64,000 bases of DNA from Squalus acanthias (lineage: Eukaryota): contig CM059431.1 in the NCBI GenBank assembly GCA_030390025.1, positions 119,476,001 through 119,540,000 on the forward strand, in the 5' to 3' direction. How positions within the stretch are numbered: position 1 is the stretch's first letter; the number at the start of each line of letters is the position of its first letter. This document shows, one piece after another, positions 1 through 64,000 of this stretch. Made by a program: the position numbers and the translations under genes. A model generated the notes under the pieces. It searched no databases. It was not told the origin of the DNA and worked only from the letters and a program-made list of their open reading frames with translations.

Positions 1-459
1 AGGGAGGCGGGAGCTGCCAGCTCCACAAAGTAAGTGCCCCTTTCAGCACTCCTTGTGTGCAAGGAGGAGCAGGAGAGCTCCCCCCCAGGTCACCCAAAGA
101 AACCTACCCCGATCTCCGATTGCCAACCTCTCCCCAAGTCCCGATTGCCGTGCTCCCCCTCACCCCTCCACCAGCGCCCTTGATCACGGCCCTCTCCCCC
201 CCACCCCCCTCACCCACTCCCTTTCCAATCACTCGATTGCCAGGAACCATCCCCAAGGGTCCCCGGCTACTGCTGGTGTTCCCTCCTGCCCGCCGGCTGT
301 CCATTTGGCTGGTTGCCAGGCAGGAAATGGGACTAAAAAATGTTAATGCGGTCCTGCCATTAAGATCAGCAGAACCTCCGCGTCCCCAGCCTTGCCCTGT
401 TCTTCAGCTGTTTTAGGCCTCACCCACATCCTCCCCGCCTCCCCGTAATTATCGCGGAC
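1..459. mobile_element. Partial Harbinger-type MITE (same family as 52028-55841, opposite orientation)
   Basis: The end ...GTAATTATCGCGGAC resembles the TIR ...GTTAATATCGAGGCC and is followed by ATT. 235-400 is the reverse complement of about 52090-52270. Confidence 0.6.
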
Positions 460-1440
460 ATTATGTCCGCAAATATATTTGACTATAAATCTTCACTAAA
501 TATATATTACGGGAGTGCACATAATGTACTTTGGGGAAAACAGTACATTTCATAGGACATAGGCTGTACAGTTAAGATGAATAAGAACCCTTGGGTCAGA
601 CAAGGTAAATGGTGATAGCAGTGCTATACAGTCAAGTTAGCTGCATTCCATTATTCAAACACAACCTTGCGAATGATGTAGACACTGACAAACAAGGATA
701 GATTTACTGACCTATGTTATTAAAGCTCTGATGGATTGTAGAGTGTTGCTAGGTATCACCTATCATTATTCAATGTGAATGTATACATTGCTTATGCAAT
801 CATAATCACTTACATGAAGAAGAAAAACTCATGGTTGTGAGACATATTAGAGTGCTGACATGCTACACCACAGTAGCTGGACATGGGCTCCAGCACCTGT
901 GACACCTCAGTTAATGAGTTGTCAACTTCAGCTATGGCTAGCTGCGGAGTTGCTGATTGGAACCAAGTGAGGGGAAATTTTAGGGCAAATCAAAGCGTAT
1001 TGCTGACTGATTCACACTGAGAGATAAAATCATGTTGCAAAAGGAGCAAGGGATAGCAAGTAATTAAATGAAAATAAAATGGTAACTGTTCCAAATCATT
1101 GGGTCAGAACTTAGTGGTATGTTTGTGAATTCACAAAGCATTCAAAACAAAATTTAAGGAGTTGGAAGCATCAATAAGTATGGAGAGGTATAGTAGTTAT
1201 AAGAGATGTGGCTTAGGTTTGGACAGGATTGAGAATTTAATATTCCTGATTATAATATTTTCGGCGAGAGAGGGAGGGGATAAAGGGAATGGGGTGGCAG
1301 TTAGTAAAAGATTCTACTACAACGCTGGAATATAAGGATGTCCTAAGGGGTTGCATTAACACACAATCCATATGATTAATTAAAAACTAGAACAGGAAAT
1401 GATACAATTCTTGGTGTGCATTACAGGCCACTAACTACAG

Positions 1441-2440
1441 TCACGATGGTATGTGACTTGGAGGGGAACTTGCAGGTGGTGGTGTTTGTCTCGTGTTGGC
1501 TGCCCTTGTCCTTCTAGGTGGTAGAGGTCACGGGTTTGGGAGGTGCTGTCGAAGAAGCCTTGGTGAGTTGCTGCAGTGCATCTTGTAGATGGTACAGACT
1601 GAAGCCACGGTGCGCCGGTGGTGGAGGGAATGAATATTTAAGGGGGTGGATGGGGTGCCAATCAAGTGGGCTGCTTTTTTTCTGGATGGTGTCGAGCTTC
1701 TTGAGTGTAGTTGGAGCTGCACTCATCCACGCAAGTGGAGAGTATTCGATCACACTCCTTACTTGTGCCTTGTAGATGGTGGAAAGGCTTTGGAAAGTCA
1801 GGAGGTGAGTCACTCACTACAGAATACCCAACCTCTGGCCTGCCCTTGTAGCCACAGTATTTATGTGGCTGGTCCAATTAAGTTTCTGTTCAATGATGAC
1901 CCCCAGGATGTTGATGATGGTGGAATTTGATGATGGTAATGCCATTGAATGTCAAGGGGAGGGAGGTGGTTAGACTCTCACTTGTTGGAGATGGTCATTG
2001 CCTGGGACTTGTGTGGCACAAAGGCACAAATGTGTTTGCCACTTATCAGTCCATGTCTGGATGTTGTCCAGCCCTTGCTGCATGCAGGCACAGACCACTT
2101 CATTATCTGAGGAATTGCGAATGGAACCGAATACTGTGCAATCATCAGCAAAGATCCCTACTTCTGACCTTAGGATGGAGGGAAGGTCATTGATGAATCA
2201 GCTGAAGATGGTTGGGCCTAGGACCCTGCCCTGAGGAACTCCTGCAGTGACGTCCTGGGGCTGAGATGATTGGCCTCCAACAATCACAACCATCTTCCTT
2301 TGTGCTAGGTATGACTCAAGCCTGTGGAGAGTTTTCCCCCTGATTCCCATTGATTTCAATTTTACTGGGACTCTTTGATGCCACAGTTGGTCAAATGCTG
2401 CCTTGATGTCAAGGGCAGTCACTCTCAATTCACCTCTGGA
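1441..2440 (-). mobile_element. CR1/L2-group LINE reverse transcriptase 3' fragment
   Basis: Minus-strand ORFs ALDIKAAFDQLWHQ...GVPQGRVLGPTIFS and YKAQVRSVIEYSPLAW...LKKLDTIQ are typical non-LTR RT and C-terminal motifs. Confidence 0.85.
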
Positions 2441-2639
2441 ATCTGAGTTGAATAGAGTTCAAAACAAGTACAACTACAAGGTGAAAAGAGATGTTTCAAG
2501 AAATAGAATTATGTGGAAAAATAAACAAAACTGATATTTAAAAAGGAGGCATGTGATACCAGTGCTAAAGAAAATTGCAAGGAATATGGAGTGTAGTCGG
2601 GAGGTGCTAAAGGGAATTAGAATAGCTAAAATGGAATAT

Positions 2640-3354
2640 GGCCCGGATATTCTAATCCCTGTGGATGGGTAAGCACTGTGTACCCACCCGTAGGCACATC
2701 GGAAATGCCGGTTTCAGGCATGCACAGCGCATGCGCTGAAAACCGGCATTTCCGATCTATCAAGAATGGTCTTGACAGATTGGACGCCTGCCCTAGAGAA
2801 GGGCCTCTGCGGGCGGATAGTTCCTCTTTTTGGAGACCCTCTGCCCGCAGAAAACCCTTACAATTCTTACGCCTGGTAAGGCCTGCTTTTACCAGGATAA
2901 GAGTTGAAAAAAAGTTTTAAAAAAAAAAATGTCACTGCTTTATCATTTAAAAATACTTTAAAAAAAGATAAGTTTATTTTTAGCCCCGTAAAAAACTTTA
3001 ATTTTTTTCAAAAAATTACATTTTTGTTTAAAATACTTAATTTATTGTAATGTCAATCATTTTAAAAATGTGATGTTTTAAATTTTTTTTTTAAAGTTTT
3101 ACTATGTTTTTTCATTGATCTCCATTCATATATTTGACAGGCCTTCCTGTCAAATGTATGAAGGGAGATTCCCTTCTTTGATTGGCTTCCCATGGCCCAC
3201 GTGATCCCAGGGACGCTGCGACCTGCGCACTTCAAGTTTGGTGAGGCCCAGGAGCGGAAGCGTGTGCATCCTGGGAGCCCTCAGGTAAGGGCGCAGATTG
3301 TTCCAGATCACAGGCCTCCACCCACGGGAGGCCTGCGATCGGAAAATACAGGCC
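2640..3354. mobile_element. Harbinger-type MITE with internal palindromes
   Basis: Ends GGCCCGGATATTC / GAAAATACAGGCC. Internal palindromes are shared with 19913, 21089 and 28383. It interrupts the CR1. Confidence 0.7.
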
Positions 3355-4450
3355 ATTATAAAAGCAAGAGTATGGAATTTTATAAGCACATAAAAAGTAA
3401 AAGAAAAGTTAAAAACGAGGGATAGACTGCTCAAGGATGAAGACGTGTGGCGATTAAAGGTAAAGAAGAGATATTAACTAAATATTTTGCATTTTTTTAC
3501 AAATAAAGTTGGAAGTGAGAATGTAGATGTACTAAAGAAGGACGTGGAACAACTAACTGTAGAAAAGGAATTGATTCTAAAAAGAAAAAGCTGAACTCAA
3601 GGTGGATATGTCACCAGGCTCTGATAGCATGCGGCCTAAGCTGCTGAAAGAAATCAGAGTAGAGATAGCATAGGCTCTGGCCACAATTTTTCAATATTAC
3701 TTAAATATGCAAATTGTGCCATTGGACTGAAAAGCAGCCAATCTAACAGCAGAATTCAACATAAAATTAATGAGCATTTAGATATGCATGGGTTAGTCAA
3801 GGACAGCCAGCATAGATATATTGAAAGAAGTTCTTATTTGACAAATTTAATAGAGTATTTTGAAGAAGTGGCCAATTAGATAGATAAAGGGAATGCAGTA
3901 GATGTTGTTTACATAGATTTTCAGAAGGCGTTCGATAAGATGTCTCAAGAGTTAGAAAAATCAAACCTATGGTATAAGAGGCCAGTTGGTAGACAGCCAG
4001 TAAAATGAGTTAGGGTAAATGAGTGTTGTAACTGAAGCAGGGTTGGAAGTGTTGTACCACAGGCATCCGTGCTGAGTCTACTTTTGTTCTCTGTATATAT
4101 AGATGATTTAGATTTGGGCATAGTAAATATCATCTCAAAATGTACTGATGACACCAAAGTAGAAGGTTATGTGAACAGCGAGGAGGATCATAAAAGACTT
4201 CAAGAAGACATAGATTGCAGCGATTCACAAAGAAGGCCCATCACCACCTTCTCAAAGGAAACTAGGGATGGGCATTAAAGTGATGCCTACATCACAAGAA
4301 TGAAAGAAAACATAGACAGCGATCATTGATTATTTTAGAAGAAAAATTGGATATATCTTTGAAGCAGAAAAAGATGGAAGGCCATGGGGAGAAGAAGGGG
4401 CATTGCGATTCATTTTGGATAACTTTAGAAAGAGCTGGTGTAGACGCAAT

Positions 4451-5317
4451 CGGTGCGATTTTAATTGGGAATGGTATTCAGTGGGCGGGGACGGGCCAGC
4501 GCCAAATGTGCCCGTGTTGGCAGCTGGAGGCCCGGGAGATTTTAACTCCTGGGCCTCATCTGTCTACTACTGGTCAGCTGACCATCTGAAATAGGCAGAA
4601 TGTGGCAGCTGGCTGGCGAGTGGGACCAGAAATTCAGATGGCAGGAAGCCGCCGGCCGACACCAATGGAATGATCGGCGGCAAGAAGGTAAGTCACAAGG
4701 AAAAAGGTTTCAGGAGGGTCTTATGGGAATGAAGGTGAAGAGCCCGGGGAAGGAGAGGCCTAAACTTTCCTAGTGTCAGCTGGAGGAGCAATCCTGCTCC
4801 TCTTGCCCCACAAGGAAGTAAAACCATTTACCTTAAATGGCCTCTTCTAGTCCCGGATCCACTTCTCCGACTCAATTTCCACCTGGCAGAAAACTGGCAG
4901 CAGCTTACCCCGCTCAAGTTAAAATAGCAGTTGGAGCACAATAATGTCATCGGACCCTAATCTGCATATTTAAAGAAGGACCCTGCTGGTTTCAGGCAGG
5001 TGCATTTCAATGTTTGCTTTAAGCTGCGCAACCACGTGGCCATGTGGTCGCACAATGCGCTGGAGCTCCCACGCAGCCGACTCACTGGCCTTTAAACCGC
5101 TCAAGCTCAGAATTTTGAAAGAGCTGCAGAGTCCGTTAAAGAGGCCGCGCGCGCGGCCCAAAACAAAATTAGAGGGAACATTGGTGCCTTTGTCACCTGC
5201 TCAGGGGAGCAGGATGAAATCAGGATCAGGCAGGCAGGCAATGCGTAAGTCACCTGGGGTATTTTAACTGGCCACCCAGCCACTTTCCGCCAAGTGGGTA
5301 GGGTTAAAGTTGCCCCC
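4451..5317. mobile_element. Probable Harbinger-type non-autonomous element
   Basis: Degenerate TIR-like ends CGGTGCGATTTTAA / TTAAAGTTGCCCCCC and a GC-rich interior. Confidence 0.4.
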
Positions 5318-5789
5318 CACTGTGTTGAATGGCTTCTTTCTGTGCCGTGAACTTCTGTGGTTTCTATGGTTCTATGTCAGACCAAAAAGAAGCTGTTCAG
5401 CTGCCATTTTGTGATAGGAATGGTTTATACTACAATGGATCTTATTTGGAGGGGGAGGAGGAACTAAATATTATTTTAAATGGTATTTAATATTAAAGCA
5501 AGAAACAACAATATTCCATACAAATTGCTGTTTATTTATAGTCTAAGTATAATCTCTGTGGAAAAGCCTTTACTAGAAATAGTTTATTTTATACCTCATG
5601 TTGTCCAACAAGAAGATCTATTTAACCTCAAGTGAACTCAGTACTGACCCCAGTGATACAATACTTTCAACCCTTCTCCAGTTCAAGCAACACCCATTTA
5701 CCCTAATTCTTTGTTTACTGATTGTAAACCAGATAAATACATATACATCTATCTATCTATATAGACACCATAAACATCCCTACAATGCC

Positions 5790-6692
5790 CAAGCCATTGC
5801 TTTCACACTCATCACCATTGCGGGGGGGTACCGTTATGTCTCACCATTCACTGCAACTCATTAAGCCACTTCCAAAAGGCGCACACAAGTCTGTCCAAGA
5901 ATGCAAAGTGTTGAAAATAAAGGTTTCAATGTCTGATACCACTTTACCAGAAACTTTACATGAACATTGCATAAAACACCCAAGTGCCTACCCTTGTGTG
6001 TTGTTAGTTGGTATGATTGGACTAGGATGAGGGTGAGTGTGAGGGGTGGCTAGTGAGATGGGGATGTGATAATATACATATAGAGAGAGATGGGTGGAGG
6101 TGCAAGGTAAGTTGGTGTGAGTAAGGATGTGCAGGAGTAGGGTAGGGAAGGCAGAGTGATGGGAATGTGATGAGAGGCACAGCAGGATAAGGTTGAGTGT
6201 GGCTTTGTACTAACATTTCGTGATCTACTGAGATCATTGAAACATTTGCGGCACTGCACCTAGGTCCTCCTGACCACATCCCTGCTTGTGCCCTCCTCTG
6301 CAATGTGCAACCAGGCTGTGTTGATCTCCTGGGGAGGTCTCTTCTGCCCATGGGAAGGGAAGAGGACCTCCCTGCGTGCTGTGATTCCCTCCATAAGCAT
6401 ATGGAGGGATTCATGGGGGAGCCTGGGTGTGGCCCTGTGCCTTTGTGCAGTCATTGTCAGTGTTTGCAGCACCTCAATGCTGTAGAACACTGACAGCACA
6501 CATGACAAAATAAATTTGGACATGGTCCCTTTAAGGATAAGGGCTTAATGACGTCACCAGACCCGTTTCCTCTAATTGGCCGGGAAACGTGCTAGGCGGG
6601 CTTACCAAGCCCAATCAAGGGAAATTCATTTTGGACAGCGGGATCGGGACCCACCACCGACATCGCCCGCCAAGGTCAGCAAAATCGTGGCC
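5790..6692 (-). mobile_element. Harbinger transposon remnant with Myb/SANT-like gene fragment
   Basis: RREVLFP...TAWLHIAEE...RRT*VQCRKCFNDL is homologous to the Myb ORFs at 17088 and 24690. TIR-like AAAATCGTGGCC at 6681-6692. Left boundary approximate. Confidence 0.7.
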
Positions 6693-7752
6693 TAAGGGTT
6701 AACATATATGTTAGGAAAGGGTTAATCAGACTGTCCTAAAGTGTACTGAAGTTATATTGCTATTGATCTGTCTTTATATTGTAGCAATATTAACCTTTAG
6801 CCTTCATATGTTAAGCAGGAAGTATAATCAATGTAAGTAGTGACCACTGAGCTGTTGAACCAAGACTGACCCAACAGCAATGGTCAGTTTTATCACTTTA
6901 GTAAACTTAATTAAAGACATGCCATTGCATACTGGTTCCTAAAGTTGCAGAGAACCTTAATCATTTTATAATGAGTGTGTAAAACCGATTAGTTCTCCTA
7001 AACAAAAACATCTGGGTGTACATCATCCTTTTAAATTAGGGTTTATGTAGAATCAGGAGATTGACTGGTACTGAATGACACGGAATCAAAGTCAAATTTT
7101 TTGTCTTACAATACTCCTGTGCAGAGCCTTGGGCCGTTTTACTATGTTAAAAGTGCTATGTAAATATAAGTTGTTGTTGTTGTAAAAGAGTTATAGTGAT
7201 CTCGTTAGCCCAACGGAAAAAGAGCTTGCTAAGTAAGGAAATCTAAAATTATTTCTAAGGAACAAGATCATGAACTTCTTATATGGGGTTGTAGTTTAAC
7301 TTTTGTATAATCAAGTAATGTGTGGATTGTCACATAGAGGGGGTTAGAAACATATATAAAAAGTAGCAGTTTGTAATGGGTGTTTTGATTTGTAAAGGCC
7401 TGAGATACTGAGTTCAGAACTGTAACGTGTTTGAATCCCCAACCAAACCATCATCAGGTATAATCTTTCAGGTGCATATTTAAGTACTGCAAGTACGTTT
7501 TGCTTAATAAATCTATGAGACTTGACCTCAATGTTCAAGAACCTTATTGATCTGAGGAGTAAATAGAGCATCTAATGATAAATAAGATTGACCCTCTAAC
7601 TTAGAGGCCTAGATATTTGGTATCCCTCGAAAACGAGCACTGGGATAGCGATGAAATAGCAACCCGCCCTCATTCGGACAACTGTAGGCAGCACATAAAA
7701 TTTGTGCTGCCTGCTACTTTATGCGATTGTAGCGTTCAGACAAGTCTGCACC

Positions 7753-9353
7753 TGTAAGGGATTCTCTCCTGACCCTGCGTGTCTCGTAGCCTGTGAGATT
7801 CACGCGGCTCTGTGCAGCCTGTATGTCAGTGCGGGTCTAGGCCTGGTCTCCAGCCAGTCTGGGAACACTAGACACCCCTGTGAGTGGTTCGAATCACTCT
7901 CCCTTACGGTTCTAGACACTGGACTTAGATGCGAGAGCAGTAATGGAGATAAAACTCATGTAGACTTGGTTTGAACGGTACGAAATGGAAAATCTTTATT
8001 GCATGATACTTAAAATTATGAAATACATGTCATATGCACAGATTAATGACAGTACAATCTTACAAACAGTTATAATCACTCTTAGGGAAACGAGGAACGA
8101 CCAGCACAACGTAAATAGGGCACACATTACAAATATCCTTAATCTTTAAACCCTCCCCTATCAATGTCTATCCTAAACTAGCTTCGTAGGATCCCGAGAC
8201 TCATGCTCACCACTCGTAATAACTCGGAGAAATCCCGAATAGCTGATCGGATGTTTTTCACCGCAGCACCCACGTGTTGGTCAGGAGATCTCCTGGTCCC
8301 ACTTGTTTACTGCTTCTGCTGCTCGGTCAGTCGGCTGGACCGTCCGCTGTAGTGAAGACCTCTGTTGGTTGGATACAAGGTATGGTGGAGCACCGTTGTC
8401 AATATCGCTGATACGATGTGTTTGCACAGTCCAGTTATCGTCGATGCAATATGTCTTGTTAAAGAAGAAAACTTCCTGTCGAGAAGACTTGGCTGATCGA
8501 CCTACAGGCGCGGTCGGGATCTACTGACCGTGGCGATGGATAAGGTCTTCTTCTCTTCTCCTCTCATCTCATCTCATCTCATCTCATCTCATCCCGGGCC
8601 TTCGGTTCCGCTGCCAGCTACCAACATAGGTCTTTGCAACAGTCTTTTACACAGGAGCAGCCACGATGATAACAGCAACAAGCGGCAAGAGTCAAGAACA
8701 CGAGGCAAGAGCAAGAGCAAGAGGCCAGAGAGCGAATGGACGGTTTGGGGCCTGCAATTATAGTGCACAGTTCTTCCGTTTCCCGCCCAACTACAATGTC
8801 CATTCTTTTGTTTAAGGTTTGGCGCCCAAAATGTCCTGTATGGGTGATCTCTGTCCTTAATGGGTTTCGGGGCTACTCCTGAATGTTTGAGTACCTGTTA
8901 ATATTTCTCCCATTGTTAAATCGGTCGGTGTTCCCCCTGGAGGGGTTTGGGGCTTCCAAGTGTCCTGTATAACTACCTGCTAACGGCTCTCTCATCGTAG
9001 AGCCGTTGGGAGTTTACATATTAATGTCCTTTGGATGGGCCCTTGATGGCTTTCCTTTGTACCTGGGAGACCGATTCCAGTATCGATGTTTATACTGTAA
9101 ACCCATAATGTCCTGTGTATTGTCTTCACTGTGCTGAATCGTTATCGATCTTGCAAGAATGTTTATTGGAACGCCATCTTGTCTGCCTGCTGAAAAGTCT
9201 AGAATGTTCTGTCACGCGGTGCGGCGGCCATTTTACAGGCTGCTTGTGTCCAATTTAAACCTGACAGCATTCCGCTGAAATAAAAGCTGTTTTGAACGAA
9301 ACTTTGTGTTTTCTCCTTATTAAAATGAAATCGCGATAATTGCGAATTCTACA
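7753..9353 (-). repeat. 3' LTR of element A1
   Basis: Matches 15399-16999 at offset 7646, with no differences seen in spot checks. Contains a (CATCT)n microsatellite and a minus-strand AATAAA at ~7995-8000. Confidence 0.95.
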
Positions 9354-9365
9354 GTCCCTCCTGTT
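9354..9365 (-). promoter_or_regulatory. Polypurine tract of A1
   Basis: Minus-strand AACAGGAGGGAC lies immediately before the TGTAG start of the 3' LTR. Confidence 0.8.
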
Positions 9366-9777
9366 GATGCGAATAACTCCGCTTATCGTATCAAAAATCT
9401 CAGTGGTGAGCAATCTTATCTCGATTTCACTCCGAATCCAGTAAATTAATCCCATAAATTTTAACTTCACTAGGGTCTCTGTGTCGTCCTCATTTCCCAA
9501 GAAAAATCACATTTTATATCACCGTAGGCATCATTTGCCCTTAAACTTACACCACTTGTTTTCCTTCCCGGCGTAACCAGGCCGATACCTCACGCATCAC
9601 CTGTATATTTGTCTTTTATTCAAGGGAAGGAAAAACAAAACCCAAAAACCAAACAATCAACACCATCACCAAAATAAACAAATCCCGACTCTTAAACATG
9701 TCGAGTTTCCAACGTATTTACAATGAGTACAAACTTCCGCGGCGCACGTGGCGAGCAGGAGTGACGCCATTTTCCCA

Positions 9778-12129
9778 TTACACTGCGCTCTCATCGTACA
9801 CGCGCACGTAACGTTCTCGCCACTCTCCCGTGTTCTCATGCTTGGTGAGGCGCTTGTCTCTTTTACAATGTATGAACAAAAGGTATACTACAATAAACAC
9901 TTGACAGACGACTAAAATGTGGGAGGCTATTCTGACCCATGAGGGCACTTCAATATTCGTGAACAGATTCCACCACGGTGGAACCACTATGTCCAAAATG
10001 TCTGTACCTATCTCGACGGTTTTCTGTTCTAATGTATAGAAATGCTTTTGTGACACCGCGACGGCTTTCAGAAGTTTGGTTAAATGCTCGGGGAGAGGGG
10101 GAATGAGGTACCCAAAATGTGCGACAAATCGCTGCAAGTCGGTGAAATTCTCTTTTACTGTGAGATGAACAGTGGATGGTTCAGGGATTGGGATGATTCG
10201 TTGTTGTGCTACTTGAACTTCAGCCCTGGGTTTAAAACAGAAACTGCTGTCACTCACCGGACACCGGCTACGGTTTCCATGCTGGTAGTGTTGCGCTGCA
10301 GTGGTAACACAATATGTTCCACCCCCGATGTATGCTACCTGCGGAGGCACATGATCTTGTGCCATTGCCTCCATGGTGCAATTCATGGACTTGGCGCCAG
10401 CCGTTCTGAACCCGCACTGTGGTGTTAAAAAGGCATTCAAGTGCTGGGGGCACAGTATTATGTGTGCTCCCCTGCCACGACAACCAGAGAGATCTGTACC
10501 TGTCATCGTTTGCTCCCAGCGGATGACGTAAGGTGGAACCGCTGCATAACGAATGTGGGCTCCCCCCTGAATGACACCAATGTTCTCTACCCGATATACC
10601 GGGGCGGGCTTTGCTGTGTTGCCCAAAACCGGCATGCGTAATACTATTCCCATAATAGTATGGTTTGAACGTCCGCAGTCCACGGGGACTGGGTAAGCTT
10701 CTGAAGCTAGCCTGAGCTGGCACGGACTTAATGCGTTCTGAAAAGGGTGGAGCGCCCGCAGGTGTTTGTTACTTATCCAGGACGGGACCAAACCTTGTTT
10801 TAAATCCTCCAAATTACTGCGGCCCTCGCCCAGTAACCACGCCCCGTAAAGCACGCACACCTCGTTCTGCGCAGCTTGATCGGATGCATTCCGATCTTCC
10901 CTAATCAGGGCATTTACCGTACGCGCATGTTTCTCCAGCTCTGCTATGATTTCCTTTAAGTGTAGTGTCATGGCTTGGTCCTCGTGCAGACCTGACCCTA
11001 CCACTTTATTCTCGTCTGTAAGAATATCCTTTAACTGTGTTTTTAAACCATTAATCTGGGTCTGCAGCTCCACACTGTCTAGAGCGTTGACCACAGATGT
11101 CCCTGTATTAAAGGCAGTGAACGCATCGTTCACCAAACCCCTTCTTTGCCTCCCTACTTGGTCCAAAACTTCCTGCGGTGCGGTGTATAAACTTGTCTTA
11201 TCAATTTCTGCAAAATCAAACTCGTAAAATTGCCTGAACATCTTGGTCAACAGGACCTGGTACAACTGTTCCGTCTTTTTGGGGCACCACTCTGGTAACC
11301 GTACCTCAGTGAGATTTAAAATCACCGAGGCCACCGCGTAATGTACCCCCTGAAATAGTATCTGGTCTGTGGGGACCAGTACCAAACCGTTCCCGGGTCC
11401 CTTACTAGTTTTAGGGCACCCTTCTTCCTCAGTTAGAACTACCGGGATCGTGGGCGGGGCTTTGCGTGGGCGCGTAATGAGCTCAGTGGCATTTACTGGG
11501 ATCGGAGAGTATGGGGCTCCGCACCCCCTGGTGCTCGCATCCCACCTCATCCCCTGTCCGTTATCCTGCCACTGATTAATAAAGAATATGGAGATGCCTT
11601 TGGGGCAAACGTACTTTGACCCCCACATACAAACATAAATTCCCTCATCCGGTTCCCACCATTTGTCCCAACAGACTTTCACTTGTCCGTCTGTCCCCGT
11701 AATTGTCCGATGGGTATTATTACCCAGTCGCTCCCACTCAACCGAAGAGTTCCTCATAGTTTTGCTCAGCTTTCGCAGCCACCACCATCGGCTCAATGGG
11801 ACATTCCCACTGCAGGTCAAACAAATCATTTTGCCGACGGTGACGCTGATCCTGGGTGCGATGATCCGTACTTTGGGGCACATTAAAGAAGTCTCTTTGT
11901 AGGCGAACCCCGATGTGCTGGAATACTCCGTTGAGTTCGTTCCCAGCCATCCTGGCCACCTTCCCTTGTGGAAATAGGTGCTGGTCCCTTCTGCCTTCCG
12001 TCTCCCGGTCCCATCCACCGCGATGGGGGCCGTGTCCCCGGAACATCCAAACACCACGACATCCTTGGTGAGGCCCCGATAGGCCAATCCACATCCGATT
12101 GCCACGAGCAAAACTAGAAGTCGTTCCAT
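9778..12129 (-). CDS. env: Envelope glycoprotein, 783 aa: signal peptide, Ig-like domain, furin site, class I F-type fusion subunit, TM, cytoplasmic tail
   Basis: Hydrophobic N-terminus, CLTC...W...DEGIYVC, RQRR|GLVNDAFTAFNTGTSVV followed by heptad repeats, Cys-rich region, TM segment ILVVCQVFIVVYLLFI, many N-X-S/T sites. Confidence 0.9.
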   Translation of the reverse strand: MERLLVLLVAIGCGLAYRGLTKDVVVFGCSGDTAPIAVDGTGRRKAEGTSTYFHKGRWPGWLGTNSTEYSSTSGFAYKETSLMCPKVRIIAPRISVTVGKMICLTCSGNVPLSRWWWLRKLSKTMRNSSVEWERLGNNTHRTITGTDGQVKVCWDKWWEPDEGIYVCMWGSKYVCPKGISIFFINQWQDNGQGMRWDASTRGCGAPYSPIPVNATELITRPRKAPPTIPVVLTEEEGCPKTSKGPGNGLVLVPTDQILFQGVHYAVASVILNLTEVRLPEWCPKKTEQLYQVLLTKMFRQFYEFDFAEIDKTSLYTAPQEVLDQVGRQRRGLVNDAFTAFNTGTSVVNALDSVELQTQINGLKTQLKDILTDENKVVGSGLHEDQAMTLHLKEIIAELEKHARTVNALIREDRNASDQAAQNEVCVLYGAWLLGEGRSNLEDLKQGLVPSWISNKHLRALHPFQNALSPCQLRLASEAYPVPVDCGRSNHTIMGIVLRMPVLGNTAKPAPVYRVENIGVIQGGAHIRYAAVPPYVIRWEQTMTGTDLSGCRGRGAHIILCPQHLNAFLTPQCGFRTAGAKSMNCTMEAMAQDHVPPQVAYIGGGTYCVTTAAQHYQHGNRSRCPVSDSSFCFKPRAEVQVAQQRIIPIPEPSTVHLTVKENFTDLQRFVAHFGYLIPPLPEHLTKLLKAVAVSQKHFYTLEQKTVEIGTDILDIVVPPWWNLFTNIEVPSWVRIASHILVVCQVFIVVYLLFIHCKRDKRLTKHENTGEWRERYVRVYDESAV

Positions 12130-12421
12130 CCTTCCTTGGTTCCTGTGATCAGATAGAATGAGGTAGCCAGCCTCGCAAAAAGTCTCTGGCTTTTGTGAAG
12201 GGTGAGCGGGTCCCCTGACCTCGCCTCACGTAAACTTCAACGTTTGCTAAATAGACTTCCTCTAAACCTAGCCTTAAAACTCCCATCATTTTGTCGTTAT
12301 CTGTTAAAAACACTACAAACTTAACCTTATTAAAACTTAAAACTTAACCTTGAACTATAAACTTTAAAACTTAACCTTATACTAATACTTTACAATGCCG
12401 CCCGTTCTCAGGGCGGCCCCT

Positions 12422-13582
12422 TTAAATCCTGAGAAGGCTGCTGCGAGCTCTTCCCGACGGTGGGAGGGCACTGACCCTTCCCTCTGATCTGCCGCAGCCT
12501 GTTGCTGCGCTGACCCTTTCCTCTGATCTGCCGCAGCCTGTTACTGCTTCGATGTGGCCTGTCTCTACCCGGGTTATCTTAACCTGAAACTTACGCCCTG
12601 GGGCAGCCTGTGGACCTGACCACATCTTCCTGGGCTGGGGTACTCTGCTTGACCTACGGGGAATTGCTATGGGCGGGGGCTCCGTGACGGACGGACCGGG
12701 TCCCGAGACCTTCAACGGGATGACCTGGGGTTCCATCACAGACGCCAGCCCCGCCTCCGCTGACTCCGCCTCCCTAACCTCGGGGCTGGCAGTTCGGGGC
12801 CCCGCCCTGCTCGGCCCAGCAGGCGGCCCTTCACTCGTGAACTCTGCCTCCCCTGAGGACTGGACGTTCAAAGCGGGCGGCCACACCTCTGGGAACCACA
12901 TAGCGGCTGGCCCGGCCTCCTCTAGCTCCTTCCTCCTGCTGTCGGGACCTGCAGCTTGTGTGTCCACCCCGTATGGATCTCTACCTAGCGGCCCCAATCC
13001 TCCCAGACCGTTCCTCAGGAACCACCCGTCATCATCACTATGCTCATCTGCACTATCCTCATCTGACCAGGGTACCCTGGGGTCCTCGTCATCTAACCCC
13101 CAACTCCAGAAAAACGCTGCATGATCGTCCGGGATGTCCCTTCCCCTGATGCAAGCTGCTACGCCTGCCTGTGTGCCTTGTGGTCCTACCTGGGGCTGTG
13201 TTTTCCCACTCGCAGGTCTGGCCCCTCCCTTAAGACAGGCCACCGCCCCTGCTTGTTTCTGTGAAATCTCACCTGCTGGAGGCTGCAGATTTCTATCCTG
13301 TTTTAAAACCTCATGCTCCCGGCTTTTGGCTACCCTGTAGGCTGCTTTTATCTCTCTAAGCTGCCCTTCTAGCCTGAGCACGTCTAACTTTCCCATTGCT
13401 CGGGCGTTCTCCTCCCGCAGGGCCTGCTCTCTAAGCTGCCCTTCCAGCCCATCTATTTTCCCTATTAAGCGGGCGTTCTCCTCCCGCAAGGCCTGCTCTT
13501 TTAACCTGGCCTCCTCACCGCAGACCCCCTCCTGTGCGTGTCTTTTAAAAGGACACAGGTAGGCAGGCTGCGTGGGCTCTAG
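12422..13582 (-). CDS. ORF-X, unknown protein in frame with gag (probable readthrough extension)
   Basis: Open frame from the codon after the gag TGA to TAA at 12422, with no early ATG. Coiled-coil repeats, an acidic/Trp patch and a Pro-rich tail. Also intact in copy A2. Confidence 0.75.
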   Translation of the reverse strand, partial: LEPTQPAYLCPFKRHAQEGVCGEEARLKEQALREENARLIGKIDGLEGQLREQALREENARAMGKLDVLRLEGQLREIKAAYRVAKSREHEVLKQDRNLQPPAGEISQKQAGAVACLKGGARPASGKTQPQVGPQGTQAGVAACIRGRDIPDDHAAFFWSWGLDDEDPRVPWSDEDSADEHSDDDGWFLRNGLGGLGPLGRDPYGVDTQAAGPDSRRKELEEAGPAAMWFPEVWPPALNVQSSGEAEFTSEGPPAGPSRAGPRTASPEVREAESAEAGLASVMEPQVIPLKVSGPGPSVTEPPPIAIPRRSSRVPQPRKMWSGPQAAPGRKFQVKITRVETGHIEAVTGCGRSEERVSAATGCGRSEGRVSALPPSGRARSSLLRI

Positions 13583-15394
13583 TCATTGGGTACTATTAGA
13601 CGGTCCTGCGGCACCTACGGGGCCGGTTGCGACCGCCACCTGTCCACGCGCATTCAAAACCATCTTGCGCATGACTCCTAACACTGCTTCGAGGTCTTCG
13701 GGAGAGGTGGGTGCCTTTGCTTCCTTAGCCGGGACAGGCGCCTGGGTTCGGACCGCGGGATTTTTATCCTTGGAATCCTTCCAAGGGTTCCTGCAGTGCT
13801 TGCGCCAGTGCCCTGTCTTCCCACACCCGTAACAGGCATTACTTGCCTGTGGGGCGCGATTACCCTCCTGATGCCACTCTCTTTGAGTCGGGGCTGCGGG
13901 TCGTACCTCATGTACTCTTCCCTTAAAGGGACGTGTCGTCATACCCCTTATGTTACGGTAACCTAACGTGAGTCGATTCAAGACCGACTCTTCCGTAAGG
14001 TTGAGGTCATTGGGATCGAACCAGGCTTTTGCCTGCTCTCTAACGGCTGGTAAACTGTTGGCTATTATGCACCTAAGCCAATGAATTAAAGCGGCGCCTT
14101 CCACATCTTCGCGTTCGGGCGCACCTAGACAGCTGCGCTCATATACTGGCCACAGCCTGTCGGCAAAAACCTTCGGGGGTTCTCCCTCCATCTGCACTGT
14201 CTGTCCCACTCTAGCAAACGGACCTCCGTCGTTCGCTCCCACTACTTCTAGGACCTCATTTTTCAATTCCTCATAACTTTTATTACCCCTCTTGCTATCG
14301 CCTGAGAGACACTGAAGGACCGAGCTGTCTAATGAGAACAGCAGCATTTTTGCTGTCTCCCCATCATCGCAGCCGTTAATGGCTGCGGCTTGCTCAACTT
14401 CCCTGAAATGTACGGAAGGGTCGTCTATCTCGGTCAGCTTCCTTACGTGGTTTATCATGGCCCTCAGCTGATGTGAACTGTGAGGCAACACCAGCTGTCC
14501 GAGGAGATCCCCCGGTTCTTCCCCACCGTTTCTGCTTGGGCCCCTTTTAATCCCCGTTACTGGATACAACAATCCCTTTTCTACCTCCTTTTCAACGGGC
14601 TCTTTTGCTTCTTCCGTTGCTTCCTCCCTAACCCAGGTTTCTGAATAGCTGGGTGGCGCGGAGGGCGCACTGGCTACTACTTCTTCTGCTTTACTTGGTG
14701 GGGAATTTCTAAATCTCTCATTTACTAGCGGCTGGCGTGCCGACGGATTAATAAGGCACACCATGCCGTTCGCATTATTCACGGCCCTTTTGAGGCTCTC
14801 TATCTCTTTTTCGCAGGCGCTATGGTCGGCTCCCTGAAACTTATCCTCAAGGGCCAACTTATACGCCGACCTAACCCCCATTAAGCTCTCTTCTTGAGTT
14901 CTTATCTGGGCAGCTTGACGGTTACATCTTTCCTTCATCCTACTCTCGTTTAATTTTGCTTCAGTGATCTGGCACTCGAGATACTCTACCCTTGTTTTAA
15001 GGTAACTGGAGACTTCCTGGCTTTCCTGGCGTAACTCATTTAAACTCTTAATGAGCGCCTCCCCTCCAGAAACCTTCTCCTCCATTTCCTCCTCTAGATG
15101 CTTGATTCGAGCGGTTAGCGCTGTATTGGTCTGGTTTGAAATCTGAACCTGCCTTTTGTAGCACATAAGCCAGACTGCTTTCTCAACTGCCTTTTTATGC
15201 TCCTTACTATCCGTCCACCTTTCAGCTGCCTCTAGTGGGCTCTTATCCGCTAACAATTCGCTTATCCACTTTTTCGTTAGATTAACCTTTCCAAATACGT
15301 AATCCGCTATCTTTTCCTGCATCACATTTCGTACAGTCATTCCAAAATCTAACACACTACCCTCTCGCTGCCAGTGTCCTGCCGCGGTCGCCAT
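13583..15394 (-). CDS. gag: Gag, 603 aa, with coiled coil, PSAPPSY late domain, capsid-like region and CCHC zinc knuckle
   Basis: CYGCGKTGHWRKHC fits C-X2-C-X4-H-X4-C. It is the first ORF after the 5' LTR/PBS. Confidence 0.9.
   Translation of the reverse strand: MATAAGHWQREGSVLDFGMTVRNVMQEKIADYVFGKVNLTKKWISELLADKSPLEAAERWTDSKEHKKAVEKAVWLMCYKRQVQISNQTNTALTARIKHLEEEMEEKVSGGEALIKSLNELRQESQEVSSYLKTRVEYLECQITEAKLNESRMKERCNRQAAQIRTQEESLMGVRSAYKLALEDKFQGADHSACEKEIESLKRAVNNANGMVCLINPSARQPLVNERFRNSPPSKAEEVVASAPSAPPSYSETWVREEATEEAKEPVEKEVEKGLLYPVTGIKRGPSRNGGEEPGDLLGQLVLPHSSHQLRAMINHVRKLTEIDDPSVHFREVEQAAAINGCDDGETAKMLLFSLDSSVLQCLSGDSKRGNKSYEELKNEVLEVVGANDGGPFARVGQTVQMEGEPPKVFADRLWPVYERSCLGAPEREDVEGAALIHWLRCIIANSLPAVREQAKAWFDPNDLNLTEESVLNRLTLGYRNIRGMTTRPFKGRVHEVRPAAPTQREWHQEGNRAPQASNACYGCGKTGHWRKHCRNPWKDSKDKNPAVRTQAPVPAKEAKAPTSPEDLEAVLGVMRKMVLNARGQVAVATGPVGAAGPSNSTQ
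15376..15393 (-). promoter_or_regulatory. Primer-binding site of A1 (tRNA-Ser-like, tentative)
   Basis: TGGCGACCGCGGCAGGAC lies 5 nt after the LTR end. The TGGCG...GCAGGA pattern resembles tRNA-Ser PBSs. Confidence 0.65.
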
Positions 15395-15398
15395 TTTC

Positions 15399-16999
15399 TG
15401 TAAGGGATTCTCTCCTGACCCTGCGTGTCTCGTAGCCTGTGAGATTCACGCGGCTCTGTGCAGCCTGTATGTCAGTGCGGGTCTAGGCCTGGTCTCCAGC
15501 CAGTCTGGGAACACTAGACACCCCTGTGAGTGGTTCGAATCACTCTCCCTTACGGTTCTAGACACTGGACTTAGATGCGAGAGCAGTAATGGAGATAAAA
15601 CTCATGTAGACTTGGTTTGAACGGTACGAAATGGAAAATCTTTATTGCATGATACTTAAAATTATGAAATACATGTCATATGCACAGATTAATGACAGTA
15701 CAATCTTACAAACAGTTATAATCACTCTTAGGGAAACGAGGAACGACCAGCACAACGTAAATAGGGCACACATTACAAATATCCTTAATCTTTAAACCCT
15801 CCCCTATCAATGTCTATCCTAAACTAGCTTCGTAGGATCCCGAGACTCATGCTCACCACTCGTAATAACTCGGAGAAATCCCGAATAGCTGATCGGATGT
15901 TTTTCACCGCAGCACCCACGTGTTGGTCAGGAGATCTCCTGGTCCCACTTGTTTACTGCTTCTGCTGCTCGGTCAGTCGGCTGGACCGTCCGCTGTAGTG
16001 AAGACCTCTGTTGGTTGGATACAAGGTATGGTGGAGCACCGTTGTCAATATCGCTGATACGATGTGTTTGCACAGTCCAGTTATCGTCGATGCAATATGT
16101 CTTGTTAAAGAAGAAAACTTCCTGTCGAGAAGACTTGGCTGATCGACCTACAGGCGCGGTCGGGATCTACTGACCGTGGCGATGGATAAGGTCTTCTTCT
16201 CTTCTCCTCTCATCTCATCTCATCTCATCTCATCTCATCCCGGGCCTTCGGTTCCGCTGCCAGCTACCAACATAGGTCTTTGCAACAGTCTTTTACACAG
16301 GAGCAGCCACGATGATAACAGCAACAAGCGGCAAGAGTCAAGAACACGAGGCAAGAGCAAGAGCAAGAGGCCAGAGAGCGAATGGACGGTTTGGGGCCTG
16401 CAATTATAGTGCACAGTTCTTCCGTTTCCCGCCCAACTACAATGTCCATTCTTTTGTTTAAGGTTTGGCGCCCAAAATGTCCTGTATGGGTGATCTCTGT
16501 CCTTAATGGGTTTCGGGGCTACTCCTGAATGTTTGAGTACCTGTTAATATTTCTCCCATTGTTAAATCGGTCGGTGTTCCCCCTGGAGGGGTTTGGGGCT
16601 TCCAAGTGTCCTGTATAACTACCTGCTAACGGCTCTCTCATCGTAGAGCCGTTGGGAGTTTACATATTAATGTCCTTTGGATGGGCCCTTGATGGCTTTC
16701 CTTTGTACCTGGGAGACCGATTCCAGTATCGATGTTTATACTGTAAACCCATAATGTCCTGTGTATTGTCTTCACTGTGCTGAATCGTTATCGATCTTGC
16801 AAGAATGTTTATTGGAACGCCATCTTGTCTGCCTGCTGAAAAGTCTAGAATGTTCTGTCACGCGGTGCGGCGGCCATTTTACAGGCTGCTTGTGTCCAAT
16901 TTAAACCTGACAGCATTCCGCTGAAATAAAAGCTGTTTTGAACGAAACTTTGTGTTTTCTCCTTATTAAAATGAAATCGCGATAATTGCGAATTCTACA
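15399..16999 (-). repeat. 5' LTR of element A1
   Basis: Direct repeat of 7753-9353. On the minus strand it reads TGTAGAATTC...CCCTTACA. Confidence 0.95.
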
Positions 17000-17087
17000 G
17001 ACCTCTTGAAAGGGGAGGTGCTTTCTGCCTGCAACAGGTGCTGGAACTGCTTGTGGAGGCAAGTGTTGTAAAGAAGAAGACTGAGTA

Positions 17088-17327
17088 ATGGCTCAACAGG
17101 ACAGAGAAAGGGCTCCAAGGATCTCAGATGCAGCACTGGATGCCTTGGTCCAGGAGGTCAACTCCAGGAGAGAGCTTCTCTTTCCACAGGGGGCTAGGAG
17201 GCCATTCAGGCAACAAACAAGATTGCAGTGGGAACAGCTAGACAATGTGGTCAATGTCAGTGGTATAGTCGCGAGGACCTGGATTCAGTGCAGGAAGAAG
17301 TCTAATGACCTCACACGGGTGGTCAAG
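17088..17327 (+). pseudogene. Harbinger Myb/SANT-like DNA-binding protein, exon 1 (later exons degenerate)
   Basis: RAPRISDAALDALVQEV...LFP...W...RTWIQCRKKSNDL. GT donor at 17328 and AG acceptor at 17600-17601. Confidence 0.8.
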
Positions 17328-18166
17328 GTCAGTGAATTCATCTTCAAATGCCATATCCCACCATCTGCACCACTAGCCTCACACATTGCTTAATGCACCA
17401 CACCCCCATCACTCACCTACCAACAATCTCTACCAAACACGGCTCAGACCTCACATTCATAGCTCCACACACACTTAGCACTGCTACAAGCCTCACACCC
17501 ACATCTCACAGCTTGAACACACTGTCAGCTATTCACCATGACAGGCACATCACCCAAACATATTTCACCACACTCACTGACACACTTCCCTTTCTTTGCA
17601 GGAAAAGGTGGCACATAACCGCAGGCAGCAGACCTTAACTAGTTGGGGACAGGTTCATCTGCATGACGTCACCCCTTGGAGGAGACGGTCATTCTGGGCA
17701 GGGGCATGGCTGAGCCCGTGGCCAGTGGCAGGGCTAAAAGAATACAAGATGCTGGAATCCTCATACGGTATCCTCCTTCTTGCATCCCACCTCCCCCTCA
17801 TCTCACATTCTCTTCTGAGTTACAATCTGCACATGGTGTAAGCATGCACCTCTTGCTTTCCCCCCATCGTCTCACCACAACCCTACCCTTGTGCCTTTCC
17901 CATTTCAGACATGCACGAAATCCAGCCTGCCCAGCCAGTGGATGAACAAGGAGAGGGAGAGGAGAGTGAAGAGAGTGACACTCCCAGCCACCAGCTCAGA
18001 TATTGACACTTTGCGTACGTGAGAGGATAGGTTAGATGCAGGATCTTCACGTGGTGAGATACCGGGCACAAGTGGCCTGCAGCCACGGCAGGGGGAAAGG
18101 GTAGCTCAGGTGCCAGCTCTCCGGAGGGCGAGGTCGCACACAAGTTCTGCTGCACAGGACTCAGGG

Positions 18167-18400
18167 CTCCAGCTTGGAAGGATCCCGATGTGAAGAAATT
18201 CAGGACCACGGTCACCTTCACAGCCACTGGCAACGCTGTCCTTGCCCTGGAGTGAGGCTGCATGTCTGGTTGCAAGAGGTGGCAGAGTTCTGTGAGCACC
18301 TCTTGCGTAAAGTGCAGACGCCTCACACAATCCTCCCGGCTCAGGTTGAGGTAAGAGAATTGCTCTTAGAAGACCCTAGGTGGGTAAGGCCTCCTGCTCA
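18167..18400 (-). pseudogene. Harbinger (HARBI1-like) transposase N-terminal fragment
   Basis: RRLHFTQEVLTELCHLLQP...ALPVAVKVTVVLNFFTSGSFQ. Confidence 0.8.
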
Positions 18401-19181
18401 GAGCCCATCCCCCCCTCCTCCTCCTCCCTCAGAACCAAGGACCTCTTCACTTGCAGCACCACTCCCTGTCACCTCACCAACTTTAAATAATTCTAGAAAG
18501 CTCCAAACACTTCCACACACTTACACAAAGCCAGTGGAAATCAAAAAGCAAGTTACCTGAAAGTTGGTGATGATCCCTTTACATAGAGCTGAAACGGAAT
18601 CCTTCCTGCTGCCGAATGCATGTTCAGCTGTACAAGGTTAAGAGAGGGTGTTACCTCCAGCGATGATGACAAATGGCAGTGCTGGCATCAAATCAGCATT
18701 GAACGCTGATTGACGTCATGATCTGCTTACTTATCATACTTCTAGCGCATGCTCCTAAAGGCCGCCCTCACCAAGATGGTGTCTGGTGCGGCCCACACCA
18801 GAAGTGTGCGCGCTGCTTGGATGCCATTTTGGTCCCAATATGCAACAGGCGCTACGCAACAGAATTTCTAGACCATATATTATAAATATATATCTACATA
18901 CACACACATAAATATATATACATATTCAGTAGACATCAGCCTTAGTTAATGAAAACCTCTAACGATTTACCAGAGACCATCATTCTTTTTAATATCTGGT
19001 TACTAGTCACAAAAATCTGTCAATCATTAAATCAGAGGCTGGAGTGATACTCTTTCATAATGATTGACAGCTTATTTTCAACATTCAGGAACAAAAATAA
19101 TAACGACTCCCATTGAGTCAATGGAGACACTCTTTACTCAACCCATAGCTGACATCAGCTGAATGTACATCAAACCCTTAC

Positions 19182-19335
19182 CTGACCTGAAATGTCAGGT
19201 CTCCTCGTTGCATGTGGTGCAGTGCTGTTGCTAATGATTTCTCTGACAGGAGATTTTTGATAAATGATAACATTGACGCAAAAGTGGAATTTACTTTATG
19301 TTGAAGGTATTTCCCCATAAATTTTAATGAACCAC
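19182..19335 (-). CDS. Candidate host-gene internal exon (unidentified)
   Basis: In apparently non-repeat DNA. Acceptor TGTTGTAG|G, open frame GSLKFMGKYLQHKVNSTFASMLSFIKNLLSEKSLATALHHMQRGDLTFQV, donor CAG|GTAAGG. Protein not recognised. Confidence 0.25.
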
Positions 19336-19912
19336 CTACAACATTGCAGAACCAATTTCAAAGCTTGGTGAAACAATCAGAATACATGGAATAAAAATAT
19401 CTCTTCAGCAGTGATGGTGAATTGCAGACTTTCATTCCTGACAAAGCCTGTCGTGATTCATGATCACTGCAGCCACCATGCAGGTATGCTAGATTTGTAC
19501 AAGAGACTCCAAGTTTCCTTAGTTGATATTTAAAAGAATAATGTATCAGAAATAAAGATGAAAAAAAAACAATACTACAGACTAGATTCTCATGAGCTTC
19601 TGCGCAGGTATGTATATCCCTGATTTACACCAACTGGTTGTATCCCAAATATGCTGTGCTAACAGTTTTCTGGACCTGTTATTTTGTTTCAAAGAAGTGG
19701 GATCCAGAAGCACTTTGCTAATAGCATTTTCTAAGAATCTGCCGCTAACCGTGTTACAATACATTACTGGCCAATCAACACAATTTTTAAGGCTTGGATG
19801 CTAATCAAGGAGAGTTTGAGATTCAGTTAAGCTAGGCATTACTGTGTACTCAATTGCTGCGCTATTTTTCCAACTCAAATACTTACAAGCGGCAACCAGG
19901 ACAGAAAATTAT

Positions 19913-20382
19913 GGGCTGTATTTTGCGACCCCTACGGGTGCGTACGAGGTGTGTACGCGCCCGTAGGGGCCGCGCAAGTTCCGGGTTTAGGCATACGAAG
20001 CACATGCGCGAAAACCTGGAACTTGCGATCTGTCAAGAATTCTCTTGACAGATCCTCCGCATCCCCGGGAAAAGGGCGTCCGCGGGCGGAGAGTTGCGCT
20101 ACTTGCCCAACTTCCGCCCGCTGAATGCCCGTGAAATTCTTACACCTGGTAAAAGCAGTATGAAGGGGGATCACCTTTTATTGGTAGGGCTGGTCCACGT
20201 GATCCCAGGGGCACTTGCGAACCACCTGCGCCCCTGGGGTACGTGGGCCTCTTCCCGCGCGTACCCGGAGAGGCCCAGGAGCGCGAGTCGCCGTACCTCC
20301 TGGACGACCAGGTAAATTTGTAGATTTTTTACAGGTCATAGGCATCCGCCCGCAGGAAGCCTCAGACTACAAATTTTGGGGC
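19913..20382. mobile_element. Harbinger-type MITE
   Basis: Starts GGGCTGTATTTTG and shares subterminal palindromes with the 2640 and 21089 copies. Confidence 0.6.
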
Positions 20383-21088
20383 AATGCCAATCCATGCTGA
20401 ATCCTAAAGAGCAACTCACTGACAAAGCCGTAATGTTATTTCTTCAGGAGAATGTAATATTGATGCGAAAACTACATTTCTTTAATTAAGAAATACGTTT
20501 TAAAAAATTGACTTTAGTGTATGAGGGGACCAATTTGCAAACACTTTTCCTCTCTGCTAAATTATTTCACAGTTTACGAATATTTTTGGAAGATTTCCCA
20601 AAGCAGGTGAGTGCACAAACTTTTCTGCACTGAAAAAAGTGCTTCCATGACAATAGAAATTTTCTTTTAATCATTCTAAAGGTCAGAAATACCAGAAACA
20701 TTTTTAAATCAAATAGGTGACACAGCACTTATATATTTTTTGCAATTGATGGGTGTGTAACTGAATGTTTTATTCTCAATTATGTCAGTCCCACCATAAA
20801 GAAAGAACTTTTACAAAAAGGTAAAAATAATTCTCAAGATTTGTGCTGAGCAAAAGCACTTACAAGTCACTTAAGAACAGCTGTTGTCCATATTTTAAGA
20901 AACTTCAACAACATTTGTTATACAATCGAATACATTTTGAACTAACTCTCAAATGTGTAGTTACATCCCCTTAGCCCTTAAAATGCACAATGCAAAATAT
21001 GTTAACAAACTGCTGTTTACAACCCAGAGAACTGAGTGGTCCTGACTTATCAATAGCCATCATGTTTTGTTTCTGGCTCCCAATCAAT

Positions 21089-21831
21089 GGGCCAGAAATT
21101 CGGGTCGGAGGCTTCCCGCGGGTGCAAGCCCCCAACCTGCACTTACCTAGCGCGCTTGCCGTTGTGCTGTGGGCCCGCATGGGATTCCGATCCTGGGCCT
21201 CCTCCAGCTGCCGCCGCGCAGTGCTTGCGTATCCCAGGGGCGCAGTTAGTTCGAAGTGTCCCCTGGGATCACGTGGGCCATGGAGAGCCAATCGGAGCAG
21301 GGAATCTCCATTCATAGATTTGACAGGGAGACCTGTCAAATCTATGAATAGCGATCAGCCCCAAAACCTCACTAAAACTTCAAATATATATTTTTTTAAA
21401 TCACATTTTTAAAATAAATAAATTACATAAATTAACTATTTTAAACAAAAACTTAAATTTTTGAAAAAATTACTTACAGTTTTTAACGGGGCTAAAAATA
21501 AACGTACCTTTCTTTAAAATATTTTAAAAAGATAAACCTGTGGAAAAAATGTTTAAATTTTACTTAATTCACCACTTACCTTGATAAAACCAGGCCTTGC
21601 GCATCTGCTAGGGACTTACCCTGACGGAGAAATCTGAAAAAAACTCGGAAGTTCCAGGCATATGTGCGCCTCTCCGGCGCACGCGTTTGACCTCCGAACC
21701 CTTTCCTTCAAGGGAACGGAAGTTCCGGTTTCCAGCACATGCGCAGTGCATGCGCGAAACCGGCACTTTCGTTGGGTCTACGGGTGAGTACACTGCACGT
21801 ACTCACCCGTGGAGACCCGAATTTCTGGCCC
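21089..21831. mobile_element. Harbinger-type MITE with perfect 18-bp TIRs
   Basis: GGGCCAGAAATTCGGGTC ... GACCCGAATTTCTGGCCC. Confidence 0.85.
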
Positions 21832-22923
21832 AGCTACTATGTGGCACTGCGGACTGGAGGAAGCTTGCCATCCAAGCCCATGTATGCCAGCTGGTGGGCA
21901 TTCCAATCCTGTGCTGTGCACATATGCTGCACTTTGACAGAAGCATAGCTATCCAAAATGCATAGGTCAGTCAAAAGGAGGTGCTGTTCTGACCATTTTC
22001 CTGGCACCTATGCCTCTTGTTGCAGCTTTTTTGAACAATTAAGACTTGAAAGACATTTCATAGATTGTGAGGCCCACTTGTCGCCAGTAAGAAGCTATTG
22101 ATTGATGTATTGTAAAGAAATTATATAAGCTCATGGTTGTAAACTTGCTGGATATCACTTATTTGGAAATTGATTTGAAAGTTGTTCCCACAAGCGCATT
22201 CTTGCCAAGAATCTTATTTTATCACTATATTCCCTCCACAATTACTGTGAAATCAAAATCTACAATGGCTTCATAAAATGTAAATGTAACTGTGAATGCA
22301 AACCCTTGAAAATACAATAATAATCAAAAGAAATAAATCAATTGAGGATATATTTCATCCGCCTACTATCTCATTCAGAAATGTCTGAATTATCAATTAT
22401 CAAAGCTATAATTAGGCAAATAATCTTTTGGACGTGTAACTTGTTGTATTGGGTGTAACAAATTGCTAGCATCAGGCTAAAATTGGTTTCAGATTGATAT
22501 GATGACTGATATTTGTGTATCAAAGAAACAGAGGGGAGAGGAGGAGATTTTGTTTTACTCAGCGAGTTATTATGATCTGGAATGCACTGCTTGCTTCAAT
22601 AATAACTTTCAAAAGCCAATTGGATATATTTCATATAGATTTTCCTTTCTTGCGGTTTTTGGGTTTTTGGCCATGCCGGAGCTGGTTGGACAAGAATGCC
22701 AACATAGAAGATAGGAGACCCAGTCCATTTTAAGGGCTGGGCATTACTATTTCGGCTGATGGGCTGTATGTGATAAATGATTGTCCCAGGCTGCTGGCTC
22801 CAGACCACTGTACAACCAGTGGCCTGGCCCAGCCTCTGGGCCCAGAATAAGGAAGGTCCATGGGGGGAGGGAGTGAGGCTTCCATTCTCAGATGTGGGTC
22901 TCAGTGCAACCACAACCCAGGTA

Positions 22924-22951
22924 GTGTCAGCTGTGGCTCAGTGGGTAGCAC
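22924..22951 (+). mobile_element. 5' tRNA-derived head of a DeuSINE split by the Tx1 insertion
   Basis: GTGTCAGCTGTGGCTCAGTGGGTAGCAC contains an A-box. The SINE continues at 51074. Confidence 0.75.
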
Positions 22952-23092
22952 ACTCTAGATGGGAGAGGCTAGGAGTGATCAGGTGCTGCTGGGTGCTTGA
23001 TTACTGCAGGGAGTTGGAGTGAGTTTGGAAAAAGTTGGTGAAGGTTTTTTTTTCAGGTTTTAGGGCCTTTTTGGTCCATAAAAAGCAGCCAG

Positions 23093-24400
23093 ATGGCTGC
23101 TGAGGGGCCCAGAGTGCCGGGCCCCTCAGAGGACAGTGTTCCCAGGATGAATTTAATCAGGGGAGTAAATGTTGAAGGTAGGGAGAAAAAAAGGCTCAAA
23201 GATTTGATCCGGACCCCAGGAGGTTTGGAAAAGAAAACACGGTGGTGGTTCAGTGCGAGGATAAGAAGATACGAGCTTGGGATATTATCCAAGCGGTACA
23301 TGAGGACTGCAGCGAGGGAAGCTGCTTTGCCTGCCGACCAAAGCCGAATGTTGGATTCGAGGTGATGGTCAGTGGCCGAGAGGAGGTGGAAAGACTTTTA
23401 CTGAGTTTGAAGGTTGGAGATAAGTTCTTGGCGATATCTCTGCTATATTCTGAAGAGGTGGTAGTCTCACTCTTAAACCTGCCGGTTTATATTGAGGATG
23501 ATGTGCTATTAAAAAAGTTGGAGTCATGGGACATTAAAATTTGCTTGGCAATAAAGAGGAGATACTATCCAGGAACACGGGTAGAAGATGGAACCCATTA
23601 CGATGCGGTTCCCAGAGGGGGTGAAGTCATAGCCGTATAGCATGAAATTCGAGACAATGGAAGGAGTGCGGTACTTCTGGGTACTGCGTGATAACCAGGT
23701 GAAGGTTTGTTATTATTGTCTTCGACACGACCATCTTGTAAGAAGCTGTTATAATTGCAGTGTGTCTGGACACATCGCTTGGAGCTGCAAGGCAGAGAGC
23801 TATGGGGTGTGTCACAAAGGTCCCACCCGCTGTGAGTGTGAGGCAGAAGGAAGCCCCTTGAGTGATGAGGAGATGGGAGAAGGAGCAGGAGGTGTGAGCA
23901 GAGCAGATGGAGGACACAGCTGGTGAATGGAAGGAGAGTAGAGCACAGTAAGAGGTAGAAAATTGCGGAGCAGAGAACAAGATGGAGATGGTGGAACACA
24001 CACCAAGTACAGTGGAAAAGGACAAAGACAGCAGAGGGCAGCATGGGTTGAGGGCAGAGTCGAACCATAATACGGCTCAGCTGTCCCTAAAGAATCTGGT
24101 GTCCGTGGGGGGAGCGGAGGTGGGAGCAGGGTAAGTGTAAGTACTCCAGAGAAAGACGGGAAGTCAGACATCTCGGAGAGCAGGAGGGGGCAAGACAAGG
24201 AGAGGGTGCAAGAGGCAGGAGCCTTAAAGGGGCAGCAGGATGGGAGCACGGAGTCAAAGACGCCAGAAGGGAGCAAGATAGGTGCAGATGCGCCATTGTC
24301 CCAGAGAGAGGAGAAACGGGGAGCAAGGGTCAGCGGTGGAGATGAGGCCGAAGGGAGCGGCACTGTTGGAGAAACCATGATAGCAGGAAGACTGTCTAAG
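23093..24400 (+). pseudogene. Tx1 ORF1 (frameshifted)
   Basis: VVVSLLNLPVYIEDDVLLKKLESW...RRYYPGT, then CYYC..HDHLVRSC and CSVSGHIAWSC knuckles. Confidence 0.8.
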
Positions 24401-24409
24401 GAAGATTAT

Positions 24410-27126
24410 GGGCTCGATTTTGCCAGTGTGGGCGGGCTGGGGCGTGTCAGGTGGCATTCGTGTCAGGACCCCGACTCCGAAGTGAAGTGGAGAAAAAGTG
24501 AGATATTCCCCTAATTGGGCAATTGATTTCCAGCGTGTGGGAACCCCTGGCCCAATGAGTCTTTTCATACAGAAAGTCGCCTCCGATGACGTCATCAATG
24601 CTGCTAGATTTAAGGCCTGCAAACAGCCTTGCTTTTTCTGGAGACTGGAAACTTTATGGTGATTGTAGTAAGGAATTCATTGATCGACTATGTCCACCAG
24701 TAGGCCAAAGTGTGCTCCACGCTTCGATGAGCCCTCCATCCAAGCTCTGGTGGAGGGAGCAAGATCGAATAAGGAGGTGCTCTTCCCTTTCTCAGGGAGA
24801 AAAGGGCCACCCCAGCAGGCTAAAGCTGTGTGGCTACAAGTGGCCCAGGAGGTCAACTCCATCTCGATGAGCCGCAGAACCTGGCTGCAGTGCAGGAAGA
24901 GGTTTCATGACCTTCTCCGCACAGGAAAAGTGAGTATGACTTTCCCATCACCCTCAATCTGATCCCCATCGCCTCTCCTCACCAGCACTCTGCTTTGCTA
25001 ACCACTTCCTCCACATCCCACTTGACACTTACATCCCTGCAACCTTACCCATTGCCTCTCTCTCTATGGTCACATTCAATTAACTTTTCGACCATGTAGC
25101 CTTCACACTCCCTATCACTGTGATGCAATAAGAACAACAACTTACAACACACAGGGAGGGCCCTTTGTCTCCTTCTAAGCATCTATGCTATGGATTCTCT
25201 ACACTCACTCGTTCATTCTCACACAAACTCCACTTGTGTCCCTCATTGCAGGAAAAGAGAGCTCACAATAAGAGGGAAAGAGCCATGACAGGAGGAGGGC
25301 CACCCTCAGTATCCTAGCTCACCACCTGGGAGGAGGCGGCCCTGGAAATCGCCGGGATCGAGGAGGATTCCCAAGTGGGGGACGGACAGACGGGTGCATC
25401 ACAGCAAGCTGGTGACAGAATAGTTCGGCATCTCTCTCATTGACATTGCATGAGTCACTGATGATGAATCTGATGCTCTAACAGATTGACTTATGATCAT
25501 CAGCACTAGTCAATGTGCATGTAACCTCAACCTCACATCTCTAACTCTTTCCTTTACTCCCCCACCCACTGTCCAGGGGGAAGAGCCTGAGCTTCCAGAC
25601 TCCTCAGAGGAAGCTGCAACCTCTGAGGGTGCAGCGTCCATAGAATTCAGCACACTCAGCACCAGCGCAGACACTCACACCTCGGTGGGACCTTCGCGAG
25701 ATAGAGTAGTGTTGGCACCTGGTGTATCACAGCTCACAAGTGAGCATCAGCAGATGGTGGAGACAGGTACAGCAGTGGAGATTCCTCGTCGGAGGGTGCA
25801 GGACTCTGCCAGCTCGGCTCAGCTGCATGTCGACTCTATGCCTCCGGGTCCATCCAGAAGGAGAGCGGTGCTGGAACTCCAGGAACAGGTGCAGGAGTCT
25901 CTGGCAGGTTTTGTCTCCAAGGTCGCTGCAAGTGTGGAGCGAATGGAGGAGTCCATCGCAAACATGAGCAGAGCCTTTGAGGAGGCATTGGCGCACGAAC
26001 GCATCACCGCGGAAAGGATGGCAACCTCCGTGGAAAGGATGGCTAACTCCATGGTAAAGCTGGATACTGTAGAGGAGAGGATGGCTACGGTAGAGGAGAG
26101 GATAGCTACGGCCATGGAGGAGCTTAGTCTCCAGCATCTTGAAAACATGGTCATTGTTCAGAATAGACTGACATCTCTTGAGGAGCGATGGTCAGCTATT
26201 GAGCATAGAAACCAGACCTTCATGGAAGTCCTCTGGAGTAGGACTTCCACTGCAGAAATGGGTCCTCATGGCCCCCCTGCAGTGCAGCAAAGTGCTGTCA
26301 AGCCACTTGCTAGCTCTGAAGTGGGGCTGACCCATGAGATGGATGTTGGTGACAGACAACAAGGAAGTGGGGGCTCCTCTCCAAGCACTCACACGAACAT
26401 GCCACTCCAAAGCCCTCGGTCAGAGCCCCACCAGAGTCCTCACCCAACTGAGATGGGCGTCTCAGCCCCTGCACAGCTGTAGGAGCAGCAAACTGTTGCC
26501 GAGCCCTCACAAGTTCGCAACTCCAGAGGACGCCCGCCAAAGACGTCGAGACAGGAGCAGCAAGAAAGTGAGCAAGGGGCCTCCACATCTGCTGAAGCCA
26601 CAGGGGAAGCATCACGTAGCAGCACGTGTAAGAGGATGATAATGCACAAGTAGTCACAAGGGTAGTCACTTGGGTGCTGTGATGTATTATATTTGGACCA
26701 GCTATCCTTGTCATGGTATCATAAACAGATTTGATGGCAAACTGTTGAAGTTGTGGCCTGTGTCATTTCGCAAATGGGACTTTTACATTGAGGGCTTAGG
26801 GCGACTTGCAATTGTCAGTATGGTGGTCAGATTGATAGGAATCCATAGGTTCTTGTCCATTGTCGATGCTCTGGTAAGAAGGTGCTAGACAAAAGTGTTT
26901 GATTGTGCAGGCTAAGAAAATCTGGCCAACATGAGTGCGTCCCTTGCATCCTGGGCAGCAATGTGGTCACGCTCTGGCGCCTTCTGGCCTGTGCAGTTTC
27001 AGGTGGGTGAGCAGCAGCTTGGCGCTCCTGTTGTTGCTCCTGCTGTTGTTCAGGGTTCTGCTGCTGCCGCGGCTGGTCTTCGTCCAAATCTGATGTCCAG
27101 GAGGAAAGGAAATAAATGGTTCCCAT
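24410..27126 (+). mobile_element. Truncated Harbinger transposon nested in Tx1 (spliced Myb/SANT gene +, transposase 3' end -)
   Basis: TIR GGGCTCGATTTTG at 24410, Myb ORF 24690-24929 (RTWLQCRKRFHDLLR, GT donor), and a later coiled-coil exon within 25493-26482. Right boundary approximate. Confidence 0.75.
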
Positions 27127-27504
27127 GCTTCTGCTATATAACTCAGTTGAGGAAGCGCTCAGTCAATGTGGGGAGAGGGGTTTCCCAGGAGGTTACACTG
27201 GAGATGGGTGTCAGGCTCCAAACTTGCACAACAATGGGTATGCCTGCTAAAAGTTCCCCCAGACCTGAGACAACAAAGTTCTGCCACCTGCAAATGATGA
27301 TTGCTGAAAACTCCTTTTTAATGGTGGAGCTGCAGCTGTTACTAAGCAATCCACTTGTGAGGCCGCCAGGAATACCTGGCGTGTTCCAGAGGAGGCGTGT
27401 AGGATGGGGTAAATGTCTAAAAATCAGAAAGGCCTCTCAAAATGGGATTATAGAGGCAATTAAGTGGTTGTTAAGGTCCTTAAGGGCCTATCCCACCTCT
27501 TGGA

Positions 27505-27830
27505 GGTTATCCCCTGTCCCCGTTGTTGTACACATTGGTAGCAGAACCATTAGGTTACATGATGCGAAAGGAACAAGGTGTATTTGGGATTGAGGTTCCC
27601 AGTTCCGGACGGGTGTCGGTGATACACCAATATGCAGATGACACAACCTTAACATTGAAAAATGGGGAGTCAGTGTGGAAAGCTATGGGTGTAGTGGAGG
27701 AATATTGTAAAGCTTCAGGAGTCAGAGTAAATTATAGTAAGTCCTAATGCCTGGTTGCAGAAAGGGGTAGGGCGGAATGGTTGGAGGAAAGTCCCTTTAA
27801 GGTGGTGGAGGTTTTGGAAGTTCTGGGGGT
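27505..27830 (+). pseudogene. Tx1 ORF2 RT core fragment
   Basis: GYPLSPLLYTLVAEPLG...QYADDTTL...SGVRVNYSKS...VLEVLGV. Confidence 0.85.
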
Positions 27831-29221
27831 TTTAAGACGTTCTGATTGTCTGACAGTTTATAGAGTTCAGACCCGTGGAACAGACAACACAAAACCCAAT
27901 GAATCTGTGAAACTTCTTTTACTTAAAAATCAACAAGAGGTTACAAGTAATTACCAGAATACAAACTGTACTCAATTCATGTACTTATTACAAGCAAACA
28001 TCTAAAATCATTTACTTTAAGCTCAGGTGATTATAAGCGCCACATACGTACTAACACCAGATGAGAGGTCAATTCAATGATGACTAGACGTATGACTTTA
28101 ACTGGCAACTGACCAGGTCACCAGCAACTACAGCCACAAATGTCAGCCTACAACATCCCTTATACCCCAAAACTTGGCAACTCGCCCACAGCATTTGTGT
28201 CCCATACTGTGATTAACGTTGTTTTTCTCTCTCTCCTTCTATCTGTTTTGACGCTTAGTTAACCAAGGCCAGACATTCAAGGATTGGAGAGAGTCATTGT
28301 TTTCATGTTTCCAGGTTGTTGATTTGTGGTTCTCATAGAATTTTCAAGATCTTATCTTTAGAAGGAAAAATACCAGCACATTGGCCCAAAAATTAGTCTC
28401 ACTACGCGAGAGTATGCACTGTGTACTCTCGCGTATTCTGTCTCCAATTGCCGGTTTTCTGCATGCACTGCGCATGCGCTGAAAACCGGCACTTGGTGAT
28501 TTCAAAAGGGGGCGGTTCCTAGGTGAACCGCGTGCGCGCTACAGGCTGCGCGCACGCAGTGCACTTAGTGCTTTGAACGCGCAGGTAAGCATGGAAGATT
28601 TTGCACATAAAGAAAGGAGGCATAAGACCCTCTTTTAACAAGGTAAGTAGTTAATTAAGTATTATTTTGAATTTTTTTCAACAAGTATATCTTTTTTAGA
28701 GACTTTAAAGAAAGGTAAGTTTATTTTTATAACTTTTAAAAAGATTTTAAATTTTTTCAAAAATTTAATTTTTTGTTTAAAGTGGTTAATTTATTTAACT
28801 ATACTTATTTTATTAATGTGATGGTTTTTAAAAAAAATTAATTGAGGTTTAGCTGTTCTTTTGGGGGGGTATAGTATTCATAACTTTCACAGCCCTTGCT
28901 GTGAAAACTATAAATGAAAGATGGTGTGCTGCCATTGGCTCTAACTGAATCACGTGATCCCACAGCTCGCACGAATTAACTGCGTCTGTGGGATACGCAC
29001 ACACTGCACAGCTGCTGTCTAGAAACTCAAGTTCGTGCGAGCTCGGAAGGAAAAGGCAGGCGCACAGTGAGATATCGCGGGGAAGCCTTACCCCCGCAGG
29101 AAGGCTCCGTCTTTAATTTCTGGGCCATGATGTTTTAGCCAAGCAGTCTCTTGCCCTCAAAGCTTGTTGTTACATTTGGTCACTTTTCGATTCAGTCAAG
29201 TTTACCATGGACAGTGTTACA
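27831..29221 (-). repeat. 3' LTR of element B (split by a MITE)
   Basis: Matches 48469-49114 apart from the 28383-29126 insert. Confidence 0.9.
28383..29126. mobile_element. Harbinger-type MITE inside the 3' LTR of B
   Basis: TIRs GGCCCAAAAATTA / TAATTTCTGGGCC. Absent from the 5' LTR. Confidence 0.85.
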
Positions 29222-29249
29222 TAATCCACCCTCAAGTGTCTGAACCTAA

Positions 29250-32200
29250 ATTTATATGTTGTCATCATCCTCTTCTTTCCGGGTCTTCTGTAACAGCTTG
29301 ACCAATGCTTGCTGCTTGCGGCATCTGTTGACTCGACAAGTTATTATCAATAAGTATAAAACAATCACCAACTGAACAACGACTAAAACATGGGAGGTAA
29401 TTCTTATCCAGGGGTGAATCTCGATATTCATACCAATAGCCCACCAAGACTTAGATATTTCTTTGCGCAGATTCCGTTTTTTCTGGGTCAGGGTATAAAA
29501 GTGCTTTTGAGACTGACTAACTCATTGCATTAACTCTACCAGGTGTTCTGGTAGAGGTGGAATTTCATAGCCGAATCGAGTCACATGCTGGTGTAATTGC
29601 TCTTTTAATTCATCTTCTACAGCGATATCTACTTGCCTATGTGAATAAATGCTACATAAGAACATAAGAAATAGGAGCAGGAATAGGCCACTTGGCCCCT
29701 CGAGCCTGCTCCGCCATTCAATAAGATCATGGCTGATCTTGGGATCAAAGCCACTTCCCTGCCCGCTCCCCATAACCCTTCACTCCCTTATCTTGCAAAA
29801 ATTTGTCTATCTCCACCTTAAATGTATTTAATGACCCAGCCTCCACAGCTCTCTGTGGCAGAGAATTCCAAAGATTTACGACCCTCTGAGAGAAGAAATT
29901 CCTCCTCATCTCAGTTCTAAAAGGGCGACCCTTTATTCTAAAACTGTGCCCCCGCGTTCTAGATTTCCCCACGAGGGGAAACATCCTCTCTGCATCTACC
30001 TTGTCGTGCCCCCTCGGTATCTTATATGTTTCAATAAGATCACCTCTAATTCTTCGTAATTCCAATGAGTATAGGCCCAGCCTGCTCAACCTTTCCTCAT
30101 AAGTCAACCCCCTCATCTCTGGAATTAACTATGTGAATCATCTCTGAACTGCCTCCAATTCAAGTATATCCTTCCTTAAATAAGGTGTCCAAAACTGTAC
30201 GCAGTACTCAAGGTGTGGTCTCACCAATACCCTGTACAGTTGTAGCAGGACTTCCCTGCTTTTATACTCCAACCCCTTTGAAATAAAGTCCAACATTCCA
30301 TTTGCCTTTATGATTACTTGCTGTACCTGCATGCTAACTTTTTGTGTTTCATGCACAAGGACCACCAGGTCCCTCTGAACTGTAGCATTTTGTTATCTCT
30401 CTCCATTTAAATAATAATTTGCTTTTTTATTTTTCCTGCCAATGTGTATAACTTCGCACTTTCCCACATTATACTCCATCTGCCAAATGTTTGCCGACTC
30501 ACTTAACCTGTTTATATCCCTTTGCAAGTTCTTTGATTCCTCTGCACAACTTGCTTTCCCACCCATCTTTGTATCATCTGCAAACTTGGCTACATTACAC
30601 TCGGTCCCTTCATCCAAGTCATTAATGTAGATTGTAAATATAATTCTAATATAATTGAAATAAAACCCGCGCCCCAAGCCTTACAGGTTGGACTGGGGTA
30701 AAGCAAAAAAGTTCCTGCCGCAATGGGACAAGTCAGGTTGTTACCATAATGGTATTCCCGGTGTATGGTAGTGACGCAATATTCACCTTTCCCTCGGTGC
30801 ACAGATTGTACGGGGAAAAGCTTTCCTGCAATTACTTTCATGGTGCAGTTCCATTCTACCCCATCCCAATCAAATCCACACGCAGGGGCTGCGTGTTCAC
30901 CACATCATAAGGGCAGATGAATGTATCCCGAGCTTGAGCGCACCCGATAAGAGCTGGGGCCACCCATGTGATCCCATCTACCCGGCACATACTGCGGGGG
31001 TTCGTCATACCTTATTAAGTGGTCTCCCTGATGTATTCCAATATTCTCCACACAGGTTAGAGGATTTGGGGTTGCCTTTACGTGCAGGATGGGATTATGC
31101 AATACCATCCCTAATAAGGTGATGTTGTCCTGTTCCTGCAAATGACATTTGTGTTTTACCGGGTACACTTGTACCAACCCCCTGACTTTACACATAGTTA
31201 TGGTAAATTGATAAGTGGACATTGCCCTCAGGTGTCGATCAGTCACCCACAAGGGAAGCTTCCCCTCAGCAATGCACTGCAGGTTTTCACGGGCTTGTTC
31301 CCCTAACCAGGATCCATACATTACACAAACACCATTTTGCACGGCCTCACTAGAGGCATTCAGATTCTCCTTTAAAATTTGGTTTATCTTTTTCGCATGG
31401 GATTCTAAATATTTAACCATGTCCTGCAGATGAATGTCATAATTTGTTCCTCCTTCTATTCCTCTTGTTCCAGACCATTCATTTTATTCAGAATTTCCTT
31501 TAGACGATTTCTAAACGCCTTTACAGATTGATCGAAATCAGCCAAATCAAGGCTATTAACGAGGGAGGTTCCGGTATTAAAAACAATGGCTGCATCATTT
31601 ATCAGACCCCGTCGCGTTCTGATATGGTCCCCTTTAACCCCATAACCGATGTTGTTTCCTTCAATGATCTCAGTATTTTTCCCAAAGTTATTGTTAAATC
31701 CATTACCATCTCCTGAACCCTTGCGATATAACGGTTCTAATTCTGATTCTGCCAGTGTTGTGCTGGCCTTTTCCCAAAATCCCTCTATTAATCCCTGCAT
31801 CGTTCTCCCATATAACCGCGCTGTTTCTGGTTTGCACCGGTTTGGCAGATCCACTTCAGTCAGATTTAATATTACAGGTACCACCTCATGATGCACATCA
31901 TGGTACAATACCATCCGAGTTGGGATTACCATGAAACCATTTGTTGGCTCCGGAGAGTGTTTGGGAACCAGACAACTCGGGTTTCCTGTTGTTCTTCCTG
32001 CAATTGTGTTTTATTTGGCGGGGGTGGGGGTGAAGTTTAGGACGGACTTTCAATTCCACCGTGTGTATTATTCCGGTTTTACATTCCTGCACATGATAAT
32101 GTGGGCAACCCTCCGAACCCCTATACTGCCTTCCCTCCCTGTCCACGGACCATTGCTAGGGACCCCTGTCATCTATTCCATTCGCTGAGATACCTTTCCC

Positions 32201-32725
32201 GCCTATCCAGTGGACGGGAGCTCCACAGAGCGGCTCTGCAGATATAAAACTATGGTTTGATAGCGTCCCCGAAGGGTTTATGCATCCATTGATTCCCTCA
32301 TGCTCCTGCCACCACCGTGGCCAACATAACAGGGTGTCTCCCGCTGCTCGGGATTGGGTCGGGCTTCCTACATTTCCCCGAGGGTTCCCTATCTGATAAT
32401 GCCTTGAATGGTTACCTGGTTCTCCTTGTAAAAACCACACCCTTGGCCGGGTGGGGCGATCTTTGCATTTTATGCAGACCCTCCCTACCTTCCTGGATCT
32501 CATAAGTGGTAACCCATACTGTCCCTGAATACACGGTTTCACAATTAACCTTGATGTACTGGAGGGTAATGTTTCGAGTGGTGTCCCGGGGTGGTGTCTC
32601 CGGGGCAACTGCAATTGAACTATTATCGGGAAAATAGTTAGTGTTGGTCCAGTATACTGAATAGGCTGACAGAAATCTTCGAGATAGAGCAGAATCCTGA
32701 TCATTGACCAGAATAATTCCTTCAT
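29250..32725 (-). pseudogene. env: env of element B, homologous to family A env (frameshifted, CR1-interrupted)
   Basis: IRTRR|GLINDAAIVFNTGTSLVNSLD vs RQRR|GLVNDAFTAFNTGTSVVNALD; FGYEIPPLPEHL vs FGYLIPPLPEHL; WIRITSHVLVV vs WVRIASHILVV. Confidence 0.9.
29654..30640 (-). mobile_element. 5'-truncated CR1 LINE inserted in env B
   Basis: KFADDTKMGG, LVRPHLEYCVQFW, RRNFFSQRVVNLWNSLP and a (TTCTTATG)n tail. Confidence 0.9.
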
Positions 32726-32993
32726 TTTATACAGTCCATGCTCTCAATACTGATGTATTTTTAAAAACAAAACAAAACAAAATGGGCTTCGTGATTTTCT
32801 TTTTCTGTATCGTGCAATTTTCTCACCCCTACCACTGATGATACTTCAAGGGTGTCTTTTTATTTCTTTTACTATGCTGCCATGGGGTAGGAGGGGTCTG
32901 TTGGATTCGTCTGCGGACAGGAGGTGGTTCCGGGCCTGGGGATGAGGAGGTTTCTACAGCTCCCATGTCCTGTCCACCTTCATTTGAATCACT

Positions 32994-33456
32994 GGGCTGG
33001 AATTTCATTGACCTGTGGAGGCGGGTTTGGAGGCGTGTGGGGGGTTAAAATTGCGAAAACTGACGGGCGGGCACAAGTCCGCGTCCATCCCGCCTCCATG
33101 CAATTTTCATTAAATCGTGTCTGCTGGTCCCGATTCCGTCCAGCCTTTAAGAGGCGGGATAGGCTGTTAAGGCCCTTATCAAGCACTAAATTGGCTCTAT
33201 AATGCCATTTTGATAGGCCTTTGTGATTTTAACCCTTGATCTATGTGAAGCACGCCTGTTCTGAACCACGATTGTGAAACCTGGCGGGAGCACATTTGGA
33301 TAGCTGACTATCAGCTGCAGGTCCACTATTACAATGGAGATGTGATGAAGGTAGTAGTAGTATTTGGTCTGAAAGTCGCCTCTGATGCTGCTGCATTGAA
33401 CGTCTTCAGAGACTGCCTGGCCTTTGCTGTGAGAGGACCTGGATGCAAAAAAAAAT

Positions 33457-33510
<54 letters not shown>

Positions 33511-33776
33511 TAGAGATGCTACTCATTTTGCATCCAGGTCCTCTCACAGCAAAGGCCAGGCAGTCTCTGACCTGCAATGCAGCAGCAATGATGACATCAT
33601 CAGAGGCAACTTTCAGACTGAAACCACTAATTGATTCATGGGTTCCCACATGCTGGAACTCAATTGCCCAATTAGGTGAAAATTGCATCAATCTCCCACA
33701 TCCAATTGCAGTCGGGTGGATAACACAAAATGCGGATGACACAACCCCAACCCGCCCCAGTATCAAAATCCAGCCC
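32994..33776. mobile_element. Harbinger-derived MITE with a long internal hairpin around a (TC)n tract
   Basis: TIRs GGGCTGGAATTT / AAAATCCAGCCC. Its subterminal sequence resembles 24510-24620. Confidence 0.75.
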
Positions 33777-33885
33777 CTTGTACCTGTGGAGGCACCACTT
33801 CAGTCAAGGGTGCCTCATTGGGTGGGGCTGTCCCATTAGGCACCCCCTCTTCATCATCCCACTGGGAAGGATAAATCCGGCTGAC

Positions 33886-35020
33886 TGAAGGGATATTTAC
33901 TAGTCCTAGCCCCTTTAGGGCTACCCTGGATCAGGAATATTTCTCAGACATTCAATTTCAACTAAAGTTTGAGGTAGCCGAATCCTAAAGGCGCTTAACT
34001 GGGTCTAAAGGTCTGGGCTAGCTCTCCCTAAAGGAAAGGAACAACCCGAGAATGTTACCATCCTCCAGATAGCGCTTTTAATAAGTTTAGCTAGACTGTA
34101 ACGTTCTGGATATTATGAGGGTCCGGAAAACTCCCTCAGAATTCTGCAACTCCTCACCAAAGAGTGCACAGAGATTGAGTTCACGAGTTTTTGATACAGA
34201 AGTCTTATGTGAGACAATTCTAAAAATATATACATTTATTAAAGAACCGACATGCAATTTACAGTTGGTGAATCAGTCAATCACAACATTAACCATTCTA
34301 AAAAGAGAAAAAATGCTATCTTATTATCAACAGAGAATCTTACTTTTAAATCTTAACTTCACTACAGTATTACAGTTCTTAATGATTTCTATTCAGGATA
34401 TCCATCAATATCAAATACCTTTGATCCCCGAGGTACAAAAAGTTGGAGACTACAGAGCCGCCTCTGAAGCCGAGAATAGCTTTGCCCGATTAAAACGAGT
34501 CTGTTATCCCATTTGAGAGTTCAATATTTATACCCTTTTCCAGTGGTATTTCCTTTAAGGTTTTCTGCTGATGCAAGCTAATTATCTCTAGTCATTTTTC
34601 TGCTGACCTCTGCAATTCTTACTGCCACATCAGCCAGAATCATGTCTCATCTCTAGGTGTTCTAAGTTTACCATATAAAAACGGTGTGATGGCAGGTGTT
34701 CCTTACTTTATGTCATCTTTACGAGGGCTGATTTTCCTTATCTTATCTTTACGAAGTGTAAATTAGAACACCTTATCCAGGGTGAACCATTGTTTCGTTC
34801 CCAAAAGTTCAGCTTGTCGGAACCCTTCACCTTCTGTTTCAATAAGGTTATTTATTCAGGGTCAACAACTGTCTTATCTCAACAGCCAGAATGCTTTCAT
34901 AGCTATTTTATAGTTAGGTTTCTAAATTTCCAAACCCAGTTTGTCATGTTTTAATAAGGCCAGAATTCTTTCATTAAGATAGTGTATTTTTCTGAATAGG
35001 TTATATGGCTTATTCCTTCA
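33886..35020 (-). repeat. Probable solo LTR of an unrelated family
   Basis: Termini TGAAGGGATA...TATTCCTTCA, with minus-strand TATAAA (~34530) and AATAAA (~34240). TSD not clean. Confidence 0.5.
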
Positions 35021-35023
35021 CAC

Positions 35024-35810
35024 TCACCATGTTCATAATCTTGGCTTGTTGTCTTCTTGACCTGCTTGTGGGCTGAAAAAGCTTAATCTGGTTAATATGA
35101 AACCATTTGATTTCCTTAGGTAACTGAACCATGTATACCATAGGACTAGCTTTGTCAACAATGTTATACAGCCCCTTTTAGAGGGGCTCAAAAACTCCCA
35201 TCTTCGCATAGTTTTGTACCATTACCTGGCTCTCCAATTCCCATTCCTGGGGTTTACTCGGAGCCACGTGTAGTCGGTTGCGTTGGTGTGCCGTCCCAAT
35301 GTTGTGGGCGGCCCTCAAGTTCAGTTCTTTTAAAGTTCCCCACAGGTCACTCAGGAATTTGTCCCGAGTCACCTCCTTAATTTGTTTATCAGTCAGAGTG
35401 GGGACCAACAGGTGTGTGGGGGTTTGCATGGGTCTCCCTGTTACCAATTCATGAGCAGAGTAACCCGTTCCTTTGGATTTGTGACTACGTATCCCCATAA
35501 GGATTAGGGGAAGTACCTCATCACACTTAGTGTGCTGTTCGTTTAATTCCTTTCGCAGAGCCAACTTCGATGTACGGTTCATTCTTCCCACAATTCCCGA
35601 TGACTGCGGGTTGTGTGTCACATGCTATTTCCCTTCAATTCCAAGCAATTTCAGAGTGGCTTGCATTACCTGACCTGTAAAATGACTTCCCTGGCCTGAC
35701 TCTACCACGTGAGGAAGTCCCCATCTGGAGAATACCTCTCTAACTAGGGTCTTGGTTGTCCATGAGGCTGTGGCCGACTTGCACGGGAAGACTTCTACCC
35801 ACCTGGTAAT
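35024..35810 (-). pseudogene. pol: Integrase core and C-terminal remnant of element B
   Basis: TRWVEVFPCK...VFSRWGLPHVVESGQGSHFTG...HNPQSSGIVGRMNRT, followed by a GPY/F-like KGLYNIVDK...KWFHINQIK module. Confidence 0.85.
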
Positions 35811-35899
35811 CTTGCACCATCAACACCCATCTGGCTCCATGCTTAAAAGAAAATACAGACAATCCATTGTGGTTTGCCTACGAGCCCAATAGTTCTATT

Positions 35900-36045
35900 T
35901 GTCTGACAGTTTATAGAGTTCAGACCCGTGGAACAGACAACACAAATCCCAATGAATTTGTGAAACTTTTTTTACTTAAAAATCAACAAGAGGTTACAAG
36001 TAATTACCAGAATACAAACTGTACTTAATTCATGTACATATTACA
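35900..36045 (-). repeat. Internal partial copy of the family B LTR
   Basis: TGTCTGACAGTTTATAGAGTTCAGACCC... matches 27847 and 48485 onward for about 145 bp. Confidence 0.85.
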
Positions 36046-38074
36046 ATTCCTGATTCCCTTCTGTCACTGTGGGGAAATATTCACTTAAAACGGAGCAGGC
36101 TCAAGGGGCCGTATGGCCTACTCCTGCTCTTATTTCTTATTAAGAAACTTAAATTTAATAATGTCCAATATCTTTAAATTTCATTCAGCAATAAAAAGCT
36201 GCTTTGCGGTGAATATAAAAAAAACAGATGTCAGTGGAAAGGGTTAACTCCTTTGCCAGTTTGTAAGAAGGCGGAGCAAATTGTTAGATGCATGCAATTG
36301 CGTCACTTCACGTAAATTTTGAAAAAACTTTCCTGATTGAAAAAGACAGTTTGGTTTTCACAATGTAACAGGTTAGTTAACTTTTTTTTCAAAAGAAGAC
36401 AAACCCAGATACCATCAATCAATGTCAACTTGTGTCACACAGCCTCTTGCAGCTTTCAGGTAAATTTAAAACTAAATCTTTGTGCCTTTAAAATTAGTAA
36501 CACCACTACAAACATTTTGTAAAACAACTCCACACACAATAATAGCATTTCTATTGTTTTCCCCTGGTCACACATACTTGAAATTGGTCAGAAATTTCAA
36601 AAATACCAATTGTTGATGTGATTGCCTCATGTCCGGAACTAAAGGCTTTCACACAATTTACACCAACCAGAATTTCACCGTGGCCACAATAAAAGTCTGG
36701 TTTAAACAGGTTAATTAACCTCAATAACTCCAATTCAATTCAAACCAGTATCTTAAACTAACCAGTACCACTTGGAAAACAAAAGTGGGAGGAGCTTCCC
36801 TCAGCTTGTAGCTTCGAAACATTCATACAAGTTTTTTTCAGACATCACTACACTGAAAGTAGAAGAGGGACAGGAGCTTTCCTTTCTCCTGTTTTTATTT
36901 CACTATAGGCTACTTGTCAAAAACTTAGAAAGTGGGCGTCTCGGACATGCAGTAACCAAATTAAGAAGACAGTGCTTTGTAAACGTTCAATTGATTTAAA
37001 ATCAAATCAAACAATTGCTATTTTTTGTAATACAATTAGAACAAAGTACTTTCAAAAAGTCCAAATTCATTTCTACCAGACATGATTAGAAACCATGGCA
37101 ACTGTAACGTCAAGGCTGAAGCTTATCTTTTGTAAAACAAACTGCCTCTGATTTACAGTTTGCTGTACAAGCTGTCCCAGTCAAAATATATCTACAGCAG
37201 TGTCTTTAACTTAAAAATACAAATCACAAAGTTTCTCCCACTTCTAGGCGCACAATCTTAAATTGAATTGAACATATTTAACACATCCACACTCCAACAT
37301 GTAAGATAAGACTTCAGAGGGTTAAAAAGGTTTAACTCCAAGCACAGAAAAGTGGGTGGAGCTAAAACAAATACAACAGACACTGAGGGCTGGATTTTGT
37401 CAGCCCCGAGGAGGCGGGCATGGAGGCAGGACTGCCGGTAAAGTAGCAGAAAGTGGGGGCGGATGGCAAACCCGCCCCCATCCCGCCTCCGTGCCCTTTT
37501 GCCAGGAGGCGGGAAGATGTCCTGTTTTTGGTCCCATCTCCTCGAGACGGGAAAGGGATTAAATCCTTTTAACTGCCTGTTAACAGGTAGTTAACAGGCT
37601 GAAAAAAGGATTAGTGCCATTTTACCTTCTCAGATGAAGGCTTCCCAACCTCGGAGAACCCTGCCAGGTTGGAGGAGTCGAGTAGGAGGTCTGTGGGGGT
37701 CGGAGGGGCCTGAAAGTGAGATGTAGAGGTGGGTGATGGGTGCAAGTGTGGAGTGGTAAGTATGTGAGGCGAGTGTTAAGTGTTAGAAAGTGTTCACTTA
37801 CCTTTATTTCTGCCTACAGCCTTCATCCGCTCTGGATCGGGAGTCCCAACATCTTCCTTGTAGATTTCACAGACTGGCTATTGGATCCTCTGAACCAACA
37901 GTCATCTGAAATCTACAAAGTTGAAAGGTTTGATGAGTCCTGAACACAAGGGCTCATCAAACTACACAGAATGTCAGTGTTTGACAGCTTCACAGAGCTG
38001 TCAAATGCTGACATTTCTTCATTCAAGAAGTCTTGACAGATCGCACGTCAGACGTTAACGTGCTCTGTCAGTGA

Positions 38075-39722
38075 TGTAGAATTCGCAATATATCGCGATT
38101 TTATTAATAAGGAGAAAACACAAAGTTTCGTTCAAACAGCTTTTATTTCAGCAGAATGCTGGCAGGTTTAAAGTGGACACAAGCAGCCTGTAAAATGGCC
38201 GCCGCACCTCGTGACAGAACATTCTAGACTTTTCAACAGGCAGACAAGATGGCGTTCCAATAAACATTTGTGCAAGGTCGATTAAGATTCAGCACAGTGA
38301 AGATAATACACGAGACATTATGGGTTTGCAGTATACACATAGATACTGAAATCGGTCTCCCAGGTACAAAGGAAAGCCATTGTACCGAGTAATCAAGGGC
38401 CCATCCAAAAGACATTAATATGTAAAATCCCAACGACTCTACGATGAGAGAGCCGTTAGCAGGTAGTTATACAGGACACTTGGAAGCCCCAAACCCCTCC
38501 AGGGAGAACATCGACCGATTTAACAATGGGAGAAATATTAACAGGTACTCAGACATTTACGAGTAGCCCCGAAACCCATTAAGAACGGAGATCACCCATA
38601 CAAGACATTTGGGCGCCAAACCCTAAACAAAAGAATGGACATTATAGTTGGGCGGGAAACAGAAGATTTTGCACTATAATTGCAGGCTCCAAACCGTCCA
38701 TTCTCTCTCTTGCTCCTGTGTTTTTATCCGGTCGATTCGTAACCTCGTGGCTGCTCCTGTGTACTCGTAGTTGGGCTTCTGCTTGCCTGTTGCCTCTTCT
38801 GAAAAGACTGTTGAACTTTCTGATCCGTTCGGATCTACCTCGTGTCGCGTAACGAAGACCTATGTTGGTAACTGGCAGCGGAACCGAAGGCCCGAGATGA
38901 GATGAGATGAGATGAGATGAGATGAGAAGAGAGGAAGACCATATCCATCGCCACGGTCAGTAAATCCCGACCGCGCCTGTAGGTCGATTAGCCAAGTTTT
39001 CCTCGCCAGGAAGACTTCTCTTGAACTTGCAAGGAAACATATCGTAGCGACGATATCGATAACTGTGCTCGAAGAGTACCTGTTAAGCCAACCAACACAG
39101 GTCTTTCATCACAGCAGACGGTCCAGCCTGCTAGCCGGAGCAGCAGAAGCAAGTAAACAAGTGGGACCAGGAGATCTCCTGACCGACACGTGGGTGCTGC
39201 GGTGAAAAACATCCGATCAGCTATTCGGAATTTCTCCGAGTTATCACGAGTGGTGAGCATGAGTCTCGAGATCCTACGAATCTAGTTTAGGATAGATATT
39301 GATAGGGGAGGGTTTAAGGATTAAGGATATTTGTAATGTGTGCCCCTATTTACTTTGTGCCGTTCGTTCCTCGTTTCCCTAAGATCGACTATATAACTGT
39401 TTGTAAGATTGTACTGTCATTAATCTGTGCTTATGACATGTATTTCATAATCTTAAGTATCATGCAATAAAGATTTTCCATTTCGTACCATTCAAACCAA
39501 GTCTACATGAGTTTTATCTCCATTACTGCTCTCGCATCTAAGTCCAGTGTCTAGAACCGTAAGGGAGAGTGATTCGAACCACTCACAGGTGTGTCTAGTG
39601 TTCCCAGACTGGCTGGAGACCAGAACAGGCAACAAGGCCTAGACCCGCACTGACATACAGGCTGCACAGAGCCGCGTGAATCTCACAGGCTGCGAGACAC
39701 GCAGGGTCAGGAATCCCTGACA
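38075..39722 (+). repeat. 5' LTR of A2
   Basis: TGTAGAATTC...CCCTGACA. TATA-like TATAAT at ~38675, (GAGAT)n, AATAAA at ~39466. Confidence 0.95.
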
Positions 39723-39726
39723 GAAA

Positions 39727-41538
39727 ATGGCGACCGCGGCAGGACACTGGCAGCGAGAGGGTAGTGTGTTAGATTTTGGAATGACTGTACGAAATGTTAT
39801 GCAGGAAAAGATAGCGGATTATGTGTTTGGAAAGGTTAATCTAACTAAGAAATGGATAAGTGAATTGTTAGCGGATAAGAGCCCACTAGAGGCAGCTGAA
39901 AGGTGGACGGATAGTAAAGAACATAGAAAGACACTTGAGAAAGCAGTCTGGCTTATGTGTTATAAAAGGCAGGTTCAGATTTCAAACCAGACCATTACAG
40001 CGCTAGTAGCTCGAATCAGTCATTTAGAGGGAGAAATGGAGGAGAAGGTTTCTGGAGGGGAGGTGCTCATTAAGAATTTAAATGAGTTACACCAAGAAAG
40101 CCAGGAAGTCTCCAGTCACCTTAAAACAAGGATAGATTATCTCGAGTGCCAGGTCACTGAGGCAAAATTGAATGAGAGCAGGTTAAAGGAAAGATGTAAC
40201 CGCCAAGCTGCCCAGATAAGAACTCAAGAAGAGAGCTTAATGGGGGTTAGGGCGGCATATAAGTTGGCCCTTGAGGATAAGTTTCAGGGAGCCGATCATA
40301 GCGCCTGCCAAAGGGAGATAAAGCACCTCAAAAAGGCCGTGAACAATGCGAACGGCATGGTGTGCCTTATCAATCCGTCGGCGCACCAGCCGCTAGTAAA
40401 TGAGAGATTTAGAAAATCCCCACCAAGTAAAGCAGAAGAAGTAGTAGCCACTGCGCCCTCCGCGCCACCCAGCTATTCAGAAACCTGGGTTAGGGAGGAA
40501 GCAATGGAAGAAACAAAAGAGCCCATTGAAAAGGAAGTAGAAAAGGGATCGTTGTATCCAGTAACGGGTATTAAAAGGGGCCCAAGCAGAAACGGTGGGG
40601 AAGAACCGGGGGATCTCCTCGGACAGCTGGTGTTGCCTCACAGTTCACATCAGCTGAGAGCTATGATAAATCACGTACGGAAGCTGACCGAGGCAGACGA
40701 CCCTTCCGTACATTTCAGAGAAGTTGAGCAAGCCGCAGCCATTAACGGCTGCGATGATGGGGAGACAGCAAAAATGCTGCTGTTCTCATTAGACAGCTCG
40801 GTCCTTCAGTGTCTCTCAGGCGAGAGCAAGAGGGGAACCAAGAGTTATGAGGAATTAAAGAATGAGGTCCTGGAAGTGTTGGGGGCGAACGACGAAGGTC
40901 CGTTTGCTAGAGTGGGACAGACAGTGCAGATGGAGGGAGAACCCCCGAAGGTTTTTGCCGACAGGCTGTGGCCAGTATATGAGCGCAGCTGTCTAGGTGC
41001 GCCCGAGCGCGAAGATGTGGAAGGTTTAGCTTTAACTCATTGGCTTAGGTGCATAATAGCCAACAGTTTACCAGCCGTTAGAGAGCAGGCAAAAGCATGG
41101 TTTGATCCCAATGACCCCAACATTACGGAAGAGTCGGTCTTGAATCGACTCACGTTAGGTTATCGCAATATAAGGGGTATGGCAACACGTCCCCTTAAGG
41201 GAAGAGTACATGAGGTACGACCCGCAGCCCCGTATCAAAGAGAGTGGCATCAGGAGGGTAATCGCGCCCCACAGGCAAGTAATGCTTGTTACGGGTGTGG
41301 GAAGACAGGGCACTGGCGCAAGCATTGCAGGAACCCTTGGAAGGATTCCAAGGATAAAAATCCCGCGGTCCGAGCCCAGGCGCCTGTCCCGGCTAAGGAA
41401 GCCAAGGCACCCACCCCTCCTGACGAACTCGAAGTAGTGTTAGGAGCCATGCGCAAGCTGGTCTTGAATGCGCGTGGACAGGTGGCGGTCGCAACCGGCC
41501 CCGTAGGTGCCGCAGGACCGTCTAATAGTACCCAATGA
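39727..41538 (+). CDS. gag: Gag, 603 aa
   Basis: About 92% identical to A1 Gag (47 differences counted by eye). CCHC knuckle and PSAPPSY present. Confidence 0.9.
   Translation: MATAAGHWQREGSVLDFGMTVRNVMQEKIADYVFGKVNLTKKWISELLADKSPLEAAERWTDSKEHRKTLEKAVWLMCYKRQVQISNQTITALVARISHLEGEMEEKVSGGEVLIKNLNELHQESQEVSSHLKTRIDYLECQVTEAKLNESRLKERCNRQAAQIRTQEESLMGVRAAYKLALEDKFQGADHSACQREIKHLKKAVNNANGMVCLINPSAHQPLVNERFRKSPPSKAEEVVATAPSAPPSYSETWVREEAMEETKEPIEKEVEKGSLYPVTGIKRGPSRNGGEEPGDLLGQLVLPHSSHQLRAMINHVRKLTEADDPSVHFREVEQAAAINGCDDGETAKMLLFSLDSSVLQCLSGESKRGTKSYEELKNEVLEVLGANDEGPFARVGQTVQMEGEPPKVFADRLWPVYERSCLGAPEREDVEGLALTHWLRCIIANSLPAVREQAKAWFDPNDPNITEESVLNRLTLGYRNIRGMATRPLKGRVHEVRPAAPYQREWHQEGNRAPQASNACYGCGKTGHWRKHCRNPWKDSKDKNPAVRAQAPVPAKEAKAPTPPDELEVVLGAMRKLVLNARGQVAVATGPVGAAGPSNSTQ
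39728..39745 (+). promoter_or_regulatory. Primer-binding site of A2
   Basis: TGGCGACCGCGGCAGGAC, identical to A1 and overlapping the first gag ATG. Confidence 0.65.
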
Positions 41539-42687
41539 CTAGAGCCCACGCAGCCTGCCTACCTGTGTCTTTTTAAAAGACACGCACAGGAGGGGGTCTG
41601 CGGTGAGGAGGCCAGGTTAAAAGAGCAGGCCTTGCGGGAGGAGAACGCCCGCTTAATAGGGAAAATAGATGGGCTGGAAGGGCAGCTTAGAGAGCAGACC
41701 CTGCGGGAGGAGAACGCCCGATCAATGGGAAAGTTGGACGTGCTCAGGCTAGAAGAGCAGCTTAGAGAGATAAAAGCAGCCTACAGGGTAGCCAAAAGCC
41801 GGGAGTATGAGGATGTAAACCAATGCAAACTGTACCAGCCAGGTGCGCAGGGGAAAACTACAGGGGTAAATCCCGCCAATGGGAAAGCACAGCCCCAGGT
41901 AGGACCACAAGGCACACAGGCAGGCATAGCAGCTTGCATCAGGGGAAGGGACATCCCGGACGATCATGCAGCGTTTTTCTGGAATTGGGGGTTAGATGAG
42001 GAAGAATTCAGGGTACCCTGGTCAGATGAGGATAGTGCAGATGAGCATAGTGATGATGACGGGTGGTTCCTGAGGAACGGTCTGGAGGGAATGGGGGCTG
42101 TAGGTAGAGATCCACACAGGGTGGACACACAAGCTGCAGGTCCCGAGGACAGGAGGGAGGAGCTAGAGGAGGCAGGGCCAGCCGCTATGGGAGCACAGAG
42201 AGTACCGGTGTGGCTCCCAGCGATGTGGCCACCCACTTTGAACGTCCAGTCCTCAGGGGAGGCAGAGATCACGAGTGAAGGGCCGCCTGCTGGGCTGAGC
42301 AGGGCGGAGCCACGAACTGCCAGCCCCGAGGTTAGGGAGGCGGAGTCAGCGGAGGCGGAGCCGGCGACTGTGATGGAACCCCAGGTCACCCCGATGGAGG
42401 TCTCGGAACCCGGTCCGTCCGTCACGGAACCCCCGCCCATAGCAACTCCCCGTAGGTCAAGTAGAGAACCCCAGCCCAGGAGGATGTGGTCATGTCCCCA
42501 GACTGCCCCAAGGCGTAAATTTAAGGTTAAGATAACCCAGGTACAGACCGGCCACATCGCAGCAGTAACAGGCTGCGGCAGATCAGAGGGAAGGGTCAGC
42601 GCAGCAACAGGCTGCGGCAGATCAGAGGGAAGGGTCAGTGCCCTCCCACCGTCGGGAAGAGCTCGCAGCAGCCTTCTCAGAATTTAA
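41539..42687 (+). CDS. ORF-X, in-frame continuation of gag after TGA
   Basis: CAA TGA CTA GAG... stays open to TAA at 42687. Homologous to A1 ORF-X. Confidence 0.75.
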   Translation, partial: LEPTQPAYLCLFKRHAQEGVCGEEARLKEQALREENARLIGKIDGLEGQLREQTLREENARSMGKLDVLRLEEQLREIKAAYRVAKSREYEDVNQCKLYQPGAQGKTTGVNPANGKAQPQVGPQGTQAGIAACIRGRDIPDDHAAFFWNWGLDEEEFRVPWSDEDSADEHSDDDGWFLRNGLEGMGAVGRDPHRVDTQAAGPEDRREELEEAGPAAMGAQRVPVWLPAMWPPTLNVQSSGEAEITSEGPPAGLSRAEPRTASPEVREAESAEAEPATVMEPQVTPMEVSEPGPSVTEPPPIATPRRSSREPQPRRMWSCPQTAPRRKFKVKITQVQTGHIAAVTGCGRSEGRVSAATGCGRSEGRVSALPPSGRARSSLLRI

Positions 42688-42975
42688 AGGGGCCGCCCTG
42701 AGAACGGGCGGCACTGTAAAGTTATAGTTTTAAGTTTTAAGTTAATAGTTCAAGGTTAAGTTTATAGTTTTTTTAATAAGGTTAAGTTTGTAGTGTTTTT
42801 AACAGAAAACGATAAAATGATGGGAGTTTTAAAGATAGGTTTAGTTGAAGTTTATTCAGCGAACGTTGAAGTTTACGTGAGGCGAGGTCAGGGGACCCGC
42901 TCACCCTTCACAAAAGCCAGAGACTCTTGCGAGGCTGGCTACCTCATTCTATCTGATCACAGGAACCAAGGAAGG

Positions 42976-45327
42976 ATGGAACGAATTCTAGTATTGCTCG
43001 TGGCAATCGGATGTGGATTGGCCTATCGAGGCCGCACCAAGGATGTCGTGGTGTTTGGATGTTCCGGGGACACGGCCCCCATCGCGGTGGATGGGACCGG
43101 AAGACGGGAGGCAGAGGAGACCAGCACCTATTTCCACAAGGGAAGGTGGCCAGGATGGCTGGGAACGAACTCAACGGAGTATTCCAGCACGTCGGGGTTT
43201 GCCTACAAAGAGACTTCTTTACTGTGCCCCAAAGTAAGGATCATCGCACCCAGGATCAGCGTCACCGTCGGCAAACGGATTTGTTTGACTTGTAGTGGGA
43301 AGGTCCCATTGAGCCGATGGTGGTGGCTGCGAAAGCTGAGCAAAACTATGAGAAACTCTTCGGTCGAGTGGGAACGACTGGGTAATAATACCCATCGGAC
43401 AATTACGGGGACAGACGGACAAGTGAAAGTCTGTTGGGACAAATGGTGGGAACCGGATGAGGGAATTTATGTATGTATGTGGGGGTCAAAGTACGTTTGC
43501 CCCAAAGGCATCTCCATATTTTTTATTAATCAATGGCAGGATAACGGACAGGGGATGAGGTGGGATGCGAGCACCAGGGGGTGCGGAGCCCCATTCTCCC
43601 CGATCCCAGTAAATGCCACTGAGCTCATTACGCGCCCACGCAAAGCCCCGCCCACGATTCCGGTGGTTCTAGCTGAGGAAGAAGGGTGCCCTAAAACTAG
43701 TAAGGGACCCGGGAATGGTTTGGTACTGGTCCCCACAGACCAGATACTATTTCAGGGGGTACATTACGCGGTGGCCTCGGTGATTTTAAATCTCACTGAG
43801 GTACGGTTACCAGAGTGGTGCCCCAAAAAGACGGAACAGTTGTACCAGGTCCTGTTGACCAAGATGTTCAGACAATTTTACGAATTCGATTTCGCGGAAA
43901 TTGATAAAACAAGTTTGTACACCGCGCCACAGGAAGTTTTGGATCAAGTAGGGAGGCAAAGAAGGGGTTTGGTGAACGATGCGTTCACTGCTTTTAACAC
44001 AGGTACATCTGTGGTCAACGCTCTAGACAGTGTGGAGCTGCAGACCCAGATTAATGGTTTAAAGACACAATTAAAGGACATTCTAACAGATGAGAATAAA
44101 GTGGTAGGGTCGGGTCTACACGAGGACCAAGCCATGACCCTCCATTTAAAGGAAATTATAGCAGAGTTGGAGAAACATGCAAAGACGGTAAATGCCCTGA
44201 TTAGGGAAGATCGGAATGCATCCGATCAAGCTGCGCAGAACGAGGTGTGCGTGCTTTACGGGGCGTGGTTACTGGGCGAGGGCCGCAGTAATTTGGAGGA
44301 TTTAAAACAAGGTTTGGTTCCGTCCTGGATAAGTAACAAACACCTACGGGCGCTCCACCCTTTTCAGAACGCATTAAGCCCGTGCCAGCTCAGGCTAGCT
44401 TCAGAAGCATACCCAGTCCCCGTGGACTGCGGACGATCAAACCATACTATTATGGGAATAGTATTACGTATGCCGGTTTTGGGCGACACAGCAAAGCCCG
44501 CCCCGGTATATCGGGTAGAGAACATCGGTGTCATTCAGGGGGGAGCCCACATTCGTTATGCAGCGGTTCCACCTTACGTCATCCGCTGGGAGCAAACGAT
44601 GACAGGTACAGATCTCTCTGGTTGTCGTGGCAGGGGAGCACACATAATACTGTGCCCCCAGCACTTGAATGCCTTTTTAACACCACAGTGCGGGTTCAGA
44701 ACGGCTGGCGCCAAGTCCATGAATTGCACCATGGAGGCAATGGCACAAGATCATGTGCCTCCGCAGGTAGCATACATCGGGGGTGGAACATATTGTGTTA
44801 CCACTGCAGCGCAACACTACCAGCATGGAAACCGTAGCCGGTGTCCGGTGAGTGACAGCAGTTTCTGTTTTAAACCCAGGGCGGAAGTTCAAGTAGCACA
44901 ACAGCGAATTATCCCAATCCCTGAACCATCCACTGTTCATCTCACAGTAAAAGAGAATTTCACCGACTTGCAGCGATTCGTCGCGCATTTTGGATACCTC
45001 ATTCCCCCTCTCCCTGAACACCTCACCAAGCTTTTAAAAGCCGTCGCGGTGTCACAGAAACATTTTTATACATTAGAGCAGAAAACTGTCGAAATAGGAA
45101 CAGACATTCTGGTTATAGTAGTTCCACCGTGGTGGAATCTGTTCACTAATATTGAAGTGCCTTCATGGATCAGAATAGCCTCCCACATTTTAGTCGTATG
45201 CCAAGTTTTCATTGTAGTGTACCTATTGGTCGTACATTGTAAAAGAGACAAACGCCTCACCAAGCATGAAAACACGGGAGAGTGGCGAGAACGTTACGTG
45301 CGCGTGCACGATGAAAGCACCGTGTAA
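42976..45327 (+). CDS. env: Envelope glycoprotein, 783 aa (Ig-like + F-type fusion protein)
   Basis: About 98% identical to A1 Env (17 differences counted by eye). The ATG at 42976 follows the acceptor-like CTGATCACAG|G. Confidence 0.9.
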   Translation: MERILVLLVAIGCGLAYRGRTKDVVVFGCSGDTAPIAVDGTGRREAEETSTYFHKGRWPGWLGTNSTEYSSTSGFAYKETSLLCPKVRIIAPRISVTVGKRICLTCSGKVPLSRWWWLRKLSKTMRNSSVEWERLGNNTHRTITGTDGQVKVCWDKWWEPDEGIYVCMWGSKYVCPKGISIFFINQWQDNGQGMRWDASTRGCGAPFSPIPVNATELITRPRKAPPTIPVVLAEEEGCPKTSKGPGNGLVLVPTDQILFQGVHYAVASVILNLTEVRLPEWCPKKTEQLYQVLLTKMFRQFYEFDFAEIDKTSLYTAPQEVLDQVGRQRRGLVNDAFTAFNTGTSVVNALDSVELQTQINGLKTQLKDILTDENKVVGSGLHEDQAMTLHLKEIIAELEKHAKTVNALIREDRNASDQAAQNEVCVLYGAWLLGEGRSNLEDLKQGLVPSWISNKHLRALHPFQNALSPCQLRLASEAYPVPVDCGRSNHTIMGIVLRMPVLGDTAKPAPVYRVENIGVIQGGAHIRYAAVPPYVIRWEQTMTGTDLSGCRGRGAHIILCPQHLNAFLTPQCGFRTAGAKSMNCTMEAMAQDHVPPQVAYIGGGTYCVTTAAQHYQHGNRSRCPVSDSSFCFKPRAEVQVAQQRIIPIPEPSTVHLTVKENFTDLQRFVAHFGYLIPPLPEHLTKLLKAVAVSQKHFYTLEQKTVEIGTDILVIVVPPWWNLFTNIEVPSWIRIASHILVVCQVFIVVYLLVVHCKRDKRLTKHENTGEWRERYVRVHDESTV

Positions 45328-45766
45328 TCGGAAAATGGCGTCACTCCCGCTCGCCGCGTGCGCCGCGGAAGTTTGTACTCATATAAGATTTTCAGAGATT
45401 GTAAATACGTTGGGAACTCGACATGTTTTCAGAGTTGGTGTTGATTTATTTTGGTGATGGTGTTACAGTTAAAAATGATTGTTTGGTTTTGGGTTTTGTT
45501 TCTCCTTTCCCTGAATAAAAGATGAATATACAGGTGATACGAGAGGCATCGGCCTGGTTACGCCGGGAAGGAAAACAAGTGGTGTAAGTTTAAGGGCAAA
45601 TAATGCCTACGGTGATATAAAATGTAATCTTCTTGGGAAATGAGGACGACACAGAGACCCTAGCTAAGTTAAAATTATGGGATTAATTTACTGGATTCGG
45701 AGAGAAATCGAGATAATATTGCTCACCATTATGATTTTTGATACGATAAGCGGAGTTATTCGCATC

Positions 45767-45778
45767 AACAGGAGGGAC
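45767..45778 (+). promoter_or_regulatory. Polypurine tract of A2
   Basis: AACAGGAGGGAC lies directly before the 3' LTR. Confidence 0.8.
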
Positions 45779-47426
45779 TGTAGAATTCGCAATATATCGC
45801 GATTTTATTAATAAGGAGAAAACACAAAGTTTCGTTCAAACAGCTTTTATTTCAGCAGAATGCTGGCAGGTTTAAAGTGGACACAAGCAGCCTGTAAAAT
45901 GGCCGCCGCACCTCGTGACAGAACATTCTAGACTTTTCAACAGGCAGACAAGATGGCGTTCCAATAAACATTTGTGCAAGGTCGATTAAGATTCAGCACA
46001 GTGAAGATAATACACGAGACATTATGGGTTTGCAGTATACACATAGATACTGAAATCGGTCTCCCAGGTACAAAGGAAAGCCATTGTACCGAGTAATCAA
46101 GGGCCCATCCAAAAGACATTAATATGTAAAATCCCAACGACTCTACGATGAGAGAGCCGTTAGCAGGTAGTTATACAGGACACTTGGAAGCCCCAAACCC
46201 CTCCAGGGAGAACACCGACCGATTTAACAATGGGAGAAATATTAACAGGTACTCAGACATTTACGAGTAGCCCCGAAACCCATTAAGAACGGAGATCACC
46301 CATACAAGACATTTGGGCGCCAAACCCTAAACAAAAGAATGGACATTATAGTTGGGCGGGAAACGGAAGATTTTGCACTATAATTGCAGGCTCCAAACCG
46401 TCCATTCTCTCTCTTGCTCCTGTGTTTTTATCCGGTCGATTCGTAACCTCGTGGCTGCTCCTGTGTACTCGTAGTTGGGCTTCTGCTTGCCTGTTGCCTC
46501 TTCTGAAAAGACTGTTGAACTTTCTGATCCGTTCGGATCTACCTCGTGTCGCGTAACGAAGACCTATGTTGGTAACTGGCAGCGGAACCGAAGGCCCGAG
46601 ATGAGATGAGATGAGATGAGATGAGATGAGAAGAGAGGAAGACCATATCCATCGCCACGGTCAGTAAATCCCGACCGCGCCTGTAGGTCGATTAGCCAAG
46701 TTTTCCTCGCCAGGAAGACTTCTCTTGAACTTGCAAGGAAACATATCGTAGCGACGATATCGATAACTGTGCTCGAAGAGTACCTGTTAAGCCAACCAAC
46801 ACAGGTCTTTCATCACAGCAGACGGTCCAGCCTGCTAGCCGGAGCAGCAGAAGCAAGTAAACAAGTGGGACCAGGAGATCTCCTGACCGACACGTGGGTG
46901 CTGCGGTGAAAAACATCCGATCAGCTATTCGGAATTTCTCCGAGTTATCACGAGTGGTGAGCATGAGTCTCGAGATCCTACGAATCTAGTTTAGGATAGA
47001 TATTGATAGGGGAGGGTTTAAGGATTAAGGATATTTGTAATGTGTGCCCCTATTTACTTTGTGCCGTTCGTTCCTCGTTTCCCTAAGATCGACTATATAA
47101 CTGCTTGTAAGATTGTACTGTCATTAATCTGTGCTTATGACATGTATTTCATAATCTTAAGTATCATGCAATAAAGATTTTCCATTTCGTACCATTCAAA
47201 CCAAGTCTACATGAGTTTTATCTCCATTACTGCTCTCGCATCTAAGTCCAGTGTCTAGAACCGTAAGGGAGAGTGATTCGAACCACTCACAGGTGTGTCT
47301 AGTGTTCCCAGACTGGCTGGAGACCAGAACAGGCAACAAGGCCTAGACCCGCACTGACATACAGGCTGCACAGAGCCGCGTGAATCTCACAGGCTGCGAG
47401 ACACGCAGGGTCAGGAATCCCTTACA
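45779..47426 (+). repeat. 3' LTR of A2
   Basis: Repeat of 38075-39722 at offset 7704, with at least 4 substitutions seen. Confidence 0.95.
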
Positions 47427-47719
47427 GTGACTTCCCCCTAATTGGCCTGCTGAGCCCGCAGGGCGGGCTTAACAAGGTCAATCAGGGGAGAGTTCCGCTG
47501 GTTGGCCAGAGGCTGATGGAGGCGGGACATAGACCCGGCAAGCAGCAGTCCCGCCTCCATCACGTCTCCATTGAGAAAATCCAGCCCTTTCTTTCAAAGA
47601 CAGACTTTCAGACAAAAGGATTACTGTAACTTCTTAAAATTCATAGTCAGGAAAACTTCCACACTTTAATAGACACTTTCACACAAACTGAAATTCCAGC
47701 ATCCTTTAAGTTTCCTTTC

Positions 47720-48428
47720 ACTCAGCAAATCTTGTGTTTTATTTGTCTCGGCACAGTCGCTGATAGCTTCCGTGTCGGTAAAACTTTAAGTTTCCTTTTT
47801 TTCCTTTTAAATTGTTGTCTCAGCATTTTCCATGCTTCCCAAATCCCTTGTTTTTTTCCTTCCTTTGCTGAGTTTTCAGATTGGTTAGCCTGCAACTTAG
47901 ATCTTTTCCCCTCTTTATCTCCCACTCTTTATGCTTATTACATTCAGTGTGGTCCCCACGAGCACTCCGTTCCTCCAGAGCCTGTTTCTGGGTGACCCTA
48001 AACGCAACCTTCAGGTCCTCATTGATCATTTCTGCCTGCTCTGCCTGATGTCTCTGTTTGGATAATTCTTTTGACAAGGCATCGTACTGATTCTGATTAT
48101 TTATACACTGGCTCTCGAGTTGTTGTTCTTTATTACACCACCTCTCCTCCTGTTCTAACTTTTCATCAAGCCTGTTTCTGTGTTCCCTTTCTTCTTCTAT
48201 TTCTCTTCTTAACTTGATCTTTACCCTTTCATCAGATTTAACCTGCCTCTGTTAGGCCAATAAACAAACAAATTTACTTAACCTTTGCTGACACATGGAC
48301 CCTTGGGTCCACTGTTCAGCCTCCAATTCTGGATCATCACCATCTATAATGACCCGTACCCACCCCTCTTTGAGGGGTAACTTCGCTGTCACATACCTAG
48401 TGACTAACTCATCCATTGTCTTTGCCAT
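47720..48428 (-). pseudogene. gag: N-terminal gag remnant of element B
   Basis: MDELVTRYVTAKLPLKEGWVRVIIDGDDPELEAEQW aligns with A Gag MQEKIADYVFGKVNLTKKWISELLADKSPLEAAERW; GDHTEC vs ADHSAC. Confidence 0.8.
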
Positions 48429-48444
48429 TATCTGCTCTGAACGG

Positions 48445-48462
48445 GTCCCTGTTTGGGCGCCA
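48445..48462 (-). promoter_or_regulatory. PBS of element B, tRNA-Lys(UUU) type
   Basis: TGGCGCCCAAACAGGGAC is one mismatch from the tRNA-Lys3 PBS TGGCGCCCGAACAGGGAC. Confidence 0.85.
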
Positions 48463-48468
48463 ATAATC

Positions 48469-49114
48469 TGTAAGACGTTCTGATTGTCTGACAGTTTATA
48501 GAGTTCAGACCCGTGGAACAGACAACACAAAACCCAATGAATCTGTGAAACTTCTTTTACTTAAAAATCAATAAGAGGTTACAAGTAATTACCAGAATAC
48601 AAACTGGACTCAATTCATGTACTTATTACAAGCAAACATCTATAATCATTTACTTTCGGCTCAGGTGATTATAAGCACCACATACGTACTAACACCAGAT
48701 GAGAGGTCAATTCAACGATGACTAGACGTATGACTTTAACTGGCAACTGACCAGGTCACCATCGACTATAGCACCGAATGTCAGTTTACAACATCCCTTA
48801 TACCCCAAAACTTGGCAACTCGCCCACAGCATTTGTGTCCTAAACTGTGTGATTAACGTTGTTTTTCTCTCTCTCCTTCTATCTGTTTTGACGCTTAGTT
48901 AACCAAGGCCAGACATTCAAGGATTGGCGAGAGTCGTTGTTTTCACGTTTCCAGGTTGCTGACTCGTGGTTCTCATAGAATTTTCAAGATCTTATCTTTT
49001 GAAGGAAAAATACCAGCACATCATGTTTTAGCCAAGCAGTCTCTTGCCCTCAAAGCTTGTCGGTACATTTGGTCACTTTTCGATTCAGTCAAGTTTACCA
49101 TGGACAGTATTACA
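48469..49114 (-). repeat. 5' LTR of element B (646 bp)
   Basis: TG...CA ends, adjacent PBS, followed by TSD GGGT. Confidence 0.9.
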
Positions 49115-50560
49115 GGGTGCATATGAGGTACAAGTAGGACAGGAATGAAATGAATCGAATAAATTGGGAACCGAAGGTTATGAAAATTAAAAAGAATTTG
49201 GGAAGATGGGAAAGAAGGTAGTTGAAAGTGCAAGGAAGAGCGACAGTGGTGTCCACTCTCCTGCTATCTAAGCTATGGTACTTATTGACGGAGAAGGATA
49301 TTCCTGAGTGGGCGTAAAAGTCCTTCCGAGAGGCTTGTGTGAGGTATTTATGTGAAGGGAAACCAGCCTTGGTTGCTTACAATACCATTATTGGATGGAG
49401 TAATCAGGAAGGACTCAATTTCCCAGATATTGATTTGAAGAAAAAATCCTTTAGAATCAAATGGGTGAAGAGATTTCTTCAGAAGTCGAATCAAATGGGT
49501 GAAGAGATTTCTTCAGAAGTCAAATACAATTTTTTGGAAGAGTTGTTTTGAGCATTATTTAAAACGAAGTAGGATAGGAGGGCAGGGATATTGTATATGG
49601 TATATATTGTATGTTTTTGAAATCGATTAAACCTCTCCGTAGGTTTTATAAGGGTGTTGTTGAGACATGGGCCCGATTTTTAACAAGTGTCAGTTAATGC
49701 CCAAGGGTGCTGAGGAATTTTTAGAACAGCTCTTATTTTTGAACAGGTTGGTCAACATTGAAAGAGAGTTATTATTTAATCAAGCTTTTATAAAAGCTGG
49801 TATTATATATGTGAAAGTTGTATTATACGAGGTAATTCCAGGTTGGTTGCTGGGAGTGGTAGTGAGGAACATGGTTTGGGAGGAGGATCAGGAAGTAGAG
49901 GAAAAAGCAATTATGATCATGTATGAGAAGATTGTGAGGGCAATGCCACAGGATTGGATGAAAGAAATAAATGCGGAAATCTCCAAAGGAAGTAAAATGC
50001 GTCCCACTTTTCCAAGCTTTCTGCTGGAGAAAGGGGAAGAGTTGGTCCAATTTGACAACTGAAATACTCAAGATTTCTATGGGGTATTTAGAGAATGGCG
50101 ATTCAAGACACCTGCTGGTCAGGAGTTTTGGCAAAGTATATACCCACAGCTGGACTTCAACAGAATTTGGAAGGGAGTGTGGGCGAATTTTAAATGTCCA
50201 GAGTGGATTGAACTGGATTTCAAATTGGCTCATAACCAGATTTTTACCATGATGGTCTTATGTAAGATTGGGCGAGTGGAGGGGGCAACTTGCCCAGCGT
50301 GTGGGACACGGGATGAGACTCTGTCCCATTTACTGGTGTTATGTCCGCAGTTAAAGGATTTTAAGTACTATGTTCAACAGTTGTGTGAGGTTTTTTTGCT
50401 GGGTGGGGACCAAAGAGCGAGAATGGGAATCCCGTGGGACTCAATTTTGAGATGGGGATTGCAGGAGAGTCTGCCCGAGTCTAGCGGAGCAGCAATTAAT
50501 TTAATGTTCAGTTTGGCTAGATTCGTGATTGGGCAAAGAAGGAATGCTCTGTTTTTTAAG

Positions 50561-50770
50561 TAGCCATGATGCGGAGATGCCGGTGTTGGACTGGGGTGGA
50601 CAAAAGTGAGAAGTCGCACAACACCAGGTTATAGTCCAACAGCTTTATTTGAAATCACAAGCTTTCGGAGCTGCTGCTCCTTCGTCAGGTGAAGGAGCAG
50701 CGCTCCGAAAGCTTGTGATTTCAAATAAAGCTGTTGGACTATAACCTGGTGTTGTGCGACTTCTCACTTT
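50561..50770. mobile_element. Penelope-like terminal remnant forming an inverted repeat
   Basis: About 80-bp near-perfect inverted arms (50602-50682 / 50692-50771), flanked by TTTTTTAAG on both sides. Confidence 0.7.
50656..50691 (-). ncRNA. Minimal type I hammerhead ribozyme motif
   Basis: CAC-CUGACGA-AGGAGC-AGCA-GCUCC-GAA-AGCU-U-GUG has the conserved core, stem II, a palindromic stem III and a 3-bp stem I. Confidence 0.6.
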
Positions 50771-51073
50771 TTTTTTTAAGGGGAGGAGAATAAATCTAAA
50801 ACAGTATTTTAAATATAAGCTAAAAGATTATTATAAGGCTCTGTGGATGTTTTATGCAGAAAGGAATTTTAAGATAGTATTTTACGATCAATTTTTAAAT
50901 TACAATCGATTAATATATGTTACAGGAGACAAATTAAACTTCAAGTTTTGATGTCAATATGTGGTGAGGGAATGGCTATGCAGAGCGGCAGAATGGATTT
51001 GTATGATACAATGGAATGATCACGATGTTGTAAATGTTTTTAATTTTCAATAAATAATATATATTAAAAAAAA

Positions 51074-51520
51074 GTGGGTAGCACTCTCGCCACTGAGTCA
51101 AGAAGGTTGTGGGTTCAAGTCCCTCTCCAGGGACTTGAGCACAAAAAATCTAAGCTGACACTCCAGTGCAGTACTGAGGGAGTGCTGCACTGTCAGAGGT
51201 GCCGTCTTTTGGATGAGATGTTAAACCGAGGCCCTGTCTGCTCTCTCAAGTGGACGTAAAAGATCCCATGGCACTATTTCGAAGAAGAGCAGGGGAGTTA
51301 TCCCTGGTGTCCTGGCCAAGATTTATCCTTCAATCAACATAACAAAACCAGATTACCTGGTCATTCTCACATTGCTGTTTGTGGGAGCTTGCTTGTGCGC
51401 CAATTGGCTGCTGCGTTTCCTACATTACAACAGTGACTGTACTTCATTGGCTGTAAAGCGCTTTGAGACATCTGGAGGTCATGAAAGCCGCTATATAAAT
51501 GCAAGACTTGCTTTTTTATT
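51074..51520 (+). mobile_element. tRNA-derived DeuSINE (SacSINE1-like) body and tail
   Basis: B-box GGTTCAAGTCC, Deu-domain-like GCCGTCTTTTGGATGAGATGTTAAACCGAGG, and tail CGCTATATAAATGCAAG. Confidence 0.75.
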
Positions 51521-52027
51521 TCTATTTTTCTGGTGTCAGGAGGAATGCTCCTGCTCCTCCTGGCTCCACAAAAATAAATTAGTACTTACCTTTGGGCTTA
51601 TCTTAAGCTGGATCACCAGCTGATACACAATGCACGCTCTCCCTAGTTCAGTCTTAAAATGGCATTGAGTTTCTATTGATGCCATAGGACCTCGATTTCA
51701 ATACCTAAATTAGTTGTGTGCTTGCTTCAGGCGGTCGCGCGGCTGCCTATTCTGAAGGCAAAATAGGCGATGGCCACAGCAATGGTGCGAATGGGGCGGT
51801 AAGTTCTTCCCCACAATTTTCAGGAGAGCCACTGCCCCAAATCCACTGGAGAGGTGGTTGTAAAATCTTCTCCCATCGGGCAATGTCTTCCAACGAATGC
51901 CATCACGCTAACATCATCTAACCCTGGGAGATACAACACAATAAAGGTGAGAAAGTGGGCTCTTGCCTTTGAGTTAATTACTTTGTTTTTTTTGAACAAT
52001 AAAAATGAGGCAAACTGAATATTTATT

Positions 52028-55000
52028 GGCCTCGATATTTACAGGGAGGCGGGGAGGGTGTGAGGGAGGAAGAAAATGGGACGGGTGACGAGTCAAGGCC
52101 GGGGATGCAGAAGTCCTGCTGAATTTAACGGCAGGACTTCATTATAATTTTCTTTCTTCCATTTCCCGCCTGGCAGCTGGCCCAACTGTCAATTGGACTG
52201 GCTGCTGGGCAGAAAACCAGCGGCAGGAGGCCGCAGCTGGTGACCCTTGGGGACCGTCCCCGGCAATCGAAAAGGGGGAGGGAGCAAGAGATCAGGGCTT
52301 GAGTGGGGAGGGGGGGGAAGGAGTGAAGAGAGTGGTAATCGGGAGGGGGGAAGAGAGAGACAACCAGGAGGGGGGAAGAGAGGCAATCAGGAGGGGGGAA
52401 GAGAAGGCAATCAGGAGGGGGAAGAGAGGCAATCAGGAGGGGAAAGAGAGGCAATCAGGAGGGGGAAAGAGAGGTAATCAGGAGGGGGGAAGAGAGGCAA
52501 TCAGGAGGGGGGAAGAGAAAGGCAATCAGGAGGGGGAAAGAGAGGCAATCAGGAGGGGGAAGAGAAAGGCAATTAGGAGGGGGAAAGAGAGGCAATCAGG
52601 AGGGGGGAAGAGAGGTAATTGGGAGGGGGGAACAGAGGTAATTGGGAGGGGGGAACAGAGGTAATTGGGAGGGGGGGAACAGAGGTAATCGGGAGGGGGG
52701 AAGAGAGGTAATCAGGAGGGGGGAAGAGAGGTAATCGGGAGGGGGGAAGAGAAAGGCAATCAGGAGGGGGAAAGAGAGGTAATCGGGAGGGGGGAAGAGA
52801 GGTAATCGGGAGGGGGGAAGAGAGGTAATCAGGAGGGGGGAAGAGAGGTAATCGGGAGGGGGGAAGAGAGGTAATCAGGAGGGGGGAAGAGAAAGGCAAT
52901 CAGGAGGGGGAAAGAGAGGTAATCGGGAGGGGGGAAGAGAGGTAATCAGGAGGGGGGAAGAGAGGTAATCAGGAGGGGGGAAGAGAAAGGCAATCAGGAG
53001 GGGGAAGGAGAGGCAATCAGGAGGGGGAAAGAGAGGTAATCGGGAGAGGGGAAGAGAGGTAATCGGGAGGGGGGAAGAGAGAGGCAATCAGGAGGGGGAA
53101 AGAGAGTCAATCAGGAGGGGGAAAGAGAGGTAATCGGGAGGGGGGAAGAGAGGTAATCGGGAGGGGGGAAGAGAGGTAATCAGGAGGGGGGAAGAGAAAG
53201 GCAATCAGGAGGGGGAAAGAGAGGCAATCAGGAGGGGAAGAGAAAGGCAATCAGGAGGGGGAAAGAGAGGCAATCAGGAGGGGGAAAGAGAGGCAATCAG
53301 GAGGGGGGAAGAGAGGTAATTGGGAGGGGGGAACAGAGGTAATTGGGAGGGGGGAACAGAGGTAATTGGGAGGGGGGAACAGAGGTAATCGGGAGGGGGG
53401 AACAGAGGTAATTGGGAGGGGGGAACAGAGGTAATCGGGAGGGGGGAAGAGACAGGCAATCAGGAGGGGGAAAGAGAGGTAATCGGGAGGGGGGAAGAGA
53501 GGTAATCGGGAGGGGGGAAGAGAGGTAATCGGGAGGGGGGAAGAGAGGTAATCGGGAGGGGGGAAGAGAGGTAATCAGGAGGGGGGAAGAGAAAGGCAAT
53601 CAGGAGGGGGAAAGAGAGGTAATCGGGAGGGGGAAGGAGAGGCAATCAGGAGGGGGAAAGAGAGGTAATCGGGAGGGGGGAAGAGAGTCAATCAGGAGGG
53701 GGGAAGAGAGGTAATCGGGAGGGGGGAAGAGAGGTAATCGGGAGGGGGGAAGAGAGTCAATCAGGAGGGGGGAAGAGAGGTAATCGGGAGGGGGGAAGAG
53801 AGTCAATCAGGAGGGGGGAAGAGAGGTAATCGGGAGGGGGGAAGAGAGGTAATCGGCAGGGGGGAAGAGAGGTAATCGGGAGGGGGGAAGAGAGGCAATC
53901 AGGAGGGGGGAAGAGAGTGGTAATCGGGAGGGGGGAAGAGAGGTAATCGGGAGGGGGGAAGAGAGGTAATCGGGAGGGGGGAAGAGAGGTAATCTTGAGG
54001 TGGGAAGAGAGGTAATCGGGAGGGGGGAGGAGAGGTAATCGGGAGCGGGAAGAGAGGTAATCGGGAGGGGGGAAGAGAGGTAATCGGGAGGGGGGAAGAG
54101 AGGTAATCGGGAGGGGGGAAGAGAGGCAATCAGGAGGGGGAAAGAGAGGCAATCAGGAGGGGGGAAGAGAGGTAATTGGGAGGGGGGAAGAGACAGGCAA
54201 TCAGGAGGGGGGAAGAGAGGTAATCGGGAGGGGGGAAGAGAGGTAATCGGGAGGGGGGAAGAGAGGTAATCAGGAGGGGGGAAGAGAAAGGCAATCAGGA
54301 GGGGGAAAGAGAGTCAATCAGGAGGGGGAAAGAGAGGTAATCGGGAGGGGGGAAGAGAGGTAATCAGGAGGGGGGAAGAGAGGTAATCGGGAGGGGGGAA
54401 GAGAGAGGCAATCAGGAGGGGGGAAGAGAGAGGCAATCAGGAGGGGGAAAGAGAGTCAATCAGGAGGGGGAAAGAGAGGTAATCGGGAGGGGGGAAGAGA
54501 GGTAATCAGGAGGGGGGAAGAGAGGTAATCGGGAGGGGGGAAGAGAGGTAATCGGGAGGGGGGAAGAGAGGTAATCGGGAGGGGGGAAGAGAGTCAATCA
54601 GGAGGGGGGAAGAGAGGTAATCGGGAGGGGGGAAGAGAGGTAATCGGCAGGGGGGGAAGAGAGGTAATCGGGAGGGGGGAAGAGAGGTAATCGGGAGGGA
54701 GGAAGAGAGGTAATCGGGAGGGGGGAAGAGAGGTAATCGGGAGGGGGGAAGAGAGGCAATCGGGAGGGGGAAGAGAGAGGCAATCAGGAGGGGGGAAGAG
54801 AGAGGCAATCAGGAGGGGGGAAGAGAGAGGCAATCAGAAAAGGGGAAGAGAGGCAATCAGGAGGGGGGAAGAGAGAGGTAATCGGGAGGGGGGAAGAGAG
54901 TCAATCAGGAGGGGGAAAGAGAGGTAATCGGGAAGGGGGAAGAGAGGTAATCAGGAGGGGGGAAGAGAGGTAATCGGGAGGGGGGAAGAGAGGTAATCGG

Positions 55001-55841
55001 GAGGGGGGAAGAGAGGTAATCGGGAGGGGGGAAGAGAGTCAATCAGGAGGGGGGAAGAGAGGTAATCGGGAGGGGGGAAGAGAGGTAATCGGCAGGGGGG
55101 GAAGAGAGGTAATCGGGAGGGGGGAAGAGAGGTAATCGGGAGGGAGGAAGAGAGGTAATCGGGAGGGGGGAAGAGAGGTAATCGGGAGGGGGGAAGAGAG
55201 GCAATCGGGAGGGGGGAAGAGAGAGGCAATCAGGAGGGGGGAAGAGAGAGGCAATCAGGAGTGGGGAAGAGAGAGGCAATCAGAAAAGGGGAAGAGAGGC
55301 AATCAGGAGGGGGGAAGAGAGAGGTAATCGGGAGGGGGGAAGAGAGAGGTAATCGGGAGGGGGGAAATGAGAGTCAACTGGGAGGGGTGAAGGCTGGAGA
55401 TCATTGCTTGGGTGGTGGAGTTTGGCTGCGATCGCGGCATGGAGCAGACATCGGTGCTGGGGGGGGTGGGGGAGCTCTGCCATCGCGGTGCGGAGGAGAG
55501 AGACCACGATCGCCAGAGGGGAGGCTGAAGGCTTGCTTGAGGGTCCGGGGGGATCACTCCCGCACCTTCTGTCCCACAAGGATTGCTGTAAAAAGCACTT
55601 AACTTCTTGAGCCTCCCTTTCACTGCTGTGTTTCACAAGCCCTGGGAAACCCACACGGCAACTGTTAAATTGAAATCAGGCTGACAATTGCACTTTGGGA
55701 GCGAGATTTAAATATGTTAATGATGTGGCCCGCCTCTGCACTCACACACCACAAAACCTGCCGCCGTAAAAACGGCAACGGGCACGTACCCCCCCTCCCC
55801 GACGCTCTCGCGCTCTTCATTGGCTGGTTAATATCGAGGCC
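52028..55841. mobile_element. Harbinger-type MITE containing an expanded minisatellite
   Basis: TIRs GGCCTCGATATTTAC / GTTAATATCGAGGCC and 3-bp TSD ATT. Confidence 0.85.
52330..55370. repeat. G-rich ~21-23 bp minisatellite (AGGTAATCGGGAGGGGGGAAGAG)n
   Basis: Direct tandem array of about 3 kb with variant units. Confidence 0.97.
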
Positions 55842-57199
55842 ATTGCGTTTTAACCTTTTTTTTTTACGAAGATAGCTCATCATTTTTCTGGAAGTTCCAA
55901 TATTTACACAAATTCACTACTTATACTGGAACACTATTTGTGTTAAGTGGGAATTATATTTTTAGAATTCTGGGTGGAGAAACATTTTCAGCAAATCCGC
56001 AATACTTGTGCGTCGAAGGCAAGGGGTTAGGATGATATTTTTCAACCTTTTGTTGACTAGCCATCCATCATGCACAATTTTGCAATTTCATCCTTTCATA
56101 CACTATATCGCAGAATGATAAAAATAACTTTTTCTTCCCCCAATTACCTGGTGACTACCCTGAGTGCTGCTCTGACCAGTTTTGGGTAATGCAGAGATTT
56201 TTTGCATCCGATTTTTCATTTTTTGTCAGCAAGCTGAAAAATCCTGGTGGGATTGACATGTTCTTCCCCAATCATGCAACAAATCCATAATTTGAATATT
56301 TTTGAGCTTCATTTATTAGTACAAGAACTAATTGGGTCTCTTATTGTTAATAACATATTGGCTTCACTTTATTTGTCTTTGGTTTATAGACTAATGACTA
56401 AAGAGGGACTTTTTCCATATTCCGTTAACACAATTGTAACATTCATATTTGCACTGCCATAAATTCCATCCTCACAGTTGGAAACTGTAGGATATTTTAG
56501 CAAGTTGCAGTTTAGATATAGTTCCAGTAAACAGATAGTTTGAAGAGAAATGGCTTCCAAAATAGAATTGCATCAACTGAGCACCAAGAGCAATTAAGTG
56601 ATACCGTTCACTGCTCCTGATTGTGCTCAGCAATAAATTGATCCTAAATGCTGATTAAACATTGAGGCTGCAGACTAAGGTGTTTAATGAGAGCTGCACT
56701 GGAGCCAATTTATTGATGAGATGCTCAAGTAAATGAAAGTAATTGTTATAATGACCATACTATACTGATACTAAATTTGTTTCTTGACAAAAGAATAGAT
56801 TGGTTAGAGTGAAGTGCAATTTGTGGGAGTGCTTAATACAATGAAATTGCTGTAATTAGTGAAGTTTGCCACTTGATCAATGTTTTATTCTTGAGTGTTC
56901 TTGCAAAAAAAAATACCAAATTGTCTCAATGCTTAATTCTCTCTGTCAAAGTTTAAAAGAAATGCTATTCATCTGCTACCTGATTTCCCGATTCTCACTA
57001 CCACATTTGTGATACTACTGAGGCCACAAACAGCATTTATGTGCTGGGCAGGCGCGCAGCTAAGGCCGAGGTATTGGGGATTGAATGAGGTCAGAGTTGG
57101 CCGATGGCCCCAGGTTTGGCCGAGCGGGTGGATCGTTTCTGTGTTTAAATCATCATTCACTTCTCCGCTGTAAAATTGCAGCCAATTATTTTTTTTAAT

Positions 57200-57900
57200 G
57201 AGGGGTAAAGATATCGACAGATAAGGGGAGAGCTTCCCAATATCTCAGAGTGCGCCCAGTCAGTAGCTGAAAGTGTCAGTGAGGTGGACTAGGGAGTCCC
57301 GAGCCCTATTTACCAGGTCCAAGTCCCAACATGTTTCCTGCAAACATAACAAGTCAGTCGCCTTAAAATATTGGTCTATCCGCTGCAATTTATTCACCTT
57401 GAACCTCAGTACACCCTACATTTTCAGCTTCTTCCTCTGATTTAACATAAGCCTTTTGGTTACCGCTTCTCCCTGCGGCCCTTGACGAACCACCTCCTCC
57501 CTTTTTTGCTATTCGTTCCGTGCAACCCTATCCTCAACAGCCTCCTCCTCCTCCCTCATTTCCATCTCTCTGACTTTGTCTTGCATCCCAGTCTCCAACG
57601 CCGCTGCGGCCATATGCCCCTTGACCTCATTGAATTCCCGGTCACTCACCCCTGTCTGTTCCTCACCTCCATTCCTCCTCTCCGTCGGGGCCACTGCTGC
57701 TTATTCCTGTGACATAGAGGGCAGGCCGTCCTCCCTCCCCTGTGCACTCTTCTCAGCAGCCTCCGAAGCATCATCCTCCCGCCCAGTGGCTGCCTTGCCC
57801 ATCGACCCACACTCCACCTCAGTTGATGCCAATTCTCCTGTTTGTGCACCAGAATCCAACTCTCTTTCAGCTCGAGCCTCTCTCAGTCAATTTCAATTTC
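57200..57900 (-). mobile_element. Possible Tx1/L1 fragment (ORF1 tail and endonuclease start)
   Basis: Glu-rich minus-strand ORF followed by DLLCLQET, an APE-endonuclease-like motif. Confidence 0.35.
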
Positions 57901-58823
57901 CTTCCAGGCTTCTGCTCCGTCTCCTTCTGGCCTCCAGCATTACTCATCGTTTTTCCAAACCTTTGCGAGTCCCGGCCCGACTATCCCTCTTATTTTAATC
58001 CAAAGTTATCCTTCCTGTTTGAACCCATCCAGGGACAATGACATTGGCCCACCGGAAAGTGATTGGGGCGGGAGTCATGACCACCCTGACCCTAGGGATG
58101 CCAACTCTGGCTGGGCGTATTCCTGCAGGTTTCATCACTGATGTCCCTCCTCCAACTGTCCCACCTCCGCACACCCACCATTGGTCGATTGGTTGCCCAA
58201 CACGTCCATCCTCATAGCACACCGCCTGCCCACGGCAGTTGGAAAGTGAACAGACAAATCATGACCCAATTGGATGCTTCTTGACTTGTCAGTCAAACAG
58301 CCTTTTCTTCCCCCCCCCCCCCTCTCCAATTACTAATAAACAGAAGAGTTCAAAGAAAATGAAAAAGAATGCATTTTGTTTTTACTACCCCTATGATTTT
58401 TCTCCTGGGTTGCTTTCAGCAGTGTCCAGGAGATTAATCTTTAAGTCTTGGAGACTTCAGGGCAATCCTGGAGGGTTGGCAACCCTACCTGACCACCCCA
58501 CCCCTTCTGTGCCCCCACTGGCTCAGCCTCTGGTGCTAGGCCTCAGCTCCAGCATCCTTGAACTGTTTAAATGAAAATAGTGAGTAGTGGAAAATAGTGA
58601 AAGTTGAAAATGTGGGAAGAATATTACAATACTTGTAATGCCTCTCTGGAGATTAGATGTGGGTTAGAATTCCTCAGATTGCATTTATGATTTTTCTAAA
58701 ACTACCAAACAGAAGGAATTTTGACAAATCCAGTTATGATATCTTGACATGTAGCGACCAAAAGGATCCATACCCTGTGGTTTGTTTTGATTTTTTGCTA
58801 AGAATATTTTGAATTAATTATAA

Positions 58824-59506
58824 GGGGTAGAGTTTCCGCTAGGTTGCACTGGTATTTCCAGCACAATTCACCCAAAATCAGCCAAACCAGTGCAAAAGAT
58901 CGCGGAATTTTAAGCGCAAATTACGTTCAGCGCGAATCAAGTTTCCGTGATCTTTTGCATTAGTTTAAAAAACATTGCGCGAAAAGCAGGCCCCGCCCAC
59001 AAAACTAGCTCGCACTCAGATCTAATTAATCACCATGGTGATTTTCCGCTGTTGTGGCCCTTCAAAGAGGCTCTTAAGCTTTTTTTTAGGCGCAAGTACA
59101 TTAAATAGACACCTTTTAAAAGTTTTTAAATATTAAAGAATATTTAATTTACTAAGAAACTGGCTACTGTACACTAATGAAACTAACAAATGGTTCTGTA
59201 TAGTTTTTAAAAATCATTTTCAGTTATTTTAAATCGGGTTACTCACAGGTGATGGACTAGACACTTATTAAAATGCTTATTGTTTTGTGATAAACCCATT
59301 TTCAGCTGTATTAATAAAACTGCACCAAGTTACCACTCTTACAATACGCTCGAAGCGCTGCCCAATTGCACTGGTTCATGGCCCATTTTACATTTGTGAT
59401 TATGCAAATGCGTTTGAGCAGAAACTTGAAACATAAAATCAATTCGGAAAACTAGCACAATTTGCGCCCGGATTGCCGATTGCGCCCAAAGCGGAAACTC
59501 TACATC
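58824..59506. mobile_element. Harbinger-type MITE
   Basis: TIRs GGGGTAGAGTTTCCGCT / AGCGGAAACTCTACATC. Confidence 0.75.
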
Positions 59507-60894
59507 TCATCAACAGTTATTTGAAGCCTATAAGCTGCATTGAATTAGTAAAAATAAGACAGTGGAAGAAATATCTCCAAACCTTTTTTCTGCACTTGCT
59601 CTCTGAGCACTTTGGTCTGGGTCTCAGACCTGAAATGCTTAGTTATAATTCTGAGTTAATCATAATTGCTCACATGTGCAATGTTTTTAGATTTAAGGTA
59701 ATAGCGAAACAGTGCAGTTCTTGTTTCCATTTTAACATTACAGTACATATAGCCATGAGTAAAAATGCATAAAGACAGTGTTTATACTATGTTGTATGGC
59801 ATGTCTGAATGGTTGGCAGCACAATGTGCTCTCACACATAGCCTACTCGTTTTGTGTTTTAATAAACAACATTTGTTAAACAGGAAGGAAAGAATAATTA
59901 TATCAAATATAAAGGTGCGACTATGTGATCAAAGCCTGCCCTGCAGCAGACAGAGAAACACACATTACAATTAGATTAGGTATAATTCAATGAATAGCAA
60001 TCCAGTTGTTTGTGGTTACCGCATGTTTATCCATTAGGCATGGAAAATATTCCGGGTGTGAACTCAAGTAATAGTGATGGAGTTTTAAATGCATTATGTA
60101 AGGCCAGCCATAGATGGGATACTTTCAATTGCCAGATGAAGCTCATCTTCTGCTGTTGTATTTATTCCATCAAATTATTACCACACACCATTTATTTAAT
60201 TTTAAAGCAGTTTTGTGGAAATTCACATGCATGGAGATTCAGTAGGACCTAATCGTGCTGAGCCAGACAAATGCTTTTGATGTGGGGTAGCCATGCATAT
60301 TGTCATAATCAAAAAACAATTCCATGGCATAGAAAGAAATGCAGTCAGTTATTCAACAGTAATCTTATTAGCGATGAAAGTTGTTGTCATGTAATAGGCT
60401 AAGCAGGCAAGTAATACAATTTGCTACAAAAATCTATTACAAGCATGTCCAAGGAGAACAATATTTTTGAATAGAAATGCTTTCAATATACATGGTTTTT
60501 ATCCATAAGAATATGGGAATGCACAAGACTGTATGGACCATTGTGGTGCACCAGCCAGTCCCATAAAGAATGTTAAAACAAAATTAGGTTGTCGTACAAA
60601 AGAAGAGAACGTCCAGCTTTTCTGAGCCACATGCAGCCTACTGATGATCTGAAATGCAATTTAAAAGGGTTGAGTTTATCTTCAGACTCTCATTATGTTG
60701 AATTGGATTGAAAGCCTTTTGTTCTTGGATTGGATCTTGGCATTCCAGTGCAATTAAAACATTTAGCACTATTGGACATAATCCCACTCTAATAAATTTA
60801 ATAATAAAGGCAGTTTTTTAAATTAGAAATATATTTTTATGAGGTTTTTAATCCAACTGTAAAACAATCCAATAATTTATTAATCTTCTCCCTC

Positions 60895-61325
60895 TAGAAT
60901 CATAGAATAGTATAGCACAGAAGGAGGCCATTCCCATCGAGTCTGCGCCGGCTCTTTCGAAAAGCAATCCAGTTAGTCCCTCTCCACCGCTCTTTCCCCA
61001 TATCTCTCCAATTTTTTCTCCTTCAAGTATTTATTGAATTCCCTTTTGAAGACTACTATTGAATCTCTATCCACCACCCTATCAGGCAGTGCATTCCAAA
61101 TCTTAATCGCTCGTTGCGTAAAAAGCTTGTCCTCATGTCGCCTCTGATTCTTTTGCCAATCACCTTAATCTGTGCCCTCCCGTTATCGACCTTCAGCCAT
61201 TGGAAACAGTTTCTCTTTATTGACTCTACCTAAACCCTTCATGATTTTAAACACCTCTATCAAATTTCTTCTTAGCCTTCTCTGCTCCAAGAAGAACAAC
61301 CCCAGCTTCTCTAGTCTAGTCACGT
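60895..61325 (-). mobile_element. CR1 LINE 3' end
   Basis: TAGAATCATAGAAT tail and a degenerate TQRAIKIWNALP-type C-terminus. Confidence 0.75.
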
Positions 61326-62448
61326 GACTGTAATTTCACACGTGCTGAGTAATGAGTCTCTGTCCCTTGCCATTGTGAAGAGACAATTTTCAGAAGCCAC
61401 ACATTCCGATATGTGGAGGAGAAAAAATAATCTACCAATCAGGATTGCACTATAAAATGGAAAGTTGGTGCATCCCTATCACTATTCCCTCAACTTTGGA
61501 CAACAATTCTCATTCTGAACAGCCTCAGCAGAGAAACTAATTCCATGGATATTCTGCTACACATCAGGCTTATGGTTAATAAGGTTTAGTGCCCAAAGAA
61601 CAAGTCTGCGTGGCCAAATAACTGGGACAATATCTGGGTCTAAGCACCACTAAGTGTTTTTATTCTTTTGCTTGCACCAGAAATACATTTATTTGCAATA
61701 ACAGAGCCTTTAGAAAGGGGTCCTCTTTTACGTAATAGCTTAGCTAAAAACAAAAATGAGTACCAAACCTCCTAATTTTGAAGGACACTTTTAAAGGGAC
61801 AATGTTTTAATAACATTAAATGGCAATCCATTGAGAAGTGGCAAAATCCAGAACATTATTTTTCATATTGATGATGACTTACGCAGTGTCAAGTTTCAGC
61901 ATAATTAATCTCATTATATTATGTGTTTATAGACATAAATATTTGCTGAACACACTTTTATGAAGATGGTAGGGGAAAAATACAAGATTGTTGTGCCTGA
62001 TTTTTGGCCATTAAATAATAGTTCAGGGGATGAATTTGGGCTGCGACCTCCCGCACCTGATTTCCCCTGGAACTCCCCAGTTGTTCTGGGTCTTGAGTGG
62101 CCTAACCAGCGGTCCTTAAAGGGACCGCTGGGGACGCATCATAGAAAGGTAAGAACACTTTTAAATAGTTTTATTTCTGTGGAGCCAGGTTCTACAGTAG
62201 AACCCCAGAGTGTCATAATTTTCCTTTTAGGACCCTTTCTTCTGGGGAGGAGGGGTGCTGGTCTACAGAAGTTTCCATAGGAAAAATGAATTAAGGGCAA
62301 GTAAATAACACATGTGGAAATCTATTATTTTTTGCTTTGCTTTCTGCTTTAAAAGGTACAGCACAACATTCAATAATGACTAGGAGAACACAGAAATGAA
62401 AGGGATACTAAAAGTACAAGCAAAAAAAGCTCCAGTAATACCACCATG

Positions 62449-63127
62449 AGGGTCAGCAAAATTCGGTTGCTTTGTGCCTCCCGTTAGTGCCCCAAGGGGG
62501 TGCTAACGGGATGCAAAGCAACTAGTGCCCTGGCGCAGCGCCGCTAATGCCTTCAGCGGGAGGTTAGCGGCGGCGGTAGCCGGTAGAGTGTGCCTCCGGC
62601 GATGACGTAATCGTCGTGCACGGCGCCCAGCTGGCACCCTGGCTGCAAACTTGGATCACGCACCCTGATGTACCGCCGGACGCTATGTCCGACAGGGTCA
62701 GGGGGGCGTACTTGCGGCCAGGGTGGCGATATTTAAAGAGCAGGTGCTGGGCAGCCAATTTTTTTGTGGGCCGCCTGCCAGCACCTGCCCCCTCTGCCCT
62801 GCTCCACGCTCCGTCAGCCCGGCACTCCTCTTGAATGCCGTGTTCTTTTGCCAGCACCCCACTCCCTGGTGGGCCCAGCAGGGCCCCGCCTCACGCTGCG
62901 CAAGGCCCCTCCCATTATTAAAAGGAGGGAGGCCTGCAGTACCGCGGCGCTATGTACCGGCGCGTGTGGCGCTGCAGCACGTAGCGGTGCGATATTGAAC
63001 TGGAGTGCCCCAAGAGGGAAGGGGAGCGCTTTCAGAAGCGCCCCGCCTCCTGCTTGGGGCGCTACCATTCAATTTCGGGTGCAGGGGCCACTAACTTTTT
63101 CAGGGCGCGACCCAACCTTTCCCCCCT
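62449..63127. mobile_element. Probable GC-rich non-autonomous DNA element
   Basis: CpG-rich block with GGG.../...CCC ends and subterminal palindromes, set in AT-rich flanks. TIRs weak. Confidence 0.4.
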
Positions 63128-64000
63128 AATGTCTAAACACACAAATGCTGAGGTGCAGAATGTTATTTTCCTGAAGCATAGGATCACAAAAATGTTTGGA
63201 ATAAGAAAAGGTCATTTGGCTCTTCCTGCAGACCATATATGATTACTGTATCCTTCTCTCACATTCTCAAGCTGAGTCATCCTGGGTAATACTTCTATGA
63301 AGATTAAAGTCTGTGAAATTTCTTGATCACTCACTGAAACAAAAACCTTCAAGACTTGATTGAAATGTTAAAACTGGCCTGTAGTATTTAACGTTCAACA
63401 ATTGAATTCTACAGATGATGGACTGTACATTCTCAGTAGCGCATAACTATTGTGTTTTTTATAGTATTTGATCATCTATGATTTTTCAATCTTGTTTTTA
63501 ATCAGATATTTATCCAGCTCTTTTTTTTAAAGGAGCTAATAAGCCAACATCACATTAATTCCTGTGCTGGGACTCGATACTATTGTAAAGAAAAAATTTG
63601 ATTTTATTCTCACTTGAGGCTAACTTTTTTTTCTCACCAATCATTTTCACTTACCTCTCTTGAAGACACCTGGGGCAATTTATGGTGACTCTGCGCCTAG
63701 CATTGAGTCTCACTCAGTGGGTACACAGATTCGAAAATTGGGTGCAGAGATCAACGTGGCCAATTTGCAACCCTGCTGATTTTTTGGTCATTCATTTTAA
63801 TGATTGGAAAACCAGGAGTGGTGCAAATTTGATGTGCTCACCTCTGTGCCCAATTCTCCAATCTGCTCTCTTGCCAAGTGAGACGCCACTCCAGAAGTGG
63901 AGTACCTGACAATTTACCTATTTGAGTTTCACTGGTGCAGGTATCTCATCCAAGGGGCCATTGTAAATCTTGATGGTGTGTGTTGGCAAGGTATTTGACC

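Follow-up and report, generated by a model that had tools for sequence, protein, structure and literature searches.

Two closely related endogenous retroviruses lie within a 64,000-nt stretch of the Squalus acanthias genome (the window), and in both of them gag ends at a UGA codon behind which the same reading frame stays open for hundreds of codons. The locus thus raises the question of whether ribosomes read through this stop, and what the downstream frame, ORF-X, would add to Gag. Coordinates below are those of the window, on its forward strand unless stated. Copy B is bounded by a 5′ LTR (38075–39722; family D3), with TG...CA ends and a 4-bp target duplication, GTGA, and by a 3′ LTR found by repeat comparison (45779–47426); the two form a 1650-nt repeat with 5 mismatches. 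Between them lie gag (39727–41535; 603 aa), encoding an N-terminal coiled coil, a capsid-like region and a CCHC zinc knuckle; ORF-X (41539–42687; 382 codons plus stop), in frame with gag; and env (42973–45327; 784 aa, beginning MERILV). Copy A occupies 7751–17003 on the reverse strand, with LTRs at about 7751–9357 and 15397–17003 (2 mismatches in 1607 nt), gag at 15394–13586, ORF-X at 12422–13582 (386 codons plus stop) and env ending at 9778. Both insertions are very young, because each LTR pair differs at so few positions. Between the copies, dN/dS is 0.26 for gag and 0.06 for env. Reverse transcriptase (RT) and integrase (IN) are deleted between the two LTRs, and the residual gag and pol pieces share one frame of which the UGA is the sole interruption.

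The preliminary description took ORF-X for a gene unrelated to Pol, a view contradicted by homology to the Pol tail, to protease and to gag. Judged by these homologies, ORF-X is an in-frame mosaic of a protease start, a gag-derived coiled coil and a C-terminal Pol tail. Codons 1–12 (41539–41574) retain the protease N-terminus, matching the Pro-Pol start of a relative in the same genome, L074, at 8 of 10 residues; families 2 and 3 have this motif ahead of DTGA. The coiled coil, at codons of about 20–92 (41596–41814), comprises two diverged 25-codon units and shows 86% nucleotide identity to L068, a member with L066 of a sister pol-less lineage. Its gag origin depends on the longer version in L066, which aligns to window Gag residues 140–217 (E 5e-13), because the window segment does not match its own Gag significantly (E 1.7). 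Codons 93–382 plus stop (41815–42687) correspond to the Pol tail past the integrase SH3-like domain, at 56% identity to L074 Pol residues 1205–1443 (E 4e-67); the tail also matches L062 Pol (E 9e-13) and would be disordered. Against 1.84 billion representatives, ORF-X gave a single match, P0003, a Pol-tail fragment. Mosaic structure and recombinant gag tails indicate frequent recombination between lineages.

Whether autonomous relatives place pol behind the same junction had been put forward as a check, and they do. In L074 the UGA is followed immediately by an uninterrupted Pro-RT-RNaseH-IN frame of 1443 aa, with RVP, RVT_1, RNase_H, Integrase_H2C2, rve and SH3 domains; an autonomous helper of the same family is present in the same genome. 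At least 358 exact genome matches join the window gag tail and TGA-CTAG to D-T-G-A within 70–100 nt (control, 0). In family 2, whose Gag contains a detectable zf-CCHC domain, 29 of 30 loci have gag-UGA-CU(A/G)(G/A) and then the protease motif, and the family-3 loci L065 and L067 likewise have a UGA junction followed by that motif. An in-frame UGA alone parts nucleocapsid (NC) from protease-RT-RNaseH-integrase, so that Pol would be made only as a Gag-Pro-Pol readthrough product; we infer this readthrough in the relatives from gene layout, as for MLV and WDSV. L063 is a second, independently rearranged pol-deleted element, with a 547-aa frame. Among solved structures, the RT of the relatives is closest to those of MLV and XMRV (E about 1e-60). 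Membership of the lokiretroviruses, whose Env resembles paramyxovirus F0 (PF00523; PMC7947760), was considered and rejected: Env matched neither PF00523 (E up to 0.1) nor any PDB chain (E up to 1), and the RT is nearest to gammaretroviral RTs. Pfam searches with window Gag, ORF-X and Env yielded sub-threshold matches only, and Env had neither a Pfam match nor a PDB sequence match.

The 3′ end of copy B gag reads ACC CAA TGA CTA GAG, with the UGA at 41536–41538. The copy A junction is identical: its stop lies at 13585–13583 (reverse strand), with CUAG and the hairpin (about 13575–13514) again behind it. The earlier statements that gag ends in CAA-TGA-CTA-G ahead of some 380 open codons, and that ORF-X has no early ATG, were both confirmed (382 codons in B and 386 in A; no ATG in the translation before codon 63). 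TGA-CTAG is retained in 30 of 30 young genomic copies sampled, and the genome contains at least 663 exact copies of the 43-nt pol-less junction. When any codon was permitted at the stop position, a relaxed genome pattern gave 766 matches, and the first 100 listed carried TGA in 98 cases, TAA in 1 and AGA in 1. Homologues of window Gag (P0001, from a cluster of skate proteins, 50% identity; P0002, 43%) have the same end point, and a sequence search, weak as evidence, found no longer proteins containing window Gag. UGA is found in 5 of 5 related lineages, where it is followed by CUAG, CUGG, CUAA or CUGA; the sister lineages of the window element have CUG-G, CUA-A or CUG-A. The constant is UGA-CU-purine-purine only, and within the 8-nt spacer CUAGAGCC (41539–41546), which includes CUAG, these four positions are the only cross-lineage constants. 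The CUAG context emphasized in the preliminary description thus holds throughout the young copies and fails as a feature conserved among lineages. A type II signal consists of UGA followed by CUA or CGG, with CUAG in the cellular cases, and a 3′ extended stem-loop; the window junction has the UGA-CUAG context. Cellular UGA-CUAG readthrough genes include AQP4, LDHB and MDH1.

We favor, with a probability of roughly 0.7, the reading that this UGA marks a gag-pro readthrough junction passed down within a gamma/epsilon-like ERV group and carried unchanged in a pol-deleted derivative that keeps gag and env. The original proposal of a readthrough-type stop gains from the relatives, in which the same UGA-CU context is followed, in frame, by protease and pol. 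In-frame deletion and recombination would have stripped the window element of nearly all its pol. Most ribosomes would terminate at the UGA, yielding Gag, and in a few per cent a near-cognate tRNA would read it, giving Gag-ΔPol; both the C at +4, here part of a complete CUAG, and the stem-loop beginning 8 nt past the stop would promote this decoding, and the autonomous partner would supply enzymes in trans. On sequence grounds such a readthrough fusion is likely, and a Gag-X product of ~986 aa would be the simplest route for ORF-X translation. Frameshifting is not needed, as gag and ORF-X share one frame.

Downstream of the stop, an extended stem-loop is predicted at 41547–41605 (core 41549–41602), starting about 8–10 nt past the UGA. 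Its 56-nt hairpin (41548–41603) has a folding energy of −26.8 kcal/mol and a z score of −3.9, a stability reached by 0 of 200 shuffles; the copy A hairpin scores z −2.6 (2 of 200 shuffles). The hairpin described earlier therefore stands as to its distance from the stop, but not as to its pairing scheme: CCTG/CAGG and GTGTC/GACAC need one common G, and the minimum-energy fold has instead a 7-bp apical stem, CCUGUGU/GCACAGG. Folding of the longer segment 41539–41610, which had been suggested together with a search for covariation, gave z −3.0 with 0 of 200 shuffles, and no compensatory changes supporting the window-family hairpin were found. The sister lineage of L066 and L068 keeps the 7-bp apical stem and lacks the lower half of the hairpin, the equivalent 61-nt segment scoring z −0.9 to −1.5. 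An Rfam search of 38000–47500 gave 6 sub-threshold matches, all within the LTRs and none at the gag junction.

Nested folds of the autonomous relatives do not surpass shuffles (z −0.5 to +0.8), by a scoring that is unable to score a pseudoknot. A candidate H-type pseudoknot in these relatives pairs in 97.5% of 276 cells, versus 32–65% for slid controls, and 2 of its pairs change on both sides, across four lineages only and for a structure derived from those same sequences. The window element retains a remnant of stem 1 of this candidate at 41548–41568 (41548–41553 with 41563–41568; alignment columns 13–18 with 28–33). The deletion breakpoint lies ~39 nt past the UGA and took the 3′ arm of stem 2, so the ancestral stimulator, if the pseudoknot was one, is broken here. 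This loss favors a rival reading in which the junction is a pure vestige, where the UGA only terminates Gag, readthrough is at background or irrelevant, and ORF-X is open through recent excision from coding DNA and through repeated exchange of pieces, by recombination, with translated pol and gag copies. We regard that reading as unlikely. Against it, the UGA-C context is by itself leaky in vertebrate cells, an established point (PMC13517186), and the new 3′ sequence folds into a stable stem-loop at the right distance.

The state of the frame itself cuts both ways. ORF-X has 0 stops versus 21–23 in the other two forward frames, which is no composition effect because 0 of 5000 dinucleotide shuffles are open. 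Here 87 substitutions separate copies A and B, along with several indels whose net lengths, 33 and 21 nt, keep the frame, and neither a stop nor a net frameshift has arisen; 87 random substitutions leave ORF-X open in only 128–174 of 5000 trials (~3%), which speaks against a vestige. So does the coiled-coil module, which compared with L068 in frame 0 has a dN/dS of 0.38 (binomial p 0.009), indicating purifying selection. In keeping with a vestige, on the other hand, dN/dS between the copies is 0.97 for ORF-X as a whole (p 0.50), near neutral, and the insertions (LTR differences of 5/1650 and 2/1607) are very young. Polymorphisms shared among the 30 copies give pN/pS of 0.58 for ORF-X versus 0.20 for gag. 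The neutral rate is, however, that of a bona fide Pol tail: between ORF-X and the autonomous L074, tail dN/dS is 0.93, with unique changes equal (15 versus 15). Since the tail is about neutral in the autonomous partner too, the near-neutral rate of ORF-X is no argument against translation. The L062 and L063 Pol tails are nearly identical where alignable and hence uninformative for selection.

Loss of the frame or of CTAG in other young copies had been named beforehand as evidence that would weigh against readthrough. CTAG was lost in none of the 30, and ORF-X was truncated in 7, compared with 2 in which the gag part was broken (per-codon excess p 0.024). The truncation point is common to L005 and L008, so the truncated form has probably propagated, again as a vestige might. 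The template switching evident from the mosaic and the recombinant gag tails points the same way, because open frames could be renewed by exchange with translated pol copies instead of being maintained by selection at the locus.

A different reading, which we find rather improbable, is that selection acts on the readthrough product or on translation past the stop as such, either because Gag-X acts in cis, its extra Gag coiled coil aiding co-assembly with helper Gag-Pol, or because ribosomes shield genomic RNA from NMD. It would account for a frame that stays open through substitutions and rearrangements while its residues are free to vary, and for L063, whose frame likewise continues unshifted from the UGA as far as the end of Pol. 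Pol-less junctions also outnumber those of autonomous type (663 versus 358, each a minimum and counted with a different pattern), and the fusion protein of mouse IAP I-delta-1 acts in cis, according to the portion of PMC6466679 that covers it. Set against this, copies with a shortened ORF-X are frequent, and one or more of these forms seems to have multiplied; env and U3 sequence amounting to ~2.6 kb still follows the ORF-X stop, which limits an NMD shield; and passive inheritance gives the same pattern. We are similarly doubtful of a fuller version, in which the ΔPol frame is kept open because translation through it matters and its residues do not, the parental pseudoknot having been swapped for a stem-loop on the same 5′ arm that keeps the stop leaky. 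Occasional readthrough ribosomes may then clear decay factors, making the strength of the NMD shield depend on the length of the downstream frame; or Gag-X, with its second Gag coiled coil, may capture helper Gag-Pol in cis.

ORF-X could also be expressed independently of readthrough, from a spliced mRNA or from an internal start at the codon-63 ATG, which has A at −3 and G at +4 in both copies. We consider this highly improbable. The codon-63 methionine belongs to the repeated coiled-coil unit, and the preceding 62 codons contain no stop and fall in the best conserved part of ORF-X (8 A–B differences in 282 nt). In every lineage the frame carries on from that of gag, and nothing marks a splice acceptor. 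Of 14 sequencing runs listed, 8 were presumed to be RNA, and contigs assembled from 4 of these span the stop (for example, 40913–41755) and contain no GT..AG joint over 39000–45900; as they derive from a repeat family and possibly from DNA, they are uninformative on expression, splicing or levels.

The inherited readthrough junction that we favor combines features of several known systems. In MoMLV, gag-pro-pol readthrough takes place at UAG-GGA, followed by an 8-nt spacer and an H-type pseudoknot. The relatives resemble gammaretroviruses in having one in-frame stop that parts the NC zinc knuckle from the protease DTGA, a spacer of 8–9 nt, a candidate H-type pseudoknot and an RT nearest to those of MLV and XMRV; the 4-bp target duplication of copy B is a further likeness. 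They differ in that the stop is UGA, not UAG, and is followed by CUA or CUG rather than the purine-rich GGAGGU, and in the window element pol is missing after the stop and a plain stem-loop replaces the pseudoknot. Epsilon-like retroviruses of fish and frogs share the UGA junction stop and a lower-vertebrate, class I-like character, and for both them and the present elements readthrough is deduced from layout. The contexts given for them in the accessible part of PMC13517186 are UGA-AGA (SSSV), UGA-CGA (ZFERV) and UGA-AGU (RMEV); the UGA-CUA or UGA-CUG hexanucleotide seen here is absent from that part, and its retroviral gag-pro contexts do not include UGA-CUA. The same text lists UGA plus CUA with a 3′ stem-loop as a readthrough context in animal viruses.

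Mechanistically, the closest resemblance is to the alphavirus nsP3/nsP4 junction and the cellular type II genes, which, in the sections of PMC13517186 that describe them, have UGA-CUA(G) and an extended stem-loop ~8–16 nt downstream. The alphavirus case concerns another virus family and gene, with no homology to ours, and the window stem is without covariation support. As an internally deleted provirus with a gag-pol remnant in one frame, the window element also recalls mouse IAP I-delta-1, described in part of PMC6466679 as non-autonomous, with an internal deletion and an in-frame gag-pol fusion, dependent on proteins that a helper supplies in trans, and more successful than the autonomous element it came from. 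That fusion frame is continuous, whereas the frame in our element is preceded by a stop and would yield a minor product; the window element, moreover, keeps a strongly conserved env.

Measurements of stop-codon readthrough at gag-pro are confined to gammaretroviruses, the fish and frog case coming from layout alone, as far as the cited portion of PMC13517186 goes. The present genome holds a large, very young family (at least 663 pol-less and at least 358 protease-bearing junctions by exact pattern) that joins the cellular and alphavirus type of UGA-CUAG context to a candidate compact pseudoknot, together with a natural variant in which the second stem of the pseudoknot is deleted and a stem-loop stands in its place. 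This natural pair provides ready-made constructs for studying how context and structure combine. For annotation, a long frame after the gag stop of a pol-less provirus can be a pol remnant and not an accessory gene. ORF-X itself varies in length: it contains a 39-nt tandem repeat of 2 units (42562–42638) whose copy number differs between genomic copies, and its length classes among those copies are 369, 382, 395, 408 and 434.

In both pol-less LTR elements of the window, copy A on the minus strand and copy B on the plus strand, gag (39727–41535 in B) ends with ACC-CAA-UGA followed by CUAG, and the frame behind the stop, ORF-X (41539–42687 in B), continues uninterrupted over 382 codons (copy B) or 386 (copy A). 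ORF-X contains no in-frame stops, versus 21–23 in the other two sense frames, and 0 of 5000 dinucleotide shuffles stayed open, bearing out the UGA-CUAG with continuing frame reported in the preliminary description. The context extends to other young copies, with TGA-CTAG kept in all 30 that were fetched. Across the 3.7-Gb genome, the exact 43-nt junction occurs 663 times and a junction pattern allowing any codon at the stop has 766 matches; the first 100 listed of these 766 comprise 98 TGA, one TAA and one AGA. The best 40 of 3279 first-look candidates were scored, all of them 99–100% identical to the junction, and the element is both abundant and young in its genome.

Homology identifies this site as the gag-pro junction of a group of gamma/epsilon-like retroviruses. 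With P0002, a distant homologue of Gag, as query, the genome yielded a second family, in which 29 of 30 loci carry UGA-CUAG (19), UGA-CUGG (9) or UGA-CUGA (1) after gag. At those 29 loci a LEPAQPVHLC... motif then leads into the protease active site, and the frames behind the family-2 junction contain RVT_1, RNase H and integrase domains. A third family (L065 and L067) has UGA-CUAA at the equivalent junction, with protease likewise behind it. The window's own family also includes protease-bearing members: its gag tail and TGA-CTAG with D-T-G-A within 70–100 nt give 358 genome matches (control, 0). The autonomous relative L074 has an unbroken 1443-aa frame immediately behind UGA, comprising protease, reverse transcriptase, two RNase H-type domains, integrase and an SH3-like domain. 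Compared with solved structures, the reverse transcriptase comes closest to those of MLV and XMRV. Autonomous relatives thus do use the junction for pol, a point raised earlier for checking, and their gene layout means that the group must read through UGA to make Pol. All lineages share UGA, followed by CU (+4, +5) and two purines (+6, +7), as well as a nearly invariant 21-nt stretch starting about 10 nt past the stop. The CUAG context holds in the window family but is not conserved as such across lineages, where CUGG, CUGA and CUAA occur.

ORF-X itself is a pol remnant and no foreign gene, and its earlier designation as non-Pol was wrong. Codons 1–12 are the protease start (8 of the first 10 residues identical to L074), codons about 20–92 form a coiled coil and codons 93–382 are the Pol tail past the integrase SH3-like domain, with all three joints in frame. 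Codons 81–316 align with L074 residues 1205–1443 at 56% identity (E 4e-67), the tail resembles family 2 less closely (E 9e-13), and a search of 1.84 billion representatives with ORF-X returned a single match, itself a Pol-tail fragment. The coiled coil shares 86% DNA identity with L068 of the sister pol-less lineage L066/L068, in which this piece is longer and aligns with Gag residues 140–217 (E 5e-13); for the window coiled coil alone, the match to Gag is no longer significant. L063, a differently rearranged pol-deleted element of family 2, has one 547-aa frame from UGA to the normal Pol end. Recombination among lineages is frequent: in L066, a gag body of family 3 is combined with a gag tail resembling family 2 and a window-type ORF-X module.

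Further observations concern these rearranged loci. The L063 frame, on the minus strand of its locus, consists of a protease with DTGA, a shortened remainder and two different Pol-tail copies in tandem. In the L066/L068 lineage as a whole, the gag body matches family 3, the gag tail is family-2-like and the ORF-X start shares 86% identity with that of the window element; the conserved gag-pro junction is where recombination breakpoints cluster. About 390 nt into the Pol tail of L061–L064, a 129–136-aa frame (TSASCIS...) overlaps the tail in another frame, although its presence at all four of these family-2 loci may mean nothing, as they are closely related.

The stem-loop sketched in the preliminary description does exist, with its first pairing 8 nt past the stop; two of the five helices proposed there overlap and cannot form together. 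Segment 41548–41603 of copy B folds at -26.8 kcal/mol (z -3.9; 0 of 200 shuffles equally stable), the copy A hairpin has a z of -2.6 (2 of 200), and the best fold contains a 7-bp CCUGUGU/GCACAGG stem. No covariation supports the hairpin, and Rfam has no match at the junction. For the protease-bearing relatives we propose a compact H-type pseudoknot as a candidate, with stem 1 pairing alignment columns 13–18 with 28–33 and stem 2 pairing 23–27 with 79–83. Across four lineages (23 sequences), pairing holds in 97.5% of 276 cells (100% in stem 2) versus 32–65% with slid partners, the candidate being derived from the same 23 sequences that scored it and independent events being few. The stem-2 3′ arm sits within a conserved protease motif. 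Both-sided changes occur at one pair per stem; in stem 1 this pair is the outermost (columns 12 and 34), unpaired in 7 of 23 sequences and therefore left out of the 6-bp stem. The window element retains stem 1, while a deletion with its breakpoint about 39 nt past UGA removed the stem-2 partner, and new downstream sequence pairs with the region of both arms to give the extended stem-loop. Only the apical stem of this hairpin is kept in L066/L068.

Among the retroviral junctions covered in a 2026 review (PMC13517186), gammaretroviruses have UAG-GGA, WDSV UAG-GAU, SnRV UAG-GGC, SSSV UGA-AGA, ZFERV UGA-CGA and a toad ERV UGA-AGU. These differ from the window junction, which shares UGA-CUA with alphaviruses and a dicistrovirus, the viruses for which, rather than retroviruses, the review's survey gives that context. 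On the narrow basis of this review and a full-text literature search, which returned only it and one general review of recoding, UGA-CUA appears to be new for retroviruses. Retroviral readthrough would here combine a type II-like context with a natural swap of a candidate pseudoknot for a hairpin, and the ERV family whose pol-deleted satellite bears this variant junction is abundant and very young.

Evidence on selection of ORF-X is mixed. Between copies A and B, dN/dS is 0.26 for gag and 0.97 for ORF-X (p 0.50); polymorphisms shared among the 30 young copies give pN/pS of 0.20 and 0.58, respectively. The normal ORF-X end is reached in 23 of 30 copies, at lengths of 369–434 codons; truncation affects ORF-X in 7 of 30 copies and gag, although it is the longer part, in 2 of 30 (p 0.024), one ORF-X truncation point being common to two copies. 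The length classes of 369, 382, 395, 408 and 434 codons are largely explained by the copy number of a 39-nt tandem repeat (42562–42638; 2.0 units, 97% match). Other results point the opposite way: 87 random substitutions would leave an intact frame in no more than about 3% of trials, the A–B indels in ORF-X are net 33 and 21 nt, and the coiled-coil module compared with L068 has a dN/dS of 0.38 (p 0.009), the lowest among the three frames. The key control for evolutionary rate is the L074 Pol tail: dN/dS between it and ORF-X is 0.93, and each of the two tails has gained 15 unique residues relative to an outgroup. Since the Pol tail is near neutral even within Pol, the neutral rate of ORF-X is no argument against its translation. 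Contigs from all four sequencing runs examined skip 60 nt at 41819–41880, another in-frame ORF-X length variant, in a segment where A/B indels also fall.

Three long frames are present in each copy, and neither copy contains a reverse transcriptase. The LTRs of copy B (38075–39722 and 45779–47426) show 5 differences in 1650 positions and a flanking 4-bp duplication, those of copy A (about 7751–9357 and 15397–17003) show 2 in 1607, and the interiors of the two copies are 91–95% identical. Between env of copy B (42973–45327) and copy A (12225–9778, minus strand), dN/dS is 0.06, with 20 nonsynonymous versus 88 synonymous differences. That env and gag are strongly conserved suggests that the element spreads in particles built of its own Gag and Env. 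The readthrough mechanism put forward earlier is plausible, given the homology to gag-pro-pol relatives that look functional. Most ribosomes would end at UGA to give Gag, and a minority, aided by the cytosine at +4 (in this element the full CUAG) and the stem-loop, would read through into a product of ~986 aa comprising Gag, 12 protease residues, a second coiled coil and a disordered Pol tail; an autonomous partner would have to supply reverse transcriptase, protease and integrase. A use for the Gag fusion is conceivable by the precedent of the mouse I-delta-1 IAP, whose fusion protein is described as acting in cis (PMC6466679), but the frequency of truncated ORF-X copies argues against a strict need for it.

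The env protein combines a signal-like start with an RQRR site, heptad-like sequence behind that site and a hydrophobic anchor at the C terminus. It has no sequence match in Pfam or PDB, including none that is F-like, so the element was not placed with the lokiretroviruses, for which an F-like Env is described (PMC7947760). Gag homologues from the skate Rhinoraja longicauda (P0001, 50% identical to window Gag, and P0004–P0006), annotated as several ‘uncharacterized protein’ genes, end at the residue position equivalent to the window Gag's end. Only 4 nt separate the LTR end from the gag ATG (39723–39747), which overlaps an 18-nt TGG-initiated stretch resembling a primer-binding site; a leader between LTR and gag is therefore absent, and this candidate site would encode the first Gag residues. 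Elsewhere, a long array with a 23–25-nt period spans 52400–55000 (a 300-nt reference matched by 102 listed, overlapping copies), and further dispersed repeats are located at 27833, 35886 and 48471.

Follow-up and report, generated by a model that had tools for sequence, protein, structure and literature searches.

Non-autonomous proviruses usually retain gag alone or nothing. The mouse IAP 1Delta1 element is described as a non-autonomous, recently active provirus in which the loss of pol has left a novel in-frame fusion ORF and which is served by a helper in trans (PMC6466679). The deletion in this element, of 1.9 kb, simply cuts across gag and pol; elements of its type are mostly devoid of env, and its fusion product is reported to act in cis. 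In the koala recombinant recKoRV1, the middle of a young provirus was replaced by other retroelement sequence, and the product then reached many copies; the gag leader and the env end are all that remains, and coding capacity was lost (PMC6112702). The zebrafish element BHIKHARI is presented as a pol-less, recently mobile relative of lokiretroviruses with a coil-bearing Gag and presumed helper use; it has a single gag ORF, with neither env nor an ORF in the pol slot (bioRxiv 10.1101/2024.03.25.586437).

Lokiretroviruses as described by Wang and Han (PMC7947760) have a Gag with an MLV-like capsid and, in some members, an N-terminal coiled coil (the order "smc-gag-pol" in the supplement), an Env similar to the paramyxo- and pneumovirus F protein (PF00523) with a cleavage site of the RxKR type, and a motif at the integrase end. 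Their reverse transcriptase, which is combined with a tether and RNase H, groups as the sister of Retroviridae, and their integrase is nearest to CGIN1. All elements described there carry pol, with short Pol tails; the screen found none in three chondrichthyan genomes, and the main text has no match for "readthrough" or "non-autonomous". Among the matches listed for lokiretroviruses, for endogenous retroviruses (ERVs) of sharks or other cartilaginous fish and for pol-less ERVs with gag and env, no title concerns the element analyzed below, and keyword matching of PMC9040795, PMC12440569, and bioRxiv 10.1101/2023.10.26.564294 gave nothing on sharks or readthrough.

Here, we analyze a 64,000-nucleotide stretch of the Squalus acanthias genome (the window), in which two full copies of an LTR element, A1 and A2, each contain three long frames: gag, ORF-X (hereafter X), and env. 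As in IAP 1Delta1, pol loss has left an in-frame fusion ORF, here only through a read-through stop. In contrast to the mouse element, gag is whole and has a stop in a readthrough context, the gap holds a Gag-coil insert, and env is intact and under strong purifying selection; in contrast to recKoRV1, gag, env, and the replaced frame are all open. We consider it somewhat better than an even chance that X is what remains of pol, in frame, in a helper-dependent lokiretrovirus-like element, composed of a pol start, a Gag coil, and an integrase tail, read through and kept open for the sake of the RNA. The anatomy of X, taken by itself, is highly probable.

Such a provirus retains gag and env under purifying selection, a readthrough signal, and an open pol slot whose sequence seems not to matter. 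With its many young copies, it offers a natural experiment on what holds a retroviral frame open, be it RNA stability or a fusion protein acting in cis. It further suggests that cartilaginous fish harbor lokiretrovirus-like elements and that readthrough at UGA-CUA occurs in the lokiretrovirus clade.

Provirus layout and copies

A1 and A2 are 92% identical to each other. The two LTRs of A2 share 99.76% identity and are flanked on both sides by GTGA, while those of A1 share 99.94% identity, with the flanks CACC and GACC differing by one mismatch. Judged by these LTR identities, both insertions are very young. The X region was found in 20 of the 24 sequencing runs among the matches listed, which come from 8 studies and bear at least four organism labels. 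The primer-binding site of A2 (39727–39744), which we take to be of the tRNA-Arg(UCG) type, overlaps the first gag ATG.

Features of the two proviral copies and of a decayed relative (positions in the window)
Feature	Position	Strand	Description
Copy A1, second full copy	7753–16999	−	gag-X-env layout as in A2
ORF-X of A1	13582–12422	−	386 codons
Element B, decayed relative	27833–36046	−	LTR 27833–29221; broken env; integrase piece 35013–35894
Copy A2, LTR element	38075–47426	+	carries gag, X, env
A2 5′ LTR	38075–39722	+	1648 bp, TG...CA; target-site duplication GTGA just before
gag of A2	39727–41538	+	603 aa; long N-terminal coil, capsid domain, one CCHC knuckle
Candidate readthrough signal	41536–41608	+	UGA-CUAG, then stem-loop starting about 7–10 nt past the stop
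ORF-X of A2	41539–42687	+	stop to stop, 382 codons, in frame with gag
First ten codons of X (putative pol start)	41539–41569	+	positioned in the pol slot
Gag-coil-like insert	41570–41815	+	246 nt, 82 codons; 69-nt internal repeat
Likely integrase C-terminal tail	41816–42687	+	NQCKLY motif, then about 285 disordered acidic/Pro-rich residues; pLDDT mostly under 50
env of A2	42976–45327	+	783 aa from ATG; RQRR site; acceptor-like CAG just upstream
A2 3′ LTR	45779–47426	+	short purine tract directly upstream

The best named relative of Gag is a skate protein (50% identity); named relatives also occur in whale shark, catshark, horn shark, and Xenopus. The N-terminal coil corresponds to a helix predicted by AF2 at residues 68–183, a feature shared with some lokiretroviruses. 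The top three Foldseek rows for Gag are HTLV-1 and MLV capsids, with probability 1.0 but E-values of only 1.3e-3 to 2.7e-3 (1.3e-3 for the best HTLV-1 row and 1.6e-3 for the best MLV row), in line with a capsid of the MLV/Ty3-like kind.

The nearest atlas cluster of Env is fusion glycoprotein F0 (score 0.92, 204 features), and the Env sequence had no match in Pfam or in the PDB sequence search. The env gene is likely translated from a spliced RNA. Between A1 and A2, env is a recombination mosaic: within 44527–45126, the copies are identical over 300 nt and differ by 14.7% 150 nt further on. The N-terminal part of Env (43237–43476) gives a weak match to an immunoglobulin domain (Pfam Ig_3, E 0.49).

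No pol domain was detected in X or in the gag–env interval of either copy, where lokiretroviruses have gag, pol, and env, and given this absence A1 and A2 can be lokiretrovirus derivatives at most. The element resembles a lokiretrovirus, not an ordinary Ty3/gypsy element; its layout fits, but as it lacks reverse transcriptase, the defining criterion of the group, we name it only lokiretrovirus-like.

Element B is a decayed relative whose env is 26–46% identical to that of A2. Its integrase piece has in-frame stops and abuts an LTR piece of 155 bp (35892–36046). The best PDB match of the integrase piece is the foamy-virus integrase (E 1e-10), and its last part gives a weak score for an integrase SH3-like domain.

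The frame of ORF-X behind the gag stop

X has no stops in its own frame vs. 21–23 in the other two sense frames, and none of 2000 base shuffles of X was stop-free (mean of 14 stops). Thus, X is confirmed as a real frame rather than a chance one. The earliest Met is found at codon 63 in A1 and A2 alike, and X has no start codon near its 5′ end.

In both A1 and A2, gag ends with CAA TGA CTA G. In vertebrate genes and alphaviruses, the UGA-CUAG context is reported to be read through efficiently (PMC4132726), and one published lokiretrovirus gag likewise ends with TGA followed by CTA (PMC7947760). The stem-loop past the stop has fold z-scores of −2.2 and −2.1, with 4 and 5 of 200 shuffles folding equally well. 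The segment 41527–41676 is the least diverged 150-nt interval of gag-X (0.7% between A1 and A2). By analogy with these known signals, there is a strong case that X would be made by readthrough of the gag stop, at a low level. Since an early start codon is lacking and the gag stop is UGA-CUAG with a stem-loop, X is probably an extension of Gag rather than a separate gene, and the predicted Gag-X product of 986 residues would be made in place of Gag-Pol.

Searches with X yielded no homologs among 8000 candidates at E-values up to 0.01 (proteins of 210–669 aa only) and no atlas match scoring 0.9 or more, and Pfam reported only a weak coil model (E 0.009). The lack of homologs, together with a pyrimidine-rich stretch ending in AG near 41565–41588, would suit a separate accessory gene of foreign origin, expressed either through a dedicated spliced RNA or by initiation at Met-63. 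We regard this origin as very improbable: X stands in frame behind UGA-CUAG, its parts can be derived from Gag and from the end of an integrase, it is not under purifying selection, and the context of Met-63 has a T at −3.

Composition of ORF-X

The preliminary description of this locus presented X as an unknown protein that had replaced pol, possibly a pol shell refilled with a Gag-derived coil. The features it listed, i.e., coiled-coil repeats, an acidic patch, a PRRSSR motif, and a 39-bp duplication, are all present. EQALREENAR (aa 29–38) and EQTLREENAR (aa 52–61) are spaced 23 codons apart, and the internal repeats measure 69, 39, and 15 nt, with the 39-nt duplication at 42562–42638 and the 15-nt one at 42023–42052. 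The segment said to echo Gag, EEQLREIKAAYRVAK (aa 72–86), indeed aligns with Gag EESLMGVRAAYKLAL.

The resemblance to Gag covers aa 11–92 of X. In a shuffle test, which did not keep heptad periodicity, none of 500 shuffles scored as well as this segment against 7 of 14 Gags, including the element's own Gag, while 3 of the 14 gave z of 1.0 or less. A Gag profile search found 169 proteins among 1.84 billion. When X was compared with 154 Gag-profile proteins, only Gag coils matched, the best being P0034 from whale shark (49% over 39 aa), followed by P0002 and P0031; outside the coil, X had no match at E under 0.3 in this set. A profile–profile comparison of X with Gag gave a weak score (probability 6.6, E 0.0055). 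These comparisons argue strongly for a Gag origin of the coil. The DNA of the insert matches the element's own gag no better than chance (37 of 300 shuffles), and hence the donor may have been the gag of a relative, or the insert may be old.

Another candidate, in which the whole of X would be a second gag in truncated form, was dropped: aa 93–382 showed no significant similarity to any of the 14 Gags (best result, 14 of 200 shuffles).

Loose contig ends in other sequencing runs coincide with the ends of the insert. Four contigs of run X19 leave the A2 copy after 41569, and three, from X3 and X19, join at 41815/41816; these junctions come from a listing of 24 among 525 loose ends, with 3–4 contigs per junction. 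Each junction lies behind the first position of a codon, and the 246 nt between them are exactly the coil. From their position, the first ten codons of X may be the retained start of pol.

Right after the coil, the copies contain non-homologous in-frame sequence (A2 41806–41880; A1 13315–13205, minus strand), and runs X7 and X19 have a joint at the same site. X may have acquired two independent 3′ junctions after the coil.

In A2, residues 94–101 of X (NQCKLYQP) align with the integrase end of element B (E 0.002; 4 of 2000 shuffles), and of the 13 Pol ends that the supplement of PMC7947760 shows for lokiretroviruses, 12 carry W-V-H-x-N-Q-[IL]-K near the terminus. The X of A1 lacks the NQxKL motif, and 1306 of 2000 shuffles score as well. 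Past the motif, about 285 aa remain in X vs. about 22 aa in element B, and published lokiretrovirus Pol tails are of about 30 aa or less, approximately ten times shorter than the tail of X (PMC7947760). We assign the tail of X to an integrase C-terminus with moderate confidence, the pol origin of both X ends being argued from the junction positions and one short motif.

In this form, the idea of a refilled pol shell largely survives: the frame lies in the pol slot, aa 11–92 are Gag-coil-like, and the sequence from codon 93 onward resembles an integrase end. What speaks for the shell is the NQxKL motif at the junction and not the RRSxR motif on which it was originally based. Motifs of the RRSxR type are found at the C-terminus of Ty3/gypsy Pol proteins. 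In X, PRRSSRxPQPR does not form the end of the tail but lies 68 residues before the stop; the region has no Pfam match, and the motif is absent from the 13 lokiretrovirus Pol ends shown and could not be tied to any Pol. Instead of an unknown protein, X is a real frame that appears to be a chimera of a Gag coil and a probable integrase tail, and it is probably not a new protein family.

The AF2 model of X, computed from a two-sequence alignment, contains one confident helix (aa 21–98), and 282 of the 382 residues have pLDDT <50. With so shallow an alignment, low pLDDT alone is no proof of disorder, although the composition of X agrees with it.

By eye, P0031 (whale shark) and P0019 have a piece of gag fused directly to the N-terminus of env, which suggests other internal deletions in the clade.

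Frame maintenance and possible roles of ORF-X

Selection was assessed on a single pair of copies, A1 vs. A2, by the Nei–Gojobori method with 95% confidence intervals. The dN/dS ratio is 0.27 (0.18–0.40) for gag, 0.064 (0.04–0.10) for env, and 0.88 (0.58–1.48) for X, rising to 1.16 when the non-homologous aa 90–113 of X are omitted. Gag and env are under purifying selection. Differences at the three codon positions number 32/29/30 in X vs. 25/24/60 in gag and 17/6/85 in env. Changed and silent codons number 45 and 11 in X vs. 47 and 49 in gag (p = 1.4e-4), and 17 and 84 in env; the ratio in X is not distinguishable from that in the disordered parts of Gag (16 and 8; p = 0.25). Residues of X are close to free, like those of any disordered linker. 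This also holds for the acidic aromatic patch, which had been thought well conserved between copies: its dN (0.056, aa 114–183) is no better than that of X without aa 90–113 (0.061). The dS of X, 0.05 without aa 90–113, falls below the values for gag (0.15) and env (0.18), which we do not read as constraint, as env itself is a mosaic.

An antisense ORF at 41964–42683 was rejected as the driver of X, the differences being flat over the codon positions of X.

The frame itself fared differently from its residues. As noted in the preliminary description, the length differences between A1 and A2 in X, a 21-nt gap and a segment of net 33 nt, preserve the frame. The second is not a simple indel, since aa 90–113 of A2 and aa 90–126 of A1 cannot be aligned at the DNA level. 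A variant in run X3 has a net loss of 75 nt in the coil repeat, the third frame-preserving length change, and none of the 12 indels listed, of 40, falls within X. Neither stops nor frameshifts were found in the X of the two copies, which differ at about 6% of sites. The probability that X would stay stop-free after 59 neutral substitutions is 0.11. Both length differences in X are in frame (2/2), compared with 5 of 28 across one LTR and the spacers; the probability of two in-frame differences is 0.03–0.11, and the joint chance of the two outcomes is about 0.003–0.012, a post hoc value for one pair of copies. The frame of X looks protected.

These values bear on whether X is a neutral by-product, i.e., one in-frame replacement of pol that spread with a successful young lineage and is too recent to have decayed. 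The neutral rate of amino acid change and the youth of the insertions agree with that, and the test is biased, as X was chosen for being an ORF. We nonetheless consider such an origin improbable in view of the low joint chance at this level of divergence and of the occurrence of the X stretch in runs under at least four organism labels.

The preliminary description further suggested that X might recruit helper Gag-Pol or act as an accessory factor, and named a dN/dS near 1 beforehand as evidence to the contrary, which is what X displays. Sequence evolution gives this proposal no support; such a role is still conceivable, as the ratio of changed to silent codons is similar in disordered parts of Gag.

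In its fullest form, Gag-X would be a working cis-acting fusion protein, its coil drawing helper Gag-Pol to the RNA-bearing particles and its tail serving as a sequence-indifferent spacer, with mouse IAP 1Delta1 as a precedent (PMC6466679). We regard this as the main alternative, if an unlikely one. The frame has been kept through several length changes, the ratio of changed to silent codons is compatible with disordered Gag, the Gag-type coil of the insert is confidently helical in the AF2 model, and only 5 of the first 89 codons of X differ between the copies. However, 4 of these 5 differences alter the residue, one variant lacks 75 nt of the coil repeat, and the low divergence at the coil extends to silent sites and to the stem-loop. 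Recombination can explain the low divergence, given the env tracts of 0% and 14.7% difference. Moreover, X has no relative among the proteins of 210–669 aa searched, and a dN/dS near 1 lends no support to mobilization in cis. A complex of the Gag coil with the X coil, modeled from single sequences, scored 0.01, a value that we count neither for nor against binding. The stronger proposition, that a second Gag coil added by readthrough of the gag stop captures helper Gag-Pol and turns the element into a self-enveloping satellite retrovirus with a Gag and an F-type Env of its own and the pol slot as an enzyme-recruiting adaptor, seems doubtful to us.

Our preferred reading is that X is a pol remnant kept open for the RNA. 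The pol slot would be filled by ten codons of pol start, the Gag-coil insert, and the integrase tail, and low-level readthrough of the gag stop would yield Gag-X. Ribosomes would still terminate at the old pol stop, preserving the termination pattern of the parent, and the open frame would shield the unspliced RNA from nonsense-mediated decay. This protection is the weakest step of the scheme and is drawn by analogy with MoMLV, whose RNA is reported to be stabilized by readthrough against nonsense-mediated decay (PMC7566565).

The element would supply its own Gag and Env, with Pol alone to be provided in trans. It has no protease, reverse transcriptase, or integrase, yet the insertions are very young; it follows that these enzymes must come in trans from a pol-bearing relative. 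Among 11 Gag-profile matches scanned for such relatives, 3 have Pol domains; two of these are polyproteins of the copia type, and the third has no Pol domain beyond an integrase core. None of 131 candidates proved to be a longer relative of the element B integrase, and none of the pattern matches, 140 from metagenomes and 42 from viral contigs, was confirmed as a Gag-related locus.

Elsewhere in the window, an LTR about 95% similar to that of element B occurs at 47865–49114 (minus strand), adjoined by a different primer-binding site, presumably of the Lys type, and then by a related gag start with a stop. A long tandem array with a 23-nt period and a strong purine skew occupies about 52300–55500.

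Follow-up and report, generated by a model that had tools for sequence, protein, structure and literature searches.

The open reading frame at 42976-45327 on the plus strand of the window, by which we mean the entire 64,000-nucleotide stretch of Squalus acanthias DNA that was analysed, encodes the envelope protein (Env) of an endogenous retrovirus (ERV) whose activity has been both recent and massive. The best explanation, with a probability of roughly 0.7, is that this ERV belongs to an early branch of the Retroviridae, in a grade related to SnRV and Ovex1 (in the sense of 'clade Huo'), and is not a lokiretrovirus (Loki). The F-type fold of the Env, its domain order, a reverse transcriptase (RT) that falls outside Loki, the copy numbers, the youth of the family and purifying selection were all observed for this ERV. 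The best reading of the family is that of a recently active retrovirus that spreads with a class I F-type fusogen, presumably a working one, together with helper-dependent pol-less copies.

The envelope gene and its predicted fold

The env gene is intact, codes for 783 aa from Met and lies in an 855-codon open frame (42760-45327) with a likely Met start at 42976. A candidate splice acceptor AG, recognized from the sequence only, is found at 42961-42962. The sequence-only reading had assigned 43720..45327 to Env, but the gene begins about 750 nt upstream and includes an additional N-terminal region that is probably Ig-like. This region opens with a signal-peptide-like segment, identified by eye (aa 1-16, 43023 being its last nucleotide and 42976 its first), and aa ~88-184 (43237-43527) probably form an Ig-like domain with the pattern C103...W...DEGIYVC167. 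Pfam Ig_3 scores (E 0.49 for Env itself; in homologs E 0.0085, with V-set at E 0.045) point weakly in this direction, as does an ESM Atlas value of 0.80 that serves as a lead only. The strands of the Ig-like region have a pLDDT of 38-69, and the N-terminal region folded alone, with no alignment, gave 33.7. Residues 17-235 form an addition to the F-type core, with weak signs of an Ig-like head.

The segments that follow are arranged as in F proteins. An F2-equivalent segment (aa 245-326, 43708-43953), whose first residue lies opposite F0 residues 26-38 when the model is superposed, ends at the predicted furin site RQRR (aa 327-330), exactly at the position 43954-43965 and close to aa 330 as noted earlier. 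Downstream, a putative fusion peptide (aa 331-350) leads into long helices including heptad repeat HR1 (aa 347-444; together 43966-44307), located by the model, hydropathy and hhalign. The helices agree with the heptad repeat proposed from the sequence, but the segment that had been called fusion-peptide-like is only mildly hydrophobic, with a mean Kyte-Doolittle value of 0.68 over 20 aa versus 1.96 in a Loki Env. The F1-equivalent continues with Cys-rich beta domains (aa 477-645, 44404-44910; mostly pLDDT 73-96), and the landmarks listed for a Cys-rich region (DLSGC, ILCP, C572, NC583-584 and YC606-607) were all found. An HR2-like helix (aa 679-711, 45010-45108) is modelled with low confidence. 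A hydrophobic peak marks the TM helix (aa 734-755), after which comes a tail with YVRV at aa 774-777 (45175-45306 for helix and tail), in accordance with the YxxPhi motif that had been pointed out. YxxPhi motifs act in endocytosis or polarised sorting, and YVRV may direct either process in Env. The distance from RQRR to the hydrophobic peak at aa 734 is 404 aa, where about 400 had been estimated. Env does not have the characters of a gamma-type protein: there is no CX6CC motif in its 783 aa, as had been observed before, the ectodomain measures 404 aa and Pfam gives no TLV_coat match.

For structure prediction 38 of 50 homologs were aligned with the query Env and submitted to AlphaFold, as a monomer only. 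The named members among these 50 are sharks, a skate and frogs, and the closest named homologs are from cartilaginous fish (Rhinoraja 76%, Pristiophorus 54-74%), which supports the cartilaginous-fish host suggested from the sequence. The model has a mean pLDDT of 61.5 and a pTM of 0.48; core residues 241-300 and 421-650 mostly reach 80-96, and the fusion peptide, HR2 and the N-terminus are of low confidence. In a Foldseek search of the PDB the best matches were hPIV3 F and RSV F (E 4.2e-10), and all 36 matches listed were paramyxovirus or pneumovirus F proteins. An independent wide structure search returned NDV F (Z 11.6, rmsd 19.3, 371 aligned), PIV5 (Z 9.3), hMPV F (Z 9.1, rmsd 6.4, 287 aligned) and foamy Env (Z 8.4, rmsd 12.6, 307 aligned, and Z 7.6), the best unrelated row, which consisted of helices, being at Z 7.8. 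A second comparison gave Z 12.0-12.5, with NiV F at Z 12.0 (rmsd 5.4, 292 aligned). These structure-search alignments span only aa 245-653. Among predicted viral structures, matches were obtained with lispivirus G, baculovirus F and the Env of WEHV-1 (E 4e-11), WDSV (E 1e-8) and feline foamy virus (E 2e-5).

Profile searches were less revealing. Pfam TLV_coat, Fusion_gly and Baculo_F did not match the full Env (E<=1) or two core fragments (E<=10), phmmer against the PDB gave nothing significant, and the best hit of a PDB profile search was a coronavirus spike stem at a non-significant E of 0.18. A control Loki Env did match Pfam Fusion_gly (E 0.002). Of the profile matches anticipated for Fusion_gly and Baculo_F, neither came from Pfam and both came from ESM Atlas (0.91 and 0.92). 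Since Pfam detects no F protein, the F-like character of this Env is invisible to single-sequence profile scans; the fold and ESM Atlas reveal it. The nested-domain core and the furin site before the fusion peptide place Env, at the level of the predicted monomer, with the class I F-type fusogens. The claim that it is F-protein-like and not a classical SU/TM protein is thereby upheld by the structural match that had been asked of a prediction.

More distant Env proteins could be aligned as well. The Env profile scored 35-63 bits against Loki, 30 against WDSV and 13 against SnRV Env (shuffles <=0.2), whereas a profile from named chondrichthyan Env only gave 17-29 for Loki and left WDSV and SnRV under the shuffle maximum of 4.7. 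With hhalign the probabilities were 98.4% (Loki), 96.8% (WDSV, 457 columns including the TM region) and 95.0% (SnRV), all in register. Identity to Loki Env is 17%, the same figure as for SnRV Env.

By analogy with known class I proteins, Env would be made from a spliced mRNA and trimerise, after which furin would cut at RQRR and so separate F1 from a part made up of Ig-head and F2. The Ig-like head could bind the receptor in cis, replacing the separate H/HN/G protein of paramyxoviruses, and HR1 and HR2 would refold into a six-helix bundle that drives membrane fusion.

Proviruses, copy number and mode of spread

Env is part of provirus B (38075-47426, plus strand), a pol-less element of the layout LTR-gag-(pol remnant)-env-LTR, flanked by a 4-bp target duplication GTGA (38071-38074 and 47427-47430). 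Its 5′ LTR (38075-39722; 1,648 bp, TG...CA) carries TATATA at 39390 and AATAAA at 39466. The 3′ LTR (45779-47426), preceded by a short polypurine tract at 45770-45778, differs from it at 4 of the 1,648 sites. A primer-binding site (39728-39745), all 18 positions of which match the 3′ terminus of the host's tRNA-Arg(TCG), overlaps the start codon of gag (39727-41538), whose 603-aa product has an N-terminal coiled coil and one CCHC knuckle. Its stop codon stands in the context UGA-CUAG, which counts as type II readthrough in PMC13517186. The pol remnant ORF (41539-42687, 382 aa) consists of the first ~10 codons and the C-terminal tail of pol and contains no PR, RT, RH or IN core detectable by Pfam. 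A coiled-coil-like, in-frame insert of 246 nt (41570-41815) replaces ~3.6 kb of pol; no source for it was found among the loci compared, the best match (E 0.066) being the Gag coiled coil of the element itself. Provirus A (7753-16999, minus strand) has the same pol-less layout and insert, identical 1,601-bp LTRs (0 differences), a target duplication that matches at 3/4 positions and an env (12129-9778) whose product is 97.8% identical in amino acids to B Env. The absence of pol from both copies in the window had been overlooked in the sequence-only reading.

Genome searches with gag and env uncovered sister copies in which the two genes lie 3.4 kb farther apart. Three of the four fetched have an uninterrupted pol frame of ~1,500 codons and the fourth a frameshift; the domains encoded are PR, RT, tether, RH and IN. 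Target duplications are 4 bp long in 8/8 fetched copies, as in provirus B. All four pol-bearing sisters are 99.4-99.6% (gag) and 98.9-99.6% (env) identical to pol-less B, whereas A and B are 94-95% identical. Because B is nearer to the pol-bearing sisters than to A, yet shares the insert with A (~97-98%), the sequences suggest that pol-less and pol-bearing forms recombine. The pol-less form would be copied in trans by pol-bearing helpers, and recombination with these helpers would keep its gag and env intact.

Counting of 22-mers with up to 1 mismatch (reversed-pattern controls 0) gave 2,926 matches for env, 2,263 for RT and 791 for the insert in 3.7 Gb. If most copies are full length, the family occupies roughly 36 Mb, or ~1% of the assembly, a figure that has haplotype duplicates and shared LTRs counted in. 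The env count is close to the 3,054 of RT plus insert, and env is therefore rarely lost. A comparison of A with B gives a dN/dS of 0.061 for env, and comparisons with three pol-bearing copies, which reach a dS of 0.41, give 0.033-0.081, compared with 0.22-0.26 for gag, 0.13 for pol and 0.86 for the pol remnant of A versus B. The env frame was intact in 57/57 of the best-scoring among 12,902 candidates, a ratio that overstates intactness because only best-scoring candidates were taken. The suggestion that the locus carries a potentially functional fusogen is supported: the intact ORF and dN/dS values of 0.03-0.08 make function likely.

Two modes of spread can be considered. The family most likely amplifies by reinfection, given how seldom env is lost and how much tighter the constraint on it is than on gag or pol. 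A less likely option is that it now spreads mainly inside cells, by retrotransposition in cis or trans, and that the conservation of env is inherited from a recent infectious ancestor. ERVs without env are viewed as those that spread most, and a copy number of about 2,900 is very high where a family bears env. Tandem copies that share LTRs, with a spacing of 7.7 and 11.1 kb, and the pol-less subfamily also point to intragenomic processes. On this account, however, env would not be expected in nearly as many copies as RT and insert combined, nor to keep dN/dS at or below 0.08 across subfamilies, lower than in gag and pol. Reinfection is thus the preferred mode.

In sequencing data consulted for expression, no RNA data set was listed with the element. 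Three contig sets, which are not on record as RNA, cover 30/30 bins and show no splice joint, and 14 runs (7 studies, 6 organism codes) contain over half of the sequence words.

Position relative to lokiretroviruses and foamy viruses

Placement by RT was done on a pol-bearing sister that is 99.5% identical in gag/env to the window copy. The first tree kept 48 of 77 segments after removal of near-duplicate foamy, gamma, delta and beta rows and of partial rows; the second combined 29 of those 48, none of them delta or beta, with 13 added ones. The foamy (mammalian-type), delta and beta records are presumably what their genome lengths and motifs, by which they were labelled, indicate, and a long-branched row with a delta label (L079) fell among the beta records. 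The SnRV reference is a 10,688-nt record with the length given in PMC12193657 and the RT of the PMC7947760 supplement. WDSV and MoMLV were identified by lengths as in the accessible part of PMC13517186, and Loki rows by host names and motif match to the portion of the PMC7947760 supplement at hand.

The element RT falls inside the non-Loki retroviruses with support of 100/97 in the first and 100/99 in the second tree and is excluded from a 12-member Loki clade. It sits on an early branch that also contains amphibian elements and a pair of rows, one of them from a ratite, which we infer to be Ovex1-like; the order among the non-Loki lineages is not settled in these trees, which were built without ERV-L, ERV4, Ovex1 proper, CmiERV and Odin references and without foamy-like ERVs of fish or sharks. 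An AU test rejected a clade of element and Loki (p=0.0002), also when amphibian and Ovex1-like rows were added to it (p=0.017). Grouping the element with the amphibian and Ovex1-like rows and SnRV was not rejected (p 0.29), and this grouping was not recovered in the ML RT trees. The tether tree agrees weakly with the RT placement (84/94, and 83/93 for grouping with SnRV) and has Loki monophyletic without the element. Loki is likewise monophyletic without it in the IN tree, where the element and Loki are part of a basal polytomy. The element has the RT motif LPQGF, as SnRV does; PFG is present in 24/24 Loki RT rows examined from the available PMC7947760 supplement.

These results bear on the proposal, made from the sequence alone, that the elements are loki-like. 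One rival view would make the family the first lokiretrovirus of cartilaginous fish or, alternatively, a Loki backbone into which recombination brought a retroviral RT; we regard it as improbable. The part of the proposal that concerns the Env stands, as Loki Env is its best outside match. The raw scores of the element are also higher to Loki than to SnRV for Env (60 versus 13 bits), tether (86-99 versus 58) and IN (241-264 versus 136), and IN and tether exceed their scores to WDSV, MLV and foamy viruses as well. The UGA-CUA stop context is shared with both Loki loci that were checked. The top Pol matches are amphibian proteins labelled 'NYNRIN-like' (40-42%), and Loki IN was reported to lie near CGIN1 (PMC7947760); by eye, the integrase sequence of these amphibian proteins differs from the published ones of Loki-Rca and Loki-Xtr. 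Membership itself is not supported by RT, on the AU test and on LPQGF versus PFG, and it is on RT that Loki was defined, as sister to all other retroviruses, in PMC7947760. In phylogenies of RT, IN and tether, of the kind that had been recommended, Loki is monophyletic without the element, the base of the IN tree being a polytomy. Moreover, an Env identity of 17% is no higher than that to SnRV, and the best matches to a Loki Pol in the shark's own genome reach just 34-36%. In our reading, the Loki-like Env, IN and tether scores and the UGA-CUA context reflect ancestral states that early branches retained because they evolve slowly. Two further characters do not discriminate. The dual RNase H (tether and RH) of the pol-bearing sister is not diagnostic for Loki because it is common to all retroviruses, and F-likeness is not because foamy, WDSV and SnRV Env match too.

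With Loki as published (PMC7947760) the element has in common a gag-pol-env order with LTRs, tether plus RH, and a homologous F-like Env that contains an RXXR site, a fusion peptide, a coiled coil and a TM helix. The element Env differs from the Loki Env compared by ~210 extra N-terminal residues with a probable Ig fold, so that 330 instead of 122 residues precede the furin site, and by a weaker fusion peptide. A primer site was not identified in two Loki loci. Loki is described there as having an Env homologous to Mononegavirales F and an optional smc-like coiled-coil gene; Pfam found no SMC domain in the window element, whose coiled coils are in Gag and the 246-nt insert. Six chondrichthyan genomes shown in that source apparently lack the mark carried by lokiretrovirus hosts, if we interpret the mark correctly.

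That the element is a foamy-like ERV, with an Env type already known to be F-like, is very improbable. Foamy Env structures do match (Z 8.4 and 7.6) and endogenous foamy viruses are reported from cartilaginous fish. Yet the RT is outside the foamy clade (100/100) in trees that hold no fish or shark foamy-like ERVs, and it is not epsilon either. The Gag CCHC knuckle, in-frame readthrough to pol and a 783-aa Env with a short N-terminal signal-like segment also argue against a foamy virus. Domestication of env by the host as a syncytin-like fusogen, which strong purifying selection might suggest, can hardly be reconciled with thousands of dispersed copies in intact LTR pairs with differing target duplications instead of one orthologous locus. 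ERV3/ERV4, with a 5-bp target duplication and no Gag zinc finger (PMC4299795), was set aside as a candidate class: the element has 4 bp and a CCHC knuckle.

Related elements and the origin of the F-type envelope

Among named viruses SnRV has the best RT match (44-46%), and it shares with the element a tRNA-Arg primer and an Env that aligns in register. A coiled-coil Gag with one zinc finger and gag-pol readthrough are traits in common with SnRV and clade Huo. The SnRV Gag traits are taken from the accessible part of PMC2717909, and SnRV-like ERVs are treated, as far as these sources were available, in PMC6001957 (clade Huo), PMC4422223 (CmiERV lineage I), PMC2717909 (Ovex1/SpeV) and PMC4299795. 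There are differences as well: the element is primed by Arg(TCG) and SnRV by Arg(ACG), the stop contexts are UGA-CUAG and UAG-GGC, SnRV has a shorter Env and tail, and no accessory ORFs were seen in the element. Paramyxovirus and pneumovirus F and foamy Env (PMC11468914, in part) have the same nested-domain class I core and F2/furin/F1 order over residues 245-653, but identity is 7-16%, the N-terminal domain is appended in the element, and its Env, unlike paramyxovirus or pneumovirus F, is encoded by an LTR element with a retroviral RT. The epsilonretroviruses WDSV and WEHV resemble it in predicted Env structure and, for WDSV, by hhalign, but not in RT.

The literature already contains F-like Env proteins of Loki (PMC7947760), of foamy viruses (PMC11468914) and of gypsy elements from invertebrates (10.1101/2023.10.26.564294). 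Our literature search, which covered few subscription papers, returned no description of this shark ERV family and no statement of an F-like Env in SnRV or epsilon viruses. The family is not described in the accessible portions of PMC12440569, PMC10435555, PMC12583693 and PMC11521997. It could be included in the supplement of PMC10435555, which covers 412 invading ERVs and a screen of 13 cartilaginous genomes, or in that of PMC6001957, and 10.1101/2021.11.23.469661 (anamniote Env), PMC9040795 (Odin) and PMC10699275 may bear on novelty.

Since the shark virus is not Loki, the F-type envelope has a wider distribution among early-branching retroviruses than reported. Finding no significant similarity between Loki Env and the Env of other retroviruses, Wang and Han (PMC7947760) left four scenarios for the origin of retroviral env open. 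The shark Env bridges this gap: Loki, WDSV and SnRV Env all align with a single profile (hhalign 98/97/95%), and both paramyxovirus F and foamy Env match a single model. These matches favour a common ancestor with an F-type Env and open the question to phylogenetic testing. A wider scenario, which we put forward tentatively and at somewhat less than even odds, is that an F-type Env was ancestral to retroviruses and lokiretroviruses and was kept by Loki, foamy viruses, SnRV, epsilonretroviruses and the shark/amphibian grade, gamma-type SU/TM being a later replacement or reduction. The shark family would then belong to the earliest branch outside Loki and still be replicating; it would combine Loki-like Env, IN, tether and readthrough with a retroviral RT and, together with an env-keeping pol-less satellite form, fill ~1% of the shark genome.

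For structural work the family offers a young, abundant F-type retroviral Env that is intact and brings its own candidate receptor domain. It also exemplifies an ERV of very high copy number in which env is retained, with pol-less copies retaining both gag and env. The zebrafish BHIKHARI elements (10.1101/2024.03.25.586437, in part) are comparable as pol-less, recently active LTR elements with a coiled-coil Gag; Bik-1, which is Loki-related, has Gag only, whereas the shark element retains gag and env and has pol replaced by a small insert.

Relatives of the F-type Env

Between copy B and the copies L124, L125 and L126, which belong to other subfamilies of the family, env DNA is far better conserved than gag DNA. 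Identity to copy B is 90-96% in env versus 78-86% in gag, and for L124 the dS values against copy B are 0.15 and 0.40, respectively. Because of this difference, the sequences suggest that env has been exchanged between subfamilies of the element. Near-identical env words (42976-45327) are also present in 14 public runs from 7 studies and 6 organism codes, with 52-76% of the env 31-mers found in those runs, 3 of which were aligned to the gene; this sequence overlap hints that several species carry a very close family. The Env proteins of SnRV (L029:7628-9160) and WDSV (L099:7129-8661) align to the F-type Env profile over F2, the furin site, HR1 and the Cys-rich region, and a literature search found no published statement of this alignment.

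The window itself contains a decayed third relative (27833-36185, minus strand), with a related repeat at 48471-49114. Its env remnants (29390-31968) match the copy-B F-type Env at 35-46%, and an integrase piece (35055-35810) matches at 62%. The repeats at 27833-28381, 35886-36046 and 48471-49021 resemble LTR pieces.

The pol-replacing insert and the leader of copy B

The insert that replaces pol (41570-41815) lies in frame downstream of the readthrough stop. It contains a 69-nt internal repeat and codes for a coiled-coil-like peptide. Seven of the eight codons that changed between copies A and B are nonsynonymous, and no source of the insert was found among the loci compared. At 39723-39745 the primer site of copy B is overlapped by the gag ATG and lies 5 nt from the LTR end, the gap on the polypurine side being 2 nt; little of the leader remains for a packaging signal.

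Tandem proviruses, primer tRNA arrays and other repeats

Head-to-tail tandem proviruses occur in the genome, among others at C7:29043232-29056511 and C22:50762694-50775626. Their spacing, 7.7 kb for pol-less and 11.1 kb for pol-bearing elements, is consistent with neighbouring proviruses that share one LTR.

Large tandem arrays of the tRNA-Arg(TCG) 3' end, with a 1,623-bp unit, lie at C26:38.99-42.2 Mb; this tRNA is the primer tRNA of the F-type Env retrovirus family. Its 3' end has 429 matches genome-wide, and the single array locus scanned holds one tRNA-Arg and one tRNA-Ser gene.

Two further ORFs are found at 25490-27593 of the window, the first (330 aa) with weak coiled-coil matches only in Pfam and the second (225 aa) with no Pfam match. 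A purine-rich tandem repeat, with 130 copies of a 23-bp unit, occupies 52329-55366.
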